A DNA stretch of 64,000 nt from a virus: IMG/VR virus record IMGVR_UViG_3300045988_152178. The stretch is one strand, 5' to 3'. Made by a program: the position numbers and the translations under genes. Position 1 is the stretch's first letter; each line of letters begins with the position of its first letter. Below, in pieces: positions 1-64,000 of the stretch. The notes beneath the pieces were generated by a model. It saw only the letters and a program-made list of their open reading frames with translations, was not told the DNA's origin and did no database searches.

Positions 1-120
1 GGAGCACCACCCCACCAGGAGGAGCACCACCCCACTAGGAGGAGCACCACCCCACTAGGAGGAGCACCACCCCACCAGGAGGAGCACCACCCCACTAGGA
101 GGAGCACCACCCCACCAGCC
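1..120. repeat. Six tandem copies of a 20-bp unit GGAGCACCACCCCACYAGGA, running off the left window edge
   Basis: Read directly. Units start at 1,21,41,61,81,101 and differ at one C/T position; the last unit ends in GCC. Frame 1 stays open to TAA at 157-159, so this could be the 3' end of an upstream CDS. A 20-bp period is not a multiple of 3. Confidence 0.9.
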
Positions 121-299
121 ACCAGGATGCAGCACCACCCAACAGTTTTTTATATATAATAAGGTATTTAAAATATCAAGTAACAACAAAAAAAAATAGG
201 GAACAAATAAGTTTATTTGCAAATATATGTATATTTAAGGCGTTTATTTGTGATTAAAGGTTAAAAATAAAGGAAAACATAAACTTTTTGCGGGAAATA

Positions 300-331
300 T
301 TTGCACGGAACAAATAAATATATTACCTTTG
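300..331 (+). promoter_or_regulatory. Bacteroidota-type promoter (TTTG -33, TAnnTTTG -7)
   Basis: TTTG at 300-303 and TACCTTTG at 324-331 with 20-nt spacing. No ORF for about 350 nt downstream. Confidence 0.5.
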
Positions 332-679
332 CAAGCGTAAAACAAAAGGTAATAGTTTTACGATTGATCTTTGACATATTTATATTTTGTGTGTAACTGC
401 AGGCAGTTACTCAAAATCACAAATGAAATGAAAAATATATAATAAGTTGTAAATACTTATTATTAGATATATAAGGATTTTCGCCGTTAACCTTAAGGAA
501 ACGGCGGGTAACAGCAACGGGCTATTATAAAGAAATGTAGCGAGCTGATAGGTAGTATATCGTATTGATACATTACACTATAAGACGGTGAAAACATTTA
601 GCTTTTGTAAAGGGGGCGGATCCCTTTATAGCCTCAAAATTAAAACAAGAAAGTATTAAACATTTAAAATTTAAAAGTT

Positions 680-1057
680 ATGAAAAAGGATTTAGTTATT
701 TCAACCATCGCAGCAATCGCCGCGCAAAATCCAGAAGGTTACACCGTTAACGCTGCAACTTTGCAGCCTATAACTTCTGGTTACGCTGTAGGCTTGTTAG
801 TTACTCAAGACTCGTTTGGCGCTGAAGGTCTCGTAAAGGTAGTTAATGTAATTGAAAAAATGCAGAATCAGGGAGAAGCCTCTCATTTTGATGGCCTCGC
901 TTTTGGCGGCTGGTATAACTCAAAAAATGGTCGTTATTATTACGATGCAACCGTAATTGTGAAGGATCGTGCAAAAGCCCTGGAACTTGCACGAGTTAAC
1001 AGACAGTTGGCTATTTATGATTTAGATAATTTAGAACAAATTAGACTCGACGATTAA
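680..1057 (+). CDS. hypothetical early protein (125 aa)
   Basis: Clean ORF with an A/T-rich leader (aaaatttaaaagttATG), followed by a GC hairpin. No motif recognised. Confidence 0.7.
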   Translation: MKKDLVISTIAAIAAQNPEGYTVNAATLQPITSGYAVGLLVTQDSFGAEGLVKVVNVIEKMQNQGEASHFDGLAFGGWYNSKNGRYYYDATVIVKDRAKALELARVNRQLAIYDLDNLEQIRLDD

Positions 1058-1067
1058 ATAAATCCAT

Positions 1068-1087
1068 GGGAGCCGGTTCCGGCTCCC
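1068..1087 (+). terminator. GC-rich hairpin after the gene (GGGAGCCGG TT CCGGCTCCC)
   Basis: Perfect 9-bp inverted repeat 11 nt after the stop codon, followed by TTATTA. Confidence 0.6.
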
Positions 1088-1099
1088 TTATTATCCCTT

Positions 1100-1129
1100 T
1101 ATTATAGAACATTTTAAAATTTAGAAATT
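1100..1129 (+). promoter_or_regulatory. Conserved early-gene leader motif, copy 1 (TATTATAGAACATTTTAAAATTTAGAAATT-ATG)
   Basis: TATTATAGAAC at 1100-1110, 30 nt before the ATG at 1130. The same motif and spacing occur before four other genes. Confidence 0.65.
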
Positions 1130-1567
1130 ATGGCAACAAAAATTTATAATAGAACAAATTTCGATTTTATAGTTAACGGCGAAAAGATTTCTTTTTTCTG
1201 CAATACTACAAATACAAAAAATGGTTTTTGTCATCATGTTTACGTTATAGGTGGTGGCAAAGATTATGAGCACACCCGCGTATCATATTATAATCGCACT
1301 TGGGAGTCCTTCGAGTATGAGACGGCTCTATATCACGCTATAGATAAGTTTCCCAAGAACTTACGTGAACCTTTGCGCCTCGAAGTGGAGGCGTTGGCCC
1401 TTGATGAACACAAGAAGGCGGAACGCTTTATAAAAGCATTCGCGGCTAATTTCGCAGCATTAAGCGACGAACAAAAGAAATTTGTGCGTGATCACACACC
1501 AGAAATCACAAACAAGAACCAGGCAAAAACCGTTAGCGCGTCCGTTGCCATGATGGCGGCACTATAA
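1130..1567 (+). CDS. hypothetical early protein (145 aa)
   Basis: ORF preceded by the conserved leader and followed by a hairpin. Confidence 0.75.
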   Translation: MATKIYNRTNFDFIVNGEKISFFCNTTNTKNGFCHHVYVIGGGKDYEHTRVSYYNRTWESFEYETALYHAIDKFPKNLREPLRLEVEALALDEHKKAERFIKAFAANFAALSDEQKKFVRDHTPEITNKNQAKTVSASVAMMAAL

Positions 1568-1606
1568 TATATAAGATTCCCGGGTGCAAAGGTAACCAGC
1601 CCAAAA

Positions 1607-1625
1607 CGGCGGATCATTCCCGCCG
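1607..1625 (+). terminator. hairpin CGGCGG-7nt-CCGCCG
   Basis: 6-bp GC stem between the stop at 1567 and the next leader motif. Confidence 0.4.
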
Positions 1626-1633
1626 GTACCCCC

Positions 1634-1664
1634 TATTATAGAACATTTTAAACTTTAAGGAATT
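1634..1664 (+). promoter_or_regulatory. Conserved early-gene leader motif, copy 2
   Basis: TATTATAGAACATTTTAAACTTTAAGGAATT, then the ATG at 1665 (31-nt spacing). Confidence 0.65.
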
Positions 1665-2495
1665 ATGGAAGCAAAGATAGATTTTAAGAATTTAGCAAAA
1701 GAGAATATCGTAATGATAGCAGCCCGCCTAGGCGATCTGAATGAAGACTTTGGCGACGTGTTCGCATGGATAAGCGATTCCGTTTCCGTCACGAAGCCGG
1801 AACGCTTCAGCAGCGAGGAAAACGCAAAGGAATACGGAATCCTGAAAAATGAGTTTTACATGCGCCGTGGTATGATTGATCGTAACAAGCCTATAAACTA
1901 CATTATAGGCACGGAAAAAGATTACCAGAACGCCGTAAAAACTTGTCTTCGCCGTAAAAAGAATGAGGAGGTAAAGAAGTACCGCGAACACGTCGAAAAA
2001 CTCGTTGACCGCTCCAACAAAGAAATTTTGGCGCTGAAGGCGCTAAAATCTGTGTGCCGCACCTTCGATGGTAAGGTGATAAATAAGCGATTCACGGAGT
2101 CTGTAGGCGCTGCTACGGGTTGTCATTGTTACTTTGATGATGATAGTCTGAACCTTGTAAAAAATAGCTGTGCTGGTCCTTATAAGGAAATCCATGTGCG
2201 CCTTTATTATAGATGGTACAAGAAATTTGAGAATTTCTGGCAGTGGAAGCCGCGCGACCGCATGGAGGCGGAAAAGGCAGTGTCTATTATAGATATAGAG
2301 ATAAGCGAGCTGCAGCATGAAATTAAGAGACTCCATGGCACCCGGAAGAATTACGCAAAGTACGTGGCGAAGGTGCGCAAAGTGGAAAAGCTCATCGAGG
2401 AACTCATCCGCGAAGATGTGTATATTCGAGGCTTCGCGATGGATCACGACCTGCAGCAGTATCCTCTAGTTACCGGTATTTGGAAGTGTAGTTAA
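1665..2495 (+). CDS. hypothetical protein (276 aa), Lys/Glu-rich and partly coiled-coil-like
   Basis: Long ORF bracketed by the leader motif and a hairpin. Confidence 0.75.
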   Translation: MEAKIDFKNLAKENIVMIAARLGDLNEDFGDVFAWISDSVSVTKPERFSSEENAKEYGILKNEFYMRRGMIDRNKPINYIIGTEKDYQNAVKTCLRRKKNEEVKKYREHVEKLVDRSNKEILALKALKSVCRTFDGKVINKRFTESVGAATGCHCYFDDDSLNLVKNSCAGPYKEIHVRLYYRWYKKFENFWQWKPRDRMEAEKAVSIIDIEISELQHEIKRLHGTRKNYAKYVAKVRKVEKLIEELIREDVYIRGFAMDHDLQQYPLVTGIWKCS

Positions 2496-2504
2496 AATAT
2501 TATA

Positions 2505-2532
2505 GGTGGCCCTGGGCATCATCCAGGGCACC
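2505..2532 (+). terminator. hairpin GGTG(G)CCCTGG-7nt-CCAGGGCACC
   Basis: 10-bp stem with one bulge. It directly abuts the TATTATAGAAC at 2533. Confidence 0.55.
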
Positions 2533-2558
2533 TATTATAGAACGTGTGAATTTTCACC

Positions 2559-2589
2559 TATTATAGAACGTTTTAAATTTTATAGATTT
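2559..2589 (+). promoter_or_regulatory. Conserved early-gene leader motif, copy 3 (a second, tandem TATTATAGAAC lies at 2533-2543)
   Basis: TATTATAGAACGTTTTAAATTTTATAGATTT, then the ATG at 2590 (31-nt spacing). Confidence 0.65.
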
Positions 2590-3297
2590 ATGTTTAATGC
2601 AAAGTTATATGTAGATGTTTTGACCAAGCAGGTAAAGGAAGACGGCCGACCTTATGAGATGGCGTTGAATGATTTTTGCGATTACCTTCTGGATTTATTC
2701 AGTGTGGAGGCGTTCAAGAATGATTTCAAGGGTCTTCTGAAATGGCAGCAGGAACGCTTTCAGGCAAAACCGCATTTCTGCTTTTTGGCTTTGGCCTGGA
2801 TGGATGATGTAACCAAGGCTATGGAGCAGGGAAAATGGCTTGATATTTTCGGCATGCTGTATGAGGAAATGTATTTGATAGCTGGTAAGGCTTCCAGAAC
2901 GGGGCAGTTTTTCACGCCTCCGGCTGTTTCGGATTTGATGAGTGAACTTGTAGGCACGAAGAAAAAAGAAGCCTCCAGCGTGAAAAAAGACGGGCTAAAA
3001 GTGAATGATTGTGCTGCTGGCAGCGGTCGCCTCCTTCTATCTCATTTTATCGAGGTTAGCAAGCAGAATCATTCAGCCGGTCGCCCTTATAGCTATATTG
3101 CACAAGATTCAGATCCGCTGGCCTGTAAGATGTGCGCCCTGAACATGATGATTCATGGAATGAACGGACGGGTAATCTGCCAAGATACCCTTACTTTGAG
3201 CACTCCAACGGTGGAGTATATCGTTAACGAAGTAAGATACCCGTTTATCACGCCTTATTATAGCGTGCGTGTAAAATCAGGGAATCCTCAAAAATAG
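2590..3297 (+). CDS. N6-DNA-methylase-like protein lacking the catalytic NPPF/Y motif (235 aa from the ATG at 2590; the track ORF starts at a GTG at 2506 inside the hairpin)
   Basis: TGQFFTPPAVSDLM (motif X), NDCAAGSGRLLL (SAM-binding motif I) and CALNMMIHG are as in HsdM / type IIG methylases. The ORF ends about 40 aa later with no (N/D)PP(F/Y). Confidence 0.7.
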   Translation: MFNAKLYVDVLTKQVKEDGRPYEMALNDFCDYLLDLFSVEAFKNDFKGLLKWQQERFQAKPHFCFLALAWMDDVTKAMEQGKWLDIFGMLYEEMYLIAGKASRTGQFFTPPAVSDLMSELVGTKKKEASSVKKDGLKVNDCAAGSGRLLLSHFIEVSKQNHSAGRPYSYIAQDSDPLACKMCALNMMIHGMNGRVICQDTLTLSTPTVEYIVNEVRYPFITPYYSVRVKSGNPQK

Positions 3298-3306
3298 GAT
3301 TCCCTG
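3278..3306 (+). terminator. hairpin CAGGGAATCC-9nt-GGATTCCCTG spanning the stop codon
   Basis: Perfect 10-bp stem. The TAG stop (3295-3297) spans the loop/right-arm junction. Confidence 0.55.
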
Positions 3307-3322
3307 GGAATAAAAAGAAACA

Positions 3323-3351
3323 TATTATAGAACATTTAAAATTTTAAGGTT
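3323..3351 (+). promoter_or_regulatory. Conserved early-gene leader motif, copy 4
   Basis: TATTATAGAACATTTAAAATTTTAAGGTT, then the ATG at 3352. Confidence 0.65.
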
Positions 3352-3996
3352 ATGGAAAAGAAAAAGAAATTTACAACGGTGTGCGATGCACGTTTAGCCG
3401 GTTTTGAAGGCTTTTATTGCTCTATTTGGAGCCCAGACGATGATATTTACTATTATGGTCTTGAGAATGGATTTGAGGAGGATAAGGATTTCTCTTTTGA
3501 TTATAAGGGATATTACAAGGCCATTTGCGAGGAGTACACCGAGGTTTGGGAAGGATGGATGCAGCAGTATATACACGAGGATATTAAACTGAATTTTCTT
3601 CAGGTATGGCAGCCACGCTTTTATAATTACGAGAATGATGCTTGCGTGGTTCGCATCAAACTTACTCACCAGGCTAAGAAGGCGATTATAGAGAAGGCGA
3701 AAAATCACCGTGATAAAATAGCCGGATGGATCAAGGAGAATTGCACCAGCTCAAGTGGTTTTATCTCCTTCCTGAGTAATGACATCGACGACTGGGGCGG
3801 CTGGGTACTTTTCGATACGGAGGCTTTTCACCAGGCAAATTATCTGGCATACATGCTCTATTATATTGTGAAGGCAGAATTGGAGGCAGATGGATATACC
3901 GATGAGCGCCCGGAGATTTACGCCTATGATGAGGTTAGTGACCAGGTGAGCACATTAAGTTATATCGACGATATAGACAAGGGCAAGGCAGCCTAA
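3352..3996 (+). CDS. hypothetical acidic protein (214 aa)
   Basis: Long ORF after the leader motif. Rich in D/E/Y/W. No family recognised. Confidence 0.75.
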   Translation: MEKKKKFTTVCDARLAGFEGFYCSIWSPDDDIYYYGLENGFEEDKDFSFDYKGYYKAICEEYTEVWEGWMQQYIHEDIKLNFLQVWQPRFYNYENDACVVRIKLTHQAKKAIIEKAKNHRDKIAGWIKENCTSSSGFISFLSNDIDDWGGWVLFDTEAFHQANYLAYMLYYIVKAELEADGYTDERPEIYAYDEVSDQVSTLSYIDDIDKGKAA

Positions 3997-4059
3997 GCGT
4001 TGCCCTATTATAGCCCATCGGAAAAATTAGTAATCACTCATTATAGAACATATAGAAAA

Positions 4060-4416
4060 ATGAAGAAATCATCAGTTATATATAATTTCGCTATCTCGCA
4101 GCAGCAGGAAAAATTTCTGCTGACTGCCCAGGAATACCCATGGAGTGTGCTCCAGGTAGTGACTTTCGAGCTACAATATTTCGACAAGGTTGTGGAGCTT
4201 TGTAAGCGCCGTGGTATGGTAGCCACCCACGACAAGGACCGCTCCTTCTGCATCATCCATCTTGGCAGTGGAGACCTGGGCGGCAAATATCCCGATAAGC
4301 ATATCAATACTGATACGCCAGCAGCTATCGACAAGTATTTGGAAGCCTTGCAGGATGCGATGGCTCAGGCAGCGGTATGGTATTATACGAATATTATAGA
4401 ACGTGTAAAAAATTAG
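4060..4416 (+). CDS. hypothetical protein (118 aa from the ATG at 4060; the track start at 4000 is a TTG inside the hairpin)
   Basis: ATTATAGAAC at 4040-4049 precedes the ATG at 4060. The upstream part of the track ORF covers the hairpin at 3981-4005 and the motif. Confidence 0.65.
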   Translation: MKKSSVIYNFAISQQQEKFLLTAQEYPWSVLQVVTFELQYFDKVVELCKRRGMVATHDKDRSFCIIHLGSGDLGGKYPDKHINTDTPAAIDKYLEALQDAMAQAAVWYYTNIIERVKN

Positions 4417-4421
4417 AAGTT
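4392..4421 (+). promoter_or_regulatory. Conserved early-gene leader motif, copy 5 (inside the 3' end of the previous CDS)
   Basis: TATTATAGAACGTGTAAAAAATTAGAAGTT, then the ATG at 4422 (30-nt spacing). Confidence 0.6.
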
Positions 4422-4682
4422 ATGGCAGAATATATGTTAGATATATATAAGATACGCAGATTTGCAAATGGGCATGTGACATCGGAGAAAGTCTCGAAAG
4501 TACTTAAAGAAAGTACGGTAAAACATGCGAAACGAGTTAACAAAAACGTTGGTTATAAGTATGTCGGACGCTATAAAGATATGTACGGCAACTATTATAC
4601 CAAGTATGAACGCAAGGACGAAAAGTTATCCGATTCCGAATGTGAAGTTTATTATAAGCAAATATTCACAAAATTAAAGTAA
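4422..4682 (+). CDS. hypothetical basic protein (86 aa)
   Basis: The ATG at 4422 sits at the canonical distance from the leader motif. Confidence 0.65.
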   Translation: MAEYMLDIYKIRRFANGHVTSEKVSKVLKESTVKHAKRVNKNVGYKYVGRYKDMYGNYYTKYERKDEKLSDSECEVYYKQIFTKLK

Positions 4683-4711
4683 ATATAGACTCAATTAAAA
4701 AATTAGAATTT

Positions 4712-5272
4712 ATGGAAGCAAAGAATAATAATAAGAACGGTATGAACGTTATAGAGAATGTAGAGAATGAAGTGCAGGTGACAGAAGAGAGCCGAAAGGC
4801 ATACGGCAGACCATCCGTTAACGAGGAGAAGGGATGGAAGCTGGATCACGTCATCCCTTTTGACTTCTACCACAACGCATATATCAAGAGCCACAAGGGT
4901 ATCGATGAGCTTGTGCGGATGGTATCGCAGGAGTGCCATATCAGCCCTGACGATACCAGTTCCTGGGCAAAGGACATCCGTACGATGATCAAGTATGCCA
5001 TCGAGCATTTCGACGAGCAGTTGGAGGATGACGAGGCGACTCCAGACGAGGAGAATGAACTCTTATCAGGGTGCTGGATAGGCGATGGTATCGAATTGCA
5101 ACATGAGGCCTTCTGGGTTGCTGACGGCTACGTTCCTCATACCTTCGAGGAGTTTAAGGCGGAACATATACGTGAGGGCTACTGGGAAAACATGCTTAAA
5201 GTGAAAGGTATGACGGAGGAAGAATATAAGGCATACTATAATGAGTGCTATGCGCAAGATAATGCGGCATAG
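4712..5272 (+). CDS. hypothetical acidic protein (186 aa)
   Basis: ORF with leader aaaaaattagaatttATGG. Followed by the hairpin GGGGAAGGC/GCCTTCCCC around 5320-5342. Confidence 0.75.
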   Translation: MEAKNNNKNGMNVIENVENEVQVTEESRKAYGRPSVNEEKGWKLDHVIPFDFYHNAYIKSHKGIDELVRMVSQECHISPDDTSSWAKDIRTMIKYAIEHFDEQLEDDEATPDEENELLSGCWIGDGIELQHEAFWVADGYVPHTFEEFKAEHIREGYWENMLKVKGMTEEEYKAYYNECYAQDNAA

Positions 5273-5645
5273 GATAAGATATACCGGGGTTATCCATAAT
5301 GCCCCACCATCCCATACAGGGGAAGCCTGAAAGCCTTCCCCTACCCCGTCCGGCAGACCGGCAGCGTGGAGCGACACCATGGCGGGGTGCATTATTCTTT
5401 TGAGAATAACTTTGAAATTTTAAATGTTTGTTAGCGGAAGCGTCCGCATTTGATTTACACGCTGCTTGTGGTCCGTGAGGATAGCAGCAGCATTTTTTCC
5501 CTCGCTGCCACGGCTGGCACCATCTATTGAAGATGTGAGGATCGACATCTCAAAGCGAACAATGACTGAAAAATAAGGTATAGAGTACTGAAAACGTGAT
5601 AAAACGTTAAAAATACATCTAAAATAGTATTTTATGTGTATTTTA

Positions 5646-5677
5646 TTTGGTGGTTTCAGAAATTATCCGTACCTTTG
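5646..5677 (+). promoter_or_regulatory. Bacteroidota-type promoter
   Basis: TTTG at 5646-5649 and TACCTTTG at 5670-5677 with 20-nt spacing, upstream of the gene at 5769. Confidence 0.55.
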
Positions 5678-5768
5678 CATCAGATAAAATAAGAAGATAA
5701 TATATAATACTAATAATAATCGGCTGTGCCAGATAGCCAAATAAGTCTCAAGGGCATGAGCAGAGAAT

Positions 5769-6689
5769 ATGATTATCACTTTCAAGGAGTTTAAGGACAA
5801 AGTTCATGAAGACGCTGACGTATGCTTTGGTTCGTTCAGATTTGACGAGGCCGACGAGCGCAAGGGTCGCGAGGTTTCTATCCATCGTTTTGGTAAGAGT
5901 GTGCAGTACCAATTTTGCGCTGCTTCCTGCATCTTTGATCTTCCGCTTGCAGATAGCTATAAGATGGATGTTTATACGGAGCATAAGTATTATGGTTATG
6001 GAAGTTATTACGGAACTTACTACGTAAAAGAGGGTACTCCTGTAGATTTCAATGTTAATAGGTTCTTTATCATCGCTCCTGACTTCCTCGCTGACATCGA
6101 GAAGGCTTACAAGCGCAAGAATGATTATAAGCACTGCTGCATCAATAACTACGTGATTTCTTCCGTTTCCGTGGCTTGTGCTACGTGGATGCGTCTTACT
6201 GACTACCTGAAAGGTAAGAATGAGGTGGAGCTTCTGGCTGGTTCTATCCGTATCGGCGCGTGCGAGAAGGATGAGATCAAGCGTGCAGCCAAGGTCCACA
6301 AGTATATCGTTCTTGCTGAGAAGGCTTTCAAGAAGTATTTGGAAGAGAAAGTTCTTGCTAACGAAGACGAATATCTGAGTATGCTTGCACGTAAGGCAGC
6401 AGAGAAGAAGGAGGAAGAGAAGGCAGCAAAGAAGGCTGTGAAGGCAAGAGCCAAGGAACAGGCTTATATCAAGGAGCATATCTGCGTATTTGATAAGGCT
6501 GGCGAAAAGGTAGATTTCAGTGCATCTCATCTCATCTGCCTCTGTCTGTATCTGGGCAAAATTACGGAGGTTTCGATGCAAAAATCGCCGAGGAAAACGG
6601 CGTGGAGTGCTACGAGTGGAAAGATTATGACGGATATAGCAAAAGATGCAATTTTACCATGGTGCGCCGTTCCTTCACCCTGTATCTGA
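5769..6689 (+). CDS. hypothetical protein, 5' portion of a gene apparently split by a frameshift
   Basis: The first 250 aa or so are protein-like. The tail after 6537 (LICLCLYLGKITEV...) looks non-coding, while the overlapping frame looks genuine. Confidence 0.6.
   Translation: MIITFKEFKDKVHEDADVCFGSFRFDEADERKGREVSIHRFGKSVQYQFCAASCIFDLPLADSYKMDVYTEHKYYGYGSYYGTYYVKEGTPVDFNVNRFFIIAPDFLADIEKAYKRKNDYKHCCINNYVISSVSVACATWMRLTDYLKGKNEVELLAGSIRIGACEKDEIKRAAKVHKYIVLAEKAFKKYLEEKVLANEDEYLSMLARKAAEKKEEEKAAKKAVKARAKEQAYIKEHICVFDKAGEKVDFSASHLICLCLYLGKITEVSMQKSPRKTAWSATSGKIMTDIAKDAILPWCAVPSPCI
6523..6537 (+). repeat. (CATCT)3 pentanucleotide tandem repeat at the frame-switch point
   Basis: Read directly: catct catct catct. 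With two copies, the 5769 frame would run into the 6602-7159 frame. Confidence 0.9.
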
Positions 6690-7159
6690 AGAAGGGATAT
6701 TATATCTATATCGTAGGCGGTCTGATTACCTTCGTGCGTGGCGAAATCAAGCGCCAGGGCGTGGCTTGCGAGTGGATTGAGCAGGGCAAGGCTATCGCTG
6801 ATATTAAGACCGTGAAGGGCTTCCTGGTAAGGGGTGAGCACATCGTAGCCAAATCTTTGAAGGAGGCGCAGCGTATCAGCGCCGAGAAGCGAAACAAGCA
6901 GGCTCTTAGTCTGCTGAATGCCAGAAGCAAGGATCAGCTCGTTTACCAGAAGGTAGGAAATCACATGTTTACCTTTGAGGAGTCTTTGGCTTCCGGCAAC
7001 TGCCGTCCTGGTACTCAGAACTTCAAAAACCGCTACGAAGCTGCCATCGGTCACGAGGCTACCGAGATTTCGCTTGCCGATCTTCGTAAGTATGGCAAGA
7101 AGTTCGGTCTTGAAGAATATACCGAGCGTGTTATCCGCTACGTTATGAACAAATTGTAG
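6602..7159 (+). CDS. hypothetical protein, 3' portion of the split gene (its frame is open from 6497)
   Basis: No ATG start. The frame upstream of 6602 reads PLSVSGQNYGGFDAKIAEENG, continuous with the ORF. Confidence 0.6.
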   Translation: MECYEWKDYDGYSKRCNFTMVRRSFTLYLKKGYYIYIVGGLITFVRGEIKRQGVACEWIEQGKAIADIKTVKGFLVRGEHIVAKSLKEAQRISAEKRNKQALSLLNARSKDQLVYQKVGNHMFTFEESLASGNCRPGTQNFKNRYEAAIGHEATEISLADLRKYGKKFGLEEYTERVIRYVMNKL

Positions 7160-7181
7160 AATTATATATTACTTATAGAAT

Positions 7182-7406
7182 ATGGAAAAAATGATATTAT
7201 CATCCTTGCAGCTATCCTCTGTAGCCAAAAGCTACTATGAGGGTAGCATCCCGAAAAATACCTTCGGAATGGAGAAGTATGTAGCCACAGATGGCGAGAA
7301 TGCGATGTTTGTAAAGTCAGACTATCAGCCTGCACCTGGCGAAGTGGTCTTCTATATCAAGCGCATGAGATCAGAGCTGTATTGCCAGCTTTACAGAGAA
7401 TCATAA
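7182..7406 (+). CDS. hypothetical protein (74 aa)
   Basis: ORF with leader acttatagaatATGG. Confidence 0.55.
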   Translation: MEKMILSSLQLSSVAKSYYEGSIPKNTFGMEKYVATDGENAMFVKSDYQPAPGEVVFYIKRMRSELYCQLYRES

Positions 7407-7419
7407 AACACTTGGAGAT

Positions 7420-7977
7420 ATGGCAAAAAGAGAAATTCCCCTGTTTATTATAGACACGCTGCGAAATCACAAGCGTGGTGAGTGCGACTTCATCGTCTGC
7501 ACTGATAAGGATTGCGGTTTCATCGCAAAGGTAGATTACATCGACGAGGAAAAGGAGGAGGTAGGCGATGATTACCGCATCGGTTTTCCTCGCCGTGGGT
7601 GTAGCCTGAGAATCAAGATTCATCAGATGATAGGGCAGCATCCTGATACGGGCAGGATAAGAACTTTGCTGAAGAAGGGTATGGAGTACTTCCTGAAGGC
7701 TGTTACCTGCGAGATTCACGTGAACAATCCGAGCCGTGAGGAGTGTGCTGACTTCCTGAATACGCTGGTCCGCATGAATAAGCAATATGTGGATGATGCC
7801 GGCTCTGATTATCACGCAAGACAGGCCACCATCCACTCCATTATGATGCTGGAGGCTACGAGAAAACTCCTTCTGGAAAAGCCGGAAGGTATCGAGATTG
7901 AGAACGGCGGCGATAATGATCCGCTCAAAGATGTAGATTTTCATAAAAATCATTTAGCCCTACCGCATCACGGTTAA
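7420..7977 (+). CDS. hypothetical protein (185 aa)
   Basis: Long ORF tightly packed after the previous gene. Confidence 0.7.
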   Translation: MAKREIPLFIIDTLRNHKRGECDFIVCTDKDCGFIAKVDYIDEEKEEVGDDYRIGFPRRGCSLRIKIHQMIGQHPDTGRIRTLLKKGMEYFLKAVTCEIHVNNPSREECADFLNTLVRMNKQYVDDAGSDYHARQATIHSIMMLEATRKLLLEKPEGIEIENGGDNDPLKDVDFHKNHLALPHHG

Positions 7978-7988
7978 GCGGAATAATT

Positions 7989-8372
7989 ATGTCGGAGATT
8001 ATTTGTAACAATACGACAACGTTTCTTGCAAGACGATTGTTTGATAATGGTGAATCTTTGGTGTGCAAGTGTGATACATACGGTGATACGTACAAGAGAG
8101 TTGGAACGATTGAAGGTTTAATAACTACACTGACGATCACTGGAAGAGATAAGAATATATACTCTTTCCGTATCATAGACGAGCAACGTCAACCTTATAA
8201 AGATCTGACTAGGATAATATGCAATAGATTGGCGGGCGAGCCGAAAGACAGTGCAAGCTCAATCGGTCAGATATTCCTGGATAAGCAAGGTTATTGGGTT
8301 ATGTTTGAGGACTGTAGCTATCCTGACAACCACACGACGTTGGAGTTTCATAAAATTGGCGTTTACGCATAA
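7989..8372 (+). CDS. hypothetical protein (127 aa)
   Basis: ORF preceded by the 27-nt repeat at 7956-7982 and followed by two GC hairpins (8383-8425). Confidence 0.65.
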   Translation: MSEIICNNTTTFLARRLFDNGESLVCKCDTYGDTYKRVGTIEGLITTLTITGRDKNIYSFRIIDEQRQPYKDLTRIICNRLAGEPKDSASSIGQIFLDKQGYWVMFEDCSYPDNHTTLEFHKIGVYA

Positions 8373-8681
8373 AACGAAAAAGCCCCGACCTAAGCCGGGG
8401 CACCGCGAGCCTTCTGGCTCGAATCTACGATAGTAGAAATTTGGCTCTATAAGAGCGTTTAAATCCGCAGACTTTGAAGAGTCTGACCGTCAACGGAAGT
8501 TATATTGCTCTTTCCATTCCATAAAGGTTCGATTAAATCAATATCCATAAAGGTACGATTAAAGCCTTCCGAAGACGGTGCAAATTTAAGAAATAAAATA
8601 ATACGTTGTATCATTTCACCCGAATTATTAATATTAATTAAGAATTTTCAGCCCTACCGCATCACGGCGAAGCGGATTTTT

Positions 8682-8867
8682 ATGGAGGATACCAAAACAA
8701 CGAATAAGAAAGGCAGACCTGCTGCTGAAGGCAAGAAGCGACAGTACGTCATCCCTGACGATGTGCATGAGTGGATCATGAGTCATGGCGGCAGCAAGTA
8801 TATTGCTGACACCTTCCGAGCTATAAAGGCTACGACCTTACAGGCGCAGGAGGACCCATCTTTATAG
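8682..8867 (+). CDS. small basic protein (61 aa), possible DNA binder
   Basis: The ATG at 8682 follows the second copy of the 27-nt repeat. The N-terminus is KKGRPAAEGKKR. The upstream part of the track ORF (8505-) looks non-coding. Confidence 0.5.
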   Translation: MEDTKTTNKKGRPAAEGKKRQYVIPDDVHEWIMSHGGSKYIADTFRAIKATTLQAQEDPSL

Positions 8868-8942
8868 TATCGGCAAAACTTCACCGATACTGCGATAAAA
8901 ATACAAACATCAATTTTAATACTTCTAAAAGATTATAGCATT

Positions 8943-9065
8943 ATGAAAAAAGCAATCACATATTCCCTTGCAGCCCTCGCCTTCGTAGGTGTAGCCGTGC
9001 TGCTCTTCTCTACCATCGGCGTGGCAGTATTCTTCCTGCCACTTCTGGCAGGAGCATTCAAATAG
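8943..9065 (+). CDS. small hydrophobic membrane peptide (40 aa, below the track cut-off)
   Basis: Reads MKKAITYSLAALAFVGVAVLLFSTIGVAVFFLPLLAGAFK. Immediately followed by a 19-bp-stem hairpin. Confidence 0.45.
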   Translation: MKKAITYSLAALAFVGVAVLLFSTIGVAVFFLPLLAGAFK

Positions 9066-9068
9066 AAA

Positions 9069-9111
9069 AATATCGCAGGGGGCGCAAGGATATTGCGCCC
9101 CCTGCGATATT
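9069..9111 (+). terminator. strong hairpin, perfect 19-bp stem, loop GGATA
   Basis: AATATCGCAGGGGGCGCAA / TTGCGCCCCCTGCGATATT read directly. Confidence 0.7.
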
Positions 9112-9150
9112 CAGATATATATATAAAGAACAATTTTAAAACTAAGAAAC

Positions 9151-9981
9151 ATGAAAGATAATGAAGAAATAGTAGCCATTCCTTATAATGATCATGCCAT
9201 TTTCGTTGATGAGTATGGCATATTGAGTGAGCGTGTTGGTATAGCATGGAAGAAGAGCAAAGATGTTCCAGATAGATTAGACAAGCCGTATTATATCGGC
9301 GATGATGACTACTGGCATATCCCTGCAGGTGCAAAGGACGACTTTGATGATAACCCAGTTATCGCCCATCGTGGCGAAACGATACCCTTTGAAAATCTAT
9401 GTCATGTCTTTGGATATACTCGATATATTTCATCACTTATTTCTGATCTAGAAAATTATGATGTTCATATAGATAAATCGAATATGACTGGTTCCTTAAA
9501 GGTATTCATAAACCACTGCTTTTATAATGACGGAGATTCTGAAGATAAATGCTGGTATTGTGGACTGACGGTAGAAACAGACAAGAATGTGGTAGTAATG
9601 TCTTTAAATGAGATTCTACATTCTTCGGCTAGTGGTTTAGAGAATGAGGAAGAGGATATATTAGAAAAGCTGAGAGACCGCCTAGTTCCTTTCCTGATAG
9701 AATACCGCAAGCTGTTTCATTCTAAGGTTGAATTTGGAGTTTTCTTCAGGAAATCAACTTCCCCGAATGCTAACGACCGCAAAAAGGAAAACCGTATCAT
9801 TTATGATAAAGAAAAGAAGTATCTCGGAACGATAAGGAGATTCGTGCAGGATGAATTTAAAAAGCAGTGGAACGAGTTCCTGGATAAAGAGTATCAGGAG
9901 GAAGCATATAAAAGTAAGTCTGACGAGTGGCAGCAGGAAGCCGCCAGCAAATACGATATGTACCCGAACCTGATGGAGTAG
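9151..9981 (+). CDS. hypothetical protein (276 aa)
   Basis: Long ORF. No family recognised. Confidence 0.75.
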   Translation: MKDNEEIVAIPYNDHAIFVDEYGILSERVGIAWKKSKDVPDRLDKPYYIGDDDYWHIPAGAKDDFDDNPVIAHRGETIPFENLCHVFGYTRYISSLISDLENYDVHIDKSNMTGSLKVFINHCFYNDGDSEDKCWYCGLTVETDKNVVVMSLNEILHSSASGLENEEEDILEKLRDRLVPFLIEYRKLFHSKVEFGVFFRKSTSPNANDRKKENRIIYDKEKKYLGTIRRFVQDEFKKQWNEFLDKEYQEEAYKSKSDEWQQEAASKYDMYPNLME

Positions 9982-9996
9982 GTTTCCTTACGTTAT

Positions 9997-10032
9997 TGCA
10001 TCGGCGGAATATCACTGAGTTTCGCCGATGCA
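9997..10032 (+). terminator. hairpin TGCATCGGCG-16nt-CGCCGATGCA
   Basis: 10-bp perfect stem 16 nt after the stop. No T-run follows. Confidence 0.45.
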
Positions 10033-10084
10033 AAAGAAAATAGAGCTTTAAGATATATCTATAACAACTTAAAATTTTTGGCTT

Positions 10085-10360
10085 ATGAGAACGAAAAAGT
10101 TTTTGTTTGCCACCACCTTTTTGATGATGGCAGCGTGCATGATGATGAACACTTCATGTATCGAGTATGTGGACGAGACAGCGGAGAACGGAGGCAGCCG
10201 GCAGGTGGCTGACAAGGCTATTGTGAAACTGCGGTTTACTTCGCCAGAAAATGATGACGTGAGCGTGAGCCAGTCTGCCTGCCTGACAACTCGCCTACCC
10301 TATCACGCGTGCCGAACTGGCTGCCAACGACAAGGCGATGACCGACCTCTACATCTTTGA
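10085..10360 (+). CDS. small putative lipoprotein (91 aa), possibly a gene fragment
   Basis: Signal peptide with a lipobox-like MAAC (MRTKKFLFATTFLMMAAC). The C-terminal third is Cys/Arg-rich and looks poorly coding. Confidence 0.45.
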   Translation: MRTKKFLFATTFLMMAACMMMNTSCIEYVDETAENGGSRQVADKAIVKLRFTSPENDDVSVSQSACLTTRLPYHACRTGCQRQGDDRPLHL

Positions 10361-10480
10361 TTACGACAAGGCAACGAAAGCATAAAAGCATAAATACATA
10401 AAAACATAAATACACAAAAGCACAAAAGCACGCATAAACGCACGTTTGTGCGTTTATGTATTTATGTGTTTATATATTTA

Positions 10481-10640
10481 TTGATTTATTTCTTTCTTCA
10501 TTGGTTTATTTATTTCTTTCTTCATTGGTTTATTTATTCCTTCGTTGGTTGGTTTGTTTCTTCATTGGTTTATTTATTCCTTCGTTGGTTGGTTTGTTTC
10601 TTCATTTATTTCTTTCTTCATTAGTTTCTTTGTTCATTCA
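10481..10640. repeat. T-rich degenerate direct repeats, including an exact 40-bp tandem duplication (10521-10560 = 10561-10600); candidate centromere (parS)
   Basis: Read directly: TTCATTGGTTTATTTATTCCTTCGTTGGTTGGTTTGTTTC occurs twice, flanked by related TTTCTTTCTTCATTGGTTTATTTAT units. Lies 280-430 bp upstream of parA. Confidence 0.8.
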
Positions 10641-10826
10641 TTGGTTTATTTCTTGATTGATTTATTAGTATATTTGTTTCAATACATCAATCCATACATA
10701 AAAGCATTAAAAATATTAAAAACATTTGGTGGTTTAAAATTAAAACCTTAACTTTGCAGCATTAAAACACAAAAGCATAAAAGCACAAATGTGCATTTAT
10801 GCGTGGATGCGTTAGTGGTTTTATTG

Positions 10827-10854
10827 AAAGAAAGAAACATAGCTTTCTTTCTTT
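10827..10854. promoter_or_regulatory. palindrome AAAGAAAGAAA-6nt-TTTCTTTCTTT upstream of parA (candidate operator)
   Basis: Perfect 11-bp arms, 63 nt upstream of the parA ATG. Confidence 0.45.
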
Positions 10855-10916
10855 GAACAAAGAAATGAATACATTAATAAATATATATATATAAACGAAT
10901 TAATACTTTTAAGATT

Positions 10917-11789
10917 ATGGCAGAAACAAGATTAAAAGAAATCCTCGCCTTCGTAAATCACAAGGGGGGAGTTGGTAAGACAACAACCGTACAGAGTTTG
11001 GCAACTGGTCTTCGCCGTTATGGTAAAGGTTACTTTGGTAGGGGTGAAGATGGCAAGGAGCGCAAACCTCGTATCTTGCTTATTGATTTGGACCCTCAGT
11101 CAAGTCTCTCCTTCCTCTTCGGATGGAGTGAGGCAGAGAATATCGGAAAGCCTACTGTATACGATGCGATGATACAGCAGTCTCCCTTGACCGTCTATCA
11201 GGTAAGAGAGGGCATCTATCTTGCTCCAGCATCTTACCGGCTTATCAATATCGAACCTTTCCTTAATCAGATGCCGGTACCACGCAAGGCTTTGTATAAG
11301 TTATTCGGCAAGCCGCTGACGGAAGTACGAGGCGACGAATTGGCTACAGAAGGAGTTTTATCTATCCTGGAGGCTTTCGATTATGTTCTGTTAGACTGCC
11401 CACCAGCGCTATCTCTGCTTACGCATAACGCCCTGTCGGTGGCAACGGGTGTGGTAATACCTATCCAGCTCGAAATGCTGGCAACGAAAGGTATTGCCGA
11501 AATTCTGAATGCGGTGCAGGAAACCCGTGAAGACTTGAATCCTGATATTGATATTCGAGGCTTGTTTATGGTGATGAGTAATGATCAGACGAGAGCCACT
11601 AAGCAGTTTAAGGAGTATCTGGGCAATAAGTTTGATGATTACATGTTCGATTCGTACACCCGTCGAGATACGAAGATGGTAGAGGCGCAGGCTATCAATC
11701 AGGATATATTCTCTTATTCGCCTTACAGCAGAGTAGGGCAGGACTACGAGAATTTTACGAAGGAAATTTTGGCTAGTATGCCGGAATAA
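10917..11789 (+). CDS. parA: ParA/Soj-family partition ATPase
   Basis: Deviant Walker A FVNHKGGVGKTTTV at the N-terminus and the Walker B-like YVLLDCPP. Length (290 aa) and context fit. Confidence 0.9.
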   Translation: MAETRLKEILAFVNHKGGVGKTTTVQSLATGLRRYGKGYFGRGEDGKERKPRILLIDLDPQSSLSFLFGWSEAENIGKPTVYDAMIQQSPLTVYQVREGIYLAPASYRLINIEPFLNQMPVPRKALYKLFGKPLTEVRGDELATEGVLSILEAFDYVLLDCPPALSLLTHNALSVATGVVIPIQLEMLATKGIAEILNAVQETREDLNPDIDIRGLFMVMSNDQTRATKQFKEYLGNKFDDYMFDSYTRRDTKMVEAQAINQDIFSYSPYSRVGQDYENFTKEILASMPE

Positions 11790-11818
11790 TGATGTTTAAT
11801 TTTTAGTGATTTACGATT

Positions 11819-12232
11819 ATGGCAAGACAAGCAAAAAGTAGCATACATAAGTTTGAAGGTTTGGAAGATTCGCCAGCCATCAAAGGTATAGAAAAGATTT
11901 ATGAGGCAAATGAGGAAGCTCGCCAGAAGCGCGCTGCCGAGGCATTGGAGAAACAGCAGAACGGGCAGGGTACCGCAGAGTCGGAACCTGCACCCCAGGC
12001 TGAAGCACCTTCGCAGTCTCCGGTTCCTCCTGCATCAGCCGCTCCTATTTCTGCTCCCGACCCTGCACCTATGAGAAAGGCTGGCAAGAAGACGCAGAAC
12101 GGTATCACCATCTATGTGCCGATGGATTACTACATGCAGATATTGCAGATGAAGATGGAGACGGGTACGCCTATCAAGGACATCGCTCTGCAGGCAGTCA
12201 TCGAGTATCTGGATAGACATAAGAACGGATAA
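11819..12232 (+). CDS. ParG-like centromere-binding protein (ribbon-helix-helix C-terminus)
   Basis: Pro/Ala-rich disordered middle, then ITIYVPMDYYMQILQMKMETGTPIKDIALQAVIEYLDRH, which fits a strand-helix-helix pattern. Lies directly downstream of parA. Confidence 0.6.
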   Translation: MARQAKSSIHKFEGLEDSPAIKGIEKIYEANEEARQKRAAEALEKQQNGQGTAESEPAPQAEAPSQSPVPPASAAPISAPDPAPMRKAGKKTQNGITIYVPMDYYMQILQMKMETGTPIKDIALQAVIEYLDRHKNG

Positions 12233-12236
12233 TGCA

Positions 12237-12320
12237 GGTAAACGAAAAGTCAGATTTGAAGGTAAACTGAAAAGTGGTTTTGAACCTATTTACCTTTCTG
12301 AATCTGACTTTTCGTTTACC
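12237..12320. repeat. Iteron cluster A: one exact and one degenerate direct copy plus one inverted copy of GGTAAACGAAAAGTCAGATT
   Basis: 12237-12257 direct, 12261-12281 degenerate, 12301-12320 exact reverse complement. Confidence 0.85.
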
Positions 12321-12419
12321 TAAAAACGAAGTCTTTAAATAGAAAATTATAAGATTATAGATATTATATATATTAGTAAAATCTTAATAGTTTAGTTTTC
12401 AGATACTTATAAAGCTACT

Positions 12420-12551
12420 GGTAAATGAAAAGTCAGATTTTGGTAAATGAAAAGTCAGATTTAGGTAAACGAAAAGTCAGATTTAGGTAAACGAAAAGTC
12501 AGATTTAGGTAAACGAAAAGTCAGATTTAGGTAAACGAAAAGTCAGATTTG
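12420..12551 (+). repeat. Six contiguous 22-bp iterons GGTAAAYGAAAAGTCAGATTTN ending 2 nt before the rep ATG (replication origin / rep operator)
   Basis: Units start at 12420, 12442, 12464, 12486, 12508 and 12530. Preceded by an A/T-rich stretch (12322-12419). Confidence 0.9.
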
Positions 12552-12553
12552 AT

Positions 12554-13846
12554 ATGAATGAAGATAATGAAAACAAGGGTTTAGCCTGGATAAATACTCC
12601 TTTTTCGCTCACGAAACTGGATAAGCAATACACTTTGTTCCAGCAGAACGTGTTGATGCTAACGAGTACCCACCTCCAAAAATTTGTGGATGAGTACTTC
12701 CTGGAGAAAAGACAGTTGGGCGACGCTCGTTCTGATTTTCTTTTTGAGCAAGGCGTGGATCATGCTGTGATGAATATCCCGCCTATCAAGATAGATATTC
12801 ACGATTTCATTACTTACGAGAATATGAGCTATCAGAAGTTGAGAGCGGAGCTGAAGACAAGTATTCTTGATATGGCGGTGAAGAGCACACTGCCCGATGG
12901 CAGCGAGGAATTTACGCATATATTCAGCCGAATGCGTATACCGTTATCAAAGAACGGATATACGACTAAGGACGGAAAGAAGGTGGACCGCATACTGGGA
13001 TATATCCTGCTTGAGATTGACCCGAAACTTTCTAAGCGTGTATTCGATATGGGGCAGGGGTATATTCACCATATATCCATGATAGCAAAGTTTGCCAAGA
13101 ACGTGAACACTCCACGCGTATATATCTATCTCTTGCGTCAGATAGGTTTGAACCGCAGCATGGATATATCGGTGCCTTTCCTGGAACTGAAGTCTTATCT
13201 CGGTTTGGTAGAACTAGATAACAACAAGAAGGAGATTCTGCTAAATGAACTTGGCGAACCAGTAATGAACAAATATCCCAAGTTCTCGCAGTTTCGGAAG
13301 CAGGTTCTCGATGTGGTGTGTAGGGATTTGCAGAGGATGGAGAAGTTATCGCAGACGGACATTGTATTTGATGAACTGAAAGACGATGACATCATCTATA
13401 AATCGGGCAAGAGGAAAGGTGATCCTGAGTTTATCAGGTTTCACGTCAGGCGCACAGTAGTAGGTGAGAATCATTTATCCAAGGATAAGAACACCGATAT
13501 TGCCGCTACTCTGAATGAGCAATACAAGCAGAACAGCGTACAGAAGAACGGAAAACTGGTAGAGGGTGATATATTCGCCCATGTGCATCAGTCTATGGAA
13601 AGCAAGATTATAACCGAGAGCGGACAGGGCACCGACAAGTGGAAGGCATTCTGCAAGCTCATTATAGGCGACGCTGAAAAATCACTGGTTTCTCGCATTT
13701 CTTTCGTCGGCATGAAGAACGACAGGTTCTGCGTAGAGTGCAGCGATGATGACTTTGATATGATACGGAAGTTGGGTATCGAGGAGAAGGCAAAAGAGTT
13801 CTTCGATTGCAAAGGTTCCTTAGCTCCGGTATTCTACCGAGGTTAA
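12554..13846 (+). CDS. Replication initiator protein (Rep_3-like, iteron-binding)
   Basis: N-terminus INTPFSLTKLDKQYTLFQQNVLMLTSTHL resembles the Rep_3 pattern (a.y.L.l.eq.ll). The iteron array abuts the start. Confidence 0.6.
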   Translation: MNEDNENKGLAWINTPFSLTKLDKQYTLFQQNVLMLTSTHLQKFVDEYFLEKRQLGDARSDFLFEQGVDHAVMNIPPIKIDIHDFITYENMSYQKLRAELKTSILDMAVKSTLPDGSEEFTHIFSRMRIPLSKNGYTTKDGKKVDRILGYILLEIDPKLSKRVFDMGQGYIHHISMIAKFAKNVNTPRVYIYLLRQIGLNRSMDISVPFLELKSYLGLVELDNNKKEILLNELGEPVMNKYPKFSQFRKQVLDVVCRDLQRMEKLSQTDIVFDELKDDDIIYKSGKRKGDPEFIRFHVRRTVVGENHLSKDKNTDIAATLNEQYKQNSVQKNGKLVEGDIFAHVHQSMESKIITESGQGTDKWKAFCKLIIGDAEKSLVSRISFVGMKNDRFCVECSDDDFDMIRKLGIEEKAKEFFDCKGSLAPVFYRG

Positions 13847-13960
13847 AGGTAAAAAAGTAAAAAGGTAAAAAGAGCCTAGCGGGATATATCGCCCTGCTGT
13901 TCTTTTTACCTTTTTACCTTTTTACCTTTAAATATCCTTTTTACCCTTTTACTTTAAAAA
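13846..13960. repeat. Inverted clusters of GGTAAAAA (3 forward, 4-5 reverse) flanking a 31-bp spacer just after rep
   Basis: Forward copies at 13848, 13857 and 13864. Reverse TTTTTACC copies at 13903, 13911, 13919 and 13938. Confidence 0.8.
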
Positions 13961-13990
13961 CGTTGTCCCGTTCCTTTCTCCTCTTTTTCG

Positions 13991-13998
13991 TACCTTTG
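13991..13998 (+). promoter_or_regulatory. TAnnTTTG -7 box (TACCTTTG)
   Basis: 30 nt upstream of the ATG at 14028. Confidence 0.45.
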
Positions 13999-14027
13999 CA
14001 CCAGAACATTAAAAGAAATGAAAACGT

Positions 14028-14648
14028 ATGAAAAGGAAAGAGATTATTCGACTACTCTTGATTGCAGTAGTGATGATGATGTTTACGGCATGTGCCTCTT
14101 CTCGACGGGTGGTTAGTGATAACCATCAGGAAACGAAGGATAGCGTATCGGCTATTCAGCAGGACAGTGTGCATAAGCAGGTAGCGGTGAGCGACAGCGC
14201 AGCCGTTAAGGTGAACGAGGATAAGCATACTTCTTCTACATCGACGGAAACTGGCGAGTATGTGGAAACTATCCATGAGCAGATTACCGAGACCACCGAT
14301 TCTTCCGGCAATAAGCAGACTACCACCCACCGCACCACCCACCGCAAGGGCAGTTATAACAACCAGTCTTCCTACGATGAGCGATTGCAGCACCAGCAGC
14401 AGGAAATCAATCAGATGCAGAAATCCATCGACAGCCTCGCTATCAGCACCCGCAATGATGTTGGTACCCACTGGGAAACCCACGACAGTTTATCAGATAC
14501 GCAGGAGAAAAATACCGCAGAAACGAGAAAGGCTAACTGGATGCAGAAAGCCAGACAAAACGCCTTTGCCCTGTTCCTGCTTATCGTGATAGTTCTGGTA
14601 CTCACCTTCATCAATAAACATACCGACAATGGGGAAGGGAAGAAGTAA
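14028..14648 (+). CDS. putative lipoprotein / membrane-anchored protein (206 aa)
   Basis: Signal peptide LLLIAVVMMMFTAC, a Ser/Thr/Gln-rich low-complexity body, and a C-terminal TM segment AFALFLLIVIVLVLTFI. Confidence 0.7.
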   Translation: MKRKEIIRLLLIAVVMMMFTACASSRRVVSDNHQETKDSVSAIQQDSVHKQVAVSDSAAVKVNEDKHTSSTSTETGEYVETIHEQITETTDSSGNKQTTTHRTTHRKGSYNNQSSYDERLQHQQQEINQMQKSIDSLAISTRNDVGTHWETHDSLSDTQEKNTAETRKANWMQKARQNAFALFLLIVIVLVLTFINKHTDNGEGKK

Positions 14649-14946
14649 AAAAAATAAGCAGTACGGTTACGACATCGTGGATAACGACGAGCAGGTAGAG
14701 GTTACGCTGCAGGATTTCGTTATCCCTGCGAAGATAGAAGCCTTCTGCAATCAGTTCAAGCCGCTTGAACACTGGACGGAAGACTGCGAGATGTTTAATG
14801 ATGCAAGGCTTCGGGAATACTTCAAGGCTATTGTCTGTCCACTCGGAGACCCGCTTTCGCTCTATCTTCAGGAGCTAGGCTATAAAGGTTTTCACATGCA
14901 GCATGATGAAAGCGGCGAGCCGGTCATCTATTGCAGGGTGCTCTAG
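14629..14946 (+). CDS. hypothetical protein (105 aa)
   Basis: ORF overlapping the previous stop by 20 nt. Followed at +3 nt by the conserved hairpin element. Confidence 0.6.
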   Translation: MGKGRSKKNKQYGYDIVDNDEQVEVTLQDFVIPAKIEAFCNQFKPLEHWTEDCEMFNDARLREYFKAIVCPLGDPLSLYLQELGYKGFHMQHDESGEPVIYCRVL

Positions 14947-14949
14947 CCC

Positions 14950-14974
14950 CCGTTCCCAGCGATTCCATCGCTGG
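14950..14974 (+). repeat. Conserved hairpin element, copy A (CCGTTCCCAGCGATTCCATCGCTGG)
   Basis: 8-bp stem CCAGCGAT/ATCGCTGG with loop TCC. Starts 3 nt after the stop. Confidence 0.9.
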
Positions 14975-15073
14975 TTTCCTTCTCAAAAATACAATATTTC
15001 GCCGAAAATAATATATACAATATTTCTCGAAAATTATATAATAGATTTCTAATTACTTAAAAAACAAGGATTT

Positions 15074-15652
15074 ATGGAAAAAGGAAAAAGACCTCACAAC
15101 TATCTGAAGATAGCTGAGGAGAGTGAGACAGGCAAGAAGCTGAAGGCTTTTCTTGCCGAGTGTAGTGAAGCAAGCGAGAAGGCGAGAGCTTGGGTAGAGA
15201 AACAGGGCGGCGATACCTATTATGAATCGCCCGAAGGCTTTGCCGGTGGCGTGGAGATGGTGGAGTTTAAAAACACCATCAACAGAAAAGACTGGACGAA
15301 CGTTCAGGTGCCTACCAAAGATGGATGGCAGAGTACTTCACTTTTTGTTCCCGAGGAGAACAGCGAACTGGAGAAGGAAATGATGGCGCTGCCTGTTGTG
15401 AGCGAAATGAACCTGATAGGTATTCTTCTGCTCAAACCTATTGAGGCGAAAGATAAGGATGGCAATCCTATCAAAGACAAGGACGGGAACGCAGTCATTC
15501 TTCCGTTCTCTTTCGGTGATACGGCTCCTGCCTTGTTCCGCTATCGTGGCTTCTGGTACACCGATGTGCCTTACGAGAGCCTGTCAGACGATTGTCAGGT
15601 AATCACAGAGAAGGAATATCGCCGCAGAATGTCGGCAACAAATGAGTCATAA
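15074..15652 (+). CDS. hypothetical protein (192 aa)
   Basis: Long ORF followed by a T-run terminator. Confidence 0.75.
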   Translation: MEKGKRPHNYLKIAEESETGKKLKAFLAECSEASEKARAWVEKQGGDTYYESPEGFAGGVEMVEFKNTINRKDWTNVQVPTKDGWQSTSLFVPEENSELEKEMMALPVVSEMNLIGILLLKPIEAKDKDGNPIKDKDGNAVILPFSFGDTAPALFRYRGFWYTDVPYESLSDDCQVITEKEYRRRMSATNES

Positions 15653-15762
15653 GTAATCGTGAGATTATTCTTTTTCTTAGAAGCGTTCTAATCGAATTTT
15701 AGAAATGATCTTAATTTTTTATTAGTTTTTGGTTATTAGTTTAGATTTTTTATTATCTTCTT

Positions 15763-15800
15763 AGGTCGCCCGTCCGTAATGGATAGGCGACCTTTTTTTT
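15763..15800 (+). terminator. Rho-independent terminator (AGGTCGCC...GGCGACCT + T8)
   Basis: 8-bp GC-rich stem followed by TTTTTTTT at 15793-15800. Confidence 0.75.
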
Positions 15801-15801
15801 G

Positions 15802-16500
15802 TTATTGATCATCATGTCGCAGTGGGTCAGCAGCCATACCGACATTACCAGAGCCATATCTTGCATCAGTCATGCTGAGTATGCGGTGGGTGAGGGTAGC
15901 TATCTCCTGTTGCTGTTCAGCGATGAGTGCCTGTTGCCCTGCCATCTGTTTCTGTTGCTCTGCGATAATATCGAGCATCTTATTGAGCGTAGAGAAGCTT
16001 ACATCCGTTTCTCTTTTCGGGAGGGTAGAGGCAGACTGATTGATGAAGGCATGAGGGGCAGCAGCTGACTGACGACTGCCTCCAGTCTGAACATTCTGCC
16101 CAATCTTGATAGTAGCCAACCCTGGTATGATGGACTTGATATAATCCACATCAAGAGGATCACGCAGGGCACGACCGCCAATAGGACGCTTTTCGTTTTG
16201 CGAAATATACCCACCAGCAGGCTCAAATTGGTCATCAACGCTCGGTTGCACATAATCAATTTCTTCTATGCCTTTATCGTAGTTGGCATCCGCATCCACG
16301 ATAAAAGCGGAAATGGGTACTTGGAACGCATTACAGAATCTCAAGAGTTGGATGGTAGGGATAGGTGCTTCCATCCTTTCCCAGTAGTCAAGTCTCCTGT
16401 TGCTTGTTGTACCTATCGCATGAAGTATCTGCCTATCTGTAATATCACTATTTGCCTGTATCCATTTTTCGAGGAAGCTGTAATTAAAATAATATCTCAT
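15802..16500 (-). CDS. HTH (XRE-like) transcriptional regulator, candidate phage repressor
   Basis: The only minus-strand gene in 0-44 kb. The N-terminus ITDRQILHAIGTTSNRRLDYWERMEAPIPTIQLLRFCNAFQVPISAFI fits an HTH_3 pattern. The C-terminus is Gln-rich coiled-coil. Confidence 0.55.
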   Translation of the reverse strand: MRYYFNYSFLEKWIQANSDITDRQILHAIGTTSNRRLDYWERMEAPIPTIQLLRFCNAFQVPISAFIVDADANYDKGIEEIDYVQPSVDDQFEPAGGYISQNEKRPIGGRALRDPLDVDYIKSIIPGLATIKIGQNVQTGGSRQSAAAPHAFINQSASTLPKRETDVSFSTLNKMLDIIAEQQKQMAGQQALIAEQQQEIATLTHRILSMTDARYGSGNVGMAADPLRHDDQ

Positions 16501-16608
16501 ATCTCTAAAAATTAAAAAGGTGAATACGTTAAAAACACACTCTACACTAAATATTATACCTAACCTATGTTAAATTCCCCTAATTTTAGGAGAAAAATAT
16601 ACGTAACG

Positions 16609-16640
16609 TTTGTTTATCTCAATTTTAATATTTAAATTTG
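16609..16640 (+). promoter_or_regulatory. Bacteroidota-type promoter in the divergent intergenic region
   Basis: TTTG at 16609-16612 and TAAATTTG at 16633-16640 with 20-nt spacing, 27 nt before the ATG at 16667. Confidence 0.55.
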
Positions 16641-16666
16641 CAACAAATTTAAGAAATTTAATCGAA

Positions 16667-17194
16667 ATGACAAAGGAAATTATAGAAAAAATTACGCAGC
16701 ATGGTAATTCGTTAGACGTTAATGACCTAAATGCTGAAGAGAAGAAGAACTTGGCTGAGTTTTTATCGGCCAAAGGCTTTACTGATTCTACCTTTTACCT
16801 TCGTTTCTTCCAAAAAGGTTTCGATACTTGGGAAATCCAGGGTATCAATAACTGCAAAAGTCAGTACTTAGGTATGCCTGGTATATGTAAGGTATTACTT
16901 GAGTACGTTGAGCGTGATGCCTTGGGTAACGAGATAGGCGATAAGGGTTATCTCTATACTCTTGCCCAGAGTGATAAGCCGGGTGTATTCTATTCCTGTT
17001 TGAAGCAGGCAGCAAACGGCTTGTGTATGAAGCTATACTCCTTCATGGAAGAACGTGGCATGAGCCGTACTACCATCATCAAGCGTTTCTCGTCTGATGA
17101 CTGGAAGACTTGGGAGAAGGTAGGCATCAAAGCCTTGCTGGAAGAATTTCTTCAAATGAGAAATGAGAAACTCGAAATGGCGAACAATAAATGA
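16667..17194 (+). CDS. hypothetical protein (175 aa from the ATG at 16667; the track start at 16610 overlaps the promoter)
   Basis: Reads MTKEIIEKITQHG.... First gene of the rightward operon, opposite the repressor-like gene. Confidence 0.65.
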   Translation: MTKEIIEKITQHGNSLDVNDLNAEEKKNLAEFLSAKGFTDSTFYLRFFQKGFDTWEIQGINNCKSQYLGMPGICKVLLEYVERDALGNEIGDKGYLYTLAQSDKPGVFYSCLKQAANGLCMKLYSFMEERGMSRTTIIKRFSSDDWKTWEKVGIKALLEEFLQMRNEKLEMANNK

Positions 17195-17877
17195 TTGACA
17201 TAACTATTGATTTTGAAACGACCTCACTTGCACCTACCGCAGCCATCATGAGTGTTGGCGCGGTAGCGTGGAAGCGGTATGACGAAGAAAGTCCGTTCTT
17301 CGGGAGAGGAGACGGATTGCTGAGGTACCCAACCTTTTCGGCTCACGTCGATTTGCGAAGCTGCTTTGTAGAGGGTTTCACTTTCGACCAAAGTACGGCT
17401 GAATGGTGGTCGCATCAGAGTGAAAAAGCAAAACAGGCTTTGCTTGATTATGATGATGGGGACAATCCTTGTCTCCCTATTGATATAGTCATTGCCGATT
17501 TGCTCGGCTGGATAAAGGATGATGTGCAGGAAGCGCTTGGAGATACAGAATTGTGTCTTTGGGCACAGGGCACCGATTTCGACATCGCTATTCTGAGATA
17601 TGCTTGCTACAAGTTGGGCATCAAGTTTACTATTAAGCATACCCAGTTTAGGGACCATCGCACATACTATCTGGAAGGCGCTCGTTTGCTATGGCTGTTA
17701 AACAATGCGCTTGGCCATGAGAAAGTTCCTTTTAGTGTTGACTGGGCATATAAGCAGACTCAAGACTATCAGGATATTGCCGATGAGGGTGCTGCCCATG
17801 ATCCTATCTTTGACTGCAAGCGAAGTATCTATAGTACTTGGCAGATGATGAAGAAGATAAGAGAAGCCTATGCCTAG
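17191..17877 (+). CDS. DnaQ-like 3'-5' exonuclease (DEDDh)
   Basis: ExoI ITIDFETTS, a mid-region GTDFDIAIL, and ExoIII AHDPIFDCKRS (H-x4-D). Confidence 0.7.
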   Translation: MIDITIDFETTSLAPTAAIMSVGAVAWKRYDEESPFFGRGDGLLRYPTFSAHVDLRSCFVEGFTFDQSTAEWWSHQSEKAKQALLDYDDGDNPCLPIDIVIADLLGWIKDDVQEALGDTELCLWAQGTDFDIAILRYACYKLGIKFTIKHTQFRDHRTYYLEGARLLWLLNNALGHEKVPFSVDWAYKQTQDYQDIADEGAAHDPIFDCKRSIYSTWQMMKKIREAYA

Positions 17878-18286
17878 GCTATTCGATTTGCCTTATATCC
17901 CTAACCGGACGGGCATACAGCAAAGGCACAGGAACCTATCCCGATACAGAATGCTGCATCGTTTCGCCTATACCGAGACGATGAGCGGACTGAGGGATGA
18001 TATACCGACCCTCCTCTTTTATGCGCCCTTTGCCCTGCTGAAAGATACCTGTGAGTATCTTTGCAGGATGATGACGGGCTGCGTGGAAGATATGATTATC
18101 ACGCCGTCGCATAGCTGCCGACGCAAGAACGGCAAGATATACTGGAGGCAGGAGGTGCAGATTATCGGTCTAGATACCGATTTCCTCACGATGGAAAGTC
18201 TCTCGCAGATGATAGTACATCGTATGGAAACCATCTGTAACTGTAAGATAAGGCATTATCGCCTGGAAACATTTCTGAATTTATAA
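17870..18286 (+). CDS. hypothetical protein (138 aa)
   Basis: ORF overlapping the previous stop by 8 nt. Confidence 0.55.
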   Translation: MPRLFDLPYIPNRTGIQQRHRNLSRYRMLHRFAYTETMSGLRDDIPTLLFYAPFALLKDTCEYLCRMMTGCVEDMIITPSHSCRRKNGKIYWRQEVQIIGLDTDFLTMESLSQMIVHRMETICNCKIRHYRLETFLNL

Positions 18287-18876
18287 AAAGAAAAGATATG
18301 AAGAAATAAAAGATATTCTGCATGACATCATGCAAACTTCGGTACGATATACACTTCGTTTCCGATTTTTATTTTGTTAGACAACCGAGCCATCGGTTAA
18401 ATGGTAGGAAGAACTGGACGGGTAATGAGTGAACGCTGCAAAGCTTCACTGATAAGTTGATACCCTCCACCGTAGCCTCGGAACGATAAGTGAAAAGTCT
18501 GATTAAAAAGCCTGGAAAATACTTATCGATGCGGTAATGATGCAGTCTCAAAATTTGGCGGTGTTACCCCGAAAGTTCTTCTTTCTTTGAAACATTGATA
18601 AAAAGAGAATAGGGGAGGCATTCTGGAAACGCTCTTATGAAAGGGTAGTGAAAGCTGTAATGCTCCATGACTACGATTCACTGCATCATTGCCGGTGTTG
18701 GAAAGACGCGGGGACCGTTTCACCTCTGCGTCTTGGCGTAGGAAATATTCAGCAGGCGAGTACCACAGATTTTCAAATGCTCCGCTCGCTCTAGAATATA
18801 ACCCGGCAAGGTGTAAACACTTGAAGTTTTGCCTTCCCTTTCTCTTTTACTATATAAATACTCTTGATATAAAGAT

Positions 18877-21800
18877 ATGTTATTCCATCCCATATTGAAC
18901 CAGCTTGCCAATCTTGACATGGCTTTCCTCGTAAAACCTGCCGATGAGCAGCGTATCGAGGGACAGACTGCCTGTTTCTGTCCGTTCTGTCAGAAGGAAG
19001 AGGCAGACGATGGCGAGCAGGGCAAGGTAAAGCAGACACCACACCTCATTATCTATCATAATGAGCGTGGCGGTATGTATAACGGCGTAGGGGTGGAAAA
19101 CAATACCCAGGCAGAGCATGGTGCCCTGCGCTGGATGTGTACCAAGACCGGCAAGTATGGCTACGGAGCCTTAGAACTCTATGCCGCCATGCGCAAGCTG
19201 CCGATGCACGGAGCCAGTCTCTTGCGCCTATGCCATGACCTCATCGTAAGGGTATATGGCGATAACGAGAAGACGAGAGCCAAATGGCCTATGCTCTTTG
19301 CCAAGATGGACTATCGGACAATCGCGCAACAAACGATAGAGACTTTCTCTTTTATGCCAAAAACAGATTTCAATCCCCAGGAGCTTGCAGCCCTGGGGTG
19401 CGAAGTCACATCAGTAAAAGGCATTCCGCAGTACGGCTTCGGCAAGGACTTCAACACAAAGATGCTGAACGAAGATTTCCGCATCTATGCCGTGGACCAG
19501 GTAATGCTGCCTAACGTGGTGAGAAACGGACAACTGGTAAGTGAAGTGATTTATGGAACACCCTGGAACCCGCTGTTCGTTTGCTTCGCTACCGACGTGA
19601 TAGCGCCGCAAGGCAGTTGCGGATGCTTCTTCCGTCCAGCCATGCAGCAAGACCCGATAGTCTTCTCTACCTGTGAGGATCACAGCGTAAGGAAGGTGAG
19701 CAAGTGGCTGATGGGTGACAAGGTTTTCACCTATGCGATGGACCATCGGAGTAACAACTCTACTGCCGTTCACTCGGCCATAGAAAAGTTGCAACCGGGA
19801 GAGGCCTATACGGAGATGAAAGAAATATGGGTAGAGAACGAAACCAAGGATGGTGAACCGAAAGGCACTTTTCATATTGAGGAGGAACCTATAGAAGTAG
19901 GCGACATCAAGGCTCAGAATATCGTTTTCTGCCGGACACCGGAAGACGCAGTGAGCGTTTATTACGCCATGCGTTCCCTGCGTCAGGATAAGGCACAGGA
20001 TAAGCATTTTCAGCAATACTGCTGGTACCACGTAGCCTTCTCGCTTGGCAGAAGAAATTTCTGGTATATCGAGCGTGGGCAGTGGAGGCAGGAAAAACTC
20101 GACTTCAATGCCGTGCAGTATCAGAAGATGAAGCGATTTGCCGAAAGGGTTATTATGATTTACCCTAACGACATCGCCAGCCAAAGGGATTGTGGCGCTA
20201 TTGCAACCAAGTATTGCGATATATGTTATGCCACGCTGCCCGATGGCTTCAGAAGCAGATATAACCAAAGGTGGAACTGGTTGTACGGTTGCTTACCACG
20301 AAGCGTGAGAGATTATCTGATGTGTTATCAGATGACCGATGCCGACAACTTTAAGTTCGATCACGATATAAGGTTGCCGCTATACTCAAGGTTGCGGGGT
20401 GCCAACAATACGGACCCATTCGAGATAGAATATCCTCGTGACCCGAGAAGCGGCAAGCCGAAACCACCTACCTGCAAGGTGTCGCCTACTAAGGTGTGGC
20501 TCTTTATGACGTGCCACGGATATTACAGAATGATAGACCCTGAGAGTACCGACCTCGTAGGTCAGTATATCCACCTGGATAGATGTTTTGTTGAGTACAT
20601 CGACCAGAAGAGTATCATCCAGGCAACAAAAACCCAACTTTTGCAGTTTACCGAACAGAGTTGGCGGCACAATGATCAGGAGCGCAAGATGATGTCAGAC
20701 TGCGCCAACCTGATAGACAAGAATTTCAGCGAGAAATCGGCTGGAGGCTTACAGGGCATGGTGATAGACTTCACCGAGAGTTTCGATGCCCATACGGAAT
20801 ATTTCTTCTTCCGCAATGTAGCGTTGAAGATTACGCCCGAAGCCATCACACCAGTCAGCTATGAGAGGTTGAATTTCTTCATCCCATCCCTGGCAAAGAA
20901 ACCGTATGATTTCACGATGAGGGTGTTCAATCCTCCTTTCGTTATCAGCGAGAGCCAGGAATATAAAGACAAGGTAGCATCCATCGCCCAAGAGGAAGCG
21001 CAGGTTAACGAGGACGGTTCACCTGTCTTCACAAGAGCCGAAATCGACCAGAAGAAAGCCGAGCTTAAAGACTGGGCGCAGACCTTCCGCTGGCAGGTTG
21101 ATTGGCAAGGCAAGCAGGAGAAAGAACTTTGGCCTATACTGAGAGTGATACGCGGCTGCTGCAATATGCAGTGGCGACTGGAGCAGGATAGTATTCGCAA
21201 CAAAGAACCGATGCCTGCCGAAGCCATCGCCGACATCAACTCTCATTTTGCCAACATGATTTCCTGTTTGGGAAGGATTTGTTACCGCTCATGGGCCAAC
21301 ATGCAGAGTATCTGCCCTTATCTCCTCGAAGATGAGGTGGAGGACGAGAAGCAGGCAAGTGGCGGTTCTGGTAAATCACTCATGGTGAATCTCGTGGTAG
21401 GTTCAGCAGTGAATATACTTCGTGTCGATATGAAGGACTTCGTTACGATAGCCGATGCAAAGTTCTGTCTGTCCGACCTGTTGATATATCCCGGCAAGTT
21501 TAGAGTAGTGCATTGGGAAGATAAGCCTTCGGGTTTCCCGATGAAGTACTTTTATAATAAGGTAACGGCGGGAGCCAAGGTAGAACGAAAGTTCGGCGAC
21601 CCTATCGTCTTCAAGCTGGAAGACTCACCATTAAACGTGATTACCAGTAACTCGCAGTTGAGTGATGACGATGAGAGTACTATCGGACGTTTTCCCCTGG
21701 TATCATTATCCGATAGATTTTGCCGTGAAAACCCGATGCAGCATAAGGTAGCGCGTTCACCAAAGGAAGTGATGAAAAATCTCGTAACAGACCCAGAAGA

Positions 21801-22557
21801 GTTGAATGAGCGAGACCGCAACCAGGCGATATATATCTGTGCCCTAGCCGTTCAGTTCATCATGCGCTATCATACCTTTGTGATTGCTCCTCAGAAGAAC
21901 GTTCAGCGAAGATTGATGGTAAGAGAGCTGACCGAGAACACGGTGAACTACTTCGAGTGGTTCTTCAGCCGTAACGAGGTATATTCAGCGCCTATCTGTG
22001 CAGACGAAATGTTTAATGAGTTCATGCGAGATTGGGCTGATGCCAGTGAGGGCAAGAGTAAGGAATATAGTCGAGCCACCTTCAAGAAGAAAATCAAGAA
22101 GTATTGCAAGAATATGAATATCATCTGCAATCCTGATAACCTCCTGGTAGGGGAGGACAATAAGCGCCACGGCTGCTTCAAGCTTCGAGCCTGGGTAACG
22201 GAGGAATACTTCGTAGGCAGAGAGTGGGAGAATGATGACAGTGTGGAGCCGAAACTCATCCGCAGGGTGAAGACGAGCAAACACGTCTATTTCTTCTTCC
22301 GCAGCGGTAAGGATCACATTCCAGAAAGCTATGACGAGTTGAAGCGGATAGCGAAAGAGTATGTGGAAGGTCCCGACCCATTACCTTATCGTGATGACGA
22401 TGGTAACATCGTTACGCTCACTACTGAAGAGGAGGAACGCTGGAAGGCTTTCACCTCCCGCAAGCAAGGTAGAAGGCAAGCTATACCTAACGGTAGTGAT
22501 AGCAATAATGCAGCAGCTACGGTAGGCGAAATAGATAAGAGCGGTCTGCCGTTCTAA
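18877..22557 (+). CDS. Primase-helicase: N-terminal CHC2-like zinc finger and degenerate TOPRIM-like region, C-terminal P4/D5-family SF3 NTPase
   Basis: CFCPFCQKEE...KQTPHLIIY resembles the DnaG zinc finger. FCRTPEDAVSV and IMIYPNDIASQRD are TOPRIM-like. Walker A is SGGSGKS, followed by RVVHWEDKP and KVTAGAKVERKFGDPIVFK...VITSNSQLSDDDESTIGRFPLVSLSDRF, typical of the P4-family primase C-terminal domain. Confidence 0.7.
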   Translation: MLFHPILNQLANLDMAFLVKPADEQRIEGQTACFCPFCQKEEADDGEQGKVKQTPHLIIYHNERGGMYNGVGVENNTQAEHGALRWMCTKTGKYGYGALELYAAMRKLPMHGASLLRLCHDLIVRVYGDNEKTRAKWPMLFAKMDYRTIAQQTIETFSFMPKTDFNPQELAALGCEVTSVKGIPQYGFGKDFNTKMLNEDFRIYAVDQVMLPNVVRNGQLVSEVIYGTPWNPLFVCFATDVIAPQGSCGCFFRPAMQQDPIVFSTCEDHSVRKVSKWLMGDKVFTYAMDHRSNNSTAVHSAIEKLQPGEAYTEMKEIWVENETKDGEPKGTFHIEEEPIEVGDIKAQNIVFCRTPEDAVSVYYAMRSLRQDKAQDKHFQQYCWYHVAFSLGRRNFWYIERGQWRQEKLDFNAVQYQKMKRFAERVIMIYPNDIASQRDCGAIATKYCDICYATLPDGFRSRYNQRWNWLYGCLPRSVRDYLMCYQMTDADNFKFDHDIRLPLYSRLRGANNTDPFEIEYPRDPRSGKPKPPTCKVSPTKVWLFMTCHGYYRMIDPESTDLVGQYIHLDRCFVEYIDQKSIIQATKTQLLQFTEQSWRHNDQERKMMSDCANLIDKNFSEKSAGGLQGMVIDFTESFDAHTEYFFFRNVALKITPEAITPVSYERLNFFIPSLAKKPYDFTMRVFNPPFVISESQEYKDKVASIAQEEAQVNEDGSPVFTRAEIDQKKAELKDWAQTFRWQVDWQGKQEKELWPILRVIRGCCNMQWRLEQDSIRNKEPMPAEAIADINSHFANMISCLGRICYRSWANMQSICPYLLEDEVEDEKQASGGSGKSLMVNLVVGSAVNILRVDMKDFVTIADAKFCLSDLLIYPGKFRVVHWEDKPSGFPMKYFYNKVTAGAKVERKFGDPIVFKLEDSPLNVITSNSQLSDDDESTIGRFPLVSLSDRFCRENPMQHKVARSPKEVMKNLVTDPEELNERDRNQAIYICALAVQFIMRYHTFVIAPQKNVQRRLMVRELTENTVNYFEWFFSRNEVYSAPICADEMFNEFMRDWADASEGKSKEYSRATFKKKIKKYCKNMNIICNPDNLLVGEDNKRHGCFKLRAWVTEEYFVGREWENDDSVEPKLIRRVKTSKHVYFFFRSGKDHIPESYDELKRIAKEYVEGPDPLPYRDDDGNIVTLTTEEEERWKAFTSRKQGRRQAIPNGSDSNNAAATVGEIDKSGLPF

Positions 22558-22560
22558 CCT

Positions 22561-22585
22561 CCGTTCCCAGCGATTCCATCGCTAG
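22561..22585 (+). repeat. Conserved hairpin element, copy B
   Basis: CCGTTCCCAGCGATTCCATCGCTAG, 3 nt after the stop. The outer pair is weakened (GG to AG). Confidence 0.9.
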
Positions 22586-22609
22586 TCATCTTAAAGTCAG
22601 AAACCAAAA

Positions 22610-22864
22610 ATGGCAAAGAAAGAAGAAACAAAGAAGAAAGGCATAAGGGTAGCCAATCGGCAAGCCTGGGTAGATACCTTCGTGTATCTTTGCCCGCAGC
22701 ATCGAGGCGGTACAGGCCCCGGTGAGTATTGCGAGAATCCGGACGGCACCCGAACCAACTGCACGGGCAGATGCACCTACACCGGTAGCGGAGCCTGCGA
22801 GCAAGTGACGCAGTTCTTCAAAACATATAGTAAGTTCGTAAACAAGGAAATTGAATTTCTATAA
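22610..22864 (+). CDS. small Cys-rich protein (84 aa)
   Basis: ORF starting MAKKEETKKKG.... Five Cys within CPQHRGG...CENPDGTRTNCTGRCTYTGSGAC. Confidence 0.6.
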   Translation: MAKKEETKKKGIRVANRQAWVDTFVYLCPQHRGGTGPGEYCENPDGTRTNCTGRCTYTGSGACEQVTQFFKTYSKFVNKEIEFL

Positions 22865-22878
22865 AAATAAAAAGCAAA

Positions 22879-24078
22879 ATGAAAATACAAGCGCAATCAT
22901 CACTCTTGCTTCGTCAGGCTTTACAGAAAGCTGCGAAGTGTATCGACAGCAAGACCGCTATCGCCATCTTGAGCAACGTGCTCTTAACCCAGCGCAAGGA
23001 AGACGGCAAGTTCTTCTTCGTATCAGCAACAACAGATTCGGAGCTCATCATTCCTGCACCTTTCAGCATCGTAGAAGGCAGCTTTAAGGAAGATGTCGTT
23101 CTGCCTATCACATCCCTTTTATCTCTCCTCTCCACCCTCCCTTCTGACTGCGTAGTCACCATGGACCTCTCTGAGGATAAGAATCGCTCAATGAGCATCG
23201 AGTACTGCACCCAGAACGGCGAAAATGTGAAGAGAGGCACCGTGAGCCTGGTATATTTCAGCGCAGAGGCATTCCCTCGTGCAGCGCAGCCCGATAATGC
23301 CAGTCTTCACATCTCTCTGCCGATGGCAACCTTCAGCAATGTGCTTTCTCATGCCGGCAAGTTTGTATCCGATTCCGAGCTTCGCCCAGTGATGAGATGC
23401 CTCTGCATCGATGTAGCAGAGGATAGAAGTGAGGTTATCTTTGCAGCCTCCAACGGCCACGTCCTTATCAAGTTGATTCATACCAACAACCCCGAAACGG
23501 GGGGCAGTAACTTCTTCCGTAGTGGAACACCGGGAAAGATTCTCGTATATAGCTCCTTCTTCAAGACCCTTTCCGTTTTCGACGACTGCGAGGATATTGA
23601 TATTGAGGCAAATGAGAAGGTGGTACGCTTCACATCAGGAGATGATATTACCTTCGTCTGCAAGAAGGCAGAGGGTCAGTACCCTAACTACAACTCCGTG
23701 ATTCCTCGCAACAACCCTTATAAGGTTACAGTAGATAAGCGAGAACTGGCAAGTGTGGTGAAGCGTGTGGCACTCTTCTCCAGTGAGAGCAGTAACCTGA
23801 TCGTCCTAAAGAAGGATGGCATGTTCCTCGATATTTCCGCTCAGGACTTAGACTTTAATATGTCGGCCAACGACCAGGTGCTCATCACCGACGGCACTTG
23901 TCCGGAAGGTCATCGCATCGGTTTCAAGGCGAGCAGTCTGCTCGATGTCCTGGCACCTATCCCAGATGATACCGTTATCCTGCACCTGGGCGACCCAAGC
24001 CGTGCAGGAGTTATCACCGCCAACGATTCATCACCACGAGCATTGACCCTGCTCATGCCGATGATTTTGGACGAATAA
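22879..24078 (+). CDS. dnaN: DNA polymerase III beta subunit (sliding clamp)
   Basis: By-eye alignment to DnaN along its length: AIAILSNVLL, ATDSEL, AEAFP, LRPVMRCLCID, ASNGHVL, EGQYPNYNSVIP, IGFKASSLLDVL, LLMPM. Length 399 aa. Confidence 0.9.
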   Translation: MKIQAQSSLLLRQALQKAAKCIDSKTAIAILSNVLLTQRKEDGKFFFVSATTDSELIIPAPFSIVEGSFKEDVVLPITSLLSLLSTLPSDCVVTMDLSEDKNRSMSIEYCTQNGENVKRGTVSLVYFSAEAFPRAAQPDNASLHISLPMATFSNVLSHAGKFVSDSELRPVMRCLCIDVAEDRSEVIFAASNGHVLIKLIHTNNPETGGSNFFRSGTPGKILVYSSFFKTLSVFDDCEDIDIEANEKVVRFTSGDDITFVCKKAEGQYPNYNSVIPRNNPYKVTVDKRELASVVKRVALFSSESSNLIVLKKDGMFLDISAQDLDFNMSANDQVLITDGTCPEGHRIGFKASSLLDVLAPIPDDTVILHLGDPSRAGVITANDSSPRALTLLMPMILDE

Positions 24079-24106
24079 TATATTCTCAGAAAATACTGAC
24101 AAGATT

Positions 24107-24823
24107 ATGGATGATACTTTGCTCTTTATTCCTCCCTGCTGTGTAGATAAAAAACTGCCCAAGGCAGTGATGCAGGCTCCACGGCGAGCATTGAGCTTCT
24201 ATACACATGGTGATGTGCTGCTGGATAAATTCTTCCACGCCATCGGATACTTGGCTGATACGACTCCCAACCGCCCAGCGAAGAAGCATTTCTGCGTGAT
24301 GGTGCTGGCGATGACCGTAAGCAGAACATCTGCCACTGGATACATGGTCCAGTATCTACGCACCTGTTTCGAGCGGAAATGGATTACTCATTTAGTACTC
24401 TCCACCGACAAGAATGTGGAAGATTGGATAGACGTTCACCTGCAGGAGTACAAAGACCGCATCTTATATACCAGCCACAAGGATGTAAGCACTCAGACCT
24501 CGCACCTGGTTCTCTACAACGAGGAGAAGGCTTTCACTCTGGCGGGACCGATGCTCGATGCCCAAAACGGCAAGCTGTCGCATTATACGATGGTACTCTA
24601 TCCCGACTATTCGGCTTACAGCAATGCCTCCGACTGGTCGAACCCGCTGCGGAATATCTGTTTGCCTGATATATTGCGACACCGGCAGCGGGTAGCCAAG
24701 AGTAAGCGGGAAGTAAAGAGCATTATCCTCGACCGATTCCTGCATGCGAACTTGCCGCCTTATCCGGAAGACAAGGAGCAGGAAAGTCATCATGACTATC
24801 ACGATTTCGGTGGAATGATGTAG
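24107..24823 (+). CDS. hypothetical protein (238 aa)
   Basis: Long ORF. No family recognised. Confidence 0.7.
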   Translation: MDDTLLFIPPCCVDKKLPKAVMQAPRRALSFYTHGDVLLDKFFHAIGYLADTTPNRPAKKHFCVMVLAMTVSRTSATGYMVQYLRTCFERKWITHLVLSTDKNVEDWIDVHLQEYKDRILYTSHKDVSTQTSHLVLYNEEKAFTLAGPMLDAQNGKLSHYTMVLYPDYSAYSNASDWSNPLRNICLPDILRHRQRVAKSKREVKSIILDRFLHANLPPYPEDKEQESHHDYHDFGGMM

Positions 24824-24853
24824 GCATTTATAAACCGATAAATAAAATATCTT

Positions 24854-25165
24854 ATGGCAAAATATCATCAGTCTTATCAGAACCTCCGTCAGTTCTGCGA
24901 AAAATGGCAGTGGATAGACCCACGCAGCGGACAGCAGGTAACTGGCTATGTGCATCCGCAGACAGCGAGGAACGTAAAGCGTAAATCGTTTTATATCAAA
25001 TTCCTCACCAAGACCGGGCATGTAGATGAAGGTGAATGCGTTTGTCTGAAGGTAGACGTTCTGAGGCATCAGAGAAAAGTGCAGTTCGTTAACAGCGGAG
25101 AAATCCGTGTTGTCAACGACATTCTGGTGCTCGAAGTAGATGGCACCAGGTTCATCACTCATTAA
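24854..25165 (+). CDS. hypothetical protein (103 aa)
   Basis: ORF starting MAKYHQ with an A/T-rich leader. Confidence 0.65.
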   Translation: MAKYHQSYQNLRQFCEKWQWIDPRSGQQVTGYVHPQTARNVKRKSFYIKFLTKTGHVDEGECVCLKVDVLRHQRKVQFVNSGEIRVVNDILVLEVDGTRFITH

Positions 25166-25409
25166 TGGTAATTCATGTTTTAAAGTTAATATATAGTTTA
25201 TCGCAGATTTTTAAAGTTCTAATTGTTAAATTATTGAATTTGTGTAGATGCTTCATAGCATGAAGCCTTTGGCGAAAGGCAAGTTCTGTGATATAACTAC
25301 AAGCAAAAGCAATGTGGGGTGTCTATTCACATTTCCCTATACCTCCCCGGTGCGTGAGCATAGGGCGCTTTTTTCACTGGAATATTCATCTTTAAACAAT
25401 ATATAGATT

Positions 25410-25970
25410 ATGTGTAATCAGTTTAAAAGACATAGAGCAAAGAAAGCTCTCAAACAACTGGCTAGTCTGACCAACGTAATTGCCACGATTAAGAAGTGGG
25501 AGAAGGCTGGATTGATTTACTGGCATGTAAAGGGCAAGACCCTTCTGATTGAGCAGAGTTTAGCTACCGCCTTGATGGCGAGTGGAAGTGAAATGTTCAA
25601 TAAGTTCCTGAATATCACCGCCCAGTTCAAAAACTCAGAACTGCTCTCTGATGCATATGAGCAGCAGCGTATCACTATTGAGACGCAGGCTGTGAGGGAG
25701 GCGCAGGAGAAAACATCCAGTAAGCTGACCGATGCTGATATTCAGCGCATCCGTCTGAATGCTAGAGAGAATATGCAGCACATCGATATGAAGAGCATCC
25801 TCGATGCTATCCATGAGTTTGATATAATGATTATCCGCAGCAGTGCTATCTCTTCTGCTGATGCCACCCAGGAAGGTGGCGAGCTTGTTGCTGTTGGCCA
25901 CTTCGATGGAAAGAAGGTGGAAATGGCGATGTGGGATGAAATCAAGAATGATTTGAAAGAAGAAAAATAA
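25410..25970 (+). CDS. hypothetical protein (186 aa)
   Basis: Long ORF after a 245-bp intergenic region. Confidence 0.7.
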   Translation: MCNQFKRHRAKKALKQLASLTNVIATIKKWEKAGLIYWHVKGKTLLIEQSLATALMASGSEMFNKFLNITAQFKNSELLSDAYEQQRITIETQAVREAQEKTSSKLTDADIQRIRLNARENMQHIDMKSILDAIHEFDIMIIRSSAISSADATQEGGELVAVGHFDGKKVEMAMWDEIKNDLKEEK

Positions 25971-25973
25971 AAT

Positions 25974-26096
25974 ATGAATATCAAGATATTAAAGGAAGGC
26001 GACCGCTATCACGTCTATATAGGCGACAAGGATTTGTGGCTATCGAGAATGGAACTGGTAGAGCTTCGCCATAGTATCAACTCTATCCCATTATAG
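25974..26096 (+). CDS. small hypothetical protein (40 aa, below the track cut-off)
   Basis: Reads MNIKILKEGDRYHVYIGDKDLWLSRMELVELRHSINSIPL. Fills the gap between neighbouring genes exactly. Confidence 0.4.
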   Translation: MNIKILKEGDRYHVYIGDKDLWLSRMELVELRHSINSIPL

Positions 26097-26108
26097 AATA
26101 ATCGTCCA

Positions 26109-26492
26109 ATGAAAACAATATTATTCACAAAGGAAAACTGGCTGTGCAGTCAACTGAGTGTAGCCAAATATACCGGAGGCGTACAAGTCACTGGCGCTGA
26201 TGGTAAGAAAAGAATTTTCCTCATTGTCAATCAAGAAGGAAAAGACCTGAGTCAGGTTAGTATTCCTGCTGGTGACCCAGCCGATCTAGTAGATAAGGAA
26301 TTTATTCCGCTCTATAAAAAGCTGGGCAGAGTTTTATTTATCGCTATCGTCGAAGCCAACCCCTCAGTATCTCGCAAAGAGCTGAAGGCAATCCTCACCG
26401 AGGCTGCCGATGTAAAGAAGAGGGGTGAGGAGTTAGAGAAGAAAGTAAGAGAAAAAAGAGAGAAGAAGCAGAATCCTTCCCTCTTCGACTAA
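26109..26492 (+). CDS. hypothetical protein (127 aa)
   Basis: ORF with a Lys/Glu-rich C-terminus. Confidence 0.65.
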   Translation: MKTILFTKENWLCSQLSVAKYTGGVQVTGADGKKRIFLIVNQEGKDLSQVSIPAGDPADLVDKEFIPLYKKLGRVLFIAIVEANPSVSRKELKAILTEAADVKKRGEELEKKVREKREKKQNPSLFD

Positions 26493-26526
26493 AAAAAGTT
26501 TTAATACATTAAAGATTAATAAAGAA

Positions 26527-26934
26527 ATGAGAACGTTAGAAGAATTTCAGAAAGAAGTCCTTGCGCCTTTGCGTAAGGAAAGAGACAAAAAACACGAAGT
26601 TGCTTTGAAAATCAAGACCGATGGCAGCGAGGCCTTTGCGAAACGTAAGAAGGAACTCCTGGATAAGGAAGTTGAGTTCAAGGAACGTCAGAAGTCTAGC
26701 CTGAAAGAATTTCTCGGCAAGCAAACCTTGGAAAAGAAATCTTTCTTCGTTCAGCAAGATGCTGATCGTGCCGAAGCTCATGCCTTATATCAGAAAGCTA
26801 CCCAAGACTACAAGATTTCTAAACGCCGTGCCAACGAGGAGTTTAATGATAAGCTAGTCATCGCCTTAGCCGAGTATAATAAAGAGCGAGTAGCCGCAGG
26901 TGAGCAGCCTTGTATATTACGACAATCGCCGTGA
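26527..26934 (+). CDS. hypothetical Lys/Glu-rich protein (135 aa); a +1-frame continuation runs to 27016
   Basis: The frame-b tail (26894-27016) reads ...YYDNRREKSAEAHEAGYQEDGWPEEPEPEAAEA. Its TGA overlaps the next ATG as ATGA. Confidence 0.6.
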   Translation: MRTLEEFQKEVLAPLRKERDKKHEVALKIKTDGSEAFAKRKKELLDKEVEFKERQKSSLKEFLGKQTLEKKSFFVQQDADRAEAHALYQKATQDYKISKRRANEEFNDKLVIALAEYNKERVAAGEQPCILRQSP

Positions 26935-27012
26935 GAAATCTGCTGAGGCACATGAGGCTGGTTATCAGGAGGACGGCTGGCCGGAAGAACCAGAACCGGA
27001 GGCTGCTGAAGC

Positions 27013-27765
27013 ATGAGTTTCCGGAACATGAAAACCCCGCTCAAACCAACCGGCAAAGCGAAGTATCAGCTACCAATGAGGGCTACGCCCGAGAGTAACG
27101 GTCAGAAAACCTATGTGCTCGAAGGCGAATTGAAGGAGAAGTTTATCAAGCTCTTTCCGAAGAACTCCAACCGCAGAATGATGGAATGGTTCGGCATATC
27201 TCATTCAACCGTCCGTCGTTTCAAAACCGAACTCGGATTAGAGAAAGATATGAAAGCTATCCGTCGCCAACTGACGAAGGATGTCAAGAAAATCTGCGAG
27301 GAGAACGGCTATTATGATTCCCTTCGGGGTAAACCGGTAAGCGAAGCCTGTCAGGAAGGCCGCCGCCGATTACTAGAATCCGGCTTTTGTCCTATGAGGC
27401 AACTCAAGAAGAAAAATCCACGTCGATTCAAAGCTGTCATTCGCCGTAGGGCAGAAGCTCGCAAGGAACTTTGGCGGAAGGAGCGTTTGCGTGAAGAATA
27501 TGGGCTGGAGCGCAAAACCAAATTACGTCTGCCGCAGCGGCCGATTACCTCTTCTGCCGCATCATTCAAGTTTATGCTGATCCATAAGCGCAACTATTTC
27601 GCCGTTCCCGGTCATACCTGGTGGATAGCCTACGATAGTGAGACCAATCGTTCGGAGCGCAGCGAGGCAACCGCCCGCAAGCATGGTTTTGAAATCATCG
27701 AGGGTGAGGACGATACTTCCGAAACATCAGACGGGCAGCAGAATGGTAACTGCGGAAATCAATAA
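27013..27765 (+). CDS. basic protein with a probable HTH (250 aa)
   Basis: MEWFGISHSTVRRFKTELGL is HTH-like. The central region is Arg/Lys-rich. Confidence 0.65.
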   Translation: MSFRNMKTPLKPTGKAKYQLPMRATPESNGQKTYVLEGELKEKFIKLFPKNSNRRMMEWFGISHSTVRRFKTELGLEKDMKAIRRQLTKDVKKICEENGYYDSLRGKPVSEACQEGRRRLLESGFCPMRQLKKKNPRRFKAVIRRRAEARKELWRKERLREEYGLERKTKLRLPQRPITSSAASFKFMLIHKRNYFAVPGHTWWIAYDSETNRSERSEATARKHGFEIIEGEDDTSETSDGQQNGNCGNQ

Positions 27766-27782
27766 TAAACAATTATAGAAAC

Positions 27783-28877
27783 ATGAACACGAAACAACAG
27801 AATATTCTTCGCTCACTACTGAAGAAATACAAGTTCAAGAGCGTAAGCAATATGGTCCGTCAGGCTCTCGGAATCAATTTCGAGAACTTCCTGCAGAAGA
27901 CAGAACCTCTCTACATCATTCCCCGCATCGCCTCTTGCTATGCTGTGGAAGGAGATAAAGAGAAGCTGATGGGCATCGTCTATAAGGAATGGCTCAAGAA
28001 CATAGTAGAAAAAGCCTGGGTAAAACCGCTCAATGCCTATATTGAAGAATACGGTGAGCGTATCGTTCTCTCTGCTATCTACTATCTCATCGACAACGGC
28101 CTATGGGAAGTATATGAAGGTCGCCTTGCGCTCGATGCTCAGGAAGATAATTACTACGATAAGTTGGGAGATATGCCTTCCGCCATCGAATTTGTGCAGG
28201 AACAGCAAGCCGAGGAAAAGAAGGCAGAAGAAAAGAAAGCCGCCGCGGAAGCCGCCGCCCAGCAACAAGCCTCTGCCTCGTCACGTCCCCCTATCGCCCC
28301 TGTCCCCAGCGATTCCATCGCTGGCAAAAAGGAAGCAACCCCAGGCTATGCGCTCACCGCCGAAGAAGCCGTAACCCTTATCGGTACCACTTCCGAAGCC
28401 TGTACCCAGTTAAAGCAGAACATAGAACGCCTGTTCGATTTCATCCATACCGCCACCGATACCGATGCCCTTCGCCAGAAGCTCTCTGACCTACAAAAGC
28501 AGTTAGAAACTCAGAAGGCCGAGCATCAGAAAGAAATGGTAGCCCTGCAGAAGAAAGCCGACGAAGCCAATGCCACCATGCTCAAGGCCAGTGATTATAT
28601 CGCCAAGCAGAAACAGGAGGCTAAGGAGGCTCAGAAGCAATACGATGAGCTGAATGCCAAATACAAGAAAGCCCTGGATGAACGTGATGATGCCGACAAG
28701 GAGTTGGAAACCTACAAGAAGCTCCTCGAAGAGGAAGCCAACCGTGAACAGCTACCAAAGAAGAAGGTTATCCCATATAGCGTATTGGATGCCGTTCCTC
28801 TCCTGGGCAAGGGAGTAATGACAGGCTTGGTACCCGTCCTCGCCAAGTACAACATCGTGGTAGACTATAACCGATAG
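27783..28877 (+). CDS. coiled-coil protein (364 aa) with an embedded copy of the conserved hairpin element
   Basis: Long ORF with Ala/Lys/Glu low complexity and heptad-like stretches. Confidence 0.75.
   Translation: MNTKQQNILRSLLKKYKFKSVSNMVRQALGINFENFLQKTEPLYIIPRIASCYAVEGDKEKLMGIVYKEWLKNIVEKAWVKPLNAYIEEYGERIVLSAIYYLIDNGLWEVYEGRLALDAQEDNYYDKLGDMPSAIEFVQEQQAEEKKAEEKKAAAEAAAQQQASASSRPPIAPVPSDSIAGKKEATPGYALTAEEAVTLIGTTSEACTQLKQNIERLFDFIHTATDTDALRQKLSDLQKQLETQKAEHQKEMVALQKKADEANATMLKASDYIAKQKQEAKEAQKQYDELNAKYKKALDERDDADKELETYKKLLEEEANREQLPKKKVIPYSVLDAVPLLGKGVMTGLVPVLAKYNIVVDYNR
28299..28324 (+). repeat. Conserved hairpin element, copy C (inside the CDS, translated as PVPSDSIAG)
   Basis: CCTGTCCCCAGCGATTCCATCGCTGG with a perfect 8-bp stem. 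Confidence 0.85.
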
Positions 28878-28889
28878 GAGGCATGGCGT

Positions 28890-29594
28890 ATGGATCAAGG
28901 AGTAATCATTTTTGATAAGCTGTTCCCAAAGAATGATAGCGATGAACCTATTGCAGTAGTCTCTACCTTTTATGGTGATGAATACACCGATAGGTCTGCC
29001 TATCTAAAGTTCAATAATGCCATCATGCGCATGGGTGAACCTAGGGACGTGGATCAAACAGAAACAGATGTGGAGTTCGTTACCCGTAATGAGGCGGGTA
29101 GTCTTTATGCCGTAGTATATCATTATCGGGATGGCAGTGTAGATTCCGATATGTTGGTTAAGGTGAAAAACGGAGGTTGGATGTTTAATCGTTTCAAGTT
29201 GCGTATTCATCCTAATTTTGTGAGTGCTTATATTCCGTCGATATATGGTTATAAGCGACTCACGGAATCGCAGATAGCGCAAGAGTTGGCCCAGGTTCCT
29301 GCGTTTCCAGTCAAGATGGCAACAATAGGAAATTATGTTTTTGTACTGTTTCCTGGAGGTATAATGATTGCGAAGTGTGCCATTAATAATAAGGATGAAG
29401 TAACTTCTATTGAAGCGATAGATTTTGTTCCTTACGAATCTTTTGCACGAGATGAAATCAGATATTTTTATCAGCAATTACTCCATTGCTATATATCAGT
29501 CGGGGACTTGAACATCGAGGATTTCCCCGAAGACTTGATAAGGAAAACTGTAGAGAATAGTCTTGAGAGATTGAAACGGAAGTATGGTAAATAA
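28890..29594 (+). CDS. hypothetical protein (234 aa)
   Basis: Long ORF. AGGAGG lies 8 nt upstream of the ATG. Confidence 0.7.
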   Translation: MDQGVIIFDKLFPKNDSDEPIAVVSTFYGDEYTDRSAYLKFNNAIMRMGEPRDVDQTETDVEFVTRNEAGSLYAVVYHYRDGSVDSDMLVKVKNGGWMFNRFKLRIHPNFVSAYIPSIYGYKRLTESQIAQELAQVPAFPVKMATIGNYVFVLFPGGIMIAKCAINNKDEVTSIEAIDFVPYESFARDEIRYFYQQLLHCYISVGDLNIEDFPEDLIRKTVENSLERLKRKYGK

Positions 29595-29608
29595 AAAAGA
29601 TAAAGACA

Positions 29609-30235
29609 ATGGCAAATAAAATAAAGATAAGCGGTTCTGAACCCGTCAAGTATGGACCGCACGATTTTCAGTTGGGCGATTACGTCTATGCTCCGGTATC
29701 TCTTGACGACTCATCACAGGGGAATCAGTTAGCCTATATCGGCCAGCAGGATAAAGATGGTTGCTCTATCGTCTTTGTGCAGACTGGGCGCACGGTTTAT
29801 AGAGAATACGATGAACTTTATCTTGTGCCGATAACAGAGGAATGGTTAAAGGAAAATCCGCAGGTGTTTGCGCCTAGCGATGATATGAAGCCGTTGGATG
29901 GAAATCCTTCATTCTCCTGTCAGTATAAGTTTACTGCCAAGCGTTTTAGCTGTGAATATCGTATCGTGGTTTACGATTTGTATTATGAGAACGAAGAAGA
30001 ATTTCAGCGCCTTTGTCGTGAAGGTGTATCTTATTTTACCTGTCTCAGTGAATCACAAGGAAAGGCTACGATAGCGCAAATTGCAGCTATGAATCCTTTG
30101 GCAAAGATTCCTGGACGTTATATTTGCAGACCAGTAGGAGTCATGCAGTCAAACAGTATTCACGGCCTGCAACATTTCCTCCGTCTTTGCGGTTGTGAGG
30201 AACTGAAGATCCCTCAGTCTCTATTAGAAGATTAA
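29609..30235 (+). CDS. hypothetical protein (208 aa)
   Basis: Long ORF. Confidence 0.7.
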   Translation: MANKIKISGSEPVKYGPHDFQLGDYVYAPVSLDDSSQGNQLAYIGQQDKDGCSIVFVQTGRTVYREYDELYLVPITEEWLKENPQVFAPSDDMKPLDGNPSFSCQYKFTAKRFSCEYRIVVYDLYYENEEEFQRLCREGVSYFTCLSESQGKATIAQIAAMNPLAKIPGRYICRPVGVMQSNSIHGLQHFLRLCGCEELKIPQSLLED

Positions 30236-30246
30236 ACAAAAACGAT

Positions 30247-30507
30247 ATGGATAAGACAAAGTTAAAGAAACTCTTTTATGAGGTGAAAGCAACAACCTCA
30301 GATGTGATATTTACAGTATTTATGCTGGTTATACTCTATCTGTTTATTCACTCGATCATCACCAATGCTAAAAGAGATGATAACCGCATAAAAGGTAGTA
30401 GCATCACCGTAACATCAAAAGGTCACGAGTATATCATCTTTAAAATCGACAGAGGCTACACCTGCTGCATTCACTCAGCCTCCTGCCCCTGTCAAGTCAA
30501 GAAGTAA
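30247..30507 (+). CDS. small membrane protein (86 aa)
   Basis: One TM segment, VIFTVFMLVILYLFIHSII. Confidence 0.6.
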   Translation: MDKTKLKKLFYEVKATTSDVIFTVFMLVILYLFIHSIITNAKRDDNRIKGSSITVTSKGHEYIIFKIDRGYTCCIHSASCPCQVKK

Positions 30508-30524
30508 TAACCCACCTCTCGCCT

Positions 30525-30549
30525 CCGTCCCTAGCGATTCTATCGCTGG
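30525..30549 (+). repeat. Conserved hairpin element, copy D (variant CCGTCCCTAGCGATTCTATCGCTGG)
   Basis: Starts 17 nt after the stop. The inner stem AGCGAT/ATCGCT is retained. Confidence 0.8.
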
Positions 30550-30579
30550 TCAGCAGGGAGAGGATAAAAAGAAGAGAAT

Positions 30580-30993
30580 ATGATGAAAATAAACAAAGAA
30601 ACAATCCAGAAGTTGAATCCTTTGTTTCAGGCAATAGCTGAAGGCAAGACTATTCAAATTTATGAAGGAGCCGTTTGGGTGGATATGGATCTTGACGGGG
30701 AAGGAATAGATCTTTGTACGCTCATAACGTGCCCCGAATGCTACCGCATTAAGCCGGAAGTTAAGTATCGTTCTTTTAAGGACAAAAAAGAGTGCTGGGC
30801 TGAGATGCAAAAACATCAGCCGTTTGTGTGGATAGAGTGCAAAGAAGGTCTTTTTAATATCGTTTATGTCGATGACAATTACGTGGGCCTGGCAGATCCC
30901 TATGATAGCTCCATCTCGCTGGCTTCAAAAAACAGCTATCAAGACAACACCTTTGCAGACGGCACTCCATTTGGTATGAAAGTGGAGGAATAG
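30580..30993 (+). CDS. hypothetical protein (137 aa); N-terminus paralogous to the 37420 gene
   Basis: The two share the pattern QAI(A/K)EGK(T/P)(I/V)...W.D.D...YR(I/V)KP. Confidence 0.65.
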   Translation: MMKINKETIQKLNPLFQAIAEGKTIQIYEGAVWVDMDLDGEGIDLCTLITCPECYRIKPEVKYRSFKDKKECWAEMQKHQPFVWIECKEGLFNIVYVDDNYVGLADPYDSSISLASKNSYQDNTFADGTPFGMKVEE

Positions 30994-30995
30994 TT

Positions 30996-31106
30996 ATGGT
31001 ACTCGAACAATGTTCAGATTTACAACTTATGCTCCTTACGATATTCACAATATCTCTTATCATATTGATGGAGCAGATAGCTGAGTATTTTCATTTTAAA
31101 AAATGA
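30996..31106 (+). CDS. small TM peptide (36 aa, below the track cut-off); paralog of the N-terminus of 39368-39703
   Basis: MVLEQCSDLQLMLLTIFTISLIILMEQIAEYFHFKK versus MILAQCLNLQIVLLAIFVISLIVLMEQIAEYFYF. A 27-nt run is identical. GGAGG lies 7 nt upstream. Confidence 0.5.
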   Translation: MVLEQCSDLQLMLLTIFTISLIILMEQIAEYFHFKK

Positions 31107-31119
31107 TAGTAATCAATTC

Positions 31120-31221
31120 ATGGAATTAGAATATTTCATTGTAATTATATATGGTGCTTTAGTTGTTCATTATTTCGTTATGTATCTAGTCTATCAAATA
31201 ATTAATGATTTAAATGAGTAA
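31120..31221 (+). CDS. small hydrophobic peptide (33 aa)
   Basis: Reads MELEYFIVIIYGALVVHYFVMYLVYQIINDLNE. Fills the gap to the next gene. Confidence 0.3.
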   Translation: MELEYFIVIIYGALVVHYFVMYLVYQIINDLNE

Positions 31222-31223
31222 CT

Positions 31224-31598
31224 ATGAATAAGAAGAAAGTAAAAGAGCTGATAGAGCAAATACTAAAATACTGCGACCAATGTTATAACCCTAATTGGCA
31301 ACCAAAGTCATTTGATGAGTTTGTCAAGTTAGGAAACATCTGTAGAGAAGCCATCAAAGAACTCTCCAAGTCTGATTGGATTTCTGTTGAGGATAGATTG
31401 CCTCTTTATGATGAGAAAGTGTTTGTTTGTAATAAAAGACACCCAAATGATGTATGGAAGTCGTTTAGATTAGAGAAAAAGGGTACAGACGTGATAAGTG
31501 TCAATCTTAATAAAACTCTTGACGTAAATGGTTTTGTTATTCATAAGGGTAATATCCCTATCACACATTGGCGTAGAATCGAAAAGTTTGAGGAGTAA
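31224..31598 (+). CDS. DUF551-like phage protein
   Basis: WISVEDRLPLYDEKVFV matches the characteristic DUF551 WIsv.DrLP core. Confidence 0.5.
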   Translation: MNKKKVKELIEQILKYCDQCYNPNWQPKSFDEFVKLGNICREAIKELSKSDWISVEDRLPLYDEKVFVCNKRHPNDVWKSFRLEKKGTDVISVNLNKTLDVNGFVIHKGNIPITHWRRIEKFEE

Positions 31599-31600
31599 AT

Positions 31601-31792
31601 ATGGCGTGGATAGCAGTTGATAAAAACGGTAGAGAGTTTATCTACATGGATAAACCTAATAGAGGTGTTATTGAATTTCTTCCATGTCAGGATGAGGGTA
31701 GTTACATAGAACTTCCCCAAGGCTCCATCAAGAAGCTCATCGGAAGAGAGTTATCTTGGAATGATGACCCAGTAGAACTTAAAGGGGAATAG
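31601..31792 (+). CDS. hypothetical protein (63 aa)
   Basis: ORF with AGGAG 5 nt upstream. Confidence 0.55.
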   Translation: MAWIAVDKNGREFIYMDKPNRGVIEFLPCQDEGSYIELPQGSIKKLIGRELSWNDDPVELKGE

Positions 31793-31794
31793 TT

Positions 31795-32094
31795 ATGGTA
31801 GATAAAAGCTTAATGGAAGAAATGCTCCCGATGAAGATTAGTAATTGGGAGTCTATAGAGTATAGTGAGGGACTTAATTGTCCTAAAGAGGAGTGTGATA
31901 ATAAAAGTTGTAGTTGCCATGCTAGAAATATTATCGGATGGTGTGATACTCCTTACGGCTACATGATGGTCTGTGAGTGCAAGAAGTGCTTCACTAAGTA
32001 TCGCTTTCATGGAACAATAGATGGCAAGTTTGATTTTGAAAACTTTGCTGACAATTTCCTGATGCGTGTTGAAATGGAAAAAGAAGAATTATAG
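31795..32094 (+). CDS. Cys-rich hypothetical protein (99 aa)
   Basis: CPKEECDNKSCSCH...WCDTPYGYMMVCECKKC. Confidence 0.55.
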   Translation: MVDKSLMEEMLPMKISNWESIEYSEGLNCPKEECDNKSCSCHARNIIGWCDTPYGYMMVCECKKCFTKYRFHGTIDGKFDFENFADNFLMRVEMEKEEL

Positions 32095-32097
32095 CTT

Positions 32098-32475
32098 ATG
32101 AAATTAGAAGACATAAAGTTCAAGGCTAAACGCCTTGACAACGGAGAATGGGTAAAAGGCGACTTGGTACATAGCACAAGTTATGTTGGCATAAGTTACC
32201 CAAGTGATGAATTTTCTGATGTACCAAAAGTGCATAGAGTTGACCCTTCTACCGTCTGCCAGTTTACAGGACTGAAAGATGAGGATGGTAAGGAAATCTA
32301 CGAGGGAGACCTTCTAGCAGAAAAAAGTTTTCCGATGTATGAAGTAGGATATATCGATGGCGAATTTGTGGCTTCTTACATTGGAGAGAACGCATTTATC
32401 TTCAAACTCTATGCGTTAAGCAATGATTGTGTGGTATGTGGCTCAAAATACGACAGAAAAGGAGGTGAGAAATGA
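32098..32475 (+). CDS. YopX-family protein, copy 1
   Basis: Typical YopX N-terminus KFKAKRLDNGEWVKGDLV...VDPSTVCQFTGLKDEDGKEIYEGD. Confidence 0.7.
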   Translation: MKLEDIKFKAKRLDNGEWVKGDLVHSTSYVGISYPSDEFSDVPKVHRVDPSTVCQFTGLKDEDGKEIYEGDLLAEKSFPMYEVGYIDGEFVASYIGENAFIFKLYALSNDCVVCGSKYDRKGGEK

Positions 32476-32714
32476 ATACACTATACGAAAAAGCCGTTGA
32501 ATTGCTAGTTAGTGACATTCAAGACAAAGCTCTCAAAGAGAAGATTGGTACTCTTGGCAAAAAGACAGAAATGGAAATCAACGAGCCTCCAAAAAACATC
32601 ATCTTATATCCAAGCGAACACTTCAATGATGGTTTAATCGAGACTTCTATCCCTCTCACTAGAAGGGAAAGAAGAAAGTTGAACTTAAAGAAGAATAGAT
32701 ATGAAAAAGTATGA
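32472..32714 (+). CDS. hypothetical protein (80 aa)
   Basis: ATGA start/stop overlap. GGAGG lies 6 nt upstream. Confidence 0.55.
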   Translation: MNTLYEKAVELLVSDIQDKALKEKIGTLGKKTEMEINEPPKNIILYPSEHFNDGLIETSIPLTRRERRKLNLKKNRYEKV

Positions 32715-32925
32715 ATATGAGTATATGGTAACTTCTATAGTTATCAAGAAAGCTGACGAGATAGCTCAGGTTTTATCTAATAGATTCAACCAAGAAGGCT
32801 ATGAAGGTTGGGAGTTAGTGCAATGGAACATCATGCCACCTGCTGCACTTTTAACGGCTTCTACGACACCTTGCTGTGGCTCAATATATATTCTTGCAAC
32901 ATTTAAGAAGAAGTTGAGAGTGTAA
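32701..32925 (+). CDS. DUF4177-like protein (74 aa)
   Basis: MKKYEYEYMV...NQEGYEGWELVQ resembles the DUF4177 pattern (yEYk...G.eGWELv). Confidence 0.45.
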   Translation: MKKYEYEYMVTSIVIKKADEIAQVLSNRFNQEGYEGWELVQWNIMPPAALLTASTTPCCGSIYILATFKKKLRV

Positions 32926-33101
32926 TGGTAAGCAATGATACTGAGCTTAGAATGATAGCTGCGCAGATAACTACGAAGACTTCTATTGGAACAGAAGACT
33001 TGTATAGCCGTTATAGTAGTGTATCACGTATGTTAGGTAATATGTTTAATGATGTGTATTACATTCTTCAAGATGTAAGATACAGATATAAATACAAGTA
33101 G
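32925..33101 (+). CDS. small hypothetical protein (58 aa, below the track cut-off)
   Basis: TAATG overlap with the previous stop. Ends at a TAGCGTATG junction. Confidence 0.4.
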   Translation: MVSNDTELRMIAAQITTKTSIGTEDLYSRYSSVSRMLGNMFNDVYYILQDVRYRYKYK

Positions 33102-33104
33102 CGT

Positions 33105-33326
33105 ATGAGCAAGGAAACATTTGACTTCTCGGAGGCTCTGAGAAGAATGAAGGAAGGGAAGAAAGTGAGAAGAAAAATTTGGACAGAAGGTCTATATGTT
33201 TTCATTAAAAACAAAGCCCTTATGTATCAAAGTCATATAACTCATGGAATTGTAGCGAATCCTTATGGTAAATTTAAGGGTACGAGAGATAAATCAGCAA
33301 CTGACTGGGAGGAGGTGGAAGAATGA
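33105..33326 (+). CDS. DUF2829-like protein (Tad2-like candidate)
   Basis: N-terminus FDFSEALRRMKEGKKVRRKIW and C-terminus SATDWEEVEE match the DUF2829 pattern (F.eAl..lk.GkkvrR..W ... DWe.v). Confidence 0.5.
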   Translation: MSKETFDFSEALRRMKEGKKVRRKIWTEGLYVFIKNKALMYQSHITHGIVANPYGKFKGTRDKSATDWEEVEE

Positions 33327-33499
33327 AGAAGTATAGTTTCGCAAACGCCAAGCCTGTCAACCTAAGAAAGATTGACTATTGGTTTCGTGTCGGTCAGTGT
33401 GGTTGCCATAAGACGGACTTCAAGCCTACTCTCAGAGAAATTCGAGGTAGAGTTGCTGAGAAGAAGAAATCGTCTAAGGAATTAAGTAAAGCGTTTTGA
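33323..33499 (+). CDS. small basic protein (58 aa, below the track cut-off)
   Basis: ATGA overlap. A GGAGGAGG tract ends 7 nt upstream of the ATG. Reads MKKYSFANAKPVNLRKIDYWFRVGQCGCHKTDFKP.... Confidence 0.45.
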   Translation: MKKYSFANAKPVNLRKIDYWFRVGQCGCHKTDFKPTLREIRGRVAEKKKSSKELSKAF

Positions 33500-33501
33500 G
33501 T

Positions 33502-33822
33502 ATGGAAAATCTAGAAGATATTAAGGTAGGAGACAAGGTTATCCTATACCGCAGATTTCAAGATAGAACTGTCTGCAAGGTAGAGAGACTGACTAAGAAC
33601 TTCATCATAGTTGAAGGCCGCAAGTATCGCAAGAAGGATGGCTTTGAAGCTGGAGACTGCGGAATTTATGTCAGCTCTATTTTGAGAGCTACAGAACAGA
33701 TGATTGCCGAGATAGAGGAGGAACATAAGCGTGATGTCATCATCAGCTATATAAGAAATTGCCGTCTTAGCACGCTACCAACAGATGTGCTAGAGAAAGT
33801 GTATGAACTAATTAAAAAGTAA
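33502..33822 (+). CDS. hypothetical protein (106 aa from the ATG at 33502)
   Basis: The track start at 33496 is a TTG. The ATG two codons later is preferred. Confidence 0.6.
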   Translation: MENLEDIKVGDKVILYRRFQDRTVCKVERLTKNFIIVEGRKYRKKDGFEAGDCGIYVSSILRATEQMIAEIEEEHKRDVIISYIRNCRLSTLPTDVLEKVYELIKK

Positions 33823-33827
33823 ACTAT

Positions 33828-34262
33828 ATGGCAGAAAAGAAAGTATTAACTATTCATCTTACTGATGAGTGGTACCAGAAAATAGCTAGCGGAGAGAAGA
33901 CAGAGGAGTATCGGGAATGCTCTGTATTCTGGACGATTCGTCTGTTAAGAAAGGATATACCGAATAGGTCAGCCGTGATAGCTGGCGTAGCCAAATATCA
34001 TCGTGCTTCCGATAGAGGTCTTTTCGTGCAAGGCTACCTTACCGGAGGACTCAAGCACACTTCGGACAGTCCGGTAGATAGAACTTACCGCAAGGAGGTA
34101 TTAGAGCCTTTCACTCATGTTCATTTCCTCCTCGGTTATCCGAAAGATAACCAACCGTATATCGAGAAGGAAATCGACGAGATAACGGTAGATAAGCCCA
34201 AAAAGGGCATGTGCCCTGATGCGTGGTTAAAAAAGAATATGTTCGTAATCAGATTCAAATAG
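33828..34262 (+). CDS. ASCH/PUA-like domain protein, copy 1
   Basis: LTIHLTDEWYQKIASGEKTEEYRE fits the ASCH/DUF3850 N-terminal pattern (..I.sGkKt.E.R). Paralog of 38937-39359. Confidence 0.5.
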   Translation: MAEKKVLTIHLTDEWYQKIASGEKTEEYRECSVFWTIRLLRKDIPNRSAVIAGVAKYHRASDRGLFVQGYLTGGLKHTSDSPVDRTYRKEVLEPFTHVHFLLGYPKDNQPYIEKEIDEITVDKPKKGMCPDAWLKKNMFVIRFK

Positions 34263-34270
34263 ATAATCGC

Positions 34271-34408
34271 ATGGCTAAGAAAGAAGAGAAATGTTGTGGC
34301 AACTGCTTCTGGTTTGATAACGAAGATGCCTACGGTCAAGGCTGGTGCATCGATTCGCAAGGCGAAACGTCATGTGATTTGGTTTGTGATAATCATTTAA
34401 ACAGATAA
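34271..34408 (+). CDS. small Cys-rich (zinc-ribbon-like) protein, copy 1 (45 aa from the ATG at 34271)
   Basis: CCGNCFWFDNEDAYGQGWCIDSQGETSCDLVCDNH. Paralog at 40121. Confidence 0.5.
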   Translation: MAKKEEKCCGNCFWFDNEDAYGQGWCIDSQGETSCDLVCDNHLNR

Positions 34409-34412
34409 GCGT

Positions 34413-34544
34413 ATGGAAATAAATTATAGAGATTATCCTCTGAGTATTTATAAGCATCCGGAGCTAATGGAAATGATGATTCCTACTCCAAAAGACTTCG
34501 GGCAGTATCTGTATAATAAACGTAATAGGAGAAGAAAGAAATGA
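34413..34544 (+). CDS. small basic protein (43 aa, below the track cut-off)
   Basis: TAAGCGTATGG junction upstream and an ATGA overlap downstream. Confidence 0.35.
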   Translation: MEINYRDYPLSIYKHPELMEMMIPTPKDFGQYLYNKRNRRRKK

Positions 34545-34798
34545 CGTTAGAGTTATCGATGGAAGAAAAGATAATCGTAACCGTTCTCTGGGCATTCACG
34601 ATATTCTTTCTGTTGTTGGTTTCCGGAATATTTGAAGGTAGGCATGAGCCTATAAAACCGCCAGATATTCCACCACCACCGCCGCTATCTCGCCCCCATC
34701 CTCTGCTATTCCGTCGCAGATCAAGATTAAGAACTAATAAACGAAAAAGATATGTTATACGAAGCAAAACAAGGAACAAAGGCTTACGAATACATTAA
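34541..34798 (+). CDS. small membrane protein with a Pro-rich and basic tail (85 aa)
   Basis: TM segment IIVTVLWAFTIFFLLLVSGIF, then PPDIPPPPPLSRP and an Arg/Lys tail. Confidence 0.45.
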   Translation: MTLELSMEEKIIVTVLWAFTIFFLLLVSGIFEGRHEPIKPPDIPPPPPLSRPHPLLFRRRSRLRTNKRKRYVIRSKTRNKGLRIH

Positions 34799-35300
34799 GG
34801 GTATTCTCGATGCTGAAGAAAAAGAGTATCAAGCCTATATAGAAAGGGTGAAGAAGGCTGTAGGCTTCGAGTTTAATAAGTATCGAGGTTATCAGCCTAA
34901 CAGTAGTTTGCTGCGAGAGTACGAAGTAACCGCTATCTGGGTACCATCCGAGCGATATGAAACGCTGGATAAGAAGATATGGAGAAAATTTGATGGTGTA
35001 AAACTGGAGGATGGCTATTATATAGCCGTAGCACCTAATAAGAGATACAAGCAGGGCAAGGCTATCGCTGCCGTGCTTGCCTCTTACCATGCTGTTACTG
35101 ATCATTTCAAGATATTGAAGGAACTGGACATAGAACTTCCTCAAGCTGCCTCTTTTTCCATCACTCAGCTTCTCCGTTGCTATGATCGTTACTTTGTATT
35201 CTTCGATGATAGCATTCGAGCCGAGAAATCCAATCCTGATTTCAAGGAAATCACGATAGGAGAGTATGAGGATCTTATTAATAGTGATAATGAAAAGTAG
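34752..35300 (+). CDS. hypothetical protein (182 aa)
   Basis: Long ORF. Confidence 0.7.
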   Translation: MLYEAKQGTKAYEYIKGILDAEEKEYQAYIERVKKAVGFEFNKYRGYQPNSSLLREYEVTAIWVPSERYETLDKKIWRKFDGVKLEDGYYIAVAPNKRYKQGKAIAAVLASYHAVTDHFKILKELDIELPQAASFSITQLLRCYDRYFVFFDDSIRAEKSNPDFKEITIGEYEDLINSDNEK

Positions 35301-35303
35301 CGT

Positions 35304-35765
35304 ATGGAGATAAATATAGAACAGGTAAAGGAGAAGATTGCAGGCTTTATTTTTGACCTTATTATAGAGTCGGGTAGTAAGTCTAAGTTCTTCCGTAAGT
35401 ACACCAACCATCGCTTCCGCAAGCAGTATGAACGGGTGGTAGATAGTTGCAATTATTATTGGATTTGCAGACGTAATTACGATTTGGAAAAAATGAATGG
35501 CAGGCTGCATGAGGAGATCGACGACTTACATTGCAGACTTCGTTTTATTCATGAAAGGGTGAAAGTCGTAGCTACGGAGTATCCCAAGAACATTTCTTGT
35601 CCTCACGGAGAAAAGGATGAAGAGAGCCACTGCCCTGTTAGAACAGATTCAACCGATTGCTGGTGCTGCCCAGGGTTCGTGTGTAGAGTACCCGAAAAAG
35701 GTACCATTATCTGTTGGAATAAGAACTTTGAACAGAGTGAGGATTTAGAAAATAAAGAAAAATAG
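35304..35765 (+). CDS. hypothetical protein with a C-terminal Cys cluster (153 aa)
   Basis: Seven Cys within 41 aa: CPHGEKDEESHCPVRTDSTDCWCCPGFVCRVPEKGTIIC. Lies directly upstream of the radical SAM gene. Confidence 0.65.
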   Translation: MEINIEQVKEKIAGFIFDLIIESGSKSKFFRKYTNHRFRKQYERVVDSCNYYWICRRNYDLEKMNGRLHEEIDDLHCRLRFIHERVKVVATEYPKNISCPHGEKDEESHCPVRTDSTDCWCCPGFVCRVPEKGTIICWNKNFEQSEDLENKEK

Positions 35766-35768
35766 CGT

Positions 35769-36767
35769 ATGGAAACAGAAACGAAAGAAACTCCTGTAAA
35801 GGGAGCATTGATTTACCAGCCGCGGGGTGCGGCTGGTGAATATGCTAAGTGGGCAATCAATCTATACCATGGTTGCTCTAATGGCTGCACATATTGTTAT
35901 AACCGCAGAGGGGTATTGAGCCACGTTTTTGGTGATAAGCCGGAACTGGCAGCACCTATCGTCAAGTCGCGCGACAGACAAATTAATTATTTCTTGGAAC
36001 GCAAAAAACTCACTGCGCACGATCCGATACCATACGGAGTTATCGAGAATTGCACCAATGTAGCTATTCTTTCTTTGATATACAATGATACAAGAATGAT
36101 TGGTATCTTTCGTCTGATAGAAGACGGAGGCGTATTCATGTCGTTTACATGTGACCCGCTCGATACTGACGAGAATGCGCAGCATTATACATTTGTCGCG
36201 GCAAAAAAACTTCTCGGATATGGCATTCCTGTAACGCTGTTGACTAAGAATGTAGCGTGGTTAAAGGAAGATAGCTGGAAGCTCCTTCTTGAAGAATATC
36301 CAAAACTTATCTGTTGTCAAAATCATCATGCACTCCTCACCATCGGTTTCACTATCACCGGTAAAGATGAGCTGGAGCCTAATGCTCCTTCTACAGAGAA
36401 GCGCATCGAAGCTTTACGCAAGTTGCACGATGAATACAAGATTAAGACCTTTGTATCTCTAGAGCCGATAACAAGTATTCATACTGCATCGGAAGTAATC
36501 AAGAAAACATACGAGACTGCGGACGAGATACGTATCGGTGCTCAATCTCCTATCAAGAAAGATAGATATGATCCCAACGAGTTTGTCGGTTTTATTGTTG
36601 CGGTTAAAACCCTGGCACGCGTTTTTGATTGCCGTTTTATGGTAAAGGACAGCATGTATAAACAGGCAGAAACTTTTGAAGGTGTTTATCGAGATTTGTG
36701 TGTCAGAAATCTTGATGAAATAAAAAAGATTTATAATTCAAAACAAAAAGAAAATGATGAAAAGTAA
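35769..36767 (+). CDS. Radical SAM enzyme (SplB / DNA-photolyase-like, COG1533-type N-terminus)
   Basis: CxxxCxxC cluster in INLYHGCSNGCTYCYNRRG. Length 332 aa. Confidence 0.7.
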   Translation: METETKETPVKGALIYQPRGAAGEYAKWAINLYHGCSNGCTYCYNRRGVLSHVFGDKPELAAPIVKSRDRQINYFLERKKLTAHDPIPYGVIENCTNVAILSLIYNDTRMIGIFRLIEDGGVFMSFTCDPLDTDENAQHYTFVAAKKLLGYGIPVTLLTKNVAWLKEDSWKLLLEEYPKLICCQNHHALLTIGFTITGKDELEPNAPSTEKRIEALRKLHDEYKIKTFVSLEPITSIHTASEVIKKTYETADEIRIGAQSPIKKDRYDPNEFVGFIVAVKTLARVFDCRFMVKDSMYKQAETFEGVYRDLCVRNLDEIKKIYNSKQKENDEK

Positions 36768-37410
36768 ATTGAAGTATTACGCTCAGGTTATCGGTGTTAA
36801 CCTGTTGGCGGCACTGGTACCTATCCTTGCCGTTGTCCTTATTTATGGTTTCGGCAAGCTGAAGAACATCTGTTCCCACCCTTGCGTTTTATCGCAGGAG
36901 ATATACGATTGCTGCCTGGAGGCAATCATCGTGGTGCTGGCTGGTTTCTCCGTTGGTCTTTTGCTCCTTGGCTGGGCTGATAACTGGAGAAAGGCAAAGC
37001 TCAGAGTTCTAAAAAGTAGAAAAGAGCGTGAGGAATTAGAATTGCGTGTCAAGTTAGAGGTAGAGCCTATCGAGGAGAGAACGGAGCAGAAGAATACGCC
37101 TGCGCTTGGCGATTCCGAGTTTGAGGATATTTCCGGTTTGACAGTTAAGGAGATTTACCACCTTTATCATGGCCGTGAAGTTCTGATTATGGCAGGTAGT
37201 GCGAAAAGAAATTTTCTCGGCCGTCTTGCTGGCTATGACAATGAAGGTTCTATCCTTTACATAGGTTTCACTCAATCCTGCCTTGGTCCTTATTCCCTAG
37301 AGGAAATAAACGATATACGTCGTAATCAGGATCCAGAAGTTAGCTACGTAGAGCCAGTACATAAAAGTTACGATTTCTGCATCTCTAGTCTTATCCGTAT
37401 TTATAAGTAA
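36754..37410 (+). CDS. membrane protein (218 aa)
   Basis: Two N-terminal TM segments (VIGVNLLAALVPILAVVLIYGF, IIVVLAGFSVGLLLLGW). Confidence 0.65.
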   Translation: MMKSKLKYYAQVIGVNLLAALVPILAVVLIYGFGKLKNICSHPCVLSQEIYDCCLEAIIVVLAGFSVGLLLLGWADNWRKAKLRVLKSRKEREELELRVKLEVEPIEERTEQKNTPALGDSEFEDISGLTVKEIYHLYHGREVLIMAGSAKRNFLGRLAGYDNEGSILYIGFTQSCLGPYSLEEINDIRRNQDPEVSYVEPVHKSYDFCISSLIRIYK

Positions 37411-37419
37411 AAAATAGTT

Positions 37420-38001
37420 ATGAAGAAAAATTATTTATTTGATGTTGATGGCTTGCTGCAGGTGCTGCAAGCCATCAAGGAGGGGAAGCCGGTGGAATAT
37501 CGCTTATTGGAGGAACCTGATTGGCGAGATTTCGACCCAGAGGATTGCGATATTGATACAGAGAACTGTAAGTATCGCGTTAAGCCTTGTGAGTATGGAG
37601 AGAATATTGGTACTATAGTTATTCGTCCGGAAGACTTGCAGGAAGGTATGATTTACCTCTTGACACACGGAGAGTACAACACGAAGGATAAAGATTTTAT
37701 CTGTGTAAAGAGTAATCTATGGCGTGAGAACAGGATTGTTACCTTTCACTTCTCATTGCAGAGTGCTGACGTTTGCGATACGCTTCAAGTGGGCGATGAT
37801 AATGTAGATGCCGCGCATAGCGAGCAGTCAAAAGGCTTTGCCAACATTATCGCTCCCTGTCTCGTTTCTAATAACTTTGATGGTGTAGAAATCCGCCTGG
37901 CATCCCTGGCTCAAGTCAAGATGCTGGAATCTAAACTGCGTGAAATCGGTTATGAGTTCAAGGACGGACAAATGAAAAAGATAGATGGGAACAAAGAGTA
38001 A
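37420..38001 (+). CDS. hypothetical protein (193 aa)
   Basis: Long ORF. N-terminus is paralogous to 30580. Confidence 0.7.
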   Translation: MKKNYLFDVDGLLQVLQAIKEGKPVEYRLLEEPDWRDFDPEDCDIDTENCKYRVKPCEYGENIGTIVIRPEDLQEGMIYLLTHGEYNTKDKDFICVKSNLWRENRIVTFHFSLQSADVCDTLQVGDDNVDAAHSEQSKGFANIIAPCLVSNNFDGVEIRLASLAQVKMLESKLREIGYEFKDGQMKKIDGNKE

Positions 38002-38200
38002 ACAAGCACCGCTCCTTACTAAGGAGCAGGTATCAGAGCTGCTTCTTCAGCAGTATTTGCGCGGCTGGAAATCGAACCCTACGTATATCGTAGAAAACCT
38101 TTACGTGTTCGACTGGGAGAGTGATATGCTCATCAAGACTCGAAGCGGATATTGGTATGAGGGGGAAGCCGTTGCTGGTTTCAAGAAATTTAAAAAGTAA
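37985..38200 (+). CDS. hypothetical protein (71 aa)
   Basis: ORF overlapping the previous stop by 17 nt. Confidence 0.45.
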   Translation: MGTKSKQAPLLTKEQVSELLLQQYLRGWKSNPTYIVENLYVFDWESDMLIKTRSGYWYEGEAVAGFKKFKK

Positions 38201-38212
38201 ATTGATAGCAAT

Positions 38213-38773
38213 ATGGATGATTACACAAAACGTAAGAATACAGAATCTGAGGAGAACTATACGCTTTACGCTGGACTTGGTTCAGAAGTTTTTATTGTTC
38301 CCCGAGAGCACCTTCTTAACGAAAGTGATGGTTCTATAAAAGATGGTTGGGAGAAATATGCAGTTTGTCTTGACGTTTCAGATAAAAAGGATGCCGTAAC
38401 GAGCTATTCAATATTCGAGAATGACGGAACCGCTGCACTCAAGATGAAATTTCATTTTTCATTTGATGCAGAATTAATAGATCTTCTTCGTGATGCTTGC
38501 GAGTTGACAAAATGCGTATTGCCATATCGCAGCCCTATTCCGTTTGCCGTGCGATATACGTACCCTTCATACAGAATCCCCGATGCCATGAAGCTGAAAA
38601 AGCCTTGGTGTCATTATCATCTGCCGGAGATACAAGCTCATTTTATAACTTATAGTAGCGGGGAAGTCCTGGTGTGCTTTATAATGGAAAGCGGAGATAT
38701 TGGAGCAATGTCATACCAGGAATACCGAAACTGTCTTAGTTACGAAAATGGGAAGAGGATAGCATTCCTGTAA
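38213..38773 (+). CDS. hypothetical protein (186 aa)
   Basis: Long ORF. Confidence 0.7.
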   Translation: MDDYTKRKNTESEENYTLYAGLGSEVFIVPREHLLNESDGSIKDGWEKYAVCLDVSDKKDAVTSYSIFENDGTAALKMKFHFSFDAELIDLLRDACELTKCVLPYRSPIPFAVRYTYPSYRIPDAMKLKKPWCHYHLPEIQAHFITYSSGEVLVCFIMESGDIGAMSYQEYRNCLSYENGKRIAFL

Positions 38774-38936
38774 ATTCCAGCAGGTATCGCATTCCTTACC
38801 CTAACATAGCAGCGCAAATGCGGAAAATAGGTAAAGCCTTTGAAGCTGATACTCCTTGTTCCGTAGGAATGCAGATGCAAATTTTCCTCGATAATTATCA
38901 TAAATCACATAAAATTATAGGCAGTATAGGTAAATT

Positions 38937-39359
38937 ATGGAAAAGAAAATATTGACCTTTCATCTTGCCGATGAGTGGTATCAGAAGATAGTTAGCGGCG
39001 AAAAGACAGAGGAGTATAGGGAGTGTTCTGTTTACTGGGTAATGCGTCTGATAGCAAAAGATGCACCCAATAGAATAAAATTGATATACAACATCAATAT
39101 TGCTCGTGAGAAGGGAGCATTCATGTACGGCTACGTCTGTCAAGGCGGTACCCATGCTTCCGATAGTCCGGAAGATAGAGCATATCGTCAGAAGGTATTG
39201 CAGCCCTATACTCATGTCCATTTCGTTTCCGGTTATCCAAAAGATAATCAGCCGTATATCGAGCGAGAGATTGATGAAATTACTGTAGGCAAGCCTAAAA
39301 AAGGCATGTGCCCTGAAGAGTGGCTTGATAAGTATATGTTCGTAATTAGATTTAAATAG
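38937..39359 (+). CDS. ASCH/PUA-like domain protein, copy 2
   Basis: LTFHLADEWYQKIVSGEKTEEYRE. By eye about 80 percent nucleotide identity to copy 1 at both ends. Confidence 0.5.
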   Translation: MEKKILTFHLADEWYQKIVSGEKTEEYRECSVYWVMRLIAKDAPNRIKLIYNINIAREKGAFMYGYVCQGGTHASDSPEDRAYRQKVLQPYTHVHFVSGYPKDNQPYIEREIDEITVGKPKKGMCPEEWLDKYMFVIRFK

Positions 39360-39367
39360 ATAAGCGT

Positions 39368-39703
39368 ATGATACTTGCACAATGTTTAAATTTACAGATC
39401 GTACTTTTAGCGATATTCGTTATATCCCTTATCGTGTTGATGGAGCAGATAGCTGAGTATTTTTACTTTAGAAATGAAAAGCGGATTAAGGTACGGTTTG
39501 ATGTGGTTCGTCAGCCCAGATATTTCAACGGTGAAAAGCTTCCGCATTTTTGTGACGATATTGAATACTTCGTCAAGTATAAGAAGTTTTGGTGGCAGAA
39601 ATATAAGTACATAACGGACAGTTGTGGTCGTCCGATAAAGTTTGCCAGTGTAGATGCAGCCAAAGAGTGTCTTAAAAAGGAAGGGTATAAATTATGGAAA
39701 TAG
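39368..39703 (+). CDS. membrane-anchored hypothetical protein (111 aa)
   Basis: The N-terminal TM segment is paralogous to the 30996 peptide. Confidence 0.6.
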   Translation: MILAQCLNLQIVLLAIFVISLIVLMEQIAEYFYFRNEKRIKVRFDVVRQPRYFNGEKLPHFCDDIEYFVKYKKFWWQKYKYITDSCGRPIKFASVDAAKECLKKEGYKLWK

Positions 39704-40116
39704 GAAACATAAAGTTTAAGGCTAAGCGTCTTGACAACGGAGAATGGGTAAAAGGCGACTTGGTACATAGCACAAGTTATGTTGGCATAAGTTACCCAAG
39801 TGATGAATTTTCTGATGTACCAATAGTGCATAGAGTTGACCCTTCTACCGTCTGCCAGTTTACAGGACTGAAAGACTGTGAAGGCAAAGAAATTTGGGAA
39901 GGCGATATTCTCGAACATACACAAAGCCACGCCCGATTTACGGTGATGTTCGACCGCGGTGCGTTCTTCATTCGGAGAAATGGCACAGAGAACACAGATT
40001 TATATCTGTTCGAGCTTTCAGAAAAAGATAGCTGCCTCCAGCTTTTTGAGGTTGTTGGCAACAAGTTCGATACAGGCAATAGTCTAGAAAGTATTTATAA
40101 ATCAAAGAAGCAATAG
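39694..40116 (+). CDS. YopX-family protein, copy 2
   Basis: The N-terminal 60 aa are nearly identical to copy 1. 146 nt match with one mismatch (39730-39875 versus 32134-32279). Confidence 0.7.
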   Translation: MEIGNIKFKAKRLDNGEWVKGDLVHSTSYVGISYPSDEFSDVPIVHRVDPSTVCQFTGLKDCEGKEIWEGDILEHTQSHARFTVMFDRGAFFIRRNGTENTDLYLFELSEKDSCLQLFEVVGNKFDTGNSLESIYKSKKQ

Positions 40117-40120
40117 TCGT

Positions 40121-40276
40121 ATGTACGGTGAAGTATATCAGTTCTGTGGTAATTGTTATTGGTACGATGTTGACGATGACCATCGTGCCTCTGCATGGTG
40201 TGTTAAACATAAGGAAAAAACATCATGTTTTGATGTTTGTATGGATCATAAATTTATATGGAAGGAAAAGAGATGA
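40121..40276 (+). CDS. small Cys-rich (zinc-ribbon-like) protein, copy 2 (51 aa, below the track cut-off)
   Basis: MYGEVYQFCGNCYWYDVDDDHRASAWCVKHKEKTSCFDVCMDH. Same Cys spacing as 34271. Confidence 0.5.
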   Translation: MYGEVYQFCGNCYWYDVDDDHRASAWCVKHKEKTSCFDVCMDHKFIWKEKR

Positions 40277-40806
40277 TAAAACTTACTCATGAGCAGATAC
40301 AGAAGATAGCGGAAGGTATCAATGTTATTTGCTTCAAGCGCAACCCCAAGGAGTCGGATGAATATGTGCTTTTGGAATATCCAAGAGTAGATGTTTTTCA
40401 TCAGTCTTGCATTTGGAAAGACCCGTCTTTTGATTATGATCATCAGAAGGAAGTAAAGCAAACGTTCCTTTCTTTCGAGGCAGAACATGCCTATGGCGCA
40501 AAGGAATTGTTCAAGCCCAGTCTTGCCGAAGTTATTCAGGCAATGCCTCTTGATTTAATAGGAAAGGTGAATGCTTTTACTATCAAATATGATGGTTTTA
40601 CAGAGGACTATTCCAAGCATAAGAGCGTTGTGACTCCTTATCTTATTGGAAAGAAGCAAAAAGTTTCTATCCCTCATCTCAGCAAGGAAGAGGATAAGAA
40701 GCTGCACCCTTCATCATTGAGGATAGGCGACCTTGTGGGCACCGTCATTGATAAGTTCTGTCAGGTAAGTATTGACAACATCATTCCAGATACTCTCAAC
40801 CTTTAG
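40273..40806 (+). CDS. hypothetical protein (177 aa from the ATGA-overlap start; the track start is 40258)
   Basis: The ATG at 40273 overlaps the TGA of the preceding small gene. Confidence 0.6.
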   Translation: MIKLTHEQIQKIAEGINVICFKRNPKESDEYVLLEYPRVDVFHQSCIWKDPSFDYDHQKEVKQTFLSFEAEHAYGAKELFKPSLAEVIQAMPLDLIGKVNAFTIKYDGFTEDYSKHKSVVTPYLIGKKQKVSIPHLSKEEDKKLHPSSLRIGDLVGTVIDKFCQVSIDNIIPDTLNL

Positions 40807-40940
40807 TCCGTGTACGAGGGTCCGATAGGTGACGCTCTCGCGATATGCCTGAATGCGCATTTCCGCCCGATAGAGATTGTCGCGGATTATGAGGATAGGA
40901 TACATTTAATCGTTAACTAAGCATTCTAAAGCAATAGACC

Positions 40941-41537
40941 ATGTTTGAAATATACGTTAAAATGAAGAAGAAAAAGTGCTGGAAGCTTGCTATAGAGGTT
41001 CCAAACGCTTGGGGTGGAATGCCTCACCTTTGGATGTATTTGGAAAAGAAATACCTTCCATCTTACGTACCGGTAGGAGCTGATGGGAAACCGCTGGATT
41101 TGGAATGGGTGAAGGAAAAACAGGCAAAAGGTGAATATGCAAGTCGATGGTTCTATGCTTCATCCAGAAAGGAGATCGAGGACCTACAGAAAGATTTCCG
41201 CTTAACTTATGAGGAAATGATGGTATTTAGATCTACCTTTGATTTTGCAAAGGTTTTAGGCGAGGATATACCAGTTTACCTTGAATGCTTAAAGGTTGTC
41301 GCTGATGAGTGTGGAGGTATATATCCACAACAATACAAAAAACTGAGTGCCTTTATTAAGGCTCACAGCATAAATGATATAGAGGTGATCGCTTTCAACC
41401 AGACAAGCGTAAACTGCGCCTGTGATTTCTTTGGCAACAGATACAATGAGCCAGCAGATAACTTCTGGGACTGTATGTGTCCAAAGGATTTTTATGACAA
41501 TCTTAGAAAAGATTGTGATACTAAAGACGCATTTTAA
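40941..41537 (+). CDS. hypothetical protein (198 aa)
   Basis: Long ORF. Confidence 0.7.
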   Translation: MFEIYVKMKKKKCWKLAIEVPNAWGGMPHLWMYLEKKYLPSYVPVGADGKPLDLEWVKEKQAKGEYASRWFYASSRKEIEDLQKDFRLTYEEMMVFRSTFDFAKVLGEDIPVYLECLKVVADECGGIYPQQYKKLSAFIKAHSINDIEVIAFNQTSVNCACDFFGNRYNEPADNFWDCMCPKDFYDNLRKDCDTKDAF

Positions 41538-41561
41538 TGATTTTAAATAGATATAAAATTT

Positions 41562-42776
41562 ATGAGTTTATACACAAAAGAAGAAAAGAAAAAATCCCTT
41601 TGGCATCCTATTACCGATGAGGATTTCAACATTGATTTCAGTAAGCCGTTTGTCGTTTGCGCGGAAGATATGTCTCTCTTTATCGTAGATGGTTTGCAGG
41701 ATTTGTATGAGAACTACATGGACCAAGAACAATTCTTCGATTTCAAGGCGCAAACCTTGTCTGAAGAAGGAAAAGAATATTTCCGAGATAATTACTTCGG
41801 CTATATGTATCTCGATGAAGATTTCTACAAGGCAATAGAATGGGCAAAGGGAAAGTACCTCGAAGACGTAAAAGGTGAACAAGAGAGACCAGTATTGTTC
41901 GCTATGGATAAATATGGACCAAAGGTGTTTGATCATTTCGGTTTCGAGATGAATGGTATTCCCTTATACGAAGGAACTCCTGAGATGAGCAGAGAGTTTG
42001 CTGCAAGTCATCCTGGGTTATATGATGTAGAGTATATCGTTAACTTAAATCGGGTTCCTGCAACCTCCCTCTATGCCCTATTTGTGGCTCCTCTTGATGA
42101 GCCTAAAATCGCTTATGTGGTAACATCGGGTAAGTATAGCGATTACCACGTCGATGGAGTGTTTTCTGATAAACAGAAAGCAAATTCGTTTGTTAACAAA
42201 GCCTATGATAGGGCTATTGAACGATATAATATTGATGACGAGGAGCAGCTTCGAGAGGAAAACTGGTACGGAATTGATGTTTTTATAAGTAAATCCTCAA
42301 AAGTCAAGAGCGTTCTTGTTAACGATTTATGCAAGTCTGATAGGTATTTCGATGCGGTAAGTTTTACGCTTAGAGAAGGTGCAGGTGATTGTTTTTCATT
42401 TTATCTGAAAGCTCTCAATCGCGACAAGGCAAAAGCAATAGCTTTAGAGCGTTTCCATGCTCTCTTGGCAGTAGAATCTTCTCATTTCCATATGTTAAGA
42501 TGGACGCGTGTTAGAACACCTTATTGCAGTTCTGATGGTTTCCAGGAAGGTCTCGTATTTGGGTATTTCGATTATAAGGCTTATCTAAGTAAGAGGACGG
42601 AGCGAGTACAAGACCTGTTTATGAAGATCAAAGATTCCTTACCTATTCCATTAACTGACGAGGACGAGGATCATATCGACTGGCAAAATCTTACAGAGTC
42701 CGTTTGTCTGCAGCTTATGGATAGTCATGGCTTAAAGGTAGAAATGAAAGAAGATTTGCCTATGGTGTTTATGTGA
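41562..42776 (+). CDS. hypothetical protein (404 aa)
   Basis: Long ORF. No family recognised. Confidence 0.75.
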   Translation: MSLYTKEEKKKSLWHPITDEDFNIDFSKPFVVCAEDMSLFIVDGLQDLYENYMDQEQFFDFKAQTLSEEGKEYFRDNYFGYMYLDEDFYKAIEWAKGKYLEDVKGEQERPVLFAMDKYGPKVFDHFGFEMNGIPLYEGTPEMSREFAASHPGLYDVEYIVNLNRVPATSLYALFVAPLDEPKIAYVVTSGKYSDYHVDGVFSDKQKANSFVNKAYDRAIERYNIDDEEQLREENWYGIDVFISKSSKVKSVLVNDLCKSDRYFDAVSFTLREGAGDCFSFYLKALNRDKAKAIALERFHALLAVESSHFHMLRWTRVRTPYCSSDGFQEGLVFGYFDYKAYLSKRTERVQDLFMKIKDSLPIPLTDEDEDHIDWQNLTESVCLQLMDSHGLKVEMKEDLPMVFM

Positions 42777-42810
42777 TTAGCAAGTAGTCTCTATAATTTA
42801 TAGAAAAGAT

Positions 42811-43173
42811 ATGATGATACAAATTCAAAATTGGGAGTCATCCCAAAAGATTATTATCGTGGATGAAATCAACCATGGTACCGTACAGGTGGAGATACCA
42901 AAGCCTGGACCATACAAGGATGAGTATTACCAGTATGCCGATTGCGCTATCTACAACCTTTGGGTAGATGAAAAATACCGCAAGCGGGGAACGGCTTGCC
43001 TCCTGATGGAGACCGCAGAGCGGGAAGCCAAGAAACTTGGCTGCAAATTAGTGCAACTGGAGTGGAACGATAAAGATACCGAGGTTTTCGTTCTCGAATG
43101 GTATAAACGCCTTGGCTATCATGTAAAGGCATTGAACGAAAACGATCGGCTGTTGCTGGTAAAGGAAATTTAA
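42811..43173 (+). CDS. GNAT-family N-acetyltransferase
   Basis: Motif A-like NLWVDEKYRKRGTACLLMETAEREAKKLGCKLVQLEW. Confidence 0.65.
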   Translation: MMIQIQNWESSQKIIIVDEINHGTVQVEIPKPGPYKDEYYQYADCAIYNLWVDEKYRKRGTACLLMETAEREAKKLGCKLVQLEWNDKDTEVFVLEWYKRLGYHVKALNENDRLLLVKEI

Positions 43174-43207
43174 AATCCTTTGTCCTCACCATTTAATATT
43201 AAATTAT

Positions 43208-43215
43208 TAACTTTG
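43208..43215 (+). promoter_or_regulatory. TAnnTTTG -7 box (TAACTTTG)
   Basis: 18 nt upstream of the ATG at 43234. Confidence 0.4.
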
Positions 43216-43233
43216 CAAACAGAAAATAAGAAT

Positions 43234-43776
43234 ATGAATGAAACAGAAAAGCAGATGATGCTGCAACTGATGAATGAGTTTTACTCGTTTATGGAAGGCT
43301 CTGCCGGTAAAATGAACTTTGAAAATAATACCCTATGGGAAGAGATTGTAAACCTCGACCAGGAATGTGGTAATTATCGAGAAGTTGTAGTGGAAATCTA
43401 TTTCACTGATGGAAGGTATATTCAACTGCATAACCACAGTTTTGAGTCACTTATCAATAATAGATATTGTGGTGACGATATTCAGCTAATTCCAGACGAG
43501 AATGGACAACGTTTCCTTTCGATGGGAGGATTGGGAACATGTACTTATGAAGTTTATGTTCCGATGGTTAGCGTCAGTTATGATGATCCTGAAATGGGGC
43601 AAACGTTAACCAGTTTCCCTATCTCCTCCGTTTATCGCATATCCCACAGTACCAAAAAGGTGAAGTGGTGCGAGAAGTGGAGAAAGTTAAGTCCGGAAGA
43701 TATGAAGTTGCATGAGACTATCTTTCGGAACTTTCGGGAAAAGTATCTCAGTGAGCAGGCTGAAAAGAAGAAATAG
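43234..43776 (+). CDS. hypothetical protein (180 aa from the ATG at 43234; the track start at 43180 is a TTG)
   Basis: The ATG follows the -7 box. Confidence 0.65.
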   Translation: MNETEKQMMLQLMNEFYSFMEGSAGKMNFENNTLWEEIVNLDQECGNYREVVVEIYFTDGRYIQLHNHSFESLINNRYCGDDIQLIPDENGQRFLSMGGLGTCTYEVYVPMVSVSYDDPEMGQTLTSFPISSVYRISHSTKKVKWCEKWRKLSPEDMKLHETIFRNFREKYLSEQAEKKK

Positions 43777-43957
43777 TCTTGTAGTGTTTTCTCAATATCT
43801 ACTTAATGTTTTTATTTATAGTAGTTTTAATTTTATGGTTAAACAGAATTTAAGGAACTCCTTCGTTGTGAAACGCGGGAATCTTTGTTTTTCTTCATAA
43901 GTTCTCATGTATTGAAATATACAGATAGATAATACCAATTTCATTACTGTTGAGGAA

Positions 43958-43997
43958 GAGGGGCGGGTGTCGCGATGACACCCGCCCCTCGTTTTTT
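43958..43997. terminator. Strong terminator between convergent genes (14-bp stem + T6)
   Basis: GAGGGGCGGGTGTC gcgat GACACCCGCCCCTC, followed by gTTTTTT. Confidence 0.85.
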
Positions 43998-44021
43998 ACC
44001 TTTTTACTTTTTAACCCTTTA

Positions 44022-46103
44022 TTACACGTTCCTTCCGTCCGGCAGTACGAACCAACCGATATTGCCTCGCCAGAATTTGCATCCTAAATATAGAGAGTCA
44101 AAGGCATCGGTAAAGTCAGTTCTTTGCTGCAATGGCAGATTTTCTTCCGTTTCCGGCTTTTTCTCCTGACTCTTATCCTTTCGGAATCCCTGATAGCCGA
44201 TACTTACCTCACAAAGCTGCATGGCAATAATCAGGTCGGGATTGTTAAGCTGATTGATGCGGATGGCGGGATATTCTATGCCGGCAAGACCATTATTGAT
44301 GATGCGGTGCTTCACCTCATGCTTCTCTGGCACACCCATATCTATCGCCGTCACATTCCAACCATTGCGCTCCAGTTCTTTGATAACTGCCTGATAGAAT
44401 CGCTCATCTGTCAGCGCATACGAGGCACCCTGTTTTGCCGTAGCGTCATAGAAGTAAACCACATCACGGTTTACGGCTCTCTTTGGCGCATAATAGCGAG
44501 AAAAATCATCTATCAACTCCCTCAGCTTGCGCTCGTTCTTCACATAGAAGCTCTTGATAACATTGACTGCCTCCACTCCGTCACGTTGATATACCTGACC
44601 TACCACCAACGTATTGATGTTGGCGTTATAGTCAAATGCGAGATAGAGAGGAAGGTCGTTCACGCAGTCAGCATCCATACGGCAGTCGTTTCTTTCGGAT
44701 AGCTCCTTCAAGTCCGGCTGATAGCTTTCTGAAGTAATCTTCTTGCCACCGATAATGCCCGTAGCCTTTTCTGTGCGGAAATTAGCCTGAGATAGCGGGT
44801 CAATCTCATCGGGGATATAACCATGCACATGATCTATATCCAGGTTAGAATAGAAGCCATCGTTCGATTTCTTAATTTTTACGTTCAATATCGAGACCAT
44901 GAACGTATAGGGTGGAAGATCACGCTTCATCTGTCGGATATACTCCTCACCCAGAACGTCCACATTCGAAAGGGTAGATGCTCTTCTTACCACGAAAGCG
45001 GAGCGCCTTAACTCTCTCAGATACCCGTCCTGAAACTTTTTGGAACGCAGGAACATCTGCATCTCAAAATCTTCCTCCGGCGTAATCAGATATTCGTAAT
45101 CATAGATGAGTTCGGCATCCTCGGCAGTAACTAACTTGTAGTTCACTGCCATATCCACCATGTTTTTGGTGATTTTCTTACCATGGTTAGGCAGAATACG
45201 GAACATACCTTCATGCTTCAGCATTTTCAGCGCCACGGCACGGATCATTGTCTTTACCTCTGCTGGTACTACGTGAGGCGTGTGCCTCGTCTTCTTGGCA
45301 TTATAGAGCAGGTCGTTATATCTGATTACCTTGTCGGCATAGTCTTCCAGCTCGCCCTGCACCCATCGGTAGGTCTTGCCCTTAAACTTACCCGTCTCTA
45401 TTTCCAAGTCTAACTTTTCGTCCTCACGCTCCAGCCATGAGCCTTTTGCCGTGAGCGAGGCATCACTCACGAAACGGGTAGAGCGATAGAGAGGGTTGTA
45501 GTCAGAAAAGTTGATGTCGCCCAGCGGGTGTGTCTGTCCTGATAATGCCGGCATCAACTCCTCATCCACCTTCTTTTTCGGGAAGAACCTGCACTCATCC
45601 CCCACACATGCACTAAAAGTGTAACTGTTGGCACTTGCCGTCTGTGAGAGAGAAATCAATGCCCATTGTGCGCCATTGGCAAACCAGATGATGTTTTCAT
45701 AGCTTTTCGGTTTGAAGATAGAAGGGCGCACATGCTTGGGTGGTCGCCCCCAACCCATGTGAATGCCTATCTGAAAACCGAACATTCGCTCCATTGCCGC
45801 CATGGTACCCGGTATGGTTTTCGAGAAGCCCTGTTGTCGTGATACGGCTACCCATGCGCCCAGCATACCCGGCATGGAGTTGCTGGTCATCCATACGTAG
45901 GGTGCTACAAGACCATCGGTCTTTCCTGTGCGTCGAGCTGCAATATCTCTCTCGTCTCGCGCACCCATATATAGCGATTGTTGCTGAAATCGTGTTAAGT
46001 AAATCTGATGTGGTTGCTGCATAATAGTAAAATTGTTATCCTGAATGTATGTTGATTTCAAAACAGAGAAGGCTGCGCCATTTCGAGCTGAATGCGTTTG
46101 CAA
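44022..46103 (-). CDS. terL: Terminase large subunit
   Basis: Walker A-like ARRTGKTDG, Walker B-like VGDECRF, C-terminal nuclease-like AFDYNANINTLVVGQ. The likelier start is MQQPHQ at 46022, which avoids a 46-nt overlap. Confidence 0.85.
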   Translation of the reverse strand: MQTHSARNGAAFSVLKSTYIQDNNFTIMQQPHQIYLTRFQQQSLYMGARDERDIAARRTGKTDGLVAPYVWMTSNSMPGMLGAWVAVSRQQGFSKTIPGTMAAMERMFGFQIGIHMGWGRPPKHVRPSIFKPKSYENIIWFANGAQWALISLSQTASANSYTFSACVGDECRFFPKKKVDEELMPALSGQTHPLGDINFSDYNPLYRSTRFVSDASLTAKGSWLEREDEKLDLEIETGKFKGKTYRWVQGELEDYADKVIRYNDLLYNAKKTRHTPHVVPAEVKTMIRAVALKMLKHEGMFRILPNHGKKITKNMVDMAVNYKLVTAEDAELIYDYEYLITPEEDFEMQMFLRSKKFQDGYLRELRRSAFVVRRASTLSNVDVLGEEYIRQMKRDLPPYTFMVSILNVKIKKSNDGFYSNLDIDHVHGYIPDEIDPLSQANFRTEKATGIIGGKKITSESYQPDLKELSERNDCRMDADCVNDLPLYLAFDYNANINTLVVGQVYQRDGVEAVNVIKSFYVKNERKLRELIDDFSRYYAPKRAVNRDVVYFYDATAKQGASYALTDERFYQAVIKELERNGWNVTAIDMGVPEKHEVKHRIINNGLAGIEYPAIRINQLNNPDLIIAMQLCEVSIGYQGFRKDKSQEKKPETEENLPLQQRTDFTDAFDSLYLGCKFWRGNIGWFVLPDGRNV

Positions 46104-46825
46104 GCCTTGTCGTAATATTCTTTGTTCAGTTCAAAGCCGATAAAGTTGCGTTTTTCACGGATTGCTGCGATGGCAGTAGTGCCGCTGCCCATGCAGTTGT
46201 CTAAGATAGTGTCGCCCTCGTTGGAGTATGTACGGATAAGATACTGGATAAGGGCGACTGGCTTTTGGGTGGGGTGCATATCGAGATGTTTTTCTTTCTC
46301 GAAATAAAGCACCGAGATGGGATATTTTTCGGTTGTTACTTCTTTTGAATAAGTCTCAATACTATAGCTGCCATAGCAAGTATTACCTTTCACCTTTCCA
46401 TGTTTGCGGCCTCTTGAATGAGAAGGAAATCCTTGTCGCATTTGAGGATTATATGTAGGCAAAGCCCGATAGAAGACTGCAATATCCTCATGACTTCTCA
46501 TAGGCATCTTCTTTGCGTTCAGAAACCCCGTAGGTCGGTCTTTCTGCCAAATCAGATTATACCGCCAATTTTTAGGCTCTGCCATCATCAGTTGAGCCGT
46601 AAACATTCCTTGACAGAAAAGGATGATGGGAGCGTTAACTTTCGCTATACGCCAATACTCTTTGAAAAGAGGTTCGATAGGAATAATATTATCCCATTGA
46701 GCTTTTTCATTACCTCGGTTCAGAACCTCATAAGGCAAATCGCAGATAATGCAATCCACGCTTGCGTCCGGAATCTTTTTCATTCCTATCAGGCAATCCT
46801 CATTATAAATCTTATTTAACTCCAT
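46058..46825 (-). CDS. DNA methyltransferase (beta-class N6A/N4C, motif IV before motif I)
   Basis: IICDLPYEV (DPPY-like) near the N-terminus and DNCMGSGTTAIAAIREKRNFIGFELNKEYY near the C-terminus. Confidence 0.9.
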   Translation of the reverse strand: MELNKIYNEDCLIGMKKIPDASVDCIICDLPYEVLNRGNEKAQWDNIIPIEPLFKEYWRIAKVNAPIILFCQGMFTAQLMMAEPKNWRYNLIWQKDRPTGFLNAKKMPMRSHEDIAVFYRALPTYNPQMRQGFPSHSRGRKHGKVKGNTCYGSYSIETYSKEVTTEKYPISVLYFEKEKHLDMHPTQKPVALIQYLIRTYSNEGDTILDNCMGSGTTAIAAIREKRNFIGFELNKEYYDKACKRIQLEMAQPSLF

Positions 46826-46845
46826 CCTCTATAACTCTATTTTTA

Positions 46846-47442
46846 TCAATTAAACCATTTTAGAATAGTTTCTCCTTTATATCCTTTTTCCCAGATAAAC
46901 CAGGCATAAGCTGCTGCGCTACTAGCCATTGCATTGAAATCGCCATTGGCAGCACATTTCAGTCGTGAACTGCTTACCCATACCCTGCATGGTGGCTGCG
47001 TTTGAAATAACCTGCGTCTTCCTTTCCCTTCAAGAAAAGTAAGTTTCAGGAACATAGCAACCTTTCTTCCTTCCGGAATAATCTGCAAAGCCTTTTCCAC
47101 GAAATCCAAGGCATATCGGTAGGGTGGATTGGTGACAATATCTCCGTTCCATTCTAAGTTGTCGATAGATAGAAAATCGGCTACCTCGCCATAACCTCTA
47201 TCTATCAAATCACGACTGACTACATCGTAGCCGTGAGCTTTCAACACTTCGCTAATATGCCCTTCGCCACAAGAGGGTTCCAAAATTACCCCCCCGGTAA
47301 ACTGTTCTATCTTGCATAGCCATTCCGTAGCAGCAGGTTCCGTGGCATAGTAGTCTTCTTTTTGGCGCTCACCATTTTTGTGATTGCTTGCACCCAATGT
47401 CTTAAATACGGCAGCATTGCCGCCTACCCAGTCTTTTGCCAT
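46846..47442 (-). CDS. SAM-dependent DNA methyltransferase (NPPY type)
   Basis: Motif I ILEPSCGEGH and motif IV IVTNPPYRY. Confidence 0.75.
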   Translation of the reverse strand: MAKDWVGGNAAVFKTLGASNHKNGERQKEDYYATEPAATEWLCKIEQFTGGVILEPSCGEGHISEVLKAHGYDVVSRDLIDRGYGEVADFLSIDNLEWNGDIVTNPPYRYALDFVEKALQIIPEGRKVAMFLKLTFLEGKGRRRLFQTQPPCRVWVSSSRLKCAANGDFNAMASSAAAYAWFIWEKGYKGETILKWFN

Positions 47443-47465
47443 ATTTTGATATAATTTCTAATTTC

Positions 47466-47702
47466 TCATTTCTCCTTTACCCTCCCCACATGCCATTTCT
47501 GGCAAGTCTTGCACTGATACGCTACATACCCTTGCGCCTTCAGTTCTGGTTTTTGGTTCAGAAACTCCCAGGCGGCATCTTCTGTTTCGTATGTCACCTT
47601 CGCCTTCCAGGTATGCTGCTTTCGGGTGTAATGTTCTGGGTCCGGAGTAAAGGGAGGAACCTTGTTGTGGTAGTGATGATCACCATTGCGCTTACTCATC
47701 AT
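47466..47702 (-). CDS. small protein with a CxxC element (78 aa from the ATG at 47702)
   Basis: The start overlaps the upstream stop (ATGATGAGTAA). C-terminus reads YQCKTCQKWHVG. The longer track ORF would overlap the upstream gene by 220 nt. Confidence 0.5.
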   Translation of the reverse strand: MMSKRNGDHHYHNKVPPFTPDPEHYTRKQHTWKAKVTYETEDAAWEFLNQKPELKAQGYVAYQCKTCQKWHVGRVKEK

Positions 47703-48504
47703 CGCCTCCTTCCTTTTCGGTATCACCTTCTTCTTCCGGAATTTCCATTTCACCTTCCTTCTTCTCAGCACGATCATCCAGCACCTCTTCCATATACTCC
47801 ATATAGTCAGGTACCTTTTCATTATGCTCCTGCAGACTTTCCTCTTCGGCAATATCCTGCATATCTTTTGCGGTAAGACCATACTTGCGAGCCATCTTCT
47901 TCTTGTACTCATCGGTATAGTTCACCCTATCACGCTTCACGATGCTCACATCTTGCGTAATGGCAATGCGGCTCATATCCGGCATTTCCTCAGTAGCATC
48001 CTTCTCTTCCAGGAAGTTGCCATAAACGTTAGCCAATGCCTGCATACCCTTATCCACCGCACGGTCGTTGTTCTGCTGCTTGCCTGTACGGATAAGCCAC
48101 TCAGCAGAGTTCAGATACATCGCCTTGTGACGAGGGCTTTCATCGGTCATAAAGAAGCGGATGATGTGGTTGCAGACTGCCACATCATTTGTCAGCTCGG
48201 TAATGGTACGAGGTCTGATATTGCCTTCTTCGTCAATATCAATATGCAGCGCCATTACCATTTCTTGTGCTTCCTTCACACCTCTGCCTGCCTGCTCCAT
48301 AAACAGCGCATAGTCGCGCCTTGCTATGTTGCGGCAGGTAGTCTTGGGGTCTATATCGTTGTTCTGTACCCAGCGTTTATAGAACTCGTAGCAGAGCTGC
48401 ATCCGATACTTCTGTTCCAGTTTCGGAAACATCGTGTCGATGCTCAGCCCATTTGATAGCCACTTGTCTATTCTTTGCAGGGTATTCTGCGTAAGTTGAC
48501 TCAT
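47692..48504 (-). CDS. hypothetical protein with an acidic C-terminus (270 aa); possible small terminase by position only
   Basis: Long ORF upstream of the methyltransferases and TerL on the same strand. No motif recognised. Confidence 0.7.
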   Translation of the reverse strand: MSQLTQNTLQRIDKWLSNGLSIDTMFPKLEQKYRMQLCYEFYKRWVQNNDIDPKTTCRNIARRDYALFMEQAGRGVKEAQEMVMALHIDIDEEGNIRPRTITELTNDVAVCNHIIRFFMTDESPRHKAMYLNSAEWLIRTGKQQNNDRAVDKGMQALANVYGNFLEEKDATEEMPDMSRIAITQDVSIVKRDRVNYTDEYKKKMARKYGLTAKDMQDIAEEESLQEHNEKVPDYMEYMEEVLDDRAEKKEGEMEIPEEEGDTEKEGGDDE

Positions 48505-48522
48505 TATCTAAAATGTTATGTG

Positions 48523-49373
48523 TTACAATGTTAAATCAATACCAAACTGACCTTCTAGGAACTTCTTGAAATCCGGTTTACCGAATAGCGTGCCGTTCGC
48601 CTTTTCCCAATCTTTATTGTTGGCATAGAATACATCACGCGTAAACCATTCGTAAATGTTATCGTATCTGCTTATTGCTGGCGAGTCAGGATGTGTATCT
48701 AAAAATTTCTGTCCGGCACGCAGATAAGCCTTGGCTATGCGGGGATGCTTCTGAAACTCGATAAGGCGTTTGTGTCTTGAAGCCAGCGGGCAGCACATAC
48801 AGCCGAGTCTTCGGGTAACGTCGATTTGCCCCCCGTATCATAATATACTGGTGCCAGCTTCAATCCTCTGTCGAGAATGAAATCCCTTACGTCTTCATTA
48901 GTCCACTCTAAGATAGGGTAAATCTGCTCCACATGGTTCTCTTCTTTCTTTGCACCAAAATATCGGCACTCGGTAGGCTCATTATATCTTTCCTTTCTTG
49001 CTCTGCTTTCTTCTTTGCGCACACCGATAACGGTTTTATCGAGGATTTTATATTCCTTCAGAACCTCACAGCAGAAACGACTGAAGCGATTAGGGAACCC
49101 TTTCTTTGCGACAAGCTGAAAGAAATTCTCTTTAGGTCTGATAATTTCCACACCCATCTCCTTCACGTGGGCGATAGTGCCCGGTGGGTCGATGGTGGTG
49201 TTCTTGTATATCGCCCGATACTTGATACCGGCTTCCTTAGCGAGTTGAAGAATCACATCACTATCTTTACCGCCCGAATAAGCCAGTTCTATATCTCCAT
49301 CGTACCTTTTCTGTACGCTTTGCAGGAGACGGATAGACTGCTCTATCTTTTTCTGTAATTGCTCGTTTATCAT
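48523..49373 (-). CDS. PAPS-reductase-family (DndC/BrxP-like superfamily) protein, interrupted by a frameshift at a G6 run
   Basis: N-terminus ELAYSGGKDSDVILQLA (the PP-loop SGGKDS). The conserved C-terminal RRLGCMCCP is encoded in the -1 frame (track ORF 48523-48798). The frames meet at the C6 run at 48829-48834 on the plus strand. Confidence 0.75.
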
Positions 49374-49446
49374 TTTGCGCCTTTTTATTTATTTTATCTG
49401 CCCACAAAATTACGAAATCGCCCCTAAATGGTTGGGACAAAAGTTT

Positions 49447-49483
49447 TTTGTCCCCATCGTAGGGCAAAAATATTCTACCTTTG
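49447..49483 (+). promoter_or_regulatory. Bacteroidota-type promoter
   Basis: TTTG at 49447-49450 and TACCTTTG at 49476-49483, in the divergent region upstream of the holin-like gene. Confidence 0.5.
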
Positions 49484-49527
49484 CATAGTATTAAAAAACA
49501 TAGGATAACATTAAAAAGAAAAAAGAA

Positions 49528-50148
49528 ATGCAAAGTTTAATTCCAACCCTTACCAGGTTTCTTGCAGCCATTATCGGCTTAGTGTGGTGCACACTGGAAC
49601 CATCTCTTAACTACATTGCCGTATGCTTCTTCGCTCTTGTCTGCGACTGCTACACGGCATGGCGCTGCAACTGCCGCATCTATTCTCGCTATCGTGAGGC
49701 TATCAAGAAAGACCCTCGATGCAAAATTGACGGGAAACTGAAATCTAAGAAAATGGCAAAGATGGTGAAGGATTTCTCCGTCCTCATCCTTGCGATATTC
49801 TTAGCTACGATGGTAGATACCGTGATACTCGATTTCCAAAATCCTCTCCATCTCGCTAATTATCTTGCCGCCATCTATTGTGGTGTGCAGCTCGTAAGTA
49901 TTCTCGAAAACGAGAGTACCTGTAATGGGGCACCCTGGGCAAGAGTGATGCAGAAGATTGTAGCCGATAAAACCGAAAGGCACTTCAATGTAAAGCTGAA
50001 AGACTTGATGAAGGAAGAAGAGGAGGAAACTCCATCGGCTGAGAAGAAAGATGAAGTAGAGGCAACTCCGGAAGATGACAAGAAGAAAGAAAATGATAAT
50101 GACGATTGGATTCCGCAGAAACCTGCAGACCCGGTAATGGGCATGTAA
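49528..50148 (+). CDS. Phage holin-family protein (holin_4_1-like) with an acidic tail
   Basis: Multiple TM segments and the family-typical CGVQLVSILEN. Confidence 0.6.
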   Translation: MQSLIPTLTRFLAAIIGLVWCTLEPSLNYIAVCFFALVCDCYTAWRCNCRIYSRYREAIKKDPRCKIDGKLKSKKMAKMVKDFSVLILAIFLATMVDTVILDFQNPLHLANYLAAIYCGVQLVSILENESTCNGAPWARVMQKIVADKTERHFNVKLKDLMKEEEEETPSAEKKDEVEATPEDDKKKENDNDDWIPQKPADPVMGM

Positions 50149-50212
50149 TGTGCCAATATCTCTTAATTTCTGTACGCTATCAGTTAATAATGTGTTAAAA
50201 TCTCTTTGAATT

Positions 50213-50815
50213 ATGACAATATCAAATGTTTTGGAACATTGGGCAACGATATATAAGCCCTTATCCCATAACCCGACAAGCAAGAAACTGGAAGACCAGA
50301 GTTTCTTCCGCATCCGTGATATTGATGAGGAAAATATCTTTTCTCGCAACGCCAATATCATTCACTCTCCCTGTATGCTCTATCGTGTGGTTAACTCCGG
50401 AGAGCTGAAATCGGATAAGCAAGCCCTGATTACCTATCAGGTCTGTTTCCTAACCCGACTGAAAGACTCTTCTGCCACATTGGGCAGATACGATGGTGGC
50501 AAATTGCAGGCTGCATCGGATGATCTGATGGAGTATTGCGAAGACCTTGCATCCTATCTCACTCAGCTTCGACGCACGGGTATCTGTCCTATCACGGGCA
50601 GAAACTTCAAGACGGAAGAGCCTAAGTTGGGCATAGAATTGTCATCCGTCGATATAGAGAGTTTTGCCTATGGTGTAAACCCTCTTTTCCGTGGTCCGAG
50701 CTGGCTCCTTGCTGATTGCTATTGGCAGACTATCCGTCCGCTATATAACTTCCAATGCGGGAAGGAGCAGAAATATATCATTCCTGCATCAACAGAAGAC
50801 GGAAAGGAGGGATAA
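50213..50815 (+). CDS. hypothetical (probably virion/tail-associated) protein (200 aa)
   Basis: Long ORF immediately upstream of the tape measure operon. Confidence 0.7.
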   Translation: MTISNVLEHWATIYKPLSHNPTSKKLEDQSFFRIRDIDEENIFSRNANIIHSPCMLYRVVNSGELKSDKQALITYQVCFLTRLKDSSATLGRYDGGKLQAASDDLMEYCEDLASYLTQLRRTGICPITGRNFKTEEPKLGIELSSVDIESFAYGVNPLFRGPSWLLADCYWQTIRPLYNFQCGKEQKYIIPASTEDGKEG

Positions 50816-50818
50816 GCT

Positions 50819-51373
50819 ATGCCTATCAGAACCCAACCCATCAAGTCGCCTTTTGCACCCCTGAAAGAGGTGGCAGGCGTATATCTGAAACAAGCCCTTC
50901 TCGATATAGAAGTCAACTTCAATACCCAGAAGATTTATCCGGTAGAAGTATATCGTGGCTACGAAAAAGTGAACAAATACCGCGAGGAACACGGCATGTG
51001 GTACTCCACGGGTGAAGGTAAGAAATCCTTTGAAGGTACGGTATATCAAGCCGACGAAAAGACGGGTAATCTGATGGTAGGAATCCGCTATAACGATTAT
51101 CTCCGCTATGTGGATATTGGTGTAGGTTTGACGGGTGATCCTCGTGACCCTGCAGCCCATATCACTGCCGATAAGGTGGACCGCTCGAAAAAAGCCAAGT
51201 TCAAAACCCGATATATCGGCAAGTGGGATAGAAGAGCAGGTAAATCTCACCGTCCTGCTATCATGCGAACGGTGAGAAGACTGAAAACGAGATATGAAAA
51301 CCATCTTGCCGATTACTACGGCTATCAAGGTTTGTTGCAGATAATGAATGCCCTGGAAGGCAAAGACGATTAA
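50819..51373 (+). CDS. hypothetical (probably virion/tail-associated) protein (184 aa)
   Basis: Long ORF 3 nt after the previous stop. Confidence 0.7.
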   Translation: MPIRTQPIKSPFAPLKEVAGVYLKQALLDIEVNFNTQKIYPVEVYRGYEKVNKYREEHGMWYSTGEGKKSFEGTVYQADEKTGNLMVGIRYNDYLRYVDIGVGLTGDPRDPAAHITADKVDRSKKAKFKTRYIGKWDRRAGKSHRPAIMRTVRRLKTRYENHLADYYGYQGLLQIMNALEGKDD

Positions 51374-51385
51374 CCCCTCTCACCT

Positions 51386-51410
51386 CCGTTCCCGGCGATT
51401 CCTTCGTCGG
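51386..51410 (+). repeat. Conserved hairpin element, copy E (CCGTTCCCGGCGATTCCTTCGTCGG)
   Basis: The stem carries an A:T to G:C compensatory change plus one G:U wobble. Starts 12 nt after the stop and ends 41 nt before the tape measure ATG. Confidence 0.85.
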
Positions 51411-51451
51411 TCTCATATCCCCCAAAAATAAACATTAAAAATAAAAAAGCA

Positions 51452-54400
51452 ATGGCAAAGAATAAAACAGAGGCTATCATCACGCTCAACGGCCAGCAAC
51501 CGCTCCAGGTATTGAAGCAGTTGCAGGAGGCAGCAGCGGGTATATCCGACCAGTTAGATGCGGCTCAGGCGAAGCTGAAAACCCTGAAGCCGAACACTGA
51601 CCCATATAAAGCCCTCGTTGCAACCATCAATGATTTGAAGAAGCAGTATGATTTGCTGGCTTCTGCACAGATTAAGGATATTTCTGCCAATGAGCGTTTA
51701 CAGAGCGTGGTGGACCAGCTCAGTAATACTTCGCTCCGTCAACTTCGCCGTGCATTGGGCGACGGCAAGCGTCAGCTCGAAGGCTTGTCGGAGGCAGAGC
51801 TGGAGCAGGCTAATTCCATCCGTGCGATGATGAAGACAGTAGGCGACCAGATACGTCTGCTGGAAGGAAAGTATGTAAAGATACGTGAGGGATTGGCAAG
51901 CATCGGTACGCAAAGCGACCAATGGCTCAGTAAGGCTATTGCACAGCAGAAAGACCTTATGGACTATACCCGACGCGGTACGAAGGAGTATAAAGAGCAG
52001 GAGCAGGTGATGCAGATGCTTACCGCCGAGCAGAATAAGCGCAATGCCGCCGTTTCTGCCGAAGCTGCTGCCAAGCGTCAGGCTCAGTTCAAGCAGCAGG
52101 TAGCATCGTCAAGACAGATGCTTTCATCTACCGACACGATGAAGAACCATTCGCAGACTGAAATCCAGACTGCCATCAATACCCTGAAACAGGCACAGGG
52201 TCAGAGTAATATCGGTGGCAACGAGTGGAAGCAGTATGCTGATGAGATAGCCAAGGCAGAGGAGCGGCTTGCATCGCTTGCCGGTAAGGTAAAGGAAGTG
52301 AAGCAGGTAATGTCCGAAAAGGATGCCAAGGACACTATTACCTTTATGGATAGTCATACCGAAGGTGAGGTTCGTGAGGCTATCAATACCCTCAGACTTC
52401 TTCAGGCGCAGACGCATATCGGTAGCGAGGAATGGAAAAAATACGCTATCTCTATTGCCGATGCAGAGGAGAGTCTGGCTAAACTCACGGGTAAGGCGAA
52501 GGAGGTAAAGGAAGAGCTTTCTCTTACTGAAACGAATGAGCGATTGAAAACTTTAGGCGAGCAGTCTGAGCAGAGTTTGCAGGATATGCTCAGAGTTCTT
52601 CAGGAGGCTAAAGTTTCGATGAAGCCGTTCTCTAAGGAATGGGAAGACCTGGCTGCGAAAATCGACAGCGTGAAGACCCGAATGGCAGATGTTGCCAGCA
52701 ACTCGCCTTTCGAGCGTAACTATGATACCGCTCAGAAGATGGCTCGACAGGATGGATTGTTGGATAAAGAGGGTTCCCTTCGCAATCCGACTAAAAATGA
52801 CCTGGAATGGTCTAAAAGCTATCTCCAGAAGGAATTGGGCAATACTTCTCCTTTTGAAACTGTCAAGATAGCGGAAATAAAGGAAGCTCTTGGTATGTTG
52901 GACGAACGCCTCAGTGCGTTCAAGGATAATGCCGATAAGTCTGCCATGTCTGCTGAGAAACTGAATGAGGTTCTTAGTAATATGAAGACCGCCTCTCTTG
53001 ATGATCTGAAAGCCGCGTCTGCCGAACTGAATAAGCAACTTGGCAAGCTGGCTCCATCTTCCGATGCAGCCAAGCAGGTAAAACAGCAGTTGCAAGCCCT
53101 GGATAAGGAAATCAAGCAGGTGGAGGATGATGTGGTAGATGTAAATGATGTCATCGCCCGCAGCAAAAAAGGCAAGGCTTCTATCGAGGAACTTAAAAAA
53201 GCCTATCAGCAGTTACAAGCCGAGTTGAATAAAATCAATACCGGCGACGAGGAATTTAAGAATAAGCAGAAGGCTCTAAAAGATCTGAAAAAGGAGATTG
53301 ATAATGTGACCGGTGCAGCACAGAAACAAGGTGGTGCTTGGCATACGGCTTTAAAGAACCTTACGGCATACGTGGGTCTCTTCCAGGCATTTAACGCTAT
53401 TAAAGATACTGTTACTTCCGCTATCAAGAAGAACTTTGAATACTCTTCTTCTTTGACGGATATTCGTAAGGTGTCCGGACTCACGATGCAGGATGTCAAT
53501 AAGCTGTCTGAGGAATTGGCTAAGATAGATACTCGTACTTCTGTTGATGGTTTGGCTGAACTTGCTTACCAGGGTGCAAAACTCGGTATGGGTAAGTATG
53601 GCGTGGAAGGTATGGCTCAGTTCGTAAAAGCTGCCGACCAGATCAATGTAGCCATCGGCGAGGAGATGGGCGAGGAAGCGCTGCCGGCTCTTTCTAAGAT
53701 GGTGGAGACGATGGGCCTTATCCCGAAGATGGGTATCGAGAAAGCGATGCTTGCTACGGGTTCGGCTATGTTTAAGTTGGCTTCTACCTCTACCGCCACA
53801 TCTGGCAATATCGTAGAGTTTGCCAAGCGATTAACCGGTGTGAGCCGTACAGCAGGTATTACTACCGACCAGTTGTTGGCACTCGGTTCTGCATCTGATT
53901 CTCTCTTCCTGATGCCGGAAGTGAGTGCTACGGCTATGTCTAAGTTTATCGTAGCCTTGCAGAAGAACCATAACCTTATCGAGAAGGATTTGGGCATTCA
54001 GCAGGGTACCATCAAGAATATGTATGCTGCTGGTAACGCCATGGATGCTATTGTTCTTGTATTAGAGAAGATGCGTGACAAGGGCAATATGAATGCTTTG
54101 GGCAGTATCTTTAAAGACCTTGGCTCCGATGGCCAGCGACTCGTTACCGCTATGGTAACTATGTCTAAGAACGTAGATGTGCTGAAAGACCATCTTTACG
54201 AATCTCAGGAGGCATTCGAGGAGGCGACGGCTGTAACCAGTGAGTACACGATGCAGCAGCAGTCAGCAGCAGGTATATTGGATAGAGCCAATAACCTTTG
54301 GGAAAAGGCATTTGTCAACCCTGATGGCGTGGAAAGTGTGAAGGCTATGGCGCAGGCTTGGTACGATATGTCGCAGATGATACTTCAGAGTCCTATTTTT

Positions 54401-57400
54401 AAAGGTACTCTGCAAGGTGCTCTCTCAATGGTTATCACCTCCTGCAAGATATTCGTTACCCTTTTGCCGCTCATCATGAATTATCTGGTTGGTCTGGGTA
54501 TTTGGAAAGCGGCTGCATTTATGTGGGACTTCGGCAAGGCTATCTGGGCAGCAGCAAAGGCGCAGGCAGGCTTTAACACTGTTACGAAATTAAATCCATA
54601 CGTAGCATTGGCAAGCGTTCTTGTTACGATTGTCGGTGTATTCTATTCTTATGCCAATGCCGCAAGCGAGGCAGCAGCAGCTGAAGCTGAGGCAAAGCGT
54701 AAGGCTGGCGAATGGAAGAATAAATTAGGCGAAGCTGAGAAGCAGACGGATGATTTGACCCGAAAACTGCATTCTTATAAGGTAGCTCTCGAAGCTGTCA
54801 ATCTTTCGCAGAAAGACCGCAATACTCAGATTGCTCGATTTAACAAGGATTTCCGTCAGTACATTAACAAACTTGGTATTGAAATCAAGAGTGTGGATGA
54901 TCTGCGTAAGCATTATAGTGCTCTTTCTTTGGAAATTCAGCGTGCCACTTACTACCGACTCCGTGAGGAGGCAAAGCAGGACGCTCTTCCTGGTTATCAG
55001 AAAGACAGACTTGCTGCTGCTAACATGGTTAAGAAATATATCAGTGAGAACGATTTTAAGTATGGTGGTTTCACGGTAAAGGATATTATTCGATGGTTCC
55101 AAAAAGGTGCAGATGCTAATGCAGCATACTCTTACTTGATAAAAGGCTCCTTAAAAAATACTTATGTCAATGGAAAGCTGGGTGGAGCAAATAAGGATAT
55201 TAAGTTCAATTTTAAAACGGGTGAATATTCTTATGACCGCAAAAATAAAAATGGAGCTACACGTGACAGTGATTACGAGTTGTTATCTCGTCTTCGTTAT
55301 CTTTATAATGCAACAAATAGGGAGCAGAATAAAGAGGATGAAATTAACGATTATTTCAGTCCGTTCGTTCCGAAAGACTATGTTCCTTGGGAAGAGGATA
55401 CTCCTGGTACACTTGAAAATGATGCACCTGATAAAGATGCGATCAGTGCTGCGAAGCGGGAGGCACGTGAACATAAACAGGCATTGCGCGAGCAGCAGCG
55501 TTCCTGGCGTGATGAGTTGAAGCAGAAGCAGGACGAGGCAAGCGCTATCATGGATAACGTGCGCAACTTCTATGAGCGTCAGATTAATGAAAAGCTATCC
55601 CAGGCGGTAAGCCTCGGAAGGGATGAGACAGAGCAGAAATTCTACATAGAACCGATAAAGAGACGTATGAACGAAGCTCTTGCTCAAGTACGCCTTGCTA
55701 TCGCTGGTCAGGCTAACACCTGGGAGGAGTTCAAGAAGACGATGGATAATGATCTTGTTGAGAAGACCGATGAGACTGGCGTGAATCTTTCTCAAAATCT
55801 CCTCGCTTCCATCCAAAAGAATAACGTCGATGCCCTGCGTGAGAAGATGGCTCAGTTGGGTAATAGTCTGAACCGCCCGATGAACTCCATCACGTCTGAA
55901 ATCTTTGCCAAGGCTACCAAGAATCAGCAGAATAATATAACGTTGGAGGCTCAACAGGCAGAAGCCCGACGGAAGATAGCCCGAGAGCACAACTATACGG
56001 GAGCTGTGCAGCAGAATATGTACGATGATTTCAATCAGATGGGCTTTGCCAATCCAACCGATTTTGAGTTGGCAGATGAAGAGTCTGCAGAAAGACGTAA
56101 GAAGCATATCATCGCCATGTATGAGCAGGCAAGAAAGCAAATCGCCAACCTTTATACAGTTGATGTCAATGATAAAAAGGGCAGGGGATTGCTGATGCAG
56201 ATGCTCTTTGGCGATGATCCTTATGTACTGGGTGCCCGCGTTCAGAGCGTGCTGGGTGATAATGCGGAAGACTGGCGTGTGTTCTACAACAAGCTCATTC
56301 AGTATTCCGATGAATATACTGAGGCGCAGAAAAAGACCTACGACCAGGCAAAAAAGATTGCCGAGCAGATGTGGAAGGTCAACCAGCGCAATCTTGCCAA
56401 CCAGGAAGCCCTTCGCAAGATGCAGCAGGAAAGTGCGCTCTTTGGCAAGCGAACCAATATGTGGTCGAACCTCGGTCTCGGCGACCTTACCGCTGACCCA
56501 GAGGTGGAGCTGATGAAGATGAAGATGCAGATGGCAGAAGATTATTATGCTTTCGTTTTCAAAAACTCACGTAACAAGCAGCTCCTCGACGAAGCAGACA
56601 AGGCTCGGCAGGAGGCAGAACTTGCCTACGTCAACCAAATGGCAACGGCGATGAAGAACCGACTCTCGCAGATGCAGCAGCTCGTGCAGCCTATCGAAAC
56701 CTTCGGTTCGGAAGTAGGCAAGGCATTTGCTGAAATGCGCAACGATGTAAGCAGCGCACAGGAGAGTATCAAGAACGCTCTGAAGTCTATGCTTGAGTCA
56801 TGGGCTAATATGGCGCTCAACGACGTGAATACGCAGATGTGGAAGGCAATCAACGATGCAGGTGCCAAGCGAGCTAAGAAGAAAGCGCAGCCTGATATTG
56901 ATAAAGCAAGAGCCAATGCTGATGCCAATGCCGTGAAGGAAGATTTCTCAAATCTCGGCACAAAGGCGAACCCGATGTACGTGCGACTGGTAGATGAGGG
57001 TGCAGCTTACCTTACTCCGCAGCCGCAGTCTAACTTTGAGAAGATGACTCTACAGCAGCCTTCTCTCGGTTGGAATCCTGATGGTTCGCCTATCAATAAC
57101 AGTCCGGCGATTGTGCCTCCTTATGCGCCTCCTGCTACTCCTGAGCAGCCGAATACGCAATCACAGGGCAGTGGTGCGCCTCGTGCATGGGAGCATCGCA
57201 ACAGAGACAATGCTAATGCGTTCTACAATGATGCAGCAACACAAACTGGTGCAGCAGCCGCCGATGCTATCGCAGGTGGCGGTTCCTTCGCTGATGCCGC
57301 AGCCGGTATCACTGGTTCCTTCATCGGCGGTGTGATGAATACCGAGTTTAAGAAGGGTGGTAAATCCAAGGAAGACAAGGAGAAAGCCGACCAGTTGAAG

Positions 57401-58381
57401 AAGGAGAAGAAGCACCAAAAGGAACTGAGTAAAGAGGTCAAGAAGGGCAATAAGGATCGTGAGAAGGTTACCACGCAGGGTGTTCAAAACATCACGAATG
57501 TGACGGATGCCGGAAACAAGGAGCAGACCGAGGGCACAAAGATAGCTTTGAATACAGGCATGGCTATGACGGAAACGGCACTCACTACCAACCTCGCCAA
57601 TACTCAGGCTAACAATGAGGCAATCACCCAATCGGATGCAGCCCGCACGCAAGCGGGAATGACCTTCTCTATCGCTGGTGCCATCGGTAAGTGCTTCGAC
57701 TTCCTGGGTCCTATCGCGGGTCCTATTGCAGCCGCAGGTGTGATGGCTACCCTCATGGGCTTGCTCCAGTGGGCACTCAATTCTGCATTCAGCGGCAGCA
57801 AGAAGAAGAGTAATACCAATACTACCAACACCAAGCTTGTAACCGGTATGCTTACCTACGATTCCGGAAACGTTCAAGACTTGAAGCCATTTGTGGCTGA
57901 TAATGGCGAGGTGTATTGGGCAAAGGAGGATGATGGCAAGCAGATGCAGGGCGTGAAGATGCTTACGTCTCCAACCGCCACTACCGTGAACGGGCAGCCG
58001 TCTCTCGTAGCCGAGAGAGGACCAGAAATCGTGATTGGTAGGGAAACCACCCACGCCATGATGATGAATAATCCTGGCTTGCTGAAAGCCCTCGTAAACT
58101 ACGATCGCAACTATTCCGGAAGAAACTCAGCAAGAAGGGCATTTGATAATGGCAATGTGGGTGATGTCCTTGCAGCAGGCAATGGTAATCTTTCGTCTGG
58201 CGCGTCAGCGGCAGACGGACTATTAGCAGCCAATGCAGCAAGCAATGCGGCGCTCCTACAAGCCGTGAATGCGCTCATTCAGCGCCTGAATCAGCCTATC
58301 AACGCCAAGGTTAACATGTATGGTCGTGACGGACTGTATGACAGTCTGGATAAGGCTAACCAGTTTATGAAGAATAAATAG
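51452..58381 (+). CDS. Tail tape measure protein (2309 aa)
   Basis: Core SSLTDIRKVSGLTMQDVNKLSEELAKIDTRTSVDGLAELAYQGAKLG... is typical of the TP901-type tape measure domain. There are long coiled-coil regions, central TM segments and a C-terminal ...AERGPEIVIG. Confidence 0.9.
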   Translation: MAKNKTEAIITLNGQQPLQVLKQLQEAAAGISDQLDAAQAKLKTLKPNTDPYKALVATINDLKKQYDLLASAQIKDISANERLQSVVDQLSNTSLRQLRRALGDGKRQLEGLSEAELEQANSIRAMMKTVGDQIRLLEGKYVKIREGLASIGTQSDQWLSKAIAQQKDLMDYTRRGTKEYKEQEQVMQMLTAEQNKRNAAVSAEAAAKRQAQFKQQVASSRQMLSSTDTMKNHSQTEIQTAINTLKQAQGQSNIGGNEWKQYADEIAKAEERLASLAGKVKEVKQVMSEKDAKDTITFMDSHTEGEVREAINTLRLLQAQTHIGSEEWKKYAISIADAEESLAKLTGKAKEVKEELSLTETNERLKTLGEQSEQSLQDMLRVLQEAKVSMKPFSKEWEDLAAKIDSVKTRMADVASNSPFERNYDTAQKMARQDGLLDKEGSLRNPTKNDLEWSKSYLQKELGNTSPFETVKIAEIKEALGMLDERLSAFKDNADKSAMSAEKLNEVLSNMKTASLDDLKAASAELNKQLGKLAPSSDAAKQVKQQLQALDKEIKQVEDDVVDVNDVIARSKKGKASIEELKKAYQQLQAELNKINTGDEEFKNKQKALKDLKKEIDNVTGAAQKQGGAWHTALKNLTAYVGLFQAFNAIKDTVTSAIKKNFEYSSSLTDIRKVSGLTMQDVNKLSEELAKIDTRTSVDGLAELAYQGAKLGMGKYGVEGMAQFVKAADQINVAIGEEMGEEALPALSKMVETMGLIPKMGIEKAMLATGSAMFKLASTSTATSGNIVEFAKRLTGVSRTAGITTDQLLALGSASDSLFLMPEVSATAMSKFIVALQKNHNLIEKDLGIQQGTIKNMYAAGNAMDAIVLVLEKMRDKGNMNALGSIFKDLGSDGQRLVTAMVTMSKNVDVLKDHLYESQEAFEEATAVTSEYTMQQQSAAGILDRANNLWEKAFVNPDGVESVKAMAQAWYDMSQMILQSPIFKGTLQGALSMVITSCKIFVTLLPLIMNYLVGLGIWKAAAFMWDFGKAIWAAAKAQAGFNTVTKLNPYVALASVLVTIVGVFYSYANAASEAAAAEAEAKRKAGEWKNKLGEAEKQTDDLTRKLHSYKVALEAVNLSQKDRNTQIARFNKDFRQYINKLGIEIKSVDDLRKHYSALSLEIQRATYYRLREEAKQDALPGYQKDRLAAANMVKKYISENDFKYGGFTVKDIIRWFQKGADANAAYSYLIKGSLKNTYVNGKLGGANKDIKFNFKTGEYSYDRKNKNGATRDSDYELLSRLRYLYNATNREQNKEDEINDYFSPFVPKDYVPWEEDTPGTLENDAPDKDAISAAKREAREHKQALREQQRSWRDELKQKQDEASAIMDNVRNFYERQINEKLSQAVSLGRDETEQKFYIEPIKRRMNEALAQVRLAIAGQANTWEEFKKTMDNDLVEKTDETGVNLSQNLLASIQKNNVDALREKMAQLGNSLNRPMNSITSEIFAKATKNQQNNITLEAQQAEARRKIAREHNYTGAVQQNMYDDFNQMGFANPTDFELADEESAERRKKHIIAMYEQARKQIANLYTVDVNDKKGRGLLMQMLFGDDPYVLGARVQSVLGDNAEDWRVFYNKLIQYSDEYTEAQKKTYDQAKKIAEQMWKVNQRNLANQEALRKMQQESALFGKRTNMWSNLGLGDLTADPEVELMKMKMQMAEDYYAFVFKNSRNKQLLDEADKARQEAELAYVNQMATAMKNRLSQMQQLVQPIETFGSEVGKAFAEMRNDVSSAQESIKNALKSMLESWANMALNDVNTQMWKAINDAGAKRAKKKAQPDIDKARANADANAVKEDFSNLGTKANPMYVRLVDEGAAYLTPQPQSNFEKMTLQQPSLGWNPDGSPINNSPAIVPPYAPPATPEQPNTQSQGSGAPRAWEHRNRDNANAFYNDAATQTGAAAADAIAGGGSFADAAAGITGSFIGGVMNTEFKKGGKSKEDKEKADQLKKEKKHQKELSKEVKKGNKDREKVTTQGVQNITNVTDAGNKEQTEGTKIALNTGMAMTETALTTNLANTQANNEAITQSDAARTQAGMTFSIAGAIGKCFDFLGPIAGPIAAAGVMATLMGLLQWALNSAFSGSKKKSNTNTTNTKLVTGMLTYDSGNVQDLKPFVADNGEVYWAKEDDGKQMQGVKMLTSPTATTVNGQPSLVAERGPEIVIGRETTHAMMMNNPGLLKALVNYDRNYSGRNSARRAFDNGNVGDVLAAGNGNLSSGASAADGLLAANAASNAALLQAVNALIQRLNQPINAKVNMYGRDGLYDSLDKANQFMKNK

Positions 58382-58446
58382 AAGAAGGTTTTGTTGATTG
58401 TTAGTTGTTAAGTTTTTTAAGTTTATTATTATTATGTTTTTCAAGA

Positions 58447-58478
58447 CTGTTTCGCTGTGAAGCGAGGCAGCCTTTTTT
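58447..58478 (+). terminator. Rho-independent terminator after the tape measure gene
   Basis: CTGTTTCGCT gtga AGCGAGGCAG (10 bp including two G:U pairs), followed by CCTTTTTT. Confidence 0.7.
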
Positions 58479-58492
58479 CTTTAAATTTCTTT

Positions 58493-59053
58493 TTGGTCCC
58501 ATTTTGCGGCCAACCTCATATTTTAGTGGGCTTTTGATAACTCGCTGATTTTGTGGGCTTTTTAATCTCAAAAACATATCTTGGTCTCATTTTTCGCCGA
58601 AATTCACTACTATATATAAAATTTCCCGTGTATTTTTTCTTTTCCCTAAAATCAAAAACCCCTAACCTCAAATTAGAAGTTAGTAGCATTAACGGCTTTG
58701 CCGTAAACATCAGATAATAAGGTAGTTATGTGGATAAGTGGGAGTGGCAACTAGCGAGAGAAATGCAGGATTTTTTACATATATTCTATATATTTCTGAA
58801 ATATTTTGTTTCTTCTGCGTACATTAGTTTATAGAAAATGAGATAAAAATGAGACCAAGATAAAGCAAATCGCTGAAAAACAAGCAGATAACTGAAAAAG
58901 AATAGGGGACCAAGATGGGGACAGCAGTGGGTCAGCAGTGGGACAAAATACGCCATTTTAGCAATTAGGGGACTTTAACAATTCGCCCTTCAAAATAAAA
59001 ATGAGACCAAAATCGGCAAAATGGGACCAAAAATCGAATTTTGGTCCCATTTT
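58493..59053. repeat. Array of six 13-bp boxes AAAATGRGACCAA (three forward, three reverse), including a perfect 15-bp-arm palindrome
   Basis: Reverse copies at 58493-58505, 58581-58593 and 59041-59053. Forward copies at 58846-58858, 58998-59010 and 59018-59030. Palindrome at 59018-59053. Also GTGGGCTTTT x2 (58526, 58553) and CAGCAGTGGG x2 (58922, 58933). Confidence 0.85.
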
Positions 59054-59075
59054 TGAAAAAACATCCTCCTCGCCC

Positions 59076-59100
59076 CCGTTCCCAGCGATTCCATCGCTGG
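59076..59100 (+). repeat. Conserved hairpin element, copy F
   Basis: Exact consensus CCGTTCCCAGCGATTCCATCGCTGG. Confidence 0.9.
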
Positions 59101-59189
59101 TTCCCCCTCTCAACCTATATTAAATGTTAAAAATATAACTTATTTCAAATATTATATAGCTTACATATACTCTTTTCGATTTATTTTTG

Positions 59190-59197
59190 TATTTTTG
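59190..59197 (+). promoter_or_regulatory. TAnnTTTG -7 box (TATTTTTG)
   Basis: 33 nt upstream of the ATG at 59231. Confidence 0.4.
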
Positions 59198-59230
59198 CAG
59201 CAGATTTTATATAAATAATATATGTAAGGT

Positions 59231-60307
59231 ATGTTTGAGGAGATATGTTCCATCTATCGGGATGCGAAAGATGCACTTGGAAGATACGTCGATATGGAGA
59301 CGGGCGAGTGCATCCAGCAGATGTCTATCCGTGAGTTCTGTCTGACGGACAGATGGAAGCCGTATGTAGAAAAACTTCGAGCCATGCGGCAGGAATTTGG
59401 CAGCAAGGCTAAGAAGATGCCGGAATACGTAGATACCAAGAAGATGCTTCCTGGTGCCACACTGAGCGGTCTCTTCGCTACCTACGAGGACGATAGCCTT
59501 ACCCATCCAGGCCAACGTGTGATGGTTTCCCGAAGAGAAAGCCATCTGCAGCAGCATACCGGATGGCTCACCATCGACATCGACCTTCAGGACAACCAGC
59601 AGCTTACCAGCTTTGAGAATATCCGCATGGTGTCTCGCTTTCGTCCAGAAATCGGTTTGCTGATGCGTTCTTGTTCGGGTACCGGATATTTCGGATTGGT
59701 TCGCCTGGCTTATCCCGACAGGCATAAGGAGCAGTTCAAGGCTATCCTCAAGGAATATTCCGCCCTGGGTATCGTGCTCGATAAGCAGTGTGGCAATATC
59801 GGACGTGTGCGCTTCGCCTCATGGGATGATGCAGACCACATCTATATTAATACTCATGTGCAGCCTTATCAAGGTTTGGCGACAGATGAACCGCAGGTGA
59901 TACCACAAGCAAGACCGATGTATCGGCAACCGCAGAGTAACGCCTCCAGCGCTTACGGTAATGGCTACGACAATAAAGCCTTCTGGAATGATCCTCGCAC
60001 GCAAGACCGCATCATCGAACTCATCGTAAAAGCACTGGTGAGCCGACGTATCAACATCACGGAAAGTTACGATGAGTGGACCAAGGCAGGTTGGGCATTG
60101 AAGGCGCATCCCTACGGCGAGCGTCTGTTTCACGAGCTTTCGGCATGCAGCCGGAAGTACAACGCTGCCCAGGTATCACAGAAGTGGCGGCAGCTAGGCA
60201 GCAGCCATACCATAAGCTATCATTACCTTATCCATGCCTGCAAGGTGAATTTAGGCGAAGGAGAATATCACTCTATCCTGCAGCAAGTATGGAGAGAAAG
60301 AGGCTAA
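59231..60307 (+). CDS. Primase-like protein (BT4734/VirE-N-like domain plus PriCT-2-like C-terminal domain)
   Basis: LMRSCSGTGYFGLVRLA...GNIGRVRFASWD resembles the BT4734-like N-terminal domain. DEWTKAGWALKAHPYGERLFHELSACSRKYNAAQVSQKWRQL resembles PriCT-2. Confidence 0.55.
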   Translation: MFEEICSIYRDAKDALGRYVDMETGECIQQMSIREFCLTDRWKPYVEKLRAMRQEFGSKAKKMPEYVDTKKMLPGATLSGLFATYEDDSLTHPGQRVMVSRRESHLQQHTGWLTIDIDLQDNQQLTSFENIRMVSRFRPEIGLLMRSCSGTGYFGLVRLAYPDRHKEQFKAILKEYSALGIVLDKQCGNIGRVRFASWDDADHIYINTHVQPYQGLATDEPQVIPQARPMYRQPQSNASSAYGNGYDNKAFWNDPRTQDRIIELIVKALVSRRINITESYDEWTKAGWALKAHPYGERLFHELSACSRKYNAAQVSQKWRQLGSSHTISYHYLIHACKVNLGEGEYHSILQQVWRERG

Positions 60308-60344
60308 TAAGAAAAGTTTTTTTATACAATAAAGATTAAAGATT

Positions 60345-60628
60345 ATGGCAAAAAGAAAAGTAGAAATCCCGAAGGGGGCATGGCTCGACAAGAAAGGTCA
60401 GCGATGGATGAAAGTAATGTTTGATGTGATGTCCGGTTTCGGGGGGGTGAGAAGTTCATCCGTCAGATCAATTTGGACTTCCCCTGCGACTTCGATTTCG
60501 GGCTGAAAAGATATGTAGTTAATATGGGTGATTATGGTAATCTGCGAAACGTTGTGTTGCAGAATTACCCATCGCTGGCAAGGTATGGAGCCTTTCGACT
60601 GGTGATGACAACTCATCAAGTAAAATGA
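60345..60628 (+). CDS. hypothetical protein interrupted by a frameshift at a G7 run (about 94 aa if fused)
   Basis: MAKRKVEIPKGAWLDKKGQRWMKVMFDVMSGFGG, then in the -1 frame EKFIRQINLDFPCDFDFGLKRYVVNMGDYGNLRNVVLQNYPSLARYGAFRLVMTTHQVK. The frames meet at G7 (60441-60447). Confidence 0.5.
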
Positions 60629-60635
60629 TAAGATT

Positions 60636-61169
60636 ATGAAATTGATAACGATTATTGGCCCCTCTGGGGCTGGCAAGGACACGGTGGCACTCATGTTGTC
60701 TGTCATCCTAGGCTATGATGTGCTCTGTTCCTACACCACCCGTCCGATGCGGGAAGGCGAAGTTGACGGCAAGGAGCATCATTTTGTCAAGGAATGCAAC
60801 GTTCCCAAAAGCGAAATGCTTGCTTATACCCGATACGGAAACTATGAGTATTGGACGGAGAAGAAGCAGGTAGATGGTGCAGCCATTTACGTCATCGACG
60901 AGAAAGGACTGATGGAGCTGATGGAGCGTTACCCGAAGGTTAAGATCATCACCGTTTATGTTTCGGCAAAGCCGGAAACTCTGAAGAAACGTGGTATCTC
61001 CGAGGAACGTACCGACAGAGATCAGTATCGTGTTCAGATTGATGTCAACAGCTACGATTATGTGATACCGAACAACCGCACGATGTTCCATCTTTGGGAC
61101 TACGTTTCTTTCGTAGCCAAGAAGATTAGGGAGCAGGAATTGGGTATACCTAATCATGCTGTAAAGTAA
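60636..61169 (+). CDS. Guanylate-kinase-like nucleoside monophosphate kinase
   Basis: P-loop GPSGAGKDT. TTRPMREGEVDGKEHHFV matches the guanylate kinase signature T-[ST]-R-x2-[KR]-x2-[DE]-x2-G-x2-Y-x-[FY] except Y to H. Confidence 0.75.
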   Translation: MKLITIIGPSGAGKDTVALMLSVILGYDVLCSYTTRPMREGEVDGKEHHFVKECNVPKSEMLAYTRYGNYEYWTEKKQVDGAAIYVIDEKGLMELMERYPKVKIITVYVSAKPETLKKRGISEERTDRDQYRVQIDVNSYDYVIPNNRTMFHLWDYVSFVAKKIREQELGIPNHAVK

Positions 61170-61199
61170 GTTCAAAGTGAATATCCAGTACCGTTACAA

Positions 61200-61232
61200 T
61201 ACAGACTGAGTACAGACTGAGTACAGACTGGG
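61200..61232. repeat. 11-bp tandem repeat TACAGACTGRG x3
   Basis: Read directly in the kinase-thyX intergenic region. Confidence 0.85.
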
Positions 61233-61245
61233 CACAGATAAAATA

Positions 61246-61356
61246 ATGGCAAAAATAACTACCCATTCACCCATCGCGGGTATATCAGGCAAGCTGCATA
61301 AGATAGGTAACATCTTTGCCTTTGTCTCCAATCGGTATGGCGTGATAGATTTTTAA
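61246..61356 (+). CDS. small hypothetical protein (36 aa, below the track cut-off)
   Basis: Reads MAKITTHSPIAGISGKLHKIGNIFAFVSNRYGVIDF. The aaaataATGGCAAAAA start context is shared with many genes here. Confidence 0.3.
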   Translation: MAKITTHSPIAGISGKLHKIGNIFAFVSNRYGVIDF

Positions 61357-61383
61357 TATATAAAACATCAAATAAGAAACAAT

Positions 61384-62283
61384 ATGAAAATGATAATTCC
61401 TGGTGTTGAGTGGTGGCCTCAGAAGACCGCCGCACAACAGATTGCCCGAGTAGGCAGAATTTGCTACAAGAGCAAAGGTAAGCAGCCTGATGAGAATCTT
61501 TCTGAAGACAAGAAAGGAGCGTTTCTGGAAGAACAGGCAGTAAAGTTGGCCAACCGTTTCTGGGAGAGCGGTCATCGTTCCATGTACCGCCATGGCACCC
61601 TCTATTTCTTCGTCAAGAACGACAGTAAGCTGCCCAAGCATCTTTGGTCTTTCCTTGTTGCATCGCCTTACATCAATTATGCAGTGCAGGGAAAAAAAGT
61701 CTGGATCAGCAGCAATATGCAGTTCCTATGCGAGCATGGCAACATACTCGAAATGCTGTCCCCATTCAATGTGAAGGAAGCCGAGTTTATCGAGAAGGCG
61801 CTGAAATATGATTTCAAGGAAGCACTCAATCTCCTCCGTATGACGCTTGTCGTTACTACGCAGATCAGTACTAGCCGTGAGCTGAACCGAACATCGCCTA
61901 ATTGCATCAGCGAGCAGAGCACACGCTATGTGAACCTGGAGAAGAAAGGTGGCGTTCAGATTGCCCGTCCGCACTGGCTGCACGAGGGCACGAAATGGCA
62001 GAAGTTCCTCTATCTCACCGGCTGTAAGATTTCCGACTGGCTCTATCGCCGATTACTGAAATCGGGCATGAAGCCGCAGGATGCCCGCGGCATTCTCCCT
62101 CTCGATACCTATACGGTGGTAGCCTATACTTACACCATCACCGAGTGGCAGCATATCTTAGACCTTCGCTTCCGTGAAACCACCGGCAAGGCGCATCCTA
62201 ATGCCAAGGAGATAGGTTTCGAGATCAACCGCATCATCACGGAGAGATTAATGTTCGAGGCTCAAAAGAAATCTTTTAGATAA
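61384..62283 (+). CDS. thyX: ThyX-like (flavin-dependent thymidylate synthase fold) protein with a non-canonical signature motif
   Basis: SGHRSMYRHGTLYF aligns with ThyX GHxSvxEHxxxxF. SRELNRTSPNCISEQSTRYV aligns with ...RHRx7SxRY, but RHR reads RTS. Confidence 0.6.
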   Translation: MKMIIPGVEWWPQKTAAQQIARVGRICYKSKGKQPDENLSEDKKGAFLEEQAVKLANRFWESGHRSMYRHGTLYFFVKNDSKLPKHLWSFLVASPYINYAVQGKKVWISSNMQFLCEHGNILEMLSPFNVKEAEFIEKALKYDFKEALNLLRMTLVVTTQISTSRELNRTSPNCISEQSTRYVNLEKKGGVQIARPHWLHEGTKWQKFLYLTGCKISDWLYRRLLKSGMKPQDARGILPLDTYTVVAYTYTITEWQHILDLRFRETTGKAHPNAKEIGFEINRIITERLMFEAQKKSFR

Positions 62284-62287
62284 GCCT

Positions 62288-62312
62288 CCGTTCCCAGCGA
62301 TTCCATCGCTGG
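62288..62312 (+). repeat. Conserved hairpin element, copy G
   Basis: Exact consensus. Starts 4 nt after the thyX-like stop and ends 28 nt before the mazG ATG. Confidence 0.9.
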
Positions 62313-62340
62313 TCCAATAACAAATAAAGAAGAAAAAATT

Positions 62341-62730
62341 ATGGCAAAAATGACTTTAAACGAATATCAGCAGAAGGCAATGACAACCTGCCTTCCTGAG
62401 AGTAATAACCTCTTTTATATGCTCGCCAACCTCTGTGGCGAAGTAGGCGAATTTGCAAGCAAGGCTGGCAAGCACATGCGCAAGGGCAAGCTCCATATCA
62501 CCACCACCGAACGTGATGAGGATGGCAAAATCTGCCACACCCAAATCTGGAACGTAACCGATGAAGAGCGCAAGCTGATGCTTTCCGAAATCGGCGATAT
62601 TCTTTGGCAGACCGCAGGACTTGCCCACGTGATGGGTGTAAGCCTCGAAGAAGTAGCCGAGGAGAACCTGGCAAAACTAGCAAGCCGCCAGCAGCGCCAC
62701 GTGATAGCCGGTGATGGCGATGAGCGATAA
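62341..62730 (+). CDS. mazG: MazG-like nucleoside triphosphate pyrophosphohydrolase
   Basis: MTLNEYQQKAMTT...LCGEVGEFASKAGKHMRKG and EIGDILWQTAGLA are typical of the all-alpha MazG/NTP-PPase fold. Confidence 0.8.
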   Translation: MAKMTLNEYQQKAMTTCLPESNNLFYMLANLCGEVGEFASKAGKHMRKGKLHITTTERDEDGKICHTQIWNVTDEERKLMLSEIGDILWQTAGLAHVMGVSLEEVAEENLAKLASRQQRHVIAGDGDER

Positions 62731-62811
62731 GATAATTGCCCAATAAGGGTGATTATGATTAATAGAGTATTTTGCCAATCAATGCTTGGCAATAAAAAGC
62801 AATAAAAAGCA

Positions 62812-63786
62812 ATGGGAACAAAAAACAAAAAACAACAGCAGCAAGTGATGGCCAAGCGTGAGGCGCAAATCAGAAACCTCCCTACCATCTATACCTTCAA
62901 CTTCAAGGATGTGCCGTCAGAGAAATATGCCTCTGCCCTGGACCGCCTTTTCTCCAACCCCGATTTCGCTGAAGCCGTGCAAAACCGCAATGAACTGGTC
63001 CGTGCAGCCAGCCGCGTTCCGCAGAACTCACCACAGATGGCATCACTCATCCGTGCCATTCAGGAGAAAGATAAGAAGCTGGCGATGAATATGTACTCCC
63101 TACTCGTGCAGGTAAATGTGCGAAGTGATGAAAATTACGATTTCCTCAACTTCGGTCAGTTGCTCCGCTACTATGTAGATTACAGCAAGCCTGGAATGCA
63201 GGAGACTGTTGACCAGCTTGCCCTTAATCTCGATAAGGTTACTTTCCTCACAGATACCCTGGAGAGTATCGTGGTAGATGTGAAGTCGTATATGACAACC
63301 ATCTTTAATGGCAGTGTTGAGTTCAATCAGTTTGACGGTGTGCTGCAGGTATTGAAGCAGATGCAGGGTTTCTTCAATTTCGCAAGAACCAAGGATATTG
63401 ACAGCAAGGATAATGACCTCTACTGTGAGTATGCCGACAGCATCAATGCCTATGTAGATAAGCGTATGAAGACCTATTCGACCAAGCATCGCAAGCTGCA
63501 CCCTCAGCTCCCTGGCTTCACCCAGGATCAGATGATAGAAGCCCTCAACCTCTTCTTCGGAGAAAACAAGATGTTTAACGAGTGCTTCATCGCCAAGACG
63601 GAATCAGGTGGCTGCTATATCGACGGCATGAAGCTCATCCCTAATCTCAGCGAGGAGCAGACTGCCAAGCTCGACAAGCTGGTACCACGCCCAAAGGAAG
63701 GCAACAGCATGCAGAAATACTTCCTCTACATTACCGATGCCATTATGCTCTATTATGCCCAGCAGAAAGGCATCGCCTTAAAATAG
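62812..63786 (+). CDS. hypothetical protein (324 aa)
   Basis: Long ORF. Confidence 0.75.
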   Translation: MGTKNKKQQQQVMAKREAQIRNLPTIYTFNFKDVPSEKYASALDRLFSNPDFAEAVQNRNELVRAASRVPQNSPQMASLIRAIQEKDKKLAMNMYSLLVQVNVRSDENYDFLNFGQLLRYYVDYSKPGMQETVDQLALNLDKVTFLTDTLESIVVDVKSYMTTIFNGSVEFNQFDGVLQVLKQMQGFFNFARTKDIDSKDNDLYCEYADSINAYVDKRMKTYSTKHRKLHPQLPGFTQDQMIEALNLFFGENKMFNECFIAKTESGGCYIDGMKLIPNLSEEQTAKLDKLVPRPKEGNSMQKYFLYITDAIMLYYAQQKGIALK

Positions 63787-63792
63787 CAAAAA

Positions 63793-64000
63793 ATGCCAAA
63801 TATCTATCTCCGTCTCCCCACCTCCCGCTGCCAGTTTTTCCGGCACCGCGACCCTAAGCTCACCCTTGCAAAGGATGAGCCGGTAGTGTTCAGTAACTAT
63901 TCGCACGAGCATTTTATCATGCGCAACTCCCTCATCAACACCCCAGCCCGCAGCAGCCGTATCGACCTCGGCTGTTTCTCCCAGCAGCAATGGTGCAATA
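63793..64000 (+). CDS. hypothetical protein, 5' partial (runs off the window)
   Basis: The ATG at 63793 (aaaaATGcc) opens a frame with no stop to the window end. The antisense track ORF 63778-63990 is less likely. Confidence 0.5.
   Translation, partial: MPNIYLRLPTSRCQFFRHRDPKLTLAKDEPVVFSNYSHEHFIMRNSLINTPARSSRIDLGCFSQQQWCN

Follow-up and report, generated by a model that had tools for sequence, protein, structure and literature searches.

Single-gene cassettes behind a stem-loop, a private box and an AU-rich leader in a Bacteroidota gut phage

In a Bacteroidota gut phage, a row of small uncharacterised genes was found in which each gene stands behind a stem-loop, a private TATTATAGAAC box and an AU-rich leader. 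These single-gene cassettes lie together in a plastic region whose small genes lack known homologues, and their anatomy, proposed in an earlier note on this DNA, is borne out both in the window (the whole 64-kb stretch analysed) and in more than 65 related uncultured phage contigs of about 100-105 kb. Judging from sequence, we read the regulatory element as a composite in which a hairpin that insulates or terminates is followed by a -10-like box and a translation leader free of Shine-Dalgarno sequence, because the gene at 680 has a canonical Bacteroidota promoter and keeps the AAC leader while lacking the TATTATAG box.

Results

The array comprises eight genes of 86-276 aa, all on the plus strand (Table 1); the "several" acidic products of the earlier note come down to three of the eight (pI 4.6-5.1). 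A typical junction unit joins a stem-loop to a promoter-like element and a translation signal, and is bounded by the upstream stop codon and the downstream ATG.

Table 1. Features of the cassette array and its borders (positions in the window)
Feature	Position	Strand	Description	Basis
Host-type Bacteroidota promoter for gene 1	300..331	+	TTTG 300-303, 20-nt spacer, TACCTTTG 324-331	sequence, TAYNTTTGCA scan
Insertion	341..634	+	~287 bp between host promoter and gene 1	fold z-score -3.7
Gene 1	680..1057	+	125 aa, pI 5.1	leader keeps AAACATTTAAAATTTAAAAGTT before ATG, without TATTATAG
Hairpin 1	1068..1087	+	8-bp GC stem, then U-rich tail TTATTATCCCTTTATTAT	folding, terminator scoring
Motif copy 1	1100..1129	+	TATTATAGAAC + leader	motif scan, profile HMM
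Gene 2	1130..1567	+	145 aa, no family match	ORF call, family search
Hairpin 2	1607..1625	+	CGGCGG...CCGCCG, nested in longer stem	folding
Motif copy 2	1634..1664	+		motif scan
Gene 3	1665..2495	+	276 aa, pI 9.1, core gene of array	ORF call, comparison with relatives
Hairpin 3	2502..2535 (extended)	+	core 2510-2528, 3' arm enters first motif bases	folding, z-score -4.5
Tandem extra motif copy	2533..2543	+	abuts hairpin 3, leader truncated	motif scan
Motif copy 3	2559..2589	+		motif scan, profile HMM
Gene 4	2590..3297	+	235 aa, AdoMet-binding half of type I HsdM-like N6 methylase	Pfam, PDB alignment
Hairpin 4	3277..3307	+	12-bp stem, overlaps gene 4 stop codon, no U-tract	folding
Motif copy 4	3323..3351	+		motif scan, profile HMM
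Gene 5	3352..3996	+	214 aa, pI 4.6	ORF call
Hairpin 5	3980..4006 (with box to 4016)	+	degenerate box follows directly	folding
Degenerate box	4006-4016	+	TATTATAGCCC, directly after hairpin 5	motif scan
Motif copy 5	4039..4059	+	CATTATAGAAC, 1 mismatch, short leader, 21 nt to ATG	motif scan, profile HMM
Gene 6	4060..4416	+	118 aa, final codons encode next motif	ORF call
Motif copy 6	4392..4421	+	within 3' end of gene 6, no hairpin	motif scan
Gene 7	4422..4682	+	86 aa, pI 9.6, variable-slot occupant	ORF call, comparison with relatives
Degenerate motif	4683..4711	+	ATATAGACTC + leader	comparison with relatives
Gene 8	4712..5272	+	186 aa, pI 4.6, last of array	ORF call
Non-coding spacer	5273..5768	+	conserved, closes array	comparison with relatives, TAYNTTTGCA scan

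Exact copies of TATTATAGAAC begin at 1100, 1634, 2533, 2559, 3323 and 4392. The five for which a distance of 29-31 nt to an ATG had been claimed lie at 30 (1100), 31 (1634), 31 (2559), 29 (3323) and 30 nt (4392), measured from the motif start. Among the partial or extra copies listed in the earlier note, that at 2533 is an exact tandem copy 57 nt from the ATG, those at 4006 and 4683 are degenerate, and the one placed at 4040 begins at 4039 with a single mismatch. The tandem layout of 2533/2559 is also present in relatives, which at the position of the degenerate motif 4683 carry TATTATAATAAC or TATTATAGAATC. Over the window, nine matches with at most one mismatch were counted against 1.46 expected, a number reached in 0 of 100 shuffles, and 12 of the 14 matches to TATTATAG fall in 1100-4400. 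A profile HMM trained on 81 family instances of the motif returned seven significant matches from the 64 kb, all on the plus strand and all within 1095-4422.

The core is invariant in these 81 distinct instances, the spacing from the G of TATAG to the ATG is 22-26 nt, and the base following AAC is a purine in 74 of them. Conservation among paralogues is one-sided: identity over the 18 nt upstream of the core is 0.31, equal to random, whereas over the 18 nt downstream it reaches 0.63 against 0.36 in shuffled sequence. Motif paralogues within one genome (0.63) resemble each other no more than do non-orthologues from different genomes (0.605), which argues for selection rather than homogenisation. 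The leader that follows the box, roughly 20 nt long, is AU-rich (86% A+T across leaders) and lacks Shine-Dalgarno enrichment. About half of the motif copies contain CTATnATAG, a 4+1+4 palindrome, which is as compatible with binding of a protein dimer to DNA as with recognition by a polymerase. Leaderless but conserved TATTATAG boxes are also present inside ORFs, at 2205 and 2285 in gene 3 (as CTATTATAGAT) and at 3256 in gene 4, and a simple model of one promoter per gene does not explain them. Of 66 loci from box-using lineages, 65 spell the P-Y-Y-S peptide of gene 4 with TATTATAG; none of the 12 loci from the box-less lineage does.

A GC-rich hairpin had been claimed before each motif; folding confirms five, of unrelated sequence, at five of the seven junctions in the window, and finds none at the 4392 copy. 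Hairpin 1 scores as an intrinsic terminator of canonical form, and in relatives its stem differs in sequence with the pairing kept. It alone has a proper U-tract, the other four hairpins being followed by UAUUAUAG or A-rich sequence. A distant subgroup carries an unrelated hairpin at the position of hairpin 4, and from one subgroup to another the hairpin sequences are replaced with the motif unchanged. Of 84 distinct 60-mers from upstream of the motif in relatives, 77% reach a folding energy <= -12 kcal/mol versus 37% of control windows (p = 3e-16), a strong hairpin being missing at about 23% of motif copies. The hairpin 3' end lies between -5 and +29 nt relative to the motif; with this variable distance, unrelated sequences and some hairpin-less copies, an N4-type hairpin promoter was rejected.

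The canonical Bacteroidota sigma-A promoter consists of TTTG at -33 and TAnnTTTG at -7 (PMC7366714). By its sequence, the promoter ahead of gene 1, overlooked in the earlier note, is of this canonical kind, and the orthologous first gene has TTTG-N20-TAYCTTTG in 8/8 relatives, with the box about 47 nt upstream of the ATG. The insertion behind this promoter has no ORF and no match in any related locus, and is thus unique to this genome; it contains a hairpin, a motif-like CTATTATAAAG, a second hairpin and TATAGCC, and could represent either a dead cassette or a small RNA. At the other border, the next host-type promoter (TACCTTTG at 5670-5677) forms the end of the spacer, and such promoters stand before the first array gene and before middle and late operons. 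Outside the junctions, the window has an excess of TAYNTTTGCA boxes (10 versus 1.7 expected), and the window scan found none at cassette junctions on the plus strand, in agreement with the claim that the motif lacks the -7 box used by other genes. TATTATAG shares T1, A2, T6 and G8 with TAnnTTTG, stands at a comparable distance from the ATG, and has a purine 4 nt downstream that could be a start site. However, it has A in place of two of the three T's in TTTG and fits four of six specified positions, true boxes are used elsewhere in the same genome, and the region ~19-21 nt upstream of the box, where a -33 TTTG would lie, is occupied by a hairpin of unrelated sequence; identity with the sigma-A promoter, in its -7 as in its -33 element, was rejected. 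The earlier suggestion of a distinct promoter class or a shared processing or translation leader can be refined to a TATTATAG box plus an AAC/AU-rich leader, the latter also present behind the host promoter of gene 680.

Gene 4 is the only recognisable gene of the eight, as had been stated. It matches positions 4-121 of the 311 in Pfam N6_Mtase, aligns to residues 162-294 of PDB 3lkd and, comprising the N-terminal half only, ends before the catalytic NPPF motif. Gene 1 has 499 homologues, all unannotated; its AF2 model (pLDDT 93.7) shows an alpha/beta fold with no match in the PDB and is not sigma-like, and gene 1 was rejected as a specificity factor of that type. Since this model finds no PDB match and 0 of 10 extra cassette proteins scanned match Pfam, a role of the cassette genes in host takeover or anti-defence, put forward earlier, is unsupported.

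The earlier note had named absence of the motif from homologous regions of related phages as evidence against its reading; the motif is in fact strongly conserved there. Across 80 related loci (1.1 Mb) it matches 467 times on the plus strand versus 6 on the minus strand, and at whole-genome scale the matches are confined to the array. No such array was found in 185,579 species genomes. Gains, losses and replacements of cassettes between relatives have their ends inside the motif: a four-cassette insertion/deletion (~1.85 kb) that sets this genome apart from six relatives has its junction at copy 2, with the crossover in a three-way alignment inside CTATTATAGAACATTT, and the slot after copy 6, filled here by the gene at 4422, holds one of four other genes in relatives. 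Junctions make up 13% of the sequence and contain 49% of the ends of BLAST homology blocks, an enrichment that also reflects, in part, faster hairpin divergence. A second, unrelated phage lineage is laid out in the same way but uses another box, (T)AnnAACCA (221 sense versus 1 antisense), and host TACCTTTGCA boxes elsewhere. Both this lineage and the cassette turnover at the motif were overlooked in the earlier note.

Searches for a reader of the box were made in a composite genome, the window completed with sequence from four related contigs. Among about 115 of its proteins scanned (Pfam, PHROG), no polymerase or sigma family and no candidate specificity factor was found; no ORF of at least 250 aa has DxDxD, apart from one of 433 aa taken as capsid protein, and the 2309-aa tape measure protein is a plain coiled coil without this motif. 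From this negative result we infer the host polymerase. Because the box differs from the host TAnnTTTG and the second lineage has a different box again, a lineage-specific reader is indicated. Neither close to the array nor in the remainder of the proteins scanned did an integrase or recombinase family turn up. In two relatives, a Cro/C1-type HTH_26/HTH_3 protein of 221-233 aa is encoded on the opposite strand a few kb upstream of the array. The window also contains a ParA-like gene with iteron-like repeats.

Discussion

We assign a probability of about 0.5 to the reading that each junction is a compact composite regulatory cassette of three pieces. The GC-rich stem-loop, free in sequence, would end or insulate the upstream transcription unit. 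The (C)TATTATAG box, upstream of which no conservation is seen, would be recognised by the host RNA polymerase as a promoter element of -10/-7 type; a phage-specified factor would probably be needed, since the box is neither that of host sigma-A nor common to the other Bacteroidota phage lineage. The conserved purine that follows AAC, a few bases further downstream, would be the start site, and AAC with the A/U-rich, C-poor leader of ~20 nt would set translation at a fixed distance. The first gene, under a canonical host promoter instead of the box, would presumably be made first, and the position of the array suggests early expression.

The most serious competitor, itself improbable, places the element at the RNA level: a single polycistronic transcript of the whole array, begun at the host-type promoter ahead of 680, would be cut at a ribonuclease-cleavage and translation-initiation module formed by TATTATAGAAC and its leader, releasing monocistronic mRNAs with the hairpins as 3'-protective or processing structures. 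The T7 early region, cut by RNase III, is the model. Such a scheme accommodates the canonical host promoter at the array head only, conservation that runs from box to ATG as expected of a transcribed element, a first cistron that needs no processing and has the leader without the box, and the missing U-tract at four of five hairpins. Against it stand the terminator form of hairpin 1, stems of 6-12 bp, too short for RNase III, and an invariant stretch of 8-11 nt, unusual for RNase E/Y-type sites; the tandem pair 2533/2559, spaced by 26 nt, and the conserved boxes within ORFs better fit recognition of DNA. Oriented, near-invariant sites, some within ORFs, would equally be expected if the box were bound by a phage regulator that silences or co-regulates all cassettes, for example in a plasmid-like carrier state. 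We rate this slightly lower; the palindrome, the ParA-like gene with its repeats and the HTH protein upstream, a candidate regulator, are in its favour. Cluster A mycobacteriophage stoperators and P1 C1 operators are likewise many short sites with one orientation to transcription and a lineage-specific consensus, but those are genome-wide and not fused to a leader, whereas here all sites belong to a single array of 4-5 kb and keep a constant spacing to each ATG rather than being spread over operons; the failure to find an integrase, or the array in species genomes, also argues against this reading. An operator role is compatible with a promoter role, as operators usually overlap promoters.

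In N4, phiKZ and P23-45, a conserved AT-rich motif marks pre-early genes, and the short, private, lineage-specific motif confined to one ORFan block adjoining a large non-coding region could by analogy be a promoter read by an RNA polymerase that the phage encodes or injects from the virion, unrecognised for want of detectable similarity to known ones. The P23-45 pre-early promoters share further traits with the array: the motif is strongly conserved within one gene block, is paired with terminators (putative ones here) and occurs only in related phages sharing the system. In P23-45 the virion polymerase is carried by the tape measure protein (bioRxiv 10.1101/2022.12.01.518664), and the present phage has a very long protein of this kind. 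Yet the tape measure protein of this phage has no polymerase domain, nor has any other protein scanned, and host-type promoters precede the first array gene and later operons, all of which makes the proposal unlikely. Hardly credible is a mainly recombinational signal, attC-like or belonging to another site-specific cassette system, with expression secondary. One-orientation single-gene cassettes that turn over at their joints, separated by hairpins variable in sequence and conserved in structure, recall such systems; the conserved part, however, comes after the hairpin and keeps a constant spacing to the ATG, and integron cassettes proper were rejected for want of an IntI-type integrase or recombinase and of attC R''/R' cores, the stems being short and perfect.

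Among promoters read by host polymerase, the T4 late promoter, TATAAATA, is a -10-only element recognised by host core polymerase with phage gp55/gp33. The preferred composite cassette resembles it in its short, AT-rich, phage-specific -10-like box without a -35 element; it differs in that no gp55-like or sigma-like protein was detected and the array genes are not late structural ones.

The junctions look much like the promoter-early stem-loops (PeSLs) of T4-type phages (Arbiol et al. 2010, PMC2839356; Comeau et al. 2014, PMC4122927), of which they may be a variant with a non-host box. Both are small composite intergenic cassettes reaching from upstream stop to downstream ATG, are densely repeated within a region of small ORFans, and form the ends of indels and replacements between related phages. 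PeSLs are further defined by demonstrated activity as promoters and terminators and by excised mini-circles. The promoter of a PeSL, in contrast, is of the strong host sigma-70 consensus type with -35, -10 and an AT-rich upstream element, and PeSL stems are GGGG/CCCC-like, whereas here the upstream region is unconserved and the stems are unrelated in sequence. The AU-rich leader would replace the Shine-Dalgarno sequence because the host belongs to the Shine-Dalgarno-less Bacteroidota, and the carrier is an unrelated long-tailed virus of ~105 kb. Present at every joint, the recurring 30-40 bp unit would also supply the homology for recombination by which self-sufficient gene cassettes are inserted, deleted and replaced in these phages.

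Composite joints of the small-gene array

The small genes on the + strand between 680 and 5272 are separated by composite joints of hairpin, box and leader. These most likely equip every gene with insulated signals for its transcription and translation, and most likely double as recombination joints. Core matches with at most one mismatch number 9 in 64 kb against 1.46 expected, 12 of the 14 octamers TATTATAG in the window fall between 1100 and 4400, and when the window is searched with a profile derived from 81 distinct members of the motif family, seven sites are significant, every one of them on the + strand at 1095-4422. The fixed distance between motif and start codon described in the earlier note holds at 29-31 nt for five copies, and its account of the genes is likewise borne out: there are eight, of 86-276 aa, with acidic products in three of the eight, and the sole recognizable one is the methylase homolog, which corresponds to the half of an HsdM-type N6 methylase that binds AdoMet, breaking off ahead of the catalytic NPPF motif. 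The claim that a GC hairpin precedes each motif stands for the five positions that fold (see the table) and fails at the 4392 copy, which has none and forms part of the final codons of gene 4060-4416. Scanning the window for Rfam families and tRNAs gave no matches.

Coordinates of motif copies, hairpins and other features in the window
Feature	Position	Strand	Remarks
Exact TATTATAGAAC	1100, 1634, 2533, 2559, 3323, 4392	+	Sequence scan; 2533 is a tandem extra copy
CATTATAGAAC variant	4039	+	Starts 21 nt before its own ATG
Degenerate copies	4006, 4683		
Folded GC hairpins	1068-1087, 1607-1625, 2502-2535, 3277-3307, 3980-4006		
TATTATAG inside ORFs	2205, 2285, 3256		Without leader
HsdM-like gene	2590-3297	+	
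Host-type boxes	324, 5670, 13991, 49476, 59190		Ahead of operons; TAYNTTTGCA scan
Host-type promoter of gene 680	TTTG 300-303; TACCTTTG 324-331		A 287-bp insertion, found in this genome alone, lies between promoter and gene
Non-coding insertion	341-634		287 bp; z-score -3.7; hairpin, CTATTATAAAG, second hairpin, TATAGCC
Antisense host-type box TACCTTTGCA	1585-1594	-	Within junction 2, directed back into gene 1130
Non-coding region after the array	5273-5768		496 nt; z-score -2.8; ends with host-type promoter TACCTTTG at 5670-5677
Split reading frame	5769-7159		Junction near 6550-6560
Second repeated leader AGCCCTACCGCATCACGG(T/C)(T/G)AAGCG	7956-7973, 8650-8667		Just before ATGs 7989, 8682
Short tandem-repeat arrays	10377-10790		On one flank of the ParA-like gene
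ParA-like ATPase gene	10917-11789		
22-nt repeat	12420-12550		Six copies, ahead of a 430-aa gene
Hairpin of conserved sequence CCGTTCCCAGCGATTCCATCGCTGGTC	14950, 22561, 30525, 59076, 62288	+	After gene blocks
20-nt tandem repeat GGAGCACCACCCCACCAGGA	1-145		5.9 copies; in the large non-coding stretch that precedes the array

Conservation starts abruptly at the box: among paralogous joints, identity is at the random level (0.31) over the 18 nt upstream and reaches 0.63 over the 18 nt downstream, against 0.36 for shuffled sequence. Concerted evolution was rejected as the source of this uniformity, since paralogues within a genome (0.63) are no more alike than non-orthologues across genomes (0.605; orthologues, 0.85); the uniformity is therefore put down to selection. 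Hairpins accompany 77% of motif instances and 37% of controls (p = 3e-16), mostly end no more than 5 nt from the box, and are swapped in sequence between subgroups with the box retained.

The first gene, 680, suggests how the motif is composed. All eight of the eight relatives carry TTTG-N~20-TAYCTTTG ahead of it, and its 5' leader keeps AAC and the AU-rich stretch with TATTATAG absent. Because a gene supplied with a host promoter retains the leader without TATTATAG, the motif can be read as two fused parts, in which TATTATAG would be a box acting at the DNA level, required by genes that have no host promoter, and the AAC/AU-rich segment would be a transcribed leader serving Shine-Dalgarno-independent translation. 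A Shine-Dalgarno role for the AGG/GAG of the leader was rejected, as these are not enriched over background. The structured insertion upstream of gene 680, unique to this genome, may be what is left of a cassette, or it may encode a small RNA. The antisense box in junction 2 may be due to chance; its first base differs in relatives compared by eye.

Conservation and turnover among relatives

Searching related genomes for the motif, a check proposed in the earlier note, recovered multi-copy loci in viral contigs, all of them homologous to the array region, with nucleotide identities of 65-99%. When the HsdM-like protein was used to guide the scan, 278 relatives were found, of which 80 loci (1.1 Mb) were returned; in these, with one mismatch allowed, the gene strand carries the core 467 times and the opposite strand 6 times. 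Among distinct array-gene junctions the core is exact in 64 and has one mismatch in 22, the corresponding counts for other genes of the same loci being 1 and 3. Within the core, ATTATA varies least and the final C most, and within whole genomes profile matches are confined to the array. The array is missing from all 185,579 species genomes of bacteria and archaea; only 98 scattered single matches occur there, and the motif was therefore rejected as a host promoter or prophage marker. Literature searches with the motif string found nothing relevant.

Relatives differ in gene content cassette by cassette. Six of them carry four cassettes between genes 1130 and 1665 that are missing from the window, the crossover lying inside CTATTATAGAACATTT in a three-way alignment; three have an extra 330-aa gene between 3352 and 4060, and at least five alternative genes occupy the slot after gene 4060. 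None of the ten extra cassette proteins scanned matched Pfam. Of 481 homology-block ends, 49% lie in junctions, although these account for just 13% of the sequence; fast hairpin divergence explains part of this enrichment. Such turnover at joints is the behaviour described for the promoter-early stem-loops (PeSLs) of T4-type phages (PMC2839356, PMC4122927), but PeSLs contain a host-consensus promoter, which the array joints lack.

A second lineage follows the same layout with another box. Twelve loci share the HsdM-like gene at 58% identity, share no other compared window gene (680 through 9151) and are devoid of TATTATAGAAC; ahead of each of their genes come a GC hairpin of variable sequence, the box (T)AnnAACCA(A/T), a leader rich in A, and GAATT-ATG. 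The box (T)AnnAACCA, with 115 distinct instances (221 sense versus 1 antisense), lies 19-23 nt from the ATG and has a hairpin in 83%. Host-type TACCTTTGCA boxes are also found in these loci, and a third small group keeps CTATTATA with variable bases after it. The truncated HsdM-like gene has moved between both lineages. In the second lineage, made up of L415, L422 and ten similar loci, 15 or more single-gene cassettes are strung together in an array, and one cassette (L415:11110-12375) encodes a reverse transcriptase.

Genome and probable host

No near-identical DNA was found among cultured phages, and the closest TerL/primase matches, from Polaribacter, Flavobacterium, Porphyromonas and Microcystis phages, are only ~20-30% identical; the large terminase is distantly related to Bacteroidota phage terminases. 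The window also encodes a DNA-polymerase clamp, a 2309-aa tape measure protein and a 1226-aa protein, probably a primase-helicase, with a weak match to phage DNA primase/TOPRIM and a Walker-A-like GGSGKS motif. A crAss-like identity was rejected, as this tape measure protein is present and a giant virion polymerase is not; the early promoters of phage phi14:2 share no motif (bioRxiv 10.1101/2020.03.07.982082). Related contigs measure 100-105 kb and are assembled in differing circular permutations. Because host-type TAYNTTTGCA boxes are enriched in the window (10 versus 1.7 expected) and Shine-Dalgarno cores before genes are not (11% versus 13% background), we infer a Bacteroidota host.

Several features lie outside the array. 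The non-coding region that follows it is structured and 70-96% identical in many relatives, and the adjoining gene at 5769-7159, two reading frames here and a single ORF of 459-468 aa in relatives, could be a pseudogene or could have been split by a frameshift or a sequencing error. The second repeated leader also stands ahead of two gene families in relatives. The CCGTTCCCAGCGATTCCATCGCTGGTC hairpin, conserved in sequence in contrast to the variable hairpins of the array, is probably a terminator shared by the middle and late regions. Repeat arrays flank the ParA-like ATPase gene on both sides, and 10377-12550 resembles a plasmid-like partition and replication module. At the place of the 1-145 repeat, relatives have other C-rich repeats (4049-4220 in locus L088). 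A related genome has, in its late (virion) half, a beta-ketoacyl synthase gene (L334:3946-5148), unusual for a phage, among unannotated genes and a few kb from tail-fibre and endolysin genes.

Possible readers of the box

Members of RNA polymerase or sigma families were found neither among the 63 window proteins, nor among rest-of-genome proteins recovered from contigs 166820 and 161046, nor among early-region proteins scanned one by one; the DxDxD signature is absent from ORFs of at least 250 aa, except for one 433-aa ORF taken to be the capsid protein. A fusion of polymerase and tape measure protein, as in phage P23-45, was rejected, the tape measure protein here being a plain coiled coil with no DxDxD. 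Gene 680 was rejected as a sigma-like factor, its confident alpha/beta model (pLDDT 93.7) having no PDB match. Since no phage enzyme was detected, the host polymerase would, by exclusion, transcribe the array.

As the earlier note held, the box differs from the Bacteroidota TAnnTTTG element, sharing only T1, A2, T6 and G8 and having no -33 partner. That each lineage has its own box, although all of them have the host-type promoter, favours a phage-specified reader. A bolder proposal, which we consider unlikely, is that TATTATAG here and (T)AnnAACCA in the second lineage are promoters of a hitherto unrecognized lineage-specific transcription-specificity system of Bacteroidota phages, in which a phage-made or injected factor or polymerase, with no recognizable resemblance to the sigma factors, appropriators and polymerases known so far, redirects transcription to swappable arrays of ORFans. 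The box may instead be the binding site of a regulator, a reading kept alive by the palindromic CTATnATAG in about half of the copies, by a Cro/C1-type HTH gene upstream in relatives and by the leaderless TATTATAG copies inside ORFs, which relatives have conserved. In the box-using lineages, 65 of 66 loci use TATTATAG to encode the peptide P-Y-Y-S at 3256, synonymous positions being kept; the other lineage encodes it as TATTACAG in 11 of 12 loci, a control that represents few independent events. A small CACGC/GCGTG stem carries this box at 3256 in its loop.

To our knowledge, transcription control in gut Bacteroidota phages is almost unexplored, crAss-like phages excepted. The array adds a regulatory box that is sharply defined and private to an uncultured but abundant family of phages (more than 65 contigs, ~500 first-gene homologues), for which the second lineage, alike in layout but not in box, offers a natural comparison. 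Should the box depend on a phage factor, Bacteroides engineering would gain in it a candidate orthogonal promoter. The map of self-contained, exchangeable cassettes is an obvious search ground for host-takeover and anti-defence genes, including the conserved, truncated HsdM-like protein.

Follow-up and report, generated by a model that had tools for sequence, protein, structure and literature searches.

The stretch of DNA analysed (the window) comprises 64,000 nucleotides of IMG/VR record IMGVR_UViG_3300045988_152178 and belongs to a tailed phage with a genome of ~96 kb, whose host is the human gut bacterium Segatella (Prevotella). The following features were found side by side in it:

10380..10467, unstranded: centromere-like array A, ten boxes in 8-bp phase (seven direct, three inverted) that make up an imperfect palindrome of 45 nt
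10480..10654, unstranded: T-rich 20/40-bp tandem repeats ATTGGTTTATTTCTTTCTTC, between box arrays A and B
10767..10802, unstranded: centromere/operator-like array B, with three direct and one inverted RCAYAAAN box, ~115 bp upstream of the parA start
10917..11789, + strand: parA, small Walker-type partition ATPase of 290 aa, from profile and PDB matches and motif
11819..12232, + strand: candidate centromere-binding partner (ParG/omega-like) of 137 aa, with an RHH-like C-terminal domain at residues ~95–135
12237..12320, unstranded: iteron cluster 1, with a perfect direct (12237–12257), a degenerate (12260–12283) and an inverted iteron (12300–12320)
12325..12419, unstranded: AT-rich stretch between the iteron clusters, candidate DNA-unwinding element
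12420..12550, + strand: iteron cluster 2, six tandem 22-bp iterons with 98% matches, stopping 3 bp short of the rep start codon
12554..13846, + strand: rep, 430-aa divergent iteron-binding initiator of the Rep_3 superfamily (WH1-WH2), by family profile and fold
13843..13931, unstranded: inverted repeat of 31 nt, 97% complementary, located at the stop codon of rep, its 8-bp units AAAGGTAA enclosing a GC-rich loop

Upstream of parA, a total of 15 phased 8-bp boxes of the form RCAYAAAN, consisting of a GCAT/GCAC core and a 4-bp A/T spacer, were found at 10380–10467 and 10767–10802, with 0.37 expected per 450 bp. The boxes of array A start at 10380, 10388, 10396, 10404, 10412, 10420 and 10432 in the forward orientation and at 10444, 10452 and 10460 in the reverse one, and arrays A and B can pair with 82% complementarity over 45 nt. 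Both arrays fall inside the coordinates of the initial annotation, which did not describe them. In relatives with a divergent partner protein (~30% identity), the GCAY-N4 boxes become GTAC-N4 while Rep stays identical; the arrays were considered centromere-like because their box sequence changes when the partner protein changes, as that of a centromere should. The T-rich segment between them (period 20 with 8.8 copies, period 40 with 3.6 copies) also differs in sequence among par types, and might serve as a bent spacer or belong to the partition site.

The coordinates initially given for the open reading frames of the module were all exact. In particular, the ParA announced there with the deviant Walker A motif KGGVGKTT (residues 16–23) passed profile searches directly, matching Pfam AAA_31 (9e−35) and CbiA (2.8e−11) and PHROG 164, ‘ParA-like partition protein’ (1.5e−49), while its best PDB relatives were Soj/ParA proteins and delta of pSM19035. 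No N-terminal HTH extension is present in its 290 aa. The partner protein, which had been described as having a disordered middle and an RHH-like C-terminus, gave no family match on its own. Its architecture, common to all par variants, comprises a conserved basic N-terminus and a helix followed by a Pro/Ala/Gln-rich disordered linker of variable length. A profile built from 14 homologues matched the RHH protein ORF56 of pRN1 over residues 92–135 with a marginal E-value of 0.012. Moreover, the AF2 model showed a helix at residues 19–47, stretches of pLDDT <50 within 58–84 and, at the C-terminus, an extended segment followed by helices 102–115 and 119–134; nearly all of the best ~27 Foldseek matches of this model were RHH proteins, none of them being significant (E > 0.2). 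The predicted RHH assignment is thus supported, with marginal statistics.

The open reading frame called a Rep_3-like initiator is real, and its membership of Rep_3 was recovered by family profile and fold only, the 430-aa protein giving as a single sequence no significant match in Pfam, NCBIfam or PDB sequence searches. The family profile matched the WH2 domain of R6K pi (E = 4.9e−6), Pfam Rep3_C was matched by 16 out of 20 family members (Rep3_N by three out of 20), and the 12 best matches of the Rep model among PDB folds were all iteron-binding initiators (RepE, pi and RctB). The two-winged-helix fold is common to Rep, RepE of mini-F, pi of R6K and domains 2–3 of RctB, according to profile and structure. 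Unlike RepE and pi, Rep lies below Pfam and NCBIfam thresholds, is ~100–150 aa longer and has a long N-terminal helix (28–63) as well as a conserved C-terminal alpha-alpha-beta-beta-alpha-alpha-beta domain; this extra domain of ~75 aa shows the strongest conservation within the family.

The iteron has a 22-bp period and the sequence GGTAAACGAAAAGTCAGATTT, for which eight matches with one mismatch at most were found and none was expected by chance. The nine copies reported initially were indeed counted (six tandem, one direct, one degenerate and one inverted), but they do not form one array of nine. The outer iterons of cluster 1 together give an inverted repeat of 21 nt without mismatch, where Rep dimers might bind and copy number might be controlled, while the degenerate one between them contains an indel and resembles the iteron of an S. 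copri plasmid, GGTAAATAGAAATGTGGTTTTA. The G+C content falls to 17% at 12321–12419 and to 13% at 12340–12400, compared to 44% for the window. Cluster 2 is the predicted origin core and probably the rep operator too. As for Rep_3 initiators, the tandem iterons span about two helical turns and lie beside an AT-rich stretch and the rep gene; unlike in Rep_3 systems, no DnaA box was found in the origin. At the other end of rep, the inverted repeat resembles a terminator hairpin, coincides with the module boundary and is probably not a Rep site; its unit differs among relatives without co-variation with the Rep type.

No match to Rep was found among 50,697 GenBank phage records. Its nearest annotated relatives were Rep proteins from plasmids and large extrachromosomal elements of S. 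copri and S. hominis (NZ_CP085934, NZ_CP137558, NZ_CP137560, NZ_CP152485 and NZ_CP146525; PMC10635906), with 44–58% full-length identity, the extra C-terminal domain included. Such large elements of the S. copri complex range from 72 to 329 kb (PMC10635906). An identity of 58% was found for the Reps of plasmid unnamed2 of S. copri DSM 18205 (NZ_CP085934), the ‘extrachromosomal’ HDD04 replicon and the G8 plasmid, and of 44% for those of the 93-kb S. copri HDE06 element and a 317-kb S. hominis element. Plasmid unnamed2 is circular (58.9 kb), has metabolic cargo and presents ParA, a small ORF, seven 22-bp iterons and Rep in the same order as the phage. In the 58%-type replicons, the seven iterons end 4 bp before rep and open with the phage's GGTAAA, while the 3′ half of the iteron differs. 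In contrast to the phage, these replicons encode metabolic functions, fimbriae, SusC/D, transposases and even integrase/mobilisation proteins, and they lack virion genes; furthermore, the phage ParA is only 41% identical to that of the Segatella plasmids, and its partner has no BLAST-detectable similarity to theirs.

Among the related phages, a total of 51 IMG/VR viral contigs carried Rep, and parA was directly upstream of rep in all 48 informative loci. An iteron array with a 22-bp period appeared just upstream of rep in 29 of the 31 relative loci examined, this position being occupied by 3–7 copies in most of the relatives covered as well as in the plasmids. The iteron sequence switches with the Rep clade, four different iterons being found. 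The par and rep types assort independently, as four par types are freely combined with three or more rep types.

The independent assemblies of this phage are circular permutations of each other of about 94–107 kb, the median of the large contigs being 101.8 kb; no exact terminal overlap was found in the four contigs with both ends examined. The two most widely found window proteins, Rep and a 324-aa protein, were used to check contig sizes, and no contig >200 kb appeared in 51 index blocks with the former or 102 with the latter; two contigs of 165 and 171 kb exist. Pfam scans of all open reading frames of the 64-kb window gave no integrase or recombinase family match, in agreement with the initial annotation, and neither an integrase nor a recombinase turned up in the other ~32 kb of the genome, rebuilt from identical or related contigs, of which the last ~22 kb were seen through relatives only. 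The window also has no tRNA gene. A divergently transcribed Cro/C1-type HTH regulator, located beside a tandem-repeat array, was present in 15 out of 15 relatives.

Taken together, it is likely that 10380–13931 is a complete and functional plasmid-type maintenance cassette, by which the ~96-kb Segatella/Prevotella phage would persist as a low-copy circular plasmid prophage (phage-plasmid). Since a plasmid-style replication and partition cassette is present and no integrase is detectable, a low-copy plasmid state, and not chromosomal insertion, appears most likely. The initial annotation had read the phage as maintained as an episome; with ParA recovered directly, Rep recovered by family and fold, and neither an integrase with att junctions nor a contig >200 kb found in the material covered, its status as a candidate phage-plasmid is well supported, and episomal maintenance is what we infer.

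It is rather unlikely that the Rep-iteron unit is mainly a vegetative (lytic) origin like lambda O/ori, in a virulent or pseudolysogenic phage whose ParA and partner would only position or retain DNA in a carrier state. The universality of the module (48/48) is consistent with this, as is its position amid early and replication genes that run in the same direction and encode an Rv2179c-like exonuclease, a 1226-aa primase-related protein, a DNA polymerase III beta clamp and a PriCT_2 primase; nor was any second initiator or origin identified, or any toxin-antitoxin or multimer-resolution gene recognised. However, no function in a strictly lytic cycle is known for a three-part partition locus with a co-varying centromere, and the nearest annotated Reps all belong to Segatella plasmids or extrachromosomal elements that are stably inherited and have the same layout. 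In addition, par and rep alleles are shuffled independently, a pattern that incompatibility between co-resident replicons would be expected to leave, and the conserved Cro/C1-type regulator suggests a lysogenic switch. Moreover, the two roles are not exclusive and the origin could be shared, P1 using separate ones; a role in vegetative replication too would also fit the surroundings of the cassette and its universality in the lineage. That the element is instead a Segatella plasmid or large extrachromosomal element with captured phage genes (a tail-like or defective prophage remnant), forming no virions, is quite improbable. Neither the TerL named initially nor a portal or major capsid protein was recognised in any open reading frame by Pfam or PHROGs, many host-like accessory genes are present (LysR regulator, beta-ketoacyl synthase, Thy1, guanylate kinase and PAPS reductase), and the rep family is known elsewhere only from Segatella plasmids. 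Nevertheless, most proteins of the phage have no family, and undetected capsid genes fit the extreme divergence of nearly all of them. The 2309-aa tape measure protein called initially did match PF10145 and tape-measure PHROGs, the holin call has a Pfam match, albeit a weak one, and a head maturation protease (1.8e−24) and a GH108 endolysin are also encoded, together with giant open reading frames without family match, possibly for tail-fibre proteins, and a reverse transcriptase in some relatives. Uniform size and gene order are kept across dozens of samples, more than 50 contigs are classed as viral in IMG/VR, and GenBank TPA records say Caudoviricetes sp.

An ordinary integrating temperate phage, with an integrase too divergent or in the unseen part of the source genome and with par-rep as an acquired or relic plasmid fragment, is scarcely probable. 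A very divergent integrase could be hidden, because most proteins are without family, and ~22 kb of the source genome were examined in relatives only; the contigs of 165 and 171 kb and a 58%-type Rep homologue sitting on a 3.1-Mb S. copri contig also point this way. Against it, ~100 open reading frames yielded no tyrosine or serine recombinase, although few families are easier to detect, and the contigs are circularly permuted and never above 200 kb in the blocks covered. Furthermore, the intact state of the cassette, its conservation in all 48 loci and the constraints revealed by co-variation are incompatible with a relic.

The plasmid state proposed for the Segatella phage has a functional parallel in P1, which is maintained by RepA with 19-bp iterons (incC/incA) and by ParA-ParB-parS. 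Both are tailed phages with an iteron-flanked initiator gene and a ParA-driven partition operon with its centromere, require no integrase and have genomes that assemble as circular permutations. However, partition in P1 is of type Ia (large ParA with N-terminal HTH, HTH ParB, parS downstream), while in the Segatella phage it is predicted to be of type Ib (small ParA, RHH-like partner, centromere upstream); no similarity to P1 protein sequences was detected, no Cre-lox, addiction module or separate lytic replicon was identified, and the host phylum is Bacteroidota. Mycobacteriophages such as RedRock have parABS in place of an integrase, and SSU5/N15-type phages are phage-plasmids. In all of these a partition cassette replaces integration for prophage upkeep, with other partition types, initiators and hosts and without sequence relationship to the Segatella phage. 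The P1 plasmid-maintenance region is summarised in PMC10983915.

Likeness was also found to ParF-ParG-parH of TP228 (PMC3130281, PMC7308502) and delta-omega of pSM19035 (PDB 2oze), which likewise combine a small deviant-Walker-A ATPase with a small downstream RHH-type protein that dimerises, binds the centromere and has a flexible N-terminal tail; such a partner is predicted in the Segatella phage. In TP228, parH consists of degenerate 4-bp boxes with 4-bp AT-rich spacers, direct and inverted (PMC3130281), and the arrays of the Segatella phage likewise lie upstream of the operon with 4-bp boxes, 4-bp AT-rich spacers and both orientations. Unlike in parH, the boxes are GCAY (GTAC in relatives) and not ACTC, and unlike in both systems, a T-rich repeat region of ~280 bp divides the arrays into two and the predicted partner has a long Pro/Ala/Gln linker. 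The 290-aa ParA is also nearer to Soj/chromosomal ParA (1e−22 to 7e−28) than to delta (8.5e−8). Regarding the host group, the initial annotation held phage-plasmids to be hardly documented in Bacteroidota, but Carjivirus communis (crAssphage) has already been reported as one with RepL-type genes (PMC10983915; final paper cited in PMC12823448); the literature search found no report of a ParA/RHH/iteron-Rep case in this phylum. Similarly to the Segatella phage, crAssphage is a gut phage of Bacteroidota without integrase, proposed to be extrachromosomal via plasmid-type replication genes, whereas it has two RepL-type genes, no described ParA/centromere module or iteron-Rep_3 replicon, a different order, a genome reported as linear with DTRs, and Phocaeicola/Bacteroides hosts.

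The mechanism proposed takes its anatomy from the features above and its biochemical steps from the families named. Rep monomers, whose WH1-WH2 fold resembles that of RepE, pi and P1 RepA, would bind the six phased 22-bp iterons upstream of rep, open the adjacent stretch of 13–17% G+C and recruit helicase and replisome; the latter could be the host's, possibly aided by the phage clamp, primase-like proteins and exonuclease. The occupied iterons overlap the 5′ region of rep and, together with the inverted iteron pair, would lead to autorepression and handcuffing-type copy control. In a type Ib partition, as in TP228 or pSM19035, dimers of the RHH partner would coat the 8-bp-phased box arrays, both forming the partition complex and repressing the par operon, and the conserved N-terminal segment of the partner would stimulate the ATPase of nucleoid-bound ParA, so that sister copies separate. 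The Cro/C1-type regulator probably keeps the lytic genes off, and lysogeny would need no integrase. Finally, it is proposed that par and rep cassettes are swapped by recombination inside this phage lineage, with a rep family common to Segatella plasmids and large extrachromosomal elements, and such par/rep exchange would generate new incompatibility types.

The open reading frames of the module were called again, and their coordinates coincided exactly with those of the initial annotation, in which a ParA, a ribbon-helix-helix (RHH) partner, nine iterons and a Rep_3-like initiator had been taken as signs of a candidate Bacteroidota phage-plasmid. The module comprises the following features:

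10380-10467, array A, 8-bp-phased boxes upstream of parA
10767-10802, array B, 8-bp-phased boxes upstream of parA
10917-11789, parA
11819-12232, partner gene, 137-aa candidate centromere-binding protein
12237-12550, iterons
12554-13846, rep, 430-aa candidate initiator
13843-13931, hairpin directly 3' of the rep stop

The first of the two partition proteins was unambiguous as a predicted ParA, in line with its initial call, and matched Pfam AAA_31 (9e-35) and the PHROG 'ParA-like partition protein' (1.5e-49). It is 290 aa long, carries the deviant Walker A KGGVGKTT at residues 16-23 and has neither an N-terminal extension nor an N-terminal DNA-binding domain, and its nearest solved structures in a PDB search were Soj/ParA proteins (7e-28), with delta of pSM19035 also found. 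The partner gene starts 29 bp 3' of parA, and its product alone gave zero family matches in single-sequence searches, Pfam included. However, a profile of 14 partner homologues matched the RHH protein ORF56 of plasmid pRN1 at residues 92-135 (E=0.012). In the AF2 model, a helix spans residues 19-47, the middle is poorly predicted (pLDDT<50 in stretches within 58-84), and the C-terminus (95-134, pLDDT ~65-77) shows an extended segment followed by helices 102-115 and 119-134. The best Foldseek matches of this model were nearly all RHH proteins (ORF56, CopG, Arc, CdbA, AmrZ, MatP and antitoxins), none of them significant (E>=0.23), as expected for a domain of only 40 residues. The RHH-like C-terminus initially proposed is a candidate assignment favoured by the profile match and by the Foldseek ranking, but not by Pfam or by a significant structural match.

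The Rep protein alone had no match in Pfam/NCBIfam (E<=0.1) or in PDB sequence searches, and its family was placed via an alignment of 20 homologues. The resulting profile matched the WH2 domain of R6K pi (2nra, E=4.9e-6), and Rep3_C was found in 16 of the 20 family members (best 4e-6) and Rep3_N in three. Moreover, the 12 best PDB matches of the AF2 model (pLDDT 69) were all iteron-binding initiators (RctB domains 2-3, RepE, pi and a Rep-DUE complex), with probabilities of 0.84-1.0, E-values from 1e-4 to 4e-3, and TM-scores that were low (0.2-0.39) because domain orientations differ. Three independent routes, namely homology, family profile and fold, agree on a Rep despite the failed direct searches, so the protein is probably a divergent member of the Rep_3 superfamily below the Pfam threshold; the Rep_3-like call was supported for the family and the fold but not by the protein's own searches. 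Furthermore, Rep has an extra C-terminal domain (residues ~355-430, window 13616-13846) of topology alpha-alpha-beta-beta-alpha-alpha-beta, where conservation within the family is highest. In Foldseek, the modelled domain weakly matched DnaA domain I (4tps_B/D, E 0.6-1.1, TM 0.55), which is only a hint of resemblance.

The nine iterons initially counted were recovered as a total, of which eight were near-perfect and one degenerate, in an arrangement of six tandem and three further copies. In particular, the iteron GGTAAACGAAAAGTCAGATTT had eight matches at no more than one mismatch, all of them at this locus within the 64 kb, with 0 expected by chance. The six tandem iterons (12420-12550) have a 22-bp period and end 3 bp short of the rep ATG, a direct iteron at 12237 and an inverted one at 12300-12320 form a perfect 21-nt inverted repeat, and the ninth copy (12260-12283) contains an indel. 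Between the iteron clusters lies a candidate unwinding stretch of 13-17% GC (13% at 12340-12400), compared to 44% in the window. The locus therefore shows two of the marks of an iteron replicon, namely repeated iterons adjoining rep and an AT-rich element adjoining the iterons. No DnaA box of the E. coli consensus TTATCCACA was found in 12233-12553 at no more than one mismatch, and window-wide matches were at chance level; such boxes are frequent in origins of this type without being universal. Among 51 IMG/VR viral contigs with a Rep relative (34-100% identity), most of those examined had 3-7 units of 22-bp period just upstream of rep, and the unit followed the Rep clade, being AAGGGTATAGTTTTCGGTACCA in the ~38% clade and TCACTACAAATGTGGCTAAGTT or CCACAAATGTAGTGAAACCTGG in the ~34% clade.

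Upstream of parA, 15 RCAYAAAN boxes, direct and inverted, were found in a strict 8-bp register, compared to 0.37 expected per 450 bp; ten of them were located in array A, four in array B and a stray one at 10696. In relatives with an identical Rep, a ParA of 81% or 67% identity and a partner of ~30% identity, the same place was occupied by 17-27 GTAC boxes with 4-bp spacers, where ~2 such GTAC-N4 boxes would be expected, while the window had none. The arrays would accordingly be the multiple short upstream repeats, specific to the predicted binding protein, that characterise a type Ib partition locus. In TP228, the centromere parH, which is bound by the RHH protein ParG, is described as a set of degenerate 4-bp boxes with AT-rich spacers upstream of the operon (PMC3130281), and the window arrays are likewise made of 4-bp boxes and AT-rich spacers upstream of the partition operon.

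The combination of partition and replication types was compared across three contigs (L003, L004 and L008) and 48 IMG/VR loci (L019-L069). In all 48 loci with enough flank, parA lay directly upstream of rep. Four ParA/partner types (ParA 41-81% identical, partner ~30%) were combined independently with three or more Rep/iteron types, as in the case of a window-type ParA (98% identity) next to a Rep of 38% identity. The long hairpin that follows rep is built from inverted arrays whose repeat unit measures 7-8 bp, and it occupies an equivalent place in four relative contigs (L008, L051, L055 and L068). Its unit varied among relatives (AAAGGTAA, TAGTTGA, GAATGTT or GTGATTA) independently of the Rep type, and such hairpins may mark recombination boundaries of a swappable cassette. 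The inverted 8-bp repeats had also been considered as Rep half-sites of an incA-like control locus, which was rejected because the unit did not co-vary with the Rep type. In L008, the TAGTTGA unit was found upstream of the par region too. In a 14-kb contig (L007:6136-9642), the parA-partner pair was duplicated in tandem, which could be an assembly artefact or a real cassette duplication.

A tblastn search of Rep against 72,556 plasmids returned only three records, all of them from Segatella and annotated as replication initiators, with full-length identities of 58%, 44% and 44%. A scan of species-representative genomes added Rep relatives on the S. copri HDD04 'extrachromosomal' (135 kb) and on G8 plasmid unnamed2 (90 kb). 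In particular, S. copri DSM 18205 plasmid unnamed2, which is circular (58.9 kb) and has metabolic, toxin-antitoxin and IS genes and no phage genes, presents the order ParA, small ORF and Rep as in the window. It also has seven 22-bp iterons that end 4 bp before rep, whose unit GGTAAATAGAAATGTGGTTTTA shares the 5' GGTAAA with the window iteron and resembles its degenerate copy. The S. copri HDE06 (93 kb) and S. hominis (317 kb) records belong to the 'large extrachromosomal elements' of closed Segatella genomes described by Blanco-Miguez et al. (PMC10635906); the former was considered as a cultured copy of the phage and ruled out, as it had no phage or virion genes. Among GenBank phages, no carrier of Rep was found by tblastn, nor any match to the module region by megablast. 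A plasmid-type Rep of 58% identity was also seen inside a 3.14-Mb contig of S. copri H-2632 (L238, NZ_JAVSCC010000001.1), which may reflect either plasmid integration or faulty scaffolding.

Over its final 6.2 kb, the window was identical to ENA contig BRIT16-1 scaffold_139 (96,382 bp), the first 64 kb of whose reverse complement correspond to the window, and at the opposite end a second contig showed 99.9% identity. Samples with the element include ERZ28572094 (BRIT16-1), ERZ27229777 and ERZ28643546. From this scaffold and IMG/VR relatives, the remaining third of the genome was rebuilt. It started with a head maturation protease (phrog_53, 1.8e-24), after which came a LysR-type regulator, a GH108 endolysin, several large ORFs without matches, a beta-ketoacyl synthase and a giant ORF that spans at least 2167 aa. 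Then came a 432-aa ORF, in some relatives a reverse transcriptase that may be part of a diversity-generating retroelement, and a minus-strand Cro/C1-type HTH gene, after which a 20-40-bp tandem array led to the window start. The virion and lysis genes seen were the protease, the endolysin, a tape measure protein (the 2309-aa protein so called at the outset, upheld by family matches) and a holin, for which a Pfam match exists but is weak. However, the TerL that had been reported in the window was not recognised in any large ORF by Pfam, PHROG or PDB searches, and neither were a portal or a capsid protein. The window also encodes three DNA methylases as well as a clamp, an exonuclease and proteins related to primases; a 1226-aa protein among the replication genes is a distant relative of TOPRIM primase, and no polymerase was recognised. 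No Rfam families or tRNA genes were found in the window by the corresponding scans. Nearly all large ORFs, the giant one included, had no Pfam, PHROG or PDB sequence match, and, with terminase, portal and capsid unrecognised, the lineage is therefore very divergent. The accessory genes were a guanylate kinase, Thy1, MazG, N6/N4 DNA methylases, a PAPS-reductase-like protein, the LysR-type regulator and the beta-ketoacyl synthase, and a Tad2-like protein was seen on a short contig that aligns with the window at about 33 kb. These loci were the following, where coordinates preceded by an L-number are those of other contigs:

17191-24078 and 59231-60307, phage replication proteins (Rv2179c-like exonuclease, DNA pol III beta clamp, PriCT_2 primase-like protein)
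60636-62730, accessory gene locus
46058-46825 (-), accessory gene locus
48735-49373 (-), accessory gene locus
L072:282-503, accessory gene locus
L014:16693-17598, accessory gene locus
L151:8048-9250 (-), accessory gene locus
L213:3018-4532, accessory gene locus
44022-46103 (-), large ORF without match
18877-22557 (+), large ORF without match
L078:12754-14571, large ORF without match
L151:9305-12154 (-), large ORF without match
L151:2-6502 (-), large ORF without match
L205:8410-8868 (-), Cro/C1-type HTH gene, just upstream of the window start on the map
L213:8298-8750 (-), Cro/C1-type HTH gene, same place
L198:6109-6714 (-), Cro/C1-type HTH gene, same place

The Cro/C1-type HTH protein, a candidate lysogeny repressor with a conserved C-terminal zinc ribbon (…TSTFCPHCGKKVRVGVVLL), was found in each of the 15 relatives whose flank was long enough. 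Between this divergent regulator gene and the early operon, at least eight tandem copies of the 20-bp unit CACCACCCCACYAGGAGGAG occupy window positions 1-140 and continue upstream (contig L017:1-240), while relatives have 40-bp units at this site (L213:9130-9306). The array might serve as a set of operators, as a second (lytic) origin or as a site of packaging. More than 10 independent assemblies end at it. The ends of many contigs, ~1.1 kb upstream of one gene, had been considered as possible fixed genome termini, a reading that was dropped in favour of assembly breaks because other contigs run through the 20-40-bp array, which breaks short-read assemblies.

With regard to topology, independent contigs were circular permutations of one map, as judged from where rep, the endolysin gene and further anchor genes lie with respect to one another. 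Because no contig was closed and none of the four IMG/VR contigs compared at both ends had an exact terminal overlap, circularity rests on this permutation between assemblies, which suggests a circular genome and would fit equally well a virion genome with terminal redundancy and headful packaging that becomes circular on entry, as in P1. Large contigs clustered at 87-111 kb (median 101.8 kb). Of the index blocks, 51 contained the exact Rep and 102 a different window protein; no contig in them was longer than 200 kb, and a further metagenome scan agreed save for one 165-kb contig. Two contigs with a phage-type Rep, this one (ERZ1034701 NODE_1, L262, 165,062 bp) and ENA ERZ27246448:k141_20124 (L244, 170,862 bp), exceeded all the others (<=111 kb) and could be concatemers, cointegrates or integrated copies.

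Taken at the level of sequence, all components of an iteron-Rep theta replicon and of a type Ib partition system have a candidate in the cassette, it is homologous to replicons of cultured Segatella plasmids, with synteny on one plasmid, and the co-variation of iterons with Rep and of boxes with the partner is what would be expected of working protein-DNA pairs. Given these three lines, the conserved repressor-like gene and the fact that no integrase was recognised, the element is best explained as a probable plasmid prophage, and hence a candidate phage-plasmid. The absence of integrases and recombinases noticed initially held, as no integrase, resolvase or other recombinase family matched anywhere in the window or in the rebuilt remainder; an integrase hidden among the many ORFs without matches is very unlikely, and the least probable of the alternatives.

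A module used mainly for vegetative replication or in a carrier state is unlikely; the module carries a partition locus besides its replicon. It is very unlikely that the element is a plasmid with phage-derived genes, a reading to be set beside the unrecognised terminase, portal and capsid on one side and the virion and lysis genes on the other. Beyond the plasmid prophage itself, a broader proposal can be put forward tentatively, according to which the phage lineage might share one pool of interchangeable rep-iteron and parA-partner-centromere cassettes with the plasmids and large extrachromosomal elements of Segatella, and the conserved Rep C-terminal domain at a DnaA-box-free origin might mark a new subclass of Rep_3 initiators. 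If the latter were true, these initiators would recruit the helicase themselves, independently of DnaA.

Many apparently temperate phages of gut viromes have no integrases, and the genus Segatella plays a keystone part in non-Western gut microbiomes. The Segatella/Prevotella phage would be a widespread concrete case (>50 IMG/VR contigs with Rep) in which each part of the alternative to integration can be specified. The joining of iteron replication and ParA-driven partition in one phage-plasmid is classical (P1), and partition cassettes are known in place of integrases in mycobacteriophages. In the literature, no description was found of this phage lineage, nor of a ParA/RHH/iteron-Rep phage-plasmid in Bacteroidota, with context papers only. 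The only Bacteroidota phage-plasmid found reported was crAssphage, with RepL genes (PMC10983915). The element would thus be the first Bacteroidota phage-plasmid with a classical ParA/RHH/centromere and iteron-Rep module.

Further interest lies in the link that the module draws between these phages and the recently described Segatella extrachromosomal elements, in the combinatorial par/rep exchange and in the practical use of a candidate replicon in a genus with difficult genetics. Genetic manipulation of Segatella copri is hard, and the 1.7-3.5-kb cassette, with its candidate origin, Rep and partition locus, is a candidate shuttle-vector replicon of which several naturally compatible variants exist. 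Moreover, with four par types recombining freely with at least three rep types, the lineage would offer a natural system for incompatibility-driven diversification in phages. Finally, if the cassette pool is indeed shared, the phage would act as an infectious carrier that transfers incompatibility determinants and plasmid replicons from one Segatella strain to another. It might then also seed these plasmids and extrachromosomal elements or form cointegrates with them, and the 165-171-kb contigs might be cointegrates of this kind.
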